The notes beneath the pieces are model-generated. The model had not been told where the DNA came from, did no database searches, and worked only from the letters and a program-made list of their open reading frames with translations. DNA of 18,913 nucleotides from Deinococcales bacterium (GTDB lineage: Bacteria > Deinococcota > Deinococci > Deinococcales > JAAFIG01): assembly GCA_031414595.1 (NCBI GenBank), contig JANNVX010000085.1:1-18913 (forward strand), given 5' to 3'. Positions 1 to 18,913 of this stretch are shown here, one piece after another. Within the stretch, counting starts at the first letter, position 1, and each line of letters begins with the position of its first letter. The position numbers and the translations under genes were made by a program.

Positions 1-267
1 GGCTGATGGTGGTTATGCGGGTCAATTGCTTGAGTGGGTCAAAACCTTTTGTTGCTTTATCCTCGAGATTGTTAAGCGTTCTGATACAGCCAGTGGATTT
101 GTTGTCTTACCGCGTCGTTGGGTGGTGGAACGGTCGTTTGCTTGGCTGACTCGTTGTAGACGTTTAACTCGTGATTTTGAGGGCTTACCGAGTACAACCG
201 AATCTTGGGTTTATTTGGCGAATATTCAGTTGATTTTGAGACGTTTTGACACTTTATAAACACGCTC
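1..267 (+). mobile_element. Right end of an IS5-family (IS1031/IS427-like) insertion sequence
   Basis: Transposase C-terminus followed by ...TATAAACACGCTC, resembling IS1031-group terminal repeats. The TAA at 268-270 fits a TWA target duplication. The left end is outside the window. Confidence 0.8.
2..259 (+). CDS. IS5-family DDE transposase, C-terminal part (5'-truncated by window)
   Basis: Frame is open from base 2: ADGGYAG...[18 protein letters not shown]...RRL.RDFE, the hallmark IS5 C-terminal motif. Confidence 0.93.
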
Positions 268-307
268 TAAAAGAAAGAGACCAAAAAGCAAATTGCTTTT
301 TGGTCTC
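268..307 (-). terminator. Intrinsic terminator for a minus-strand transcript
   Basis: Perfect 14-bp inverted repeat GAGACCAAAAAGCA (277-290) / TGCTTTTTGGTCTC (294-307), followed on the minus strand by TTTCTTTT. Confidence 0.8.
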
Positions 308-483
308 CTCAGTACCCGTCTGGAATTGGGGATTCTAGTCCCACCACTCGGGTTTTTCGCGTTCTAAGATGTTTTTACCTTAGAGGCGATTGCAAACGCT
401 AGGCGTTTTGCAGGGTTAGCCCCGACGGGCACCTCCACCAACTAATTTAATATGTAACAGCTGGATCACCTCCTTTTTGGTAT
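270..483 (-). ncRNA. Putative structured small RNA or leader transcript (unassigned family)
   Basis: Extended -10 TGaTACACT (498-490) predicts a start near 483. Closing stem GUGCCCGUC (432-424) / GACGGGUAC (320-312) encloses several hairpins. G-U wobbles favour the minus strand. Ends at the 277-307 terminator. Confidence 0.55.
416..460 (-). CDS. Putative mini-ORF/leader peptide (M)LHIKLVGGGARRG, CTG start (alternative GTG at 469 gives MIQLLHIKLVGGGARRG)
   Basis: AAAGGAGGTGATCCAG immediately upstream. CTG lies 8 nt after GGAGG and the frame closes with TAA at 418-416. The start codon is non-canonical. Confidence 0.35.
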   Translation of the reverse strand: MLHIKLVGGGARRG

Positions 484-489
484 GGAAGA

Positions 490-499
490 AGTGTATCAT
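490..499. promoter_or_regulatory. Overlapping divergent -10 boxes: TATCAT (+, 494-499) and TG-a-TACACT (-, 498-490)
   Basis: TATCAT is 5 nt before the pfkB GTG (leaderless geometry). The opposite-strand box points into the small-RNA unit. Confidence 0.55.
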
Positions 500-504
500 A
501 CTTT

Positions 505-1491
505 GTGACCGAAAATGTAACTAAGAATGCTAATTCGAGCCTAAGCCATCCGACGTATGCACCACTTCTTTGTGTAGGGGACTTGAACTGGGATGTGCTG
601 GCAAAACCCGACCATATTTTACTTAGCGGCGGGGATACGACTGGACGGGTGCAACTAGCGCATGGTGGCTCGAGTGCAAATGTGGCGGTCTGGGCGCGGC
701 GGGTCGGAATGCCAACGGGTTTTTTAGGCAAAATCGGACGTGACCAATTTGGGCAGTTTGCCCTAGCCAAACTCGAGGAAGAACAGGTACAGCCACATAT
801 TATTTGGTCAGACACCAATGCCACTGGTGTGGTGTTGGTACTCATAGACTCGAGCGGGCAACGCAGTATGCTGACCAACCAAGGCGCAGATTTTTTTTTG
901 ATGCCGCATGAATTGCTCAAAAGTGTGATTGCCGCAGCCAAGCATGTGCATATCACGGCTTGGAGTTTATTCACCGACCCACCCAGAGCGGCGGCGCTCG
1001 AGGCAGCCAGAATTGCCACCGACGCAGGGGCAAGTGTCAGTTTTGACCCCGGAAGTTATCAGATGATTCGGCAAATGGGACGCGAAGAGTTCAAACGCGC
1101 CACCAAAGCCCTGTCCATAGATATTATGTTCCCGAATCTCGAGGAGGGCAGAGCATTAACCGGCGCTCAAAGTCCCGAGGATGTGCTGCACATTCTGCGT
1201 GAAGAATACCCACAAACCCTGATGTGCTTAAAACTCGATAAGGACGGCGCGATGATTGCCGATACCACTGGCATTTTTAAGGTCGAGGCTACCAAGGACA
1301 CGGTGATTGATGCGACTGGCGCAGGCGATAGTTTCTGCGGCGCGTTCCTAGGGCATTACTTGCAATCTAAAGACGCTCGGGCAGCCTCAAAATTAGCGGC
1401 TCAGGTCGCTGGTTGGGTGGTCAGTGTCTTTGGGGCAAGACCAGAAACAGATGCACGTCTCGAGGAACGGATTAAGGAATATGGGTTTTAA
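505..1491 (+). CDS. PfkB/ribokinase-family carbohydrate kinase
   Basis: GGSSANVA and DATGAGDSF PfkB signatures; 328 aa. Confidence 0.93.
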   Translation: MTENVTKNANSSLSHPTYAPLLCVGDLNWDVLAKPDHILLSGGDTTGRVQLAHGGSSANVAVWARRVGMPTGFLGKIGRDQFGQFALAKLEEEQVQPHIIWSDTNATGVVLVLIDSSGQRSMLTNQGADFFLMPHELLKSVIAAAKHVHITAWSLFTDPPRAAALEAARIATDAGASVSFDPGSYQMIRQMGREEFKRATKALSIDIMFPNLEEGRALTGAQSPEDVLHILREEYPQTLMCLKLDKDGAMIADTTGIFKVEATKDTVIDATGAGDSFCGAFLGHYLQSKDARAASKLAAQVAGWVVSVFGARPETDARLEERIKEYGF

Positions 1492-1502
1492 GTTCGCAAT
1501 TC

Positions 1503-1979
1503 TTACGGCTTGGTTAGACAGTTTTTTTGAATATCTTCCCAGTCAAAAAAATTGAGACGGTAGGTGATTTTTAGTTCAAACCACTGCTCTGTAAAAGTTT
1601 CACCTCGAGCATCTTGTTCAATCCCACTAATGCTACAAATGCGTAAATGACGACCAGATACCCATTTATTGGTTAAGTATCTATAGTATATATCTTGAGA
1701 ATCTGTTTCCTCACCTTTTACGAACCTAATAACACGTAAGTATTTACTTTTTTTTTCCTCTATTGTTCTTGCAACAAAATTAGTGGCAGGAAAATTACGC
1801 TGGTCATTTGGAGCAAGTACCTCTTCGACAATTCTTGTACCTTGATACGTAAACATTCTTTTAGCGCTATAAAATAGAGCAAAAATTCCTAAACAAGAAA
1901 TAAGGATTCTCACGACAAGATCGGCAGATTTTTTTGAAACTCGTAGAATCCAGAATTTATCATCATTTTGCACGGGCAT
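1503..1979 (-). CDS. Hypothetical single-pass membrane protein (~158 aa)
   Basis: ATG at 1979 (MPVQND) preferred because the longer start lies inside the upstream terminator. One hydrophobic segment (LVVRILISCLGIFALFY); AT-rich. Confidence 0.6.
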   Translation of the reverse strand: MPVQNDDKFWILRVSKKSADLVVRILISCLGIFALFYSAKRMFTYQGTRIVEEVLAPNDQRNFPATNFVARTIEEKKSKYLRVIRFVKGEETDSQDIYYRYLTNKWVSGRHLRICSISGIEQDARGETFTEQWFELKITYRLNFFDWEDIQKNCLTKP

Positions 1980-2014
1980 ACTTTTTATACGAGTGTTTAG
2001 GCAAATAGTTCCAT

Positions 2015-2049
2015 AAAAAATGACGAGGGCAATCAAGCCCTCGTCATTT
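2015..2049 (-). terminator. Intrinsic terminator of the foldase gene
   Basis: 13-bp inverted repeat AAATGACGAGGGC (2018-2030) / GCCCTCGTCATTT (2037-2049) with a T-run on the minus strand, 14 nt past the stop. Confidence 0.85.
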
Positions 2050-2063
2050 CAGTTTTTTACAGC

Positions 2064-4244
2064 TTACTTCTCGAGTTTAACTTCAATGCTCTTTTCGTCT
2101 GGGAAACGGACTTCTTTAGTAAATGGCTTAAAGCCTGTGGCTTCGACTTTCAGGGTATAGAAGCCGTTAGGGATTTTTGTCAGGCTGGCACGGCTGCCTT
2201 TTGCATCCACGGTTTGCAGCGTGGTTGTTCCCTCGAGCAAGGTCACTTTGGCTTCGGTTGCACCAACCAATTTAATCTCGAGCGGTGGATTCTTGGCGGC
2301 TTCGTCGGCTTTGCGCTTGTCATCTTCGGCTTTGCGTTTGGCTTCGTCAGCCGCTTTTTGCTTGGCGGCTTCGGCGGCTTTGGCTTCGAGCTGCTTGCCT
2401 ACACCTTTGTCGCCCGTGTAAAGGTTCTCAGCTTTGGCAGCTTTGACGGCGGCTGTTAGCCAGCTTTGTCCTTCTAGGCTGCGCTTAGAAGCAAGGGCTT
2501 TTTCTTTGGCATCTTCAAAGACTTCTTTAATCGGTTTGGTCTTTTTCTCGATAAAGCTCGAGACCCCAAGGATAATAAATTTCTTTTCCTTTTGAATCAC
2601 GTCAGATACTTCAAACCCACCCGCTTTAGCCAGTGCCTTGGCTTCAAAAACCACGGTTTTGTATTCTGGGGCAATACTTTCTGGGGTTAATGCGCCGAGT
2701 TCAGAGACTGTACCTTGTTGCTTGGCGGCACTCTTGGTGAAATCCCCGCCACCTTGGGCAATAAAGGCACTACGGAAGGCTTTAGCGGCATCAAGGCTGG
2801 TGAAGGTGGCTTCGTTGATGTTAGCACTGGCTGGAGTGCTGTAAAGGGCAACGTTATCGGTGTAATACTTGGCAACTTCGGCATCGGTGATGCTAATGTC
2901 TTTGGTTTTCCATTGTTTGGCTTGGTTGACAATATCTTGTTCTGAACCAAAGAAAGGCTGTCCGAGTTTTTTGGCAGCTTGAACACCGACCACACCACTA
3001 ATCAGGGTCTCGAGTGTTTGTGGTTTGAAGAACTGCTCGACCAGTTGGGCGCTCTGGGCTGCGCCGCCTTGTTGAATAAATTGTTGAATTTGTTGGTTTT
3101 GCAAATACACTAGGCGGTTGAGTTGATTGAGTCTAATTTCTTCTTTGCCAACTTTTGCTACGGTCGGGTTGAAATACTCAAGTTTTTGTTCAATACCATC
3201 TTTGGTAAATTCAACTTTGGCGTTCTTCTCGAGTTCTTTAATCCAGGCTTCGGTTGCTCCAGCCGATTTTAGGGCTTTGGCATCCTCTTCTAGTTTGGCT
3301 TTGGCTTCTTCAAAAGTTTGTTGACCGGCTGGGAAGTATTTTTCGACTTTTAAGAAGTAGAATTTGCCAGCTTCGGCAATTGGCGCAGTTACGCCACCAG
3401 ATTTGAGGGCAAAGGCAGCCGTAGCCACATTGGTTGGTAGTGCAAGTTGCACCACTGGGACTGGGGTTTTCTTACCTTTTTCTGAGGCAATTGCGCCATC
3501 TTCGGCTTTTGAAGATTCGTCTTTACTGAATTCGCGCACCAGCTTAATAAAATCCTCATTAGCTTTTAATTTGGCAGCCACTTGATCGGCGGTTTTTTGG
3601 TCATTGACAATAATTTGCCGAGCAGTGATGCGTTCTTCGTTTTTGTAATTGGTTTTGTTGAGTTCCCAAAAGAGTTTGACTTCGGCTTCGGTTACTTTTT
3701 GGGCTTCGTTAATTTCTTTTAAGCGGGCTTGAATTTTTTCTTGTATAGCAAAAGTTTCACGAAAGGTAACATCTGTAAAACCTTGACCCCGCAAAGCATT
3801 CTGGTAATCAGAGTCCTTAGCTAGATTGTTGGCTGCACGCCACTGAGTAATCCCTTTAGCAAGCTCATCACCACCCAATCGAATACTTCTCGAGTCAGCT
3901 TCTGCGGCTTTTAGCAGAGTTGTTTGGCTAAGCAATTGGTTTTTTAAATCTTCACCAATCACTCCATCTAAGCCAAGACCAAACAATTGATTCTGACTAC
4001 GGGTACGCTCCAAATCACGTTCAAAGACAGGTAAGCCATTCACGGTCATGACTGTTTTGCCGTTTGATTGTTGTCCGCCAAGTCCACCACCCAAGTTTGG
4101 GGTGAATTGAATCACCATACCAGCCAATAGCGCCACAGCCACAACGCCAAGCACAACACGAGAAACTAAGGTACGCTTCGAGACTGGTTCTTGGGTCTCG
4201 AGCGCGGCGTAACGGGGTTTACGGGGTGTTTCGTTCACTTGCAT
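2064..4244 (-). CDS. SurA/PrsA/PpiD-type parvulin peptidyl-prolyl isomerase (foldase) with Ala/Lys-rich linker and C-terminal PEGA-like domain
   Basis: N-terminal TM anchor, SurA_N-like helical region, rotamase motif (ITARQIIV...F..LVREFSKD.SSK..DG) and a second degenerate repeat. SD GAGGAGG spacing suggests the true start is GTG at 4238. Confidence 0.85.
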   Translation of the reverse strand: MQVNETPRKPRYAALETQEPVSKRTLVSRVVLGVVAVALLAGMVIQFTPNLGGGLGGQQSNGKTVMTVNGLPVFERDLERTRSQNQLFGLGLDGVIGEDLKNQLLSQTTLLKAAEADSRSIRLGGDELAKGITQWRAANNLAKDSDYQNALRGQGFTDVTFRETFAIQEKIQARLKEINEAQKVTEAEVKLFWELNKTNYKNEERITARQIIVNDQKTADQVAAKLKANEDFIKLVREFSKDESSKAEDGAIASEKGKKTPVPVVQLALPTNVATAAFALKSGGVTAPIAEAGKFYFLKVEKYFPAGQQTFEEAKAKLEEDAKALKSAGATEAWIKELEKNAKVEFTKDGIEQKLEYFNPTVAKVGKEEIRLNQLNRLVYLQNQQIQQFIQQGGAAQSAQLVEQFFKPQTLETLISGVVGVQAAKKLGQPFFGSEQDIVNQAKQWKTKDISITDAEVAKYYTDNVALYSTPASANINEATFTSLDAAKAFRSAFIAQGGGDFTKSAAKQQGTVSELGALTPESIAPEYKTVVFEAKALAKAGGFEVSDVIQKEKKFIILGVSSFIEKKTKPIKEVFEDAKEKALASKRSLEGQSWLTAAVKAAKAENLYTGDKGVGKQLEAKAAEAAKQKAADEAKRKAEDDKRKADEAAKNPPLEIKLVGATEAKVTLLEGTTTLQTVDAKGSRASLTKIPNGFYTLKVEATGFKPFTKEVRFPDEKSIEVKLEK

Positions 4245-4295
4245 TCCTCCTCGGTGCGTGCTAATACTTAATTAAGCGATTTTTACTCGCCAAGC

Positions 4296-4372
4296 GCGCC
4301 CGTAGCTCAGTCGGATAGAGCGTTGCCCTCCGGAGGCAAAGGTCAGAGGTTCGAATCCCCTCGGGCGCACCA
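4296..4372 (+). tRNA. tRNA-Arg (anticodon CCG)
   Basis: Acceptor stem GCGCCCG/CGGGCGC, D arm GCTC..GAGC, anticodon stem TTGCC/GGCAA with loop CTCCGGA, T loop TTCGAAT, encoded CCA; 77 nt. Confidence 0.97.
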
Positions 4373-4436
4373 TATCAGCACACCCTAGCCCCTCGGTTGG
4401 GGTTTTTAATTTCCCCTAAGCACTATATCAGCACAC
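4367..4436 (+). repeat. Direct repeat of tRNA 3' end: GCACCATATCAGCACAC (4367-4383) / GCACTATATCAGCACAC (4420-4436)
   Basis: 16/17 identity read directly from the sequence. Confidence 0.8.
4387..4407 (+). terminator. tRNA terminator
   Basis: AGCCCC-TCGGTT-GGGGTT hairpin followed by a T-run. Confidence 0.6.
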
Positions 4437-4484
4437 GAGTTTAACATGCCAAGACAAGGACAGGTGAGCTTCAAATGAACTTGG

Positions 4485-5450
4485 TCACTGGTTCATTAAG
4501 GTTTCTATCTCGAGCATAACATCTGTCGGCAATGCCCCAAACTGCATTGCCGACACGTTTTCTTCGACTTGAGAAACAGTCTTAAAACCTGGAATTGGCA
4601 CAAGGCTAGGGTGAAACGCCCAAAGCCACGCCAAAGCACCTTGGGCTAAAGTCCTGCCGCCTGTGCAGAGTAATTCTTTAATCTTCTCGAGTTGCCCTAG
4701 TTGCGCTGCTTGTTTGCCAGTCTCCAGATTCCATTTGAAACGGGTTCGCATGTCGTTGGCTGCAAACTGATGCCCCGCTTGGAGTTGACCAGTTAGTAAG
4801 CCCATACCCAGTGGTCGGCGCACCACCACCCCTAAATTGAGGTCGGCACATAGGTCGGGTAGTTCTCGGTTGCCCTCGAGAACATTCAGCAGTATGGGTA
4901 CAACACCAGCTTGGGTATCTCGAGCAAAAGCGCTTAAGGTTTCGGGTTGTTCATTGCACCAAGAATACGTACCAATCAGACCTTCTTGTACCAAGTCATC
5001 CAAAGTCCCAGCCACTTCGAGGGCTTCTATAAGCGGCAGGTCAAACAAATGCAGTTGGTAAATGTCTATTTTTTCGCGTTTTAGGCGTTTTAGGCTCTGC
5101 TCGAGGGCGTACCGGATTCCTGTTGGGGTGATGTCTGTCCCTGTGACTTCGGGGGGGTCGTCGGTAAACGTATAGCCAAATTTGGCAGCAATCATCACCT
5201 CGGCTCGAGTTTCATGCAGCACTTGCCCAAGCAGGGTTTCGGCATGACCACAACCGTAGACACCAGCCACATCAAAGAACCGAATTCCCAATTCGAGGGC
5301 GCGGTATAAGGCACGAATGGATTCGGCATCATCCACATCGCCGTAGCCCATGTAGCCGCCTCTATCCCAGAATGCCCCACCAATAGCCCAGCAGCCGAAG
5401 CCCATTGCCCCAACATCCAAGCCAGAACGCCCCAGCCCTCGAGATTTCAT
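4485..5450 (-). CDS. Aldo/keto reductase
   Basis: GFGCWAIGG, FDVAGVYG.G.AE, AKFG, SLKRL..EKIDIYQLH and PIPG motifs. Has its own leaderless -10 (TAAACT, 6 nt before ATG). Confidence 0.95.
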   Translation of the reverse strand: MKSRGLGRSGLDVGAMGFGCWAIGGAFWDRGGYMGYGDVDDAESIRALYRALELGIRFFDVAGVYGCGHAETLLGQVLHETRAEVMIAAKFGYTFTDDPPEVTGTDITPTGIRYALEQSLKRLKREKIDIYQLHLFDLPLIEALEVAGTLDDLVQEGLIGTYSWCNEQPETLSAFARDTQAGVVPILLNVLEGNRELPDLCADLNLGVVVRRPLGMGLLTGQLQAGHQFAANDMRTRFKWNLETGKQAAQLGQLEKIKELLCTGGRTLAQGALAWLWAFHPSLVPIPGFKTVSQVEENVSAMQFGALPTDVMLEIETLMNQ

Positions 5451-5459
5451 GGATTTAGT

Positions 5460-6245
5460 TTACTGTGATTTTCTTGCTTGTAAACCTTTCAAACGCTTTA
5501 TTTGCCAAGCATAATAAAGTTGAACCAACCGCGACTGACTCTGCGCCAACCGATACTGCATTTGATCGATGCTCGAGAATTGCGTGGGTAATGGCACGGA
5601 TTGAAGTAAACCCGCTTCTTGGGCTGACAAAAGCAGTTCATGTAGTCGTTTGCGTAATCCAAATGGCTGTGCAATTGCAAAAAAAGCCTGCCAATCAAAA
5701 ACACTTTGCAATTCGGGCATAGCTCGAGCCAACCAAACCATGTCGTTGCGGCTGTACTCGAGTCGGTGTAAGACGGGTTCTGGGCAACTTTGGGCAAAGA
5801 CTCGAATGGAATCTTTGAAAGTCACCCAGCCACGTATTTGCCAGTGCAGTAAGTATTTTTGCTTGGACATTAACCACTTATTGCTTGGGATGGCTCTGAG
5901 CAATGAACTGATGTTCTGTACGGCAAAATCCGAGGTGGCACTGATATTGAGTTTAGCATCATCAAGCAGTTGATAAGCGATACCGTGTTGCTCGAGGTTT
6001 CGCTGCCATTGTTCCTGATTAAAAATTCGTTGTTGTTGCAAAACCCAAGCCTGTTTGTAGATGCCTCTCAGACGTGGGGTCAGTTCATCTTGAAAGGCTG
6101 ATAAATTTTGATACAAGTGCGGCAATAAATCAAATTCGCTGCTGCTTAGCTGCTCAAAGTTGGTTTGTAATTTCCAGTGCTGATAGGCTTCAAGGGCTGC
6201 TTCTGGCTCACAACAACAGGCTTGCAGCAACAAGGTGGTTCTCAA
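5460..6245 (-). CDS. Nucleotidyltransferase-family protein (NTP_transf_5-like), catalytic motifs degenerate
   Basis: N-terminal LLLQA...ALEAY..W...LLP.LY.NL...RLRGIY...W pattern recognised from this family, plus LHW. TTG start overlaps the upstream TGA. Confidence 0.6.
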   Translation of the reverse strand: MRTTLLLQACCCEPEAALEAYQHWKLQTNFEQLSSSEFDLLPHLYQNLSAFQDELTPRLRGIYKQAWVLQQQRIFNQEQWQRNLEQHGIAYQLLDDAKLNISATSDFAVQNISSLLRAIPSNKWLMSKQKYLLHWQIRGWVTFKDSIRVFAQSCPEPVLHRLEYSRNDMVWLARAMPELQSVFDWQAFFAIAQPFGLRKRLHELLLSAQEAGLLQSVPLPTQFSSIDQMQYRLAQSQSRLVQLYYAWQIKRLKGLQARKSQ

Positions 6246-6913
6246 ATTGCCCTCGAGCGTTTCTCAAGTAACAATTGACGCAGCATCTGAAAATACCCGC
6301 TCTGTACTTGGTCTTTTTGGATACGGGTCATGTTCGATTGGTGAATTCGTCTTTTAACCAAGCACTGATTAAGCATCTGCACAGCAATCCCAAGTTGTTG
6401 GACTCGAGCCAGCCACAACATGGTGTCACCACTGTGCAAAAGTGGAAATAATCCCGCCAAATCAAAGACTATTCTCCGCGCCATCAGTGCCGAGGTACTG
6501 GGCAGTAATTGTGCTTCAGGTATAAACAGAACTTGGTTTTCTACTTCTGGGGTGTCCAGACTGATAAATTGCTCAATCGCCGTAAAAACCACACCAAGCA
6601 AAGGGTCTTGGGCAAAAGTCTGGAGTTGCATCTCGAGTTTTTCAGGCAACCAAAGGTCATCTTGGTCAAGAAGTGCAATATAATCACCCCGAGCCAAAGT
6701 AACGCCAGTATTACGAGCCGCCGCCGCTCCTTGATGTGTACAGATTTCAAGATGCACAGGGTAAGCTCGAGCCACCTGTGCAGTGTTATCAGTGCTTCCA
6801 TCATCAATCACAATCACCTCAAAAGGCTGCACCGTTTGGGCGAAAACACTATCTAAGGCTGCCCCAAGGTAACGCTCACCGTTCCAAGTTGGGATGATGA
6901 CACTGACATTCAT
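6242..6913 (-). CDS. Glycosyltransferase family 2
   Basis: VSVIIPTWN, VIDDGSTD, ARNTG and LLDQDD motifs. Start MNVSV at 6913 gives an ATGA overlap with the upstream gene. Confidence 0.93.
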   Translation of the reverse strand: MNVSVIIPTWNGERYLGAALDSVFAQTVQPFEVIVIDDGSTDNTAQVARAYPVHLEICTHQGAAAARNTGVTLARGDYIALLDQDDLWLPEKLEMQLQTFAQDPLLGVVFTAIEQFISLDTPEVENQVLFIPEAQLLPSTSALMARRIVFDLAGLFPLLHSGDTMLWLARVQQLGIAVQMLNQCLVKRRIHQSNMTRIQKDQVQSGYFQMLRQLLLEKRSRAI

Positions 6914-7575
6914 GCTTGTCTTCGCCTTGCGAGGTTTAGTTGTAGCACCCAAAGCAATTCTCGAGTGCTGAGTTTTGCCTCATGACCTTGGTTTTGCCGA
7001 TGAATTCGTTTGGTTAAAAGCACTTGTTCTGGGTATGCGAAACGCAATTGGTGGAAATTAGCTCGAGCAAACCAATCCACATCGGAATTGCTAATAAAAC
7101 TGGTATTGAACAGACCCACTTGTTGAAAAACTGTTTTTCGGACCAATAAAGCACTAGGCAAAAAAGCAGCAGCGCCCTCTAAGTAGCCTTGACGAATCAA
7201 ATGCCCAAAAGCCTGTGCATCGGATTCAAGTTGTGCAATCGTTTTACAAATTGCATAATCAGCATTTTTTAAGCTCTCGAGTTGTAACACCAATTTATCT
7301 GGATGCCATAAGTCATCTTGGTCAAGAAAAGCAATAAATTCTGCACCGGCATGAGCTATTCCCGAGTTTCGAGCAGCCCCAGGACCTTGATTCGTTTGGC
7401 TTAGAATTATCTTGGTATAGGCTTTGGCGATTTCTAGGCTTTGGTCGCTCGAGCCATCATCCACAACCACTAGCTCAATTGACACCTCAGTCTGAATTAA
7501 GGCACTTTCCAGAGTTTGGGCGAGGTACTTCTCACCGTTATAGACGGGAACAATCACACTTATTTGTGGTTTCAT
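6910..7575 (-). CDS. Glycosyltransferase family 2
   Basis: ISVIVPVYN, VVDDGSSD, ARNSG and FLDQDD motifs; ATGA overlap. Confidence 0.93.
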   Translation of the reverse strand: MKPQISVIVPVYNGEKYLAQTLESALIQTEVSIELVVVDDGSSDQSLEIAKAYTKIILSQTNQGPGAARNSGIAHAGAEFIAFLDQDDLWHPDKLVLQLESLKNADYAICKTIAQLESDAQAFGHLIRQGYLEGAAAFLPSALLVRKTVFQQVGLFNTSFISNSDVDWFARANFHQLRFAYPEQVLLTKRIHRQNQGHEAKLSTRELLWVLQLNLARRRQA

Positions 7576-8273
7576 GGTCTTTCCTCGAGTATTGGTACTT
7601 CTGGCAGAGCAACCATTCGATTTTGTTGGCGTTTACTGCGTCTGTGAATGGCTTGTAGTAACCAATGGCGAACCGCATTTAGATCTGATGTGATGTTTGT
7701 GTCGTGTAAACGATAGCCCAGTAAAATTTGTGGAAGCGTCACAAAACCAGATGATTGTTCACGCAGTCGTAAAAACCAATCAAAGTCTTCGCTTTGGGTC
7801 ATGGTCACATCAAAAACACCAATTTGATCAAACACTTCACGCCGCACCAAAGCAGCCCCAGTCGCAGGTAGAAAGGTTTTTATGATGCTGGGTTGACGGT
7901 TTGATAGCATAAAAAATTGTTCAACAAAACCTGTGACTACCCTAATTTCAGGATGTTTTTGCAGAACCTTGATTTGCAAATCAAGTTTATTTTGTACCCA
8001 CAGGTCATCGGCATCTAAAAAAGCAATCAGTTGACCTCGAGCCGCCGCCAGACCTCGGTTGCGAGCGGCGGCAATTCCAGTGTTTTTGGCTTGCTTAAAC
8101 ACAATTGCGCCCATTTGCTTAGCAATTTCGGCACTGTTGTCAGTGCTGCCATCATCTATCACCAGAATCTCGAGATTGGGGTAATTTTGGGCATGAATGC
8201 TGGCGATTGCCTCGGCAATAAAACGCTGCCCATTAAGGACTGGCATAATTACACTAATAAACGGTTGGTTCAT
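7572..8273 (-). CDS. Glycosyltransferase family 2
   Basis: ISVIMPVLN, VIDDGSTD, ARNRG, FLDADD and SEDFDW motifs; ATGA overlap. Confidence 0.94.
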   Translation of the reverse strand: MNQPFISVIMPVLNGQRFIAEAIASIHAQNYPNLEILVIDDGSTDNSAEIAKQMGAIVFKQAKNTGIAAARNRGLAAARGQLIAFLDADDLWVQNKLDLQIKVLQKHPEIRVVTGFVEQFFMLSNRQPSIIKTFLPATGAALVRREVFDQIGVFDVTMTQSEDFDWFLRLREQSSGFVTLPQILLGYRLHDTNITSDLNAVRHWLLQAIHRRSKRQQNRMVALPEVPILEERP

Positions 8274-9193
8274 ACTTGCTCGAGAAAAGATTTTATCGCA
8301 GGCGCAACAGCTTTTGGCGTATCACCAAGGTACAAGCGGTAACACGGCACGGTTCGGAGCAATTGGCTCATCTGGGCGAAACCTATCTGGCTGCTTCGCA
8401 ATTGAAACAGGCTATTGGGCGCAAGGGCTAATAATGCGGTTTGAGGATGCACTGCTTCAAAACCAAGCTGCCCGCCCAATGTCGGTAACAACACGGCTCG
8501 AATCGGGGCTTCTAGCACCAATTGTGGCGCGTGGGTTTTAGAGAGCATCACAAAGGCTTTCTCGAGGTCTGGGTTTTTGCGTGGCTTTAGAAAATTTAGC
8601 CGTGCTGCATTGTCAAAATGAAACTTCGCACTCGAGTATAAACTATAAACCATTGGTTCTGACTCGAGGGAAACAGCGCAGTAATCGTCACCCAGAAAAT
8701 CTAGTCCAGCTTGTAGTGCCAGCAGTGCAGTGGTGCTTTTTCCACTGCCGCCCCGCCCAATCAGCAATGCCGAGGCGTGTTTTGTGGCAATCGCTGCCGC
8801 GTGCAGCACGGTGATGGATTTCTTCTCGAGCCATGCCCTAAGAATCTGCACAAAAGGCGCACACTGCTGATAGGTTAGCAACGGAAAATTTGTTTGACAC
8901 AAAGCAAAATCAGCGCTTAGGAATTGCAACATGTCTTGATTATACGGGTCTAGGTAAAGCACACCATCCGAACCAATATCCTCGAGTTTTGGTAAATCGG
9001 TGCGAATGTCAATGGTTAAATCGGGCAGACCAGCAAAGGTTGGTAAGTGTAAAAAGGCTTCTGTGCTTTGTTCTAGCAGTTCTGGTACGCCAATCAGACG
9101 AATTTTTTGGTTAGCAAGCATCAAGTCTCGAGCCTGAGCTTCTTTTGGGCGCGTACCTATAACTCGCTGGATAAAAGCTGAGGCTTGGGTCAT
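8270..9193 (-). CDS. HPr kinase-related P-loop serine kinase (lasso-cluster PadeK-like)
   Basis: LHAAA...LLIGRGGSGKSTT (Walker A)...FLGDD, the His / P-loop / DD arrangement of HprK-family kinases. Confidence 0.85.
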   Translation of the reverse strand: MTQASAFIQRVIGTRPKEAQARDLMLANQKIRLIGVPELLEQSTEAFLHLPTFAGLPDLTIDIRTDLPKLEDIGSDGVLYLDPYNQDMLQFLSADFALCQTNFPLLTYQQCAPFVQILRAWLEKKSITVLHAAAIATKHASALLIGRGGSGKSTTALLALQAGLDFLGDDYCAVSLESEPMVYSLYSSAKFHFDNAARLNFLKPRKNPDLEKAFVMLSKTHAPQLVLEAPIRAVLLPTLGGQLGFEAVHPQTALLALAPNSLFQLRSSQIGFAQMSQLLRTVPCYRLYLGDTPKAVAPAIKSFLEQV

Positions 9194-9600
9194 ACTTTTT
9201 TACTTGTGACGGGCCAGCCTCGACTGGGTTCAACTTCGTGGATTGGGTCAAGCAGCAGTAACGCCTGCATATCATCAAATAACTCGAGTTCAGGTTTTTG
9301 CAGGGTCTGGCTTAGACTCGGCAACTCAATTTCTATTGTTTCTTGCGAACTGACCCGAATCAGTTCTTTTTCTAAGAGTTGGGTAATGAATTCTGGAATC
9401 AGTTGGTCTGCATTTTCAAGCCGCGTTTCAAGCTGCCTAGCAATACTCGAGACCGAATGATGCGCCACCACCAAAGCCCAAATCAGGGCAGCACTACCAC
9501 GTAAACTAAAGTACAAACCATTCTTAAAATCAATCACCATGGCTTCGCCGTCAAGCACTTCGGCGGCAACTTGAGGGCTGTTTAACTCATAAAAACTCAT
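9190..9600 (-). CDS. PqqD-family / RiPP recognition element (RRE) protein with C-terminal leader/core-like extension (136 aa)
   Basis: Start MSFYEL at 9600, 1 nt after the upstream stop. EVLDGEAMVIDFKNGLYFSL.GSAALIW...IARQL...FITQLLEKELI is the PqqD fold pattern. Tail LQKPELELFDDMQALLLLDPIHEVEPSRGWP. Confidence 0.85.
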   Translation of the reverse strand: MSFYELNSPQVAAEVLDGEAMVIDFKNGLYFSLRGSAALIWALVVAHHSVSSIARQLETRLENADQLIPEFITQLLEKELIRVSSQETIEIELPSLSQTLQKPELELFDDMQALLLLDPIHEVEPSRGWPVTSKKV

Positions 9601-9601
9601 G

Positions 9602-10384
9602 CTACATTCTAACCAAAAAAACGTTTTTAAGGTAATTTTTGACCCGACGACCTTGCCATAAAAGCCCACCAAACCAGTTTTTAGCTGCCAATGACACCGC
9701 ATCATCTTTGGGTTGAAAGCCAAGTAAAACCTTGGTTGCCTCAAGACCAAACGGATTATTTTGATTGTCGGATACCCCATGGATAATCGCAAAGTGCTGG
9801 TCGGTCTCGAGACATAAGCCTATCAACTGCACCAAATCGCGTTCGGTAAGACTGATTTTTAATTGCTGGTCATGGGGATGAAGACGAGCGTCGTTTTTAC
9901 TCAGTACCGCCCCAAGCCGAACACAAATCACCGATAAAGCCCGGTCATGACTATGCACCCGAGCGAGGGCTTCAGCAAAGGCTTTGCTTGCCCCGTAAAA
10001 ATTGGTTGGGTAGGGGGCATCAGTCTCGAGAATCGGTTGGTGCATATGCCCCCAGACCGCTTGAACACTGCTCATCAGAATCACACGGCGACACTTGGCG
10101 GCTCTGGCAGCCAGTAAAATATGTTGCACCCCAATAATGTTAGGTGCGACCTGCAATTGCCAATCAATGCCATAATCCAATACCCCCAAATGCAGCACCG
10201 TATCCACCCCTTGGCAAAGCTCGAGCAGCGCCTGATAATCCTCGAGTTGTGCCTTGGTAAACGGCGTAAGTGCTGTTTTTGGTTCTCGAGCATCGGTAAA
10301 TATTAACTCGTACTCAGTTTGCAAATATGGAATCAGTAACCCTGCTACTTTTCCGGCTGCTCCTGTAATCAGTACACGCTGCAT
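9602..10384 (-). CDS. NAD(P)-dependent epimerase/dehydratase (extended SDR, uronate-dehydrogenase-like)
   Basis: VLITGAAGKVA Rossmann motif, MSS, YGASK. The -10 TAGACT 7 nt upstream favours ATG 10384 over 10390. Confidence 0.9.
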   Translation of the reverse strand: MQRVLITGAAGKVAGLLIPYLQTEYELIFTDAREPKTALTPFTKAQLEDYQALLELCQGVDTVLHLGVLDYGIDWQLQVAPNIIGVQHILLAARAAKCRRVILMSSVQAVWGHMHQPILETDAPYPTNFYGASKAFAEALARVHSHDRALSVICVRLGAVLSKNDARLHPHDQQLKISLTERDLVQLIGLCLETDQHFAIIHGVSDNQNNPFGLEATKVLLGFQPKDDAVSLAAKNWFGGLLWQGRRVKNYLKNVFLVRM

Positions 10385-10607
10385 CGGCATGAGTCTACAA
10401 TTTTTGGGACAACCAAACCTTCAAGCCCTCGAGATTAGCAGTTTTGAAGGGTATTGATGTTTTTCTCGAGCAAATAGAAGGGCAGTTTATTCTGCTGCAC
10501 AAAGAGTATCAAGTCATAGTCCAAAAAAATAGTCCAGCAAGCATTTAAGCCTAAGATGTGAACCAACTTATCAAGTCTATGATAGGTTTGTAATCAGGAG
10601 AAAAATC

Positions 10608-11033
10608 GTGAAAAAGACTTTAATCATTGGCTTGGTGGCTCTAGGAATTGTATCTATTGGATTGGCGACACATACGGCTGGTAATATTTTTAATACTTCG
10701 GCTGAGGTCGTCACAGAAAGCACTGGCACATTCAAACAAGGCTTTGTTCATTTGTTTGTCGAAGAAGGCGATACAATTACCAATACTGTCGCCCTTGAAA
10801 TAGGCAAAGAATACACAATTGTGGCAATGGGTGATGATGAAATCCTGAGTGATATTGACTTGGTTGTGCGTGACAGCCGAGGTAAAATTTTAAGACAAGA
10901 TACCAAAACCAATTCTTCTCGAGCCGAAGTGACATTTATACCAACCACCAGATTTACTGAAATTGATGCAACTGCCAAGGAAATGCCATCTTCCAATGGG
11001 TATGGTTCAATCCTAATTTTTGAACAAGAATAA
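10608..11033 (+). CDS. Secreted beta-sandwich protein, pre-peptidase C-terminal (PPC)-like domain
   Basis: SD AGGAG; signal peptide MKKTLIIGLVALGIVSIGLA; G.EYTIVA.GD...DIDL.V.D..G..L..D pattern. Confidence 0.7.
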   Translation: MKKTLIIGLVALGIVSIGLATHTAGNIFNTSAEVVTESTGTFKQGFVHLFVEEGDTITNTVALEIGKEYTIVAMGDDEILSDIDLVVRDSRGKILRQDTKTNSSRAEVTFIPTTRFTEIDATAKEMPSSNGYGSILIFEQE

Positions 11034-11037
11034 ATGA

Positions 11038-11073
11038 GAAGGCTCGAGGGTAAGCAACCCTCGAGCCTTTTTT
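11038..11073. terminator. Terminator between convergent genes (probably bidirectional)
   Basis: AAGGCTCGAGGGT / ACCCTCGAGCCTT stem followed by a T-run on +. Each arm contains CTCGAG. Confidence 0.85.
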
Positions 11074-11078
11074 ACTGC

Positions 11079-12599
11079 TTACTTCTCGAGTGATGTGGTG
11101 CGTAAACCTAGGTACGAACTGTTTGAGTAATGCTCAAAGCCTTTAACATAGCCAGCAATCCCTTCGTATTGTGCCGAGTGGAAAAGCGGGACCATTGGCA
11201 CGAGTTGCAAAATCCGTTCTTGGGCTTGGTCATAGATTTTTTTGCGGTCATCTTGCTTAGAAACTGTTCGTCCTTGCTCGAGTAATTTATCTACTTGGGC
11301 ATCGGAGAAACTCATAAAATTACCGCCACCTTTGGTATGAAAGACGTTATACAAGTAATCGTCTGGGTCGCCTTGTCCAGATTCACCAATGATCGTGCTG
11401 ACAAATTTCTTGCCGACAAAATTTGGTAGGTACACACTCCATTCTTCAGCTTGAATTTTCAGGTTGACACCAATTTTAGCCAGTTGTGCTTGCAGCACTT
11501 CGGCTGGAGTTCGCAGGAAATCGTAGGTACTGGTGACTTTTAAGTCCAGCGATAAACCATTGGCATACCCTGCTTCTTTGAGGAGTGCTTTGGCTTTTTC
11601 TAAGTTTGGTGTGCCATACGGACTATCATCAAAGGAGTAGAACCCGCCGCCCGGAATGGTTGTGCCTTTTGCCACCACACCGCCCGTGCCAAAAAGCGCC
11701 ACATCCACAACTTCTTTGGGGTTAATGGCGTAAGCAATGGCTTGGCGCACCCGCACATCATCAAGTGGTTTTTCTTTGAGGTTAAAGTACAAGCTGCGGA
11801 AATTAGCCGATAATCCGCCGACCACCTCGAGTTTTGGGTCGCGTTTAATTGTGGCAATATCGGCGGCTGGCACGTACTCAATCCAGTCAACTGTACCCGT
11901 GCGAAGGGCGGTACTGCGGGCAGTCGCATCGGGCAAGTACGAATAGGTGATACCGTCTAGGTACGGTAATTTATTGCCTTTGCTGTCGCGCTCCCAGTAG
12001 ACAGGGTTTTTCTTTAAGACCATGCGGGTGCTAGGAATATATTCACTAAAGACAAAAGGTCCTGTACCAACGGGTTTAGTGCCGATGGTGGCTGCCGCTT
12101 CTTTAGGGATAATCACATTCAAACTAAAGGCGAGTTTAGACAACAACGGCGAGAATGGTTGCTTAAGTTTAATCACCACGGTTGTTGCATTTGGGGCTGT
12201 GACTGATGCCACTTGGTCAAATGAATTGGCTCGAGGCGACTTCACACTTGGGTCTTTGATGCGGTTAATCGAAAATGCCACATCGGTGGCATCCAAGGTG
12301 CGTCCATTGTGGAATTTCACGCCTTGGCGCATGGTGAATGTCCAAGTCAGGTTGTCTTTGCTAGTGCGCCAACTAAACGCCAAAGACGGAATGATTTTAC
12401 CTTTGGGGTCAAAACGCACCAAGGTATCGTAGACATTCTCGAGTTGATTACGGGTAGCCGTGGCATTGGTGGTGTGCGGGTCTAAGCCCACAGGGTCGGC
12501 TTGCATACCGGCTCTTAGGATACCTCCAGATTTCTGGGCTAACCCCAGACTGATGAGTGTGACCGCACCGAGAATAAGAATACCGACTTGCTTTTTCAT
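11079..12599 (-). CDS. ABC transporter substrate-binding protein, family 5 (peptide/nickel/opine type)
   Basis: LDPH, P.LA.SW..S.D..TWTF.MR.GVKFHNG, PVGTGPF and RVRQAIAYAI motifs; SD AGGAGG; signal peptide. Confidence 0.95.
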   Translation of the reverse strand: MKKQVGILILGAVTLISLGLAQKSGGILRAGMQADPVGLDPHTTNATATRNQLENVYDTLVRFDPKGKIIPSLAFSWRTSKDNLTWTFTMRQGVKFHNGRTLDATDVAFSINRIKDPSVKSPRANSFDQVASVTAPNATTVVIKLKQPFSPLLSKLAFSLNVIIPKEAAATIGTKPVGTGPFVFSEYIPSTRMVLKKNPVYWERDSKGNKLPYLDGITYSYLPDATARSTALRTGTVDWIEYVPAADIATIKRDPKLEVVGGLSANFRSLYFNLKEKPLDDVRVRQAIAYAINPKEVVDVALFGTGGVVAKGTTIPGGGFYSFDDSPYGTPNLEKAKALLKEAGYANGLSLDLKVTSTYDFLRTPAEVLQAQLAKIGVNLKIQAEEWSVYLPNFVGKKFVSTIIGESGQGDPDDYLYNVFHTKGGGNFMSFSDAQVDKLLEQGRTVSKQDDRKKIYDQAQERILQLVPMVPLFHSAQYEGIAGYVKGFEHYSNSSYLGLRTTSLEK

Positions 12600-12632
12600 A
12601 CGTCCTCCTAAATGGGAATAAGTGTCTAAACA

Positions 12633-13463
12633 TTAGGCTTTGCGTAAACGAGGGTCGAGTGTATCGCGCAGACCATCGCCAAGTAAGTTAAAACCGAGTA
12701 CCGTAATCGTAATTGCAATTCCAGGACCAACACTAATCCACGGCGAAGTCTCGAGCAGTTGACGACCATCGGCAATCATTTGACCCCAAGATGGGGCTGG
12801 GGGCTGCGGACCTAGCCCTAGATAAGACAAGGAGGCTTCAGAAAGAATCGCAAATGCCAAGCGCAAACTGGTTTCGATAATTAAAGGCGATAAGGCATTG
12901 GGCAGCACATGGCGCAGTAAAATCAGGCTGCTCTTGTTGCCAAGGGCTTGACTGGCTTCAACAAAAACCTCTTCGCGCACCCGCATTACACTTGCCCTTG
13001 CCACTCGAGTAAACGGCGCAGCGTAGACAGTCGCAATGGTTAAGGTTAAATTCCAGAATCCTCCACCCGCAAAGGCAAGCAGGGCAATCGCCAGTAAAAT
13101 CGCGGGGAAGGCAAGTAAAATATCGGTAAAACGCATGATGATCGTGTCCACCCAGCCACGGTAAAAACCAGCCAATGAACCCGCCACGCCACCGACAAGG
13201 AGCGCAATACTGACCGACAAAAATGCGACTGCCAAAGACTGCCGAGCGCCATGCAGCACCCTCGAGAAGGTATCGCGCCCGTAGATGTCTGTGCCGAATA
13301 AATGTTGCCAGCTTGGATTTTGCAAACGATCTTCGGTGTTAAAAGCGATTGGGTCAAATGGCGCAATTTGTGCGGCAAATAACGCCGATAAAAGCATCAC
13401 AAGCACCAACACACCACCAATCAAAATACTTGGTGAACGCAATAGCTGCTTAAAAAAAGTCAC
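12633..13463 (-). CDS. ABC transporter permease, DppC/OppC type
   Basis: HLFGTDIYGRD, FVEASQALG (EAA loop), EASLSYLGLG...SWG and NLLGDGLRD.LDPR motifs. Confidence 0.95.
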   Translation of the reverse strand: MTFFKQLLRSPSILIGGVLVLVMLLSALFAAQIAPFDPIAFNTEDRLQNPSWQHLFGTDIYGRDTFSRVLHGARQSLAVAFLSVSIALLVGGVAGSLAGFYRGWVDTIIMRFTDILLAFPAILLAIALLAFAGGGFWNLTLTIATVYAAPFTRVARASVMRVREEVFVEASQALGNKSSLILLRHVLPNALSPLIIETSLRLAFAILSEASLSYLGLGPQPPAPSWGQMIADGRQLLETSPWISVGPGIAITITVLGFNLLGDGLRDTLDPRLRKA

Positions 13464-13482
13464 GCGAACCTCAACGCTAGGG

Positions 13483-14433
13483 TCATGCGAACCTCACTCG
13501 AGGGTCTATCAGGGCATACAGCACATCCACCAAAACATTGACCAAGACAAAACCAGCCGCCACCACCAGCACTGCACCTTGAACCACAGGATAATCGCGC
13601 AAGTTAATACCCTCGAGCGCAAAGCGCCCAATGCCCGGTAAGCCAAAAATTTGTTCGATAATCACTGTGCCGCCCAGCAAATTGCCGATTTGTAAACCAA
13701 TCACCGTCACCACTGGAATCAGGGCGTTTCTAAAGGCATGTCGGTACACCACAGCCCGTTCGGTTAAACCCTTGGCTCTGGCTGTGCGGGTATAATCAAG
13801 CATCAGCACCTCGAGTAAACTGCTGCGAACAATTCGTGTGGTAGCAGCCGCTAAAGAAAGCCCGAGGGCTAACGAAGGCAAAAACATGCTTTTTAAGTTA
13901 CCAATTGGGTCTTCGCTAAACAGTGCATACCCAGAAGGTGGGAACCAACGCAATTGCAAAGAAAAGAACAAAACACACAAAATCGCAATCCAAAAACTAG
14001 GCGCAGCAATACCTAAGAGCGCAAAAGAACTGGCAACAGTGTCAATCCATTTACCACGGTTGTTGGCGGCGGCGACACCAAGCGGCACAGCAATAATAAT
14101 CGCAATCACCAAGGCAAATAAAGTCAGTTGCAGTGTCACAGGGAAACGAAGCGCCAAATCGGTCAGCACAGGTCGTTCGGTGCGAAGGCTCGAGCCAAGG
14201 TCAGCTTGTAAAACACCACCAAACCATTTGGCAAATTGGGTTTGAATCGGTAAGTCCAAGCCAAATAGTCGGCGCAGTTCTTCACGGCGCTCAGTGGTGA
14301 TGTTGGTGTCTAAACCAATCAGATTGGTGACCACATCGCCCGGCACAAGTCGCACCATTGCAAAAACCAAAATCATCACCCCAAACAGCGAAATCAGGGC
14401 TAAACCAAGGCGTTGTAACAAAAAAGAAATCAT
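13483..14433 (-). CDS. ABC transporter permease, DppB/OppB type
   Basis: PGD, DLGSS, DYTRTARAKGL, IEQIFGLPGIG, RDYPVVQG and IDPRVR motifs. Start MISFL at 14433 overlaps the regulator stop (ATGA). Confidence 0.95.
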   Translation of the reverse strand: MISFLLQRLGLALISLFGVMILVFAMVRLVPGDVVTNLIGLDTNITTERREELRRLFGLDLPIQTQFAKWFGGVLQADLGSSLRTERPVLTDLALRFPVTLQLTLFALVIAIIIAVPLGVAAANNRGKWIDTVASSFALLGIAAPSFWIAILCVLFFSLQLRWFPPSGYALFSEDPIGNLKSMFLPSLALGLSLAAATTRIVRSSLLEVLMLDYTRTARAKGLTERAVVYRHAFRNALIPVVTVIGLQIGNLLGGTVIIEQIFGLPGIGRFALEGINLRDYPVVQGAVLVVAAGFVLVNVLVDVLYALIDPRVRFA

Positions 14434-15020
14434 AAAAGGGCGGGTGTACCAACCCAAAGAACCCGCAATTCTTGCTCAGAATCGTTGCGCCAGACATGAC
14501 GTAAACCAGATTGAAAATGAGCGCTGTCGCCAACCGTTAAAAGATGGTTTTCTGTACCAATGGTCAGACGCATCTGCCCTTGCAAGACAAATAAAAATTC
14601 TTCACCACTGTGGGTCATCGGTTCAGAGGCATAATGCGGCGGATAAATCATCAGGAGCGGCTCGAGTTGACGTTCTGGTAATTGGCTACCAATTCGCCCG
14701 TAGCGAACTTGGCTTTGGTCTAAACGATAAAAATGCGTGTCCGATGCCTTATGTACCAAAGTATTGCTGCTGGCAATATCTAAAAAGTAAGAAGTTGGCA
14801 CACCCAAAGCCTGTGCAATTTTGACCATCGAAGTGACCGAAGGGGTGGCGGTGCTGTTCTCGATTTGTGATAAAAAAGGCGCACTCAGACCCGCTTTTTG
14901 TGCCAAAGAGCGCAAGGTCAAACCCAACTGCTTACGGCGGTTCTGCACCATCTTGCCAAGACGAGGCTCTTCGGCTTGAGGCGGTGGGCTTGGCACTGAT
15001 GTTAAAAATTGAGAAACCAT
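14430..15020 (-). CDS. XRE-family HTH transcriptional regulator with C-terminal cupin domain
   Basis: LTLRSLAQKAGLSAPFLSQIENS..TPS HTH; HSGEEFLFVLQG...L..GDSAHF....H.W.N cupin motif. Confidence 0.93.
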   Translation of the reverse strand: MVSQFLTSVPSPPPQAEEPRLGKMVQNRRKQLGLTLRSLAQKAGLSAPFLSQIENSTATPSVTSMVKIAQALGVPTSYFLDIASSNTLVHKASDTHFYRLDQSQVRYGRIGSQLPERQLEPLLMIYPPHYASEPMTHSGEEFLFVLQGQMRLTIGTENHLLTVGDSAHFQSGLRHVWRNDSEQELRVLWVGTPALL

Positions 15021-15083
15021 TTCACCCCTCGAGAAACACTGTCTGGGACTATGAAAGACTTAAAAACTACGATTGTTAAACAG

Positions 15084-15102
15084 TATCAAAATTTGTTTGA
15101 TA
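15084..15102. promoter_or_regulatory. Candidate operator palindrome TATCAAA-N5-TTTGATA
   Basis: Perfect 7-5-7 inverted repeat in the divergent intergenic region between the XRE regulator and the cyclophilin. Confidence 0.45.
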
Positions 15103-15125
15103 AAACAAGTGCTAGAATTTTAGGT

Positions 15126-15647
15126 ATGCAAAAACCAATTGTTTGTATACAAACCGAACTCGGTATCATTCGGGTAGAACTCGAGACCGAAAAAGCCAAT
15201 TTAACGGCTCAAAATTTCTTAGGCTATGTGACCCGAGGCGATTTTAACAACAGTTACTTTTATCGTGTAGTTCACGAGAAAAATCAAGACCATCAGCCCA
15301 TCAAAATAGCAGTTATCCAAGGCGGGCTAGGGATGAACACCGATCCCAAAAAAGGCGCAACTATTGCCCACCAAACCACCCTCGAGACGGGCTTAAAACA
15401 TGTCAACGGTACAATTTCAATGAGTCGGCTCGAGCCGGGCAGCGCCCACTCCGAATTCTTTATTTGTATTGGCGACCAACCCGAACTTGATTACGGTGGC
15501 AAACGCAACCCCGACGGACAAGGGTTTGCGGCGTTTGGGCAAGCAATAGAAGGATTTGAGGTGATTCTCGAGATTCAAAAGCAACCAGAAAATGGGCAAA
15601 TGTTGCTTGCGCCCGTCAAAATTTACAGCATCAGTCTCGAGCAATAA
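15126..15647 (+). CDS. Cyclophilin-type peptidyl-prolyl cis-trans isomerase
   Basis: TELG.I.VEL...A..TAQNFL.Y, FYRVV, VIQGG, H..GTISM.R...SA.SEFFI, AAFGQ..EG motifs. Start MQKPIV follows extended -10 TGcTAGAAT by 7 nt. Confidence 0.93.
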   Translation: MQKPIVCIQTELGIIRVELETEKANLTAQNFLGYVTRGDFNNSYFYRVVHEKNQDHQPIKIAVIQGGLGMNTDPKKGATIAHQTTLETGLKHVNGTISMSRLEPGSAHSEFFICIGDQPELDYGGKRNPDGQGFAAFGQAIEGFEVILEIQKQPENGQMLLAPVKIYSISLEQ

Positions 15648-15687
15648 AGACTTCAAAAACACATCAAAACATGGCACAATAGCAACC

Positions 15688-15906
15688 ATGAGTATTCTCG
15701 AACTGCAATACCAAGTTGAAAAGTTACCTGTGCAAGAACGGGTCGCTTTAATGCAGCATATTCAACACACACTCACCACAAAAGAACTAGAAACCTACTG
15801 GGTCAACGAAGCTGAACGAGTGATTGACTTGGTAGATAGTGATCAAATGCCAACATTCACCTCTGATGAATTAAGGAAACGGCGTGCCGAACGAATTACT
15901 TCATGA
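15688..15906 (+). CDS. Addiction-module antitoxin (TIGR02574/PF09720-like), 72 aa
   Basis: LP..ER..L......L......W..EAER pattern; directly upstream of and overlapping a ParE-like gene. Confidence 0.8.
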   Translation: MSILELQYQVEKLPVQERVALMQHIQHTLTTKELETYWVNEAERVIDLVDSDQMPTFTSDELRKRRAERITS

Positions 15907-16198
15907 AATTTACTCCGAACTGGCAATCGAGAAAATTCTTGAAATTGAATGGCATTTAGAAGCCCAAAATCCAGACCGCGCCGCAGCTTTTCGCCAAGAA
16001 CTCGAGGAGTTAATTAGTCAGCTTCTAACATTTCCCGAATCAGCACCAATTGTAGGGTATCGAAAAAGAGTCCGACGGCGCTTATTCAAACGATTTCCAT
16101 ACGGTTTATTGTACGTCGTTCGAGACGAGTTTTTGCTTATTACCCTGATTTACCCACTTGGACAAAGTACACCTTTTTGGGATGATTACATTCAATGA
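15884..16198 (+). CDS. RelE/ParE-family type II toxin
   Basis: A..F..EL...I......PES......VRR.L.KRFPY.L.Y pattern; overlaps the antitoxin. Confidence 0.85.
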   Translation: MPNELLHEIYSELAIEKILEIEWHLEAQNPDRAAAFRQELEELISQLLTFPESAPIVGYRKRVRRRLFKRFPYGLLYVVRDEFLLITLIYPLGQSTPFWDDYIQ

Positions 16199-16389
16199 CC
16201 CTCCTAAAAAAAAGCAACTCGAGTATCAGCAATACCTCGAGAATCCAAAAATCAATGGCTTGCGCTTTGGCTCGAGCCTAATGCGTGGACAAATTCGGCT
16301 CGAGAATGAACCTTTTGCTGAGCGTGGGATTCGCTGGTGGATTAAGCAAAAAGAGAATTCACGCCTCGAGAAGCAGTAAACTATCATCT

Positions 16390-16632
16390 GTGAATAAGTA
16401 CCAAATGCCGCCACTAACCGCCCTTCGTTTTGCCATGCTGGCAGTGCTGGCAGGGCTTTTAATTGCTTTAATGCTGGGTGTGGCTGTGCCACGAGTGGCG
16501 ATTGTGATTCTAATTTTGGCTCAGGGTGGGCTGCGCTATTACACCAACCGAACCGACCCTAAATTGCGAAACTCGAGTCTGTTTCAATTGCTGGTCTCGG
16601 CGGTGCTTGGCTATCTCATTCTGACCAGTTAA
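16390..16632 (+). CDS. Small multi-pass membrane protein (~80 aa)
   Basis: Three hydrophobic segments. In-frame GTG at 16390 lies 7 nt after TAAACT (ATG 16405 is the alternative). Confidence 0.65.
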   Translation: MNKYQMPPLTALRFAMLAVLAGLLIALMLGVAVPRVAIVILILAQGGLRYYTNRTDPKLRNSSLFQLLVSAVLGYLILTS

Positions 16633-16640
16633 ACTGTTTT

Positions 16641-17516
16641 ATGCCCGAAGATTGGTTAGGTCATTTATCTCGAGCCTCGAGCGCAGTGCTGAGTCAAATT
16701 GGTTCAGTGGTTGGCAAAGCCCCGCTTGAAATCATCAACGCCAGTGTCAACCGCAACGCCTTTGAAGCCCATGAAAACCTCAAGTACGGCTTACTCGAGC
16801 GGCAGTGCTTGGATTTATTTGTTGTGCCAAATACCCTTGGCACACTGGTTTTTGTGCATGGTGGCTACTGGGATGCAGGCAATAAAGAAGAGTATTTATT
16901 TGTGGCGGAAAACCTCTGCTTGGCTGGTTTTAGTGTGGCAATTATCAATTACCGCCTCGCCCCAGAAGGTGTTTTTCCAAAGATGATGCAGGATTTAGCC
17001 TTGGCGGTGCAGTGGTTACGGCGTGAATTACCTATTTATGGTGTGACCTCGAGCAACCTAGGCTTACTTGGGCATTCGGCAGGGGCGCAGATGATTGCGC
17101 TGTTATGTGTTACGCCAGTTCACCTCGAGCGTGTGGGCTTAACCCGCGAGGTGATTAAAGCCAGTGTTGGCATGGCAGGACCGTATGATTTTTTGGAATG
17201 GCTCGAGACCGACGAACGCGCCCAGAAAGCCATGGGCGCACGAGAGCAGTGGCTGGAGACCCAACCCGCCCTGATTGCCGATGGTAAAAACCCGCCGATG
17301 TTACTGCTGCATGGGGCTAAAGATACGCTGTGCAGTCCAGCCCACGCGCCACGCCTCGCCCATGAAATCAGGTTAAAAGGCGGGAATGTAGACTGGAAAG
17401 CCTACGAAAACCTAGACCATTTTCGGATTATTGGCGCGTTTTCCAAACTGATTCGGTGGCTCGAGCCAAAGGTTTTGGATGATACAGTTGCCTTTTTTAA
17501 GCAGCATTTTCGCTAA
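16641..17516 (+). CDS. Alpha/beta hydrolase (HSL-like carboxylesterase / arylformamidase-like)
   Basis: HGGYW oxyanion motif, NYRLAP, GHSAG nucleophile, HG.KD and a C-terminal His. Confidence 0.92.
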   Translation: MPEDWLGHLSRASSAVLSQIGSVVGKAPLEIINASVNRNAFEAHENLKYGLLERQCLDLFVVPNTLGTLVFVHGGYWDAGNKEEYLFVAENLCLAGFSVAIINYRLAPEGVFPKMMQDLALAVQWLRRELPIYGVTSSNLGLLGHSAGAQMIALLCVTPVHLERVGLTREVIKASVGMAGPYDFLEWLETDERAQKAMGAREQWLETQPALIADGKNPPMLLLHGAKDTLCSPAHAPRLAHEIRLKGGNVDWKAYENLDHFRIIGAFSKLIRWLEPKVLDDTVAFFKQHFR

Positions 17517-17604
17517 GGACAGTCTCGAGATAAGATGAACATCCAAGGTTTACACGTAGCATTTCGAGTTCAATTTTTGGGAAACGACTCCCATCTTGTA
17601 CCCA

Positions 17605-17660
17605 AGCCTCAAGCCACTGACAAAGCAGTTGGTTTGAGGCTAACTGCTGCATTTGCAGTT
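17605..17660. other. Two adjacent intergenic hairpins
   Basis: AGCCTCAAGCCACTG (17605-17619) / CAGTTGGTTTGAGGCT (17626-17641), then AACTGC / GCAGTT (17642-17660). No clear U-tract. Confidence 0.45.
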
Positions 17661-17697
17661 GTAAGTGGATAAATCAAAGTGGCTTTGATACCCTATA

Positions 17698-17726
17698 TTG
17701 ACTTTTGATGTACCCCATTGTAGACT
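17698..17726 (+). promoter_or_regulatory. Sigma-70-type promoter for a leaderless padR transcript
   Basis: TTGACT-17 bp-TAGACT, then 6 nt to ATG 17733; no SD. Confidence 0.75.
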
Positions 17727-17732
17727 TTCAAT

Positions 17733-18029
17733 ATGCGTATGACTTTTGAGACTCTAAAAGTTCTTAATATCTTTCTCGAGAACCTAGACGAACCACAGTA
17801 TGGACTCGAGATAACCAAAGCCACTGGCGTTCAAGCTGGCACGTTGTACCCTATTTTGATGCGGCTCGAGACCAATAAATGGCTCTCGAGTGACTGGGAA
17901 GATATTGACCCCGTAAAAGCAGGTAGACGACCACGCCGCTATTATACAATTACAGATTTAGGACAGCGTGAAGCATTAAAAGCGCAAAGAGAACTTTTGC
18001 AGCCGAAACTAGGAGTTATTCATGTCTGA
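17733..18029 (+). CDS. PadR-family transcriptional regulator
   Basis: YGLEI...GTLYPIL.RLE...WL.S.WE...GRRPRRYY.IT..G motif. Confidence 0.93.
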   Translation: MRMTFETLKVLNIFLENLDEPQYGLEITKATGVQAGTLYPILMRLETNKWLSSDWEDIDPVKAGRRPRRYYTITDLGQREALKAQRELLQPKLGVIHV

Positions 18030-18621
18030 ACTTTTAGCTTTTTTGCTTGGCTTACTTACCAATGAAGTAGGTGAGGTTGCACCTTGGTTAGCGAAACGCA
18101 TTATCCGTTTTTATGTTGGATTTTTGCCGAAGGAAAGCCAGTTACGCTACCGTGAAGAATTTTTTGCTGAAATTGAAAATGTGCCTGGAAGTCTAACAAA
18201 ACTGCTTTACACCTTAAAAATTTTAAGTACAGTAATAAGTCAAGTTCAGGCATTACAGTCCTCAGAATCCGATTCTAAAACTTCTGCACGTAATTCATCT
18301 CTTCAACTCCAAAGAGTTTTTATAATTGTCTGTACCATAGTCGTGAATGTGGCATTACATGGTTATGATTCATCTGAGCAGCGTTACACAACAAACATCA
18401 TGATTGTGGTTACCTTATTTATAAATTATCTGGTTGCAGCTTTGATGTGGAATTATGCAACTAGGGGAAAGTGGAAAGAAATTCATTCCATCAGTACCGA
18501 GTTAGATTTAATTTCCACAAAGCTCGAAGCCGCAAAAGCAACACCTGAAGACTTGAAGTCCGTAAATGAACTGAAGGCACGATTAATTGAAGTCCGAAAA
18601 TCGTACAAGTTCCGATTTTAA
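18022..18621 (+). CDS. PadR-associated membrane protein (soluble N-terminal domain, two TM helices)
   Basis: SD AGGAG; overlaps padR. PWLA.RII......LP.....RY.EE..AE N-terminal motif and two hydrophobic segments. Confidence 0.75.
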   Translation: MSELLAFLLGLLTNEVGEVAPWLAKRIIRFYVGFLPKESQLRYREEFFAEIENVPGSLTKLLYTLKILSTVISQVQALQSSESDSKTSARNSSLQLQRVFIIVCTIVVNVALHGYDSSEQRYTTNIMIVVTLFINYLVAALMWNYATRGKWKEIHSISTELDLISTKLEAAKATPEDLKSVNELKARLIEVRKSYKFRF

Positions 18622-18683
18622 TTTATCTGGCAATTACCAAAAGAAGCACCAATAAACAACACCGCCAAAACTAGGAGTTATTC

Positions 18684-18803
18684 ATGTCTAAATACTTTGC
18701 AGCTTTACTAGGTCATGTTACCGATGAGGTCAAGGGAATTTTACCCTGGTTAGCTGAACGATTGATTCGATGGATTATTAGACGTTATCGGAAATTAGGA
18801 TAA
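18684..18803 (+). pseudogene. Truncated paralogue of the 18022 gene (MSKYFAALLGHVTDEVKGILPWLAERLIRWII...)
   Basis: Aligns to MSELLAFLLGLLTNEVGEVAPWLAKRIIRF and shares a 22-nt identical start region. Similarity is lost where the IS begins. Confidence 0.75.
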
Positions 18804-18913
18804 ACTATTCGAGTGCTGCATTACGACAAACTCGTCAAGAATAAAACTCGCTTCTTAGCCCTGACTGGACTAACCAAAAAAGAATTCCAAGCCTTACTTC
18901 CATACTTTCAAGA
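18781..18913 (+). mobile_element. Left end of an IS5-family (ISL2-like, HTH_Tnp_4) element; transposase starts at GTG 18813 and runs off the window
   Basis: Translation MLHYDKLVKNKTRFLALTGLTKKEFQALLPYFQ matches the F..LTGL...EF..L N-terminus of these transposases. TAAACT is 6 nt upstream. The left boundary is approximate. Confidence 0.7.

Follow-up and report, generated by a model that had tools for sequence, protein, structure and literature searches.

A predicted small mRNA of Deinococcota that joins an extended complement of the 16S rRNA tail to a near-cognate start codon

Introduction

What could a long complement to the 3' end of 16S rRNA be doing close to the 5' end of a predicted small transcript, with only a poor start codon behind it? 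The question is raised by positions 460-476 of an 18,913-nt stretch of DNA from a Deinococcales bacterium (contig JANNVX010000085.1), here called the window, in which an earlier note had marked the complement on the minus strand. The reading that we prefer, and to which we assign a probability of about 60%, is that 269-483 on the minus strand specifies an rre-type small mRNA that stands alone, a Deinococcota analogue of RNAs described in alpha-proteobacteria, and that 460-476 is its predicted ribosome-docking site.

The rre RNAs were described by Hahn et al. (2016, RNA Biol 14:1353, PMC5711450). rreB of Bradyrhizobium is a stand-alone mRNA of 165 nt with its own promoter and terminator, and it carries a 17-nt perfect complement to the 16S 3' end that takes in the first base of its GUG start codon; the small open reading frame (sORF) has 14 amino acids in rreB and 18 in rreR, and the Shine-Dalgarno sequence (SD) of rreB is predicted to be partly buried in a hairpin. 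The RNA co-sediments mainly with 30S subunits and is very weakly translated, replacing its start codon with a stop lengthens its half-life, and its 20-fold overproduction had no effect on growth; the authors argue against simple titration of ribosomes. The RreB and RreR peptides are each conserved within their own clade, and a BLASTN survey placed the rre genes within Caulobacterales, Rhizobiales, Rhodobacterales and Rhodospirillales only, their function being unknown (PMC5711450).

The complement at 460-476 and its conservation

460-476, minus strand: extended Shine-Dalgarno sequence AAAGGAGGUGAUCCAGC; 15 nt pair perfectly with the host 16S tail (476-462), G461 forms a G-U pair, and C460 is the first base of the start codon

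The plus strand at 460-476 reads GCTGGATCACCTCCTTT, and the corresponding minus-strand RNA AAAGGAGGUGAUCCAGC. The host assembly consists of 120 contigs (4.49 Mb) in which the full 16S gene is unassembled, with no matches to RF00177; the last ~120 nt of the host 16S are present on two contig ends (C53 and C95), ending ...GGTGCGGTTGGATCACCTCCTTTCT. The host's own tail is GTTGGATCACCTCCTTTCT, with GTTGG in place of GCTGG, and the 17-nt complement claimed in the earlier note is thus perfect against the common bacterial consensus, but not exactly so against the host. Pairing with the host tail is perfect over 15 nt (476-462), extends to 17 nt if one G-U pair is admitted (G461 opposite U), and reaches 20 nt with three G-U pairs (476-457), counting the 3' strand of helix 45; the host tail differs in a single base, which still pairs as G-U.

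When both strands of the whole genome were searched, exact complements of the host tail of at least 13 nt occurred in three places only, namely the antisense strand of the two 16S gene ends and 460-476, and the next-longest was a single 12-mer; apart from the rRNA genes, no longer complement of the 16S tail than 460-476 occurs in the 4.49 Mb. Rfam gave no match to SSU rRNA in the window, which bears out the earlier observation that no other rRNA sequence flanks the complement.

The extended match is also retained in relatives, and not merely its GGAGG core. All 50 of the 50 distinct homologue 5' ends form 15-22 contiguous pairs with the 16S tail when G-U pairs are allowed, and Watson-Crick-only runs of 7-18, on the assumption of a host-like 16S tail in all relatives; the tail string GGATCACCTCCTTTCT was found exactly in 5/5 relatives checked, as a string match anywhere in the genome. 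Substitutions in the SD are mostly A-to-G transitions opposite a U of the tail. An exception is the window genus, with AAAAAGG instead of AGAAAGG, which places an A opposite C.

Promoter, terminator and signal in RNA libraries

269-483, minus strand: whole small RNA gene, ~215 nt, running from A483, the predicted transcription start site (TSS), through the terminator's final T-run
490-498, minus strand: extended -10 element TGATACACT, with TG at 498-497 and the hexamer TACACT at 495-490, 6 nt upstream of A483
269-310, minus strand: rho-independent terminator, a 17-bp stem followed by UCUUUCUUUU

A start of transcription near 483, as suggested in the earlier note, agrees with the conserved extended -10 box that ends 6 nt before the predicted TSS at A483; TGnTAnnnT or TAnnnT boxes stand at equal spacing to a conserved 5' A in every homologue inspected. 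The SD lies within 8 nt of this predicted 5' end. At the other end of the gene, a terminator follows every homologue copy inspected, and its stem covaries: 10 pairs are changed on both sides, and all pairs with such changes in the homologue alignment fall in the terminator stem. The box at 490-498 was not listed by a simple sigma-70 scan, nor the hairpin at 269-310 by a simple terminator scan. When folded, the 215-nt RNA has a minimum free energy of -83.7 kcal/mol (z -6.58 versus shuffles).

Contigs of four metatranscriptome runs, from four studies and from relatives at 90-100% identity, span parts of 320-520, the stretches covered being 350-520, 335-469, 320-469 and 413-469. The minus-strand transcript on which the earlier note relied is in this way matched as to region, but not as to strand: the matches are contigs, which carry neither strand nor level and may stem from DNA in the libraries. 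Gaps elsewhere in 150-900 are uninformative, given that the contigs come from relatives in which only the conserved RNA is alignable. One contig (X17) reaches 520, 37 nt past the predicted TSS, and this makes a sharp 5' end at 483 less likely for the relative concerned. The contigs X18-X20 share an end at 469, a point 14 nt within the predicted RNA, and are at most a weak hint of an RNA end near 469; if 469 were the true 5' end, the RNA would be without the SD core. Second-strand cDNA libraries commonly lose the first 10-20 nt.

Distribution among genomes and neighbouring genes

BLAST detected the conserved block in 16 of the 18 remaining family genomes and not in any of 22 genomes from other families. 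A covariance model (R1), built from 17 copies without the terminator, detected exactly one copy in 18 of the 19 family genomes, the one without it being 57% complete. In an order sample of 151 genomes the same model matched 17/18 genomes of family f1, 34/37 of f2, 1/36 of f3, 0/23 of f4 and 2/36 of f5; f2, the second family with the gene, is Trueperaceae to judge from its record titles. The two matches in f5 (17 and 24 bits) look like chance and were rejected, L075 lying in apparent coding sequence and L070 being devoid of the motifs. A pattern scan of public genomes yielded at least 16 loci confirmed by the model among 80 listed; among the matches listed, those confirmed belong by title to Deinococcales, Trueperaceae, Deinococcaceae and Deinococcota bacteria, to Truepera radiovictrix and Truepera sp., to one 'uncultured bacterium' and to a Gaiellaceae bacterium, the weakest at 17.6 bits. 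The locus, with its own promoter, ORF and terminator, is conserved in more than 50 genomes; the genomes behind this and the other conservation counts are kin and not independent.

505-1491, plus strand: PfkB-family carbohydrate kinase, the divergent neighbour, outside the element (Pfam PF00294, E 1.9e-49)
2-259, plus strand: 3' part of a DDE (IS4/IS5-type) transposase (PF01609, PF13586), ending 10 nt from the RNA terminator

The neighbours vary between genomes, which indicates that the RNA is a stand-alone gene rather than a leader. The transposase adjoins it in the window genome only, and a divergent ORF of pfkB-like size is found at 12 of 17 first-family copies, all three of those tested being PfkB by Pfam. 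In Trueperaceae the neighbours are genes for Fe-S proteins, BioY or GNAT proteins, mostly on the opposite strand; the GNAT neighbours score far below all NCBIfam cut-offs, including that of RimI, and for this reason no link to the ribosome was drawn. Genus g5 has an unannotated ORF of 147-150 aa that lies ~18 nt past the terminator on the same strand, and in one genome (G009) dnaX lies downstream of the RNA gene.

A mini-ORF with a near-cognate start codon

416-460, minus strand: mini-ORF with CUG start (460-458), 14 sense codons and stop UAA (418-416); frame, start and stop are conserved
432-436, minus strand: second GGAGG, inside the ORF and within GUGGAGGU; near-invariant in both families, with G-to-U in genus g2 only

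The frame reads CUG UUA CAU AUU AAA UUA GUU GGU GGA GGU GCC CGU CGG GGC UAA and would be translated as LLHIKLVGGGARRG, in which residue 1 would be Met upon initiation. The CUG at 460-458 lies 8 nt past GGAGG and is the sole near-cognate start codon at SD distance in the window RNA, just as the earlier note had named a weak CTG the only well-spaced start. A near-cognate start (CUG, AUU, AUA or AUC) occurs 7-9 nt past GGAGG in all 50 distinct homologues and is in frame in 48 of them, and AUG, GUG or UUG was found at this position in 0/50. The combination to which that note had pointed, a strong candidate docking site with a poor start on a small predicted minus-strand transcript, is accordingly a feature of every distinct homologue (50/50). 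The window's family and the Deinococcaceae-type copies have CUG; Trueperaceae have AUU, AUA or AUC, the third base of this AUH start being U, A or C, never G. Some copies contain, in addition, an AUG, GUG or UUG in frame at codon 6-7.

Between the SD and the conserved stop, the frame closed by that stop is uninterrupted in 47 of 50 distinct sequences; the other two frames are uninterrupted in 4 and 22 of 50 and hold 75 and 35 stops. A stop codon (TAA, TAG or, once, TGA) is present in 48/50, and in the same number the distance from start to stop is always 39, 42 or 45 nt, that is, 13-15 codons. Where the distance from SD to stop is 47, 49, 51, 52 or 53 nt instead of 50, the start shifts along with it; insertions and deletions between start and stop thus come in threes while the spacing from SD to start varies by single bases, which is a coding signature. 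The exceptions are L073, with an in-frame stop upstream of its AUC start, and the two genomes of genus g2, in which a 2-nt deletion in the loop moves the CUG into a different ORF of 23 codons and the usual stop is gone, so that the peptide sequence is not kept universally.

The N-terminal half of the peptide is variable, and the C-terminal half conserved as ...[V/T][G/S]GG[A/T]R[R/L]G. Synonymous changes occur in the C-terminal codons of both families (CGU/CGC; CGG/CGA/CGC; GGC/GGG). These codons overlap P3, a helix described below, and the second GGAGG, and constraint on the RNA is there inseparable from constraint on the peptide; part of the 'coding' signal could be RNA structure.

Predicted structure and an internal mimic of the 16S tail

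467-482, minus strand: P0, a small 5' hairpin that pairs UACC (482-479) with GGUG (470-467) around the loop AAAAAGGA and covers part of the SD
438-464, minus strand: P2, a hairpin in the ORF that pairs 464-458 with 444-438 and has a variable loop
424-433, minus strand: 5' strand of P3, GGUGCCCGUC, spanning ORF codons 10-13; partner 311-320
311-320, minus strand: 3' strand of P3, GACGGGUACU; partner 424-433
382-390, minus strand: mimic of the 16S tail, AUCGCCUCU, able to form 9/9 pairs with SD bases 473-465 (GGAGGUGAU)

In the 19-sequence alignment A3, 92% of cells are paired in P0, for which the register in the second family is ACCAC/GUGGU. P2 has changes on both sides in 4 of its 7 pairs, and P3, with 90.7% of cells paired, has one-sided changes only (both in A3). 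Taken together, P2 and P3 have 86.7% of cells paired as against 25-50% for slid controls, in 19 model-fitted sequences. For 36 second-family sequences aligned with MAFFT, RNAalifold returned just 15 pairs, none with a compensatory change; in that family P1 (the helix of SD and mimic), P3 and P4 rest on inspection and on a model-fitted alignment.

Two genera have the mimic as GGAUCGCCUCC, many Trueperaceae as GGACCGCCUCC and genus g5 as GCCGUCCCU. The 9/9 pairs of the window copy were matched by 1 of 200 shuffles, and an ungapped 9/9 mimic is present in 28 of 60 distinct homologues versus 5 of 60 in a reversed control; in the remaining 32, the short Deinococcaceae-type copies among them, it is absent or bulged. 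Between lineages the SD-mimic pairs change from A:U to G:C at two positions, a compensatory pattern. The duplex energies have a median z of -1.58, with 22 of 56 below -2, a noisy measure for which the search region was too short in some sequences. Since P1 crosses P3, the two would form a pseudoknot or alternative folds.

Interpretation and rival explanations

Under the rre-type reading, a transcript beginning at about A483 would present a complement of 15-20 nt to the 16S tail within 8 nt of its 5' end, and this super-SD would hold the 30S subunit at a strength well beyond that of ordinary SDs. The ribosome would meet, 8 nt on, a weak start, which is CUG here and AUU, AUA or AUC among Trueperaceae, and at which initiation should be rare and sensitive to IF3 proofreading. 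Because the 14-codon frame runs through P2 and the 5' strand of P3, a translating or waiting ribosome would have to remodel the RNA; P0 and, in many copies, the 16S-tail mimic may vie with the ribosome for access to the SD. What would probably result is ribosome-dependent control of the RNA's own fate, with a very low yield of peptide, as in rreB. The roles suggested in the earlier note, as a sponge, in hibernation or as a sensor of 16S-end quality, are putative.

The docking site might also act with no peptide at all, as an untranslated 30S decoy or 5' stabiliser whose apparent ORF is a by-product of RNA structure, either shielding the 5' end against 5'-to-3' decay in the manner of STAB-SD elements or titrating or marking a subset of 30S. 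An SD within 8 nt of the predicted 5' end, a start codon of the weakest class that is never AUG, GUG or UUG, nucleotide conservation beyond the needs of the peptide and the precedent of the STAB-SD elements would all suit such a role. rreB speaks for both sides, being found mainly with 30S and very weakly translated on the one hand, and overproduced 20-fold with no effect on growth on the other (PMC5711450). What a pure docking site does not predict is that the frame should be kept within A/U-rich variable loops, with indels in threes between start and stop and freedom from stops in 47 of 50 sequences versus 4 and 22; the third base of AUH, which is never G, points in addition to selection on the strength of the start codon. 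We consider a decoy unlikely. If, conversely, the 13-15-aa peptide were the product of an ordinary small-protein gene, the long SD would offset the weak start and the structure, and the 3' part would be a stabilising UTR. The frame and the C-terminal residues are conserved, with some synonymous changes, in two families, and the RreB and RreR peptides are conserved within clades (PMC5711450). Genus g2, however, has the SD and CUG in front of an unrelated 23-codon frame, the N-terminal half is not conserved, and the conserved codons coincide with P3 and the near-invariant GGAGG, which selection on the peptide leaves unexplained; the persistence of the weakest starts argues that very little product, or product only under certain conditions, is intended, and no linked modifying or partner gene stands among the neighbours. 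This, too, strikes us as an improbable account.

In a cis-acting leader or attenuator, translation of the mini-ORF would control read-through of the terminator into a downstream gene; the earlier note had proposed a regulatory leader peptide. A small peptide frame has gained comparative support, but 'leader' suits the RNA badly, there being no conserved gene past the terminator. Promoter, SD, ~14-codon ORF, competing helices and terminator do resemble those of leader-peptide attenuators, and the 147-150-aa ORF ~18 nt past the terminator in g5 and the dnaX of G009 would be in keeping with one; yet the genes downstream differ and often converge on the RNA, with GNAT or BioY on the opposite strand in Trueperaceae and an IS fragment likewise here, and the ORF has no run of codons for one regulatory amino acid. 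On these grounds the class of leader-peptide attenuators was rejected, and we regard control of this kind as very unlikely. Lastly, the 16S-sense string on the plus strand could have arisen by chance or be what is left of an inverted 16S 3' end, an idea with hardly any credibility beside the lack of rRNA similarity beyond about 20 nt, the status of the site as the sole non-rRNA complement of at least 13 nt in the genome, and its retention, together with promoter, ORF and terminator, across more than 50 genomes.

The rre-type reading can be carried one step further, to a proposal that we put forward as a long shot: the RNA might be a self-gated gauge of initiation capacity, in which the mimic closes the super-SD, and free 30S or relaxed IF3 proofreading opens it and allows near-cognate initiation. 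The output of such a gauge, if it is real, would be ribosome-dependent decay or a released anti-SD mimic, and would in turn act on SD-led as against leaderless translation in Deinococcota. The occurrence of an equal architecture (5' super-SD, weak start, ~14 codons and own terminator) in a distant phylum argues that the arrangement itself is selected, and an independent appearance here and in alpha-proteobacteria would, if true, make 'extended-SD mini-mRNAs' a general bacterial device. The Deinococcota RNAs offer handles that are new with respect to rre, namely the weakest near-cognate starts, a 16S-tail mimic with compensatory changes, and the g2 frameshift lineage, a natural frameshift that separates 'translation' from 'peptide'. 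Truepera radiovictrix, which by record title has a copy, is cultured and harmless, and with this carrier the role of such RNAs becomes testable in a second system.

Comparison with known RNAs

The likeness to rreB and rreR is one of architecture, by description, the sequences having been compared only indirectly through the Rfam CC2171 model, and the rre side of what follows is confined to the available portions of the source (PMC5711450). Both are stand-alone small transcripts with their own promoter and terminator (here by motifs and conservation); in both, the 16S complement, 16-17 nt long, takes in the spacer and the initial base of the start codon, which is C460 here, and the minimum of 16 nt complementary to the own 16S that defines the rre class compares with 15 perfect pairs, one G-U and one C:G here, making 17. 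In both, an sORF of ~14-18 codons with a weak start follows the extended SD (13-15 codons in 48 of 50 sequences here), the SD lies partly in a predicted hairpin with a few free 5' bases, and the genomic context is not conserved across clades. The two differ in phylum (Deinococcota as opposed to alpha-proteobacteria), in start codon (CUG or AUU/AUA/AUC as opposed to GUG, or AUG in Azospirillum) and in the spacing from SD to start, which is 7-9 nt here; the mimic, the second GGAGG in the ORF and P3 are present here, and none is mentioned for rre in those portions of the report. Binding to 30S and translation were measured for rreB, whereas here they are predicted. A partial search of the literature brought up no report of rre-type RNAs outside alpha-proteobacteria.

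Several other classes share single traits with the locus. STAB-SD elements (B. thuringiensis cry3A, phage SP82) are SDs near the 5' end that have no start codon and bind 30S independently of productive translation. The closeness of an SD-like sequence to the 5' end is common to both; membership of that class was rejected in view of the near-cognate start at 7-9 nt and the conserved in-frame ORF. Regulators in which an SD is sequestered or an anti-SD mimicked include RNA thermometers and the C-rich sRNAs RoxS and 6C. As in the former, an internal CCUCC-type tract pairs with the SD here and could gate ribosome access, and as in the latter the freed tract could in principle pair with other SDs; unlike in either, SD and mimic would reside on one stand-alone RNA, ~80 nt apart and with the mimic past the ORF. 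Near-cognate starts behind strong or extended SDs recall infC (IF3), whose AUU/AUA autoregulation depends on weak, proofreading-sensitive initiation. AUU and AUA starts are found together with extended SDs in S. aureus (PMC13009471), and CUG, AUC and AUA starts are in use in Deinococcus for dnaA, rpsL and infC (PMC2830850); all of these, infC included, are full-length protein genes, in contrast to the 13-15 codons on a stand-alone RNA considered here.

At gathering thresholds, Rfam reported only a tRNA in the whole window, and ARAGORN found neither tmRNA nor tRNA at the locus. SRP RNA, a candidate on account of the dnaX downstream of the RNA in one relative, was rejected on finding the canonical copy on another contig. 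The 6S RNA model had no match anywhere in the genome and was silent in the Deinococcus and Thermus controls as well; the fold of the RNA is not a 6S-like rod. Matches with E up to 10 in 200-620 were at chance level apart from RF01867 (CC2171), the one family to touch the locus, at 14.8 bits and E 0.6 against a gathering score of 75; membership was rejected, as only the SD region and a GC-rich hairpin were matched and 95 central model positions were skipped. CC2171 is a Caulobacter sRNA that is expressed also in Methylorubrum and whose function is given as unknown (bioRxiv 10.1101/2022.01.24.477521). The RF01867 consensus itself begins ...GAAAGGAGGUGAUCCAG.UGU, which is a 17-nt complement of the 16S tail followed by GUG, and ends in a terminator, from which we infer that CC2171 is a Caulobacter RNA of the rre type.

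Frameshift of the CUG frame in genus g2

In the two genus g2 copies of the small RNA (L037 and L038), the loop of P2, the hairpin inside the mini-ORF, is short by a 2-nt deletion, which shifts the CUG-initiated frame; the shifted frame is a 23-codon ORF of unrelated sequence, and it runs through the internal tract that mimics the 16S tail. The second, in-ORF GGAGG reads GUAGG in both copies.

Relationship to the Caulobacter RNA CC2171

The first 17 nt of the consensus of the Rfam model RF01867 (CC2171) are complementary to the 16S tail of alpha-proteobacteria, and GUG comes next; for this reason, the family, listed as an 'sRNA', probably represents the rre small mRNAs in Caulobacter.

Genes beside the RNA and in the window

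2-259, + strand: transposase gene of the DDE (IS4/IS5-type) kind, 3' part only, ending 10 nt from the sRNA terminator
4296-4372, + strand: tRNA-Arg (CCG)
L018:1701-2147, with equivalents in L014-L017 and L019, same strand as the sRNA: ORF of 147-150 aa, conserved in genus g5

When neighbours were compared, relatives carried other genes at the position of the transposase fragment, and an insertion sequence therefore appears to have landed beside the RNA gene in the window's genome. The genus g5 ORF starts about 18 nt past the sRNA terminator, and its product had no match in Pfam or NCBIfam.

Host 16S genes and genome composition

In the last ~500 nt of both assembled host 16S 3' ends (L002, contig C53; L003, contig C95), a hairpin with a T-run lay within about 130 nt of the 16S 3' end and was followed by non-rRNA sequence; on this arrangement, the 16S genes of the genome seem to be unlinked from 23S.

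CTCGAG occurs 23,235 times in the 4.49-Mb genome (5.2 per kb), with 95 copies in window 1-18913, and the relatives' loci are also rich in it, terminator stems included. Several GC-rich 6-bp palindromes are nearly missing from the genome (GGCGCC, 3 copies; TGCGCA, 2; GTGCAC, 6; CGCGCG, 3; CGTACG, 5; GGGCCC, 0).

Follow-up and report, generated by a model that had tools for sequence, protein, structure and literature searches.

We have found that a 136-residue protein encoded by a Deinococcota MAG is an RRE domain fused to what looks like its own leader and precursor-derived tail, and that it belongs with an HprK-like kinase and GT2 glycosyltransferases to a real and widespread gene cassette that is apparently uncharacterised. 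The cassette probably builds a phosphate-linked glycan rather than a released peptide natural product. We tentatively read the 136-residue protein as an acceptor or carrier that stays tethered and is not released, taking up phosphate first and sugars afterwards.

The window, that is the whole stretch of DNA analysed, comprises 18,913 nt of contig JANNVX010000085.1 (assembly GCA_031414595.1). Seven ORFs at 5460..10384, all open and all on the minus strand, are coupled as the initial annotation described, with a 1-nt gap between the SDR and RRE genes and a 4-nt overlap at each of the remaining five junctions. A TANNNT (-10-like) box at 10392..10397 (minus strand), 7 nt ahead of the SDR ATG, is from its sequence probably a leaderless promoter of the -10 kind treated in the accessible parts of PMC12340547 and PMC4007540. 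Genome-wide, the TANNNT-to-ATG spacing peaks at 6 nt (15.9% of 2148 ATG genes against a background of ~2%), with shoulders at 5 nt (5.1%) and 7 nt (5.6%). A second box (TAGAAT; 9606..9611, minus strand) lies 5 nt ahead of the RRE start as a candidate internal leaderless promoter and is conserved in the relatives L042 (5 nt) and L043 (7 nt), and an eighth gene, for an aldo-keto reductase, has its own box at 5457-5462, 6 nt before its start. Because boxes also precede these two genes, the box proposed ahead of the SDR stands but its being the only promoter is not established. Scans for sigma-70 promoters (9 versus 8.1) and terminators (10 versus 9.0) remained at the level of shuffled sequence.

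Residues 1–84 of the 136-residue protein (9349..9600, minus strand) form the PqqD/RRE domain already proposed: PF05402 is passed with 27.6 bits against a cut-off of 23.4, the best Foldseek matches are TbiB1 (5v1v/5v1u) and TfuB1 (6jx3), and the profile matches are 5v1u, 9x90, 6jx3 and 9x8z. With TbiB1, TfuB1, PbaB1 and LppB as its closest structures, it is an RRE of the lasso type (B1), scoring under the NCBIfam lasso_PqqD cut-offs. The domain is followed by an extension of ~50 residues, which carries a fused lasso-type leader motif at residues 100–108 (9277..9303, minus strand; family pattern [FY]xxPxLxx[YF]). The consensus is FxxPxL, the window protein having Leu at the first position (L100); P103 is found in 133 and L105 in 109 of 136 homologues, and AlphaFold2 predicts the motif with a pLDDT of 94 and a strand at 105–108. 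Three of the four strongest co-varying pairs (MI-APC) couple the RRE to this motif, the strongest pairs including 78–107, 34–106 and 67–100. Position 34 aligns to LppB N33 and position 67 to LppB D70, which hydrogen-bonds the leader Tyr according to the accessible text of PMC13381572. RRE residues that hold the leader in solved structures vary together with the fused motif, so the RRE appears to be self-liganded; that this motif occupies the cleft of the RRE, either in cis or via a domain swap, is a well-supported inference from sequence. Asp67 accompanies Tyr100 in 12 of 31 proteins but Phe100 in 1 of 92 (Fisher p 1e-7, a value that disregards kinship); when kinship is taken into account the comparison is borderline (11 versus 3 in 25 independent pairs, p 0.057), which counts against the tethered-acceptor reading. 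Leu100 is coupled with Leu67 in 7 homologues.

Beyond the leader motif lies a near-invariant tail, residues 109–130 (9211..9276, minus strand; DMQxLLLLDPIHEVxxxGWP), a candidate tethered acceptor or kinase-docking element. D110, D118 and W129 are present in all 136 homologues, and P119, H121, G128 and P130 in 134; mean conservation is 0.78, against 0.47 in the RRE domain. The full motif occurs in 137 of 162 homologues, the tail usually lying 2–14 residues from the C-terminus, and in 147 of the 162 the distance from the leader aromatic to D118 is +18. There is no conserved Ser/Thr in the tail; the invariant Asp occupies the register where LPP kinases find Ser. At position 109 the window protein has Asp, while 70 of 136 homologues have Thr, and 4 of 139 tails lack any Ser or Thr. 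Alone, the tail is predicted to be disordered (AlphaFold2, pLDDT ~55), which counts against a tethered acceptor. No free-standing tail peptide was found among 30–73-aa proteins with residues 95–136 as query, a search of limited sensitivity that required three exact 5-mers. The fused leader and tail, the defining feature of the protein, had been overlooked in the initial annotation.

The next gene (8270..9193, minus strand) encodes an HprK-like P-loop kinase with an intact H-GxxGxGKS-DD motif (H131, Walker A G146–S153, D169–D170), the motif that BsfK requires (PMC10368454, as far as accessible). The earlier assignment as an HprK kinase holds for this catalytic motif, but by profile the protein is only weakly HprK-like (HprK_rel_A E 5e-9, far under the cut-off), and it weakly resembles FomB (E 0.009), which phosphorylates small molecules. 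The kinase is found in all 45 non-redundant loci with a tailed RRE, as the immediately next gene in 43. There are natural single-chain fusions of three RREs and a kinase with the tail internal (P0023/24/25/39/63), and a related fusion in L092; in the fusions no RRE repeat has lost its leader mimic, not even those with a decayed tail. The model of the RRE–kinase complex scored 0.79 against 0.00 for the best control, passing a threshold that 116 of 157 solved pairs and 2 of 215 mismatched pairs attain, with at least 79% of contacts in common between runs and partner pLDDT of at least 79. The model supports binding of the RRE to the neighbouring kinase, and the pass may stem from RRE and kinase occurring in nature as the two halves of one fused protein. 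Its confident interface is mainly the RRE sheet on kinase helices, with residues 108, 110–111, 114–115 and 128–130 touching the kinase; D118–H121 are absent from the confident contacts, which counts against D118 or H121 as acceptor. AlphaFold2 of a natural fusion, from a 6-row alignment, left the full tail unplaced (pLDDT < 50 at 125–153).

Three short GT2 glycosyltransferases follow on the minus strand, as annotated, each above the PF00535 cut-off: a soluble-type enzyme of 233 aa (7572..8273; E 1.8e-33), one of 221 aa from its ATG (6910..7575; E 1.1e-31) and one of 223 aa from ATG 6913 (6242..6913; E 2.6e-33). The product of the last gene (5460..6245, minus strand), described earlier as a nucleotidyltransferase, has no Pfam NTP_transf_5 match but is a shortened homologue of this family (PF14907), with BLAST E 4e-12 to an intact member and 26 of 30 ESM-Atlas matches in PF14907 clusters. 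The homology is therefore retained while the catalytic DxD is lost: in the alignment KG...R..DxD is replaced by LDD...V.NIS, and the protein is probably a pseudo-enzyme, the DxD double mutant of PsmN being inactive in the available part of PMC6993621. The DxD pattern is also missing in several other loci, and in the relative L043 the gene is interrupted by a stop.

Loci were scanned from the A1 alignment, A2 being too diverse, and are hence biased to tails reading DMQA. Across 25 loci GT2 genes are found in 24, the NTase in 16 (missing from 9), GT4 in 10, an MsbA-type ABC exporter in 7 and the SDR in 4; the cassette carries 1–4 GT2/GT4 genes and spans several phyla. Neither a lasso cyclase nor a B2 protease was found in any of the 25, so the RRE–kinase–GT2(–NTase) synteny without these enzymes that had been envisaged from one operon is indeed conserved; the cyclase search did match at an untailed-RRE locus (L125). 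The absences reported for the window also hold: its six reading frames give no match to Asn-synthase or B2, and there is no radical SAM or YcaO protein among 21 window ORFs (Pfam; two ABC permeases and spurious ORFs left out). At E <= 1e-30 the cassette is represented by 118 clusters (50% identity, one representative each); at E <= 1e-10 the figure is 3227, untailed RREs included.

The closest known system is that of the LPPs (lppA-K-B-S-D-N), which the accessible portions of Popov et al. 2026 (PMC13381572) present as cyclase-less RRE + HprK + NTase RiPP clusters, but the cassette is not a member. Common to both are a discrete lasso-type RRE, a kinase resembling HprK, an NTP transferase, the lack of a cyclase, a YxxPxL-type leader, glycan-gene neighbourhoods and an acceptor position at +18 from the leader aromatic (LppA Y-16 to S3). 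LPPs have a free precursor (YxxPxVLxHQxIxFETxxS) with Ser3 as acceptor, whereas here the peptide is fused behind the RRE with Asp in that position; their leader protease is of the signal-peptidase-I type and their exporter MsbA-like, whereas no Peptidase_S26 was found in the window operon or among 67 neighbours (Pfam), and the operon combines its degenerate NTase with no exporter; and they are restricted to Bacillota. LppK puts 1–4 phosphates on one Ser and refuses Thr and Tyr, LppN is inactive without a partner, the clusters lie within polysaccharide loci and the final LPP product is unknown (PMC13381572). In pseudomycoidin and paeninodin systems (psmK, psmN; PMC6993621, accessible text) an HprK-like kinase likewise precedes a PF14907-type NTase and PsmN hexosylates the phospho-peptide, but a cyclase and a C-terminal Ser are needed, both lacking here. 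The bsf system of Bradymonas sediminis (PMC10368454, accessible text) has a kinase with the same H-G-G-G-K-S-D-D motif, stimulated by the BsfB1 RRE and acting on an internal Ser3, but with a free precursor, B2, cyclase and exporter that are absent from the cassette. HPr-rel-A/B cassettes (TIGR04352, TIGR04353, TIGR04355) also pair an HprK-related kinase with a PqqD-like protein, but the window proteins fall far under those cut-offs (35.6 bits against 200 for TIGR04352; TIGR04353 not hit). The earlier view that the architecture has no characterised product needs qualifying by the LPP clusters; a description of the cassette itself was not found in the searchable literature (subscription papers and bioRxiv supplements lying outside this scope), and 'kinase' and 'HPr' are absent from the main text of the RRE-Finder paper (PMC7470986) as available.

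We suggest that, with the leader-like motif in its cleft, the loaded RRE would dock on the C-terminal helices of the co-translated kinase, residues 110–115 and 128–130 pinning the tail as in the model. The kinase would phosphorylate the D118-P-I-H121 loop of the tail, so that an acyl-phosphate or phospho-His forms, and the uncleaved protein would then prime or carry a glycan, an intact NTP_transf_5 capping the phosphate with a sugar and GT2/GT4 enzymes extending it. Because the window NTase is degenerate, a GT2 or a trans-acting NTase would initiate in this genome. The product would be a protein-bound or protein-relayed phospho-glycan. LppK-type kinases add phosphate onto phosphate, so by analogy an acid acceptor may be chemically within reach; characterised kinase relatives phosphorylate Ser, which counts against Asp or His (PMC13381572, PMC6993621, PMC10368454, as far as accessible). 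A bolder version, which we consider unlikely, is that a lasso/LPP precursor fused to the RRE became a recyclable carrier, its invariant Asp (as acyl phosphate) or His being kinase-activated and the glycan primed and extended cytoplasmically without undecaprenyl phosphate. The initial proposal of a released phospho-glycopeptide RiPP is not upheld, there being no conserved protease, exporter or Ser/Thr acceptor; its phosphorylated, glycan-elongated carrier survives in part, a protein-borne acceptor being plausible but the NTase degenerate.

If the bolder version is true, RiPP machinery would have given rise to a protein-primed route to glycans that has spread over many bacterial phyla. The large orphan cassette breaks the RiPP rule that an RRE binds a separate precursor, and ties lasso/LPP kinases to glycan synthesis, a link left open in the accessible text of Popov et al. 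(PMC13381572). With acceptor and chaperone in one small soluble protein, its function is testable with two genes and a mass spectrometer, and a natural self-leadered RRE is useful for engineering leader-independent enzymes.

It is possible, if somewhat doubtful, that the self-liganded RRE is instead a non-covalent kinase activator or pseudo-substrate scaffold, the tail Asp mimicking phosphoserine or blocking turnover while the kinase and GT2s act as a glycan-tailoring module whose substrate is a sugar, a glycan, a lipid or another protein. The Asp in the Ser register, the leader mimic kept by every fusion repeat, the predominance of the RRE sheet in the modelled interface, the FomB match and the GT4 and MsbA-type neighbours all fit this, as do the individual loci that contain a Wzx flippase, PMT_2 or GT-D-like protein. 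Docking alone, however, leaves the invariant D118-P-I-H121, without confident kinase contact, unexplained, and no polymerase, flippase or priming phosphoglycosyl transferase is conserved: one phmmer query each for PGT and Wzx gave no match, neither is in the window, and there is a single Wzx among the 67 neighbours (Pfam).

A true RiPP with a fused precursor, in which the modified tail would be cut off by a protease (housekeeping or acting in trans) before export, seems improbable. The precursor-like leader and the position of the tail near the C-terminus are in its favour, and cofactor RiPPs such as PqqA and MftA have highly conserved cores. Lasso genes also occur elsewhere in this genome (two B2-like proteases and one cyclase-like gene), which bears on the whole-genome search first suggested, and a B2-like match is found elsewhere in 6 of 10 cassette genomes; the own-genome lasso locus, however, has its own RRE. 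Against this reading stand, too, the loci without cyclase, B2 or Peptidase_S26, the sparse exporters and the internal tail of the kinase fusions. Its extreme form, a lasso made in trans, was rejected: G175, a genome 96% complete, carries the cassette and neither B2 nor a cyclase-like gene, and NF033535 was above cut-off in none of five genomes.

There is a small chance that the family is functional elsewhere and the window copy decaying, given its dead NTase, Leu at the leader anchor and shortened kinase. The stop in L043 and the patchy presence (of 7 same-genus genomes 3 give a strong kinase match, of the 23 other relatives none) agree with this, but the seven frames are open, gene order is retained in L042 and in L043 as far as its contig extends, relatives at 47–94% identity retain intact motifs in kinase and tail, and Leu100 is matched by Leu67.

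As to free precursors, the claim that operon and window contain none holds in that no credible one was found among 403 short intergenic ORFs in cassette loci (15 fit a loose pattern, none precursor-looking or recurrent between unrelated loci), but a precursor-like sequence does exist, fused to the RRE. A pattern search found 12 free precursor-like peptides, YxxPxL...G[IV]SLPIG, in this genome; counted from the leader aromatic, their Ser is at +17 or +18 (a conserved Ser at +18 in 9 of the 12). Aligned by Pro-Ile instead of distance, their Ser meets L117, not D118. That the kinase and GT2s tailor such peptides is very unlikely, since the RRE cleft would be taken by its own motif, the peptides occur in 5/5 same-genus genomes, including two where the cassette kinase was not found (G188, G204), and in 0/5 distant cassette genomes (a weak negative), and a separate RRE+HprK pair on C75 has one of them close by.

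Under the tethered-acceptor reading the two reductases would be optional sugar redox add-ons. The first gene of the operon encodes an extended SDR (9602..10384, minus strand; PF01370 E 5.5e-19) of epimerase/Azf/uronate-dehydrogenase-like type, its best NCBIfam match being Azf, under cut-off. Its suggested inclusion in the pathway gains from an orthologue (40% identity) between RRE and kinase in L049/L060 of an Acidobacteriota lineage, but its rarity among the loci makes it accessory. The aldo-keto reductase (4485..5450, minus strand; PF00248), 9 nt downstream, is a neighbour rather than core; found in 1 of the 25 loci, it also lies behind the cassette in the close relative L042.

The defining feature of the cassette is the extension of its 136-residue RRE protein, in which a variable linker is followed by a leader motif, [FY]xxPxLxx[YF], and then a tail, DMQxLLLLDPIHEVxxxGWP. 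The full leader and tail pattern is matched by 137 of 162 homologues. In an alignment of 136 rows (the window protein and 135 of the 162 homologues, with fusions, long forms and near-duplicates removed), D110, D118 and W129 are invariant, P119, H121, G128 and P130 are kept in 134 rows, and conservation averages 0.78 over the tail versus 0.47 over the RRE domain. The nearest folds to the window protein are lasso B1 proteins; AlphaFold2 gives a pLDDT of 94 at residues 101–110, with a strand at 105–108, and ~55 past residue 110. Three of the top four co-varying pairs (78–107, 34–106 and 67–100) link the RRE to the leader motif, supporting the view that the fused motif binds its RRE in cis. Of the 31 rows with Tyr100, 12 have Asp67, as opposed to 1 of the 92 with Phe100; once kinship is allowed for, this link is borderline (11 vs 3 among 25 pairs, p = 0.057). 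D70 and N33 of LppB, the RRE of the linear polyphosphorylated peptide (LPP) pathway, are the aligned counterparts of positions 67 and 34, and in the LppB crystal structure these two residues hold the leader Tyr and Pro (PMC13381572).

The RRE gene (9190–9600) lies in an operon of seven minus-strand genes, running from an SDR (9602–10384) through the RRE, an HprK-like kinase (8270–9193) and three GT2s (7572–8273, 6910–7575 and 6242–6913) to a 261-residue NTase-like protein (5460–6245). All frames are open; five of the six junctions are 4-nt overlaps and the other, between SDR and RRE, is a gap of 1 nt, a coupling as tight as the initial annotation had described; its SDR, RRE (PqqD) and three GT2 assignments are confirmed by Pfam. 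Its leaderless −10 box is present 7 nt before the SDR start but is not the only one, as further TANNNT boxes lie 5 nt before the RRE and 6 nt before an aldo-keto reductase (AKR) gene 9 nt downstream of the 261-residue gene. In this Deinococcota MAG (94% complete) the commonest box-to-start spacing is 6 nt, seen in 342 of 2148 ATG genes, so the box at the RRE may be an internal promoter; the AKR is probably transcribed from its own. The kinase retains the motif H131, G146–S153, D169–D170, which is the one that BsfK needs (PMC10368454), but its kinship to HprK is only remote. The supposed nucleotidyltransferase is homologous to intact PF14907 proteins from sister cassettes, but it has no Pfam match, is ~90 residues shorter than these homologues, has lost KG...R..DxD and, to judge from its sequence, is degenerate; a DxD double mutant of PsmN is reported to be inactive (PMC6993621). 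Across the examined loci the motif is present in 25 of 36 NTase-like ORFs and absent in 11, of which some are frame-broken or at contig edges and others longer (for example at loci L107, L109 and L115).

Five proteins of ~780–850 residues fuse three RRE and leader units to a kinase, with the full tail internal, behind the first unit, and locus L092 encodes a related RRE–kinase fusion. Tandem proteins of two or three RREs (P0016–P0025, P0039 and P0063) carry a leader mimic for each RRE, and some are kinase-fused. The modelled RRE–kinase complex scored 0.79 against 0.00 for the best control. Among solved pairs 116 of 157 attained that mark, among mismatched pairs 2 of 215. The two proteins are halves of a natural fusion, a kind that tends to pass. 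Contacts agree by at least 79% between runs and the partner pLDDT is at least 79. The RRE sheet is placed against kinase helices 249–280, where L254, A258, P259 and Q264 are conserved, and tail residues 108, 110–111, 114–115 and 128–130 are predicted to contact a kinase surface that includes P-loop R147; D118–H121 has no confident placement. A search by sequence found no solved RRE–kinase complex, and in AlphaFold2 modelling of one natural fusion from six sequences the full tail has a pLDDT below 50.

The cassette is real. The window and 88 other loci gave 62 RRE clusters at 70% identity, 50 of them tailed. The kinase is present in all 45 tailed clusters with downstream sequence and immediately next in 43. 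The 25 clusters with at least 3 kb downstream contain GT2 in 24, NTase in 16, GT4 in 10, an ABC exporter in 7, SDR in 4 and AKR in 1, and none has a cyclase or a B2 leader peptidase by two queries each, the cyclase query having matched an untailed-RRE locus; the absence of these enzymes noted in the window is borne out, and the RRE–kinase–GT2(–NTase) synteny is conserved. A Pfam scan of 67 neighbouring ORFs (63 of 142 listed unannotated ORFs and four from locus L045) returned no Asn_synthase, Transglut_core3 or Peptidase_S26, and found one radical SAM/SPASM, one Wzx flippase, two PMT_2 and two unrelated peptidases. Two of the examined loci carry two cassettes each. In L066 the RRE of the second copy (7031–7504) is cut short by a TAA in frame, immediately ahead of the leader motif, and the leader-bearing piece has no start codon (a pseudogene or a sequence error); L088 also has two.

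Named cassette records come from Deinococcota, Abditibacteriota, Chloroflexota, Bacteroidota and Acidobacteriota, and kinase relatives are also labelled Cyanobacteria, Planctomycetes and Gammaproteobacteria. The distribution in Deinococcota is patchy (four full-length matches in 301 genomes), with a strong kinase match in three of seven same-genus genomes. The SDR is a recurrent accessory, since one 40% identical to it lies between RRE and kinase in an Acidobacteriota lineage. The cassette is comparable to the tailoring arm of the paeninodin/pseudomycoidin, Bsf and LPP pathways, but it is a member of neither the lasso nor the LPP family, because cyclase, protease and free precursor were each sought and none was found. 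Cyclase-less clusters of RRE, kinase and NTase are already described for LPP (PMC13381572); no account of the self-leadered RRE cassette was found in the openly searchable literature or by term search of the LPP supplements.

No conserved Ser or Thr follows the leader across the RRE homologues. In 147 of 162 proteins D118 is 18 residues past the leader anchor (+18); the other 15 were unmatched. The phospho-Ser of LppA is likewise at +18 (Y-16 to S3; PMC13381572) and that of BsfA at +19 (PMC10368454), and in 12 free precursor-like peptides of the same genome as the window the Ser is at +18 in nine and +17 in three. From the shared +18 of D118, the LppA Ser and these nine, the tail resembles a precursor in which an invariant Asp has replaced the acceptor Ser, although the Pro-Ile register aligns the free-peptide Ser to L117 instead. 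Our best reading, held at somewhat under an even chance, is that the phosphate acceptor would be tail Asp118 or His121. The tail could instead be a product mimic or scaffold, with the chemistry on another acceptor, which we consider possible but doubtful. The released phospho-glycopeptide RiPP of the initial annotation, cut from the fused tail, is improbable: protease and exporter are lacking, G175 (a 96% complete genome) carries the cassette without B2 or cyclase, and the lasso-like locus on contig C58 of the window's genome has a separate RRE. The suggested genome-wide search for lasso genes did find B2 and cyclase-like genes there (the C58 locus and an NTase–B2 fusion on C46), away from the cassette, and none in G175. 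Decay of the window copy, with its degenerate NTase-like gene and open frames, seems quite improbable. The free leader-bearing peptides are very unlikely kinase substrates, as they also occur in genomes of the genus that gave no match to the cassette kinase.

These peptides, which share a G[IVL]S[LI]PI core, number at least 12, at C75 and 11 other places, and the family occurs in all five same-genus genomes tested. C75 also has an RRE and HprK-like pair (68077–72776). The C58 locus (12927–16639; L002, L004) encodes a cyclase-like protein of 545 residues, a B2 of 118, an RRE of 90 and an ABC exporter; scanning it quickly by pattern showed no convincing precursor. The NTP_transf_5–B2 fusion on C46 (21964–23292; L005), its DxD intact, ends a Wzx/Wzy-type polysaccharide locus. 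CTCGAG is a highly iterated palindrome in this genome, with 23,235 copies (~1 per 190 bp) where base composition predicts ~970, and three times as many as the next hexamer has. On the plus strand of the window lie part of a DDE transposase (2–259, at the end of the contig), tRNA-Arg(CCG) just past the AKR (4296–4372), a type II toxin–antitoxin pair (addiction-module component and ParE; 15592–16198), and a PadR regulator with a low-GC membrane protein of no clear family next after it (17733–18621). A divergent plus-strand gene for a 141-residue secreted-looking protein, also of no clear family (10608–11033), is followed by a strong hairpin (11039–11069).
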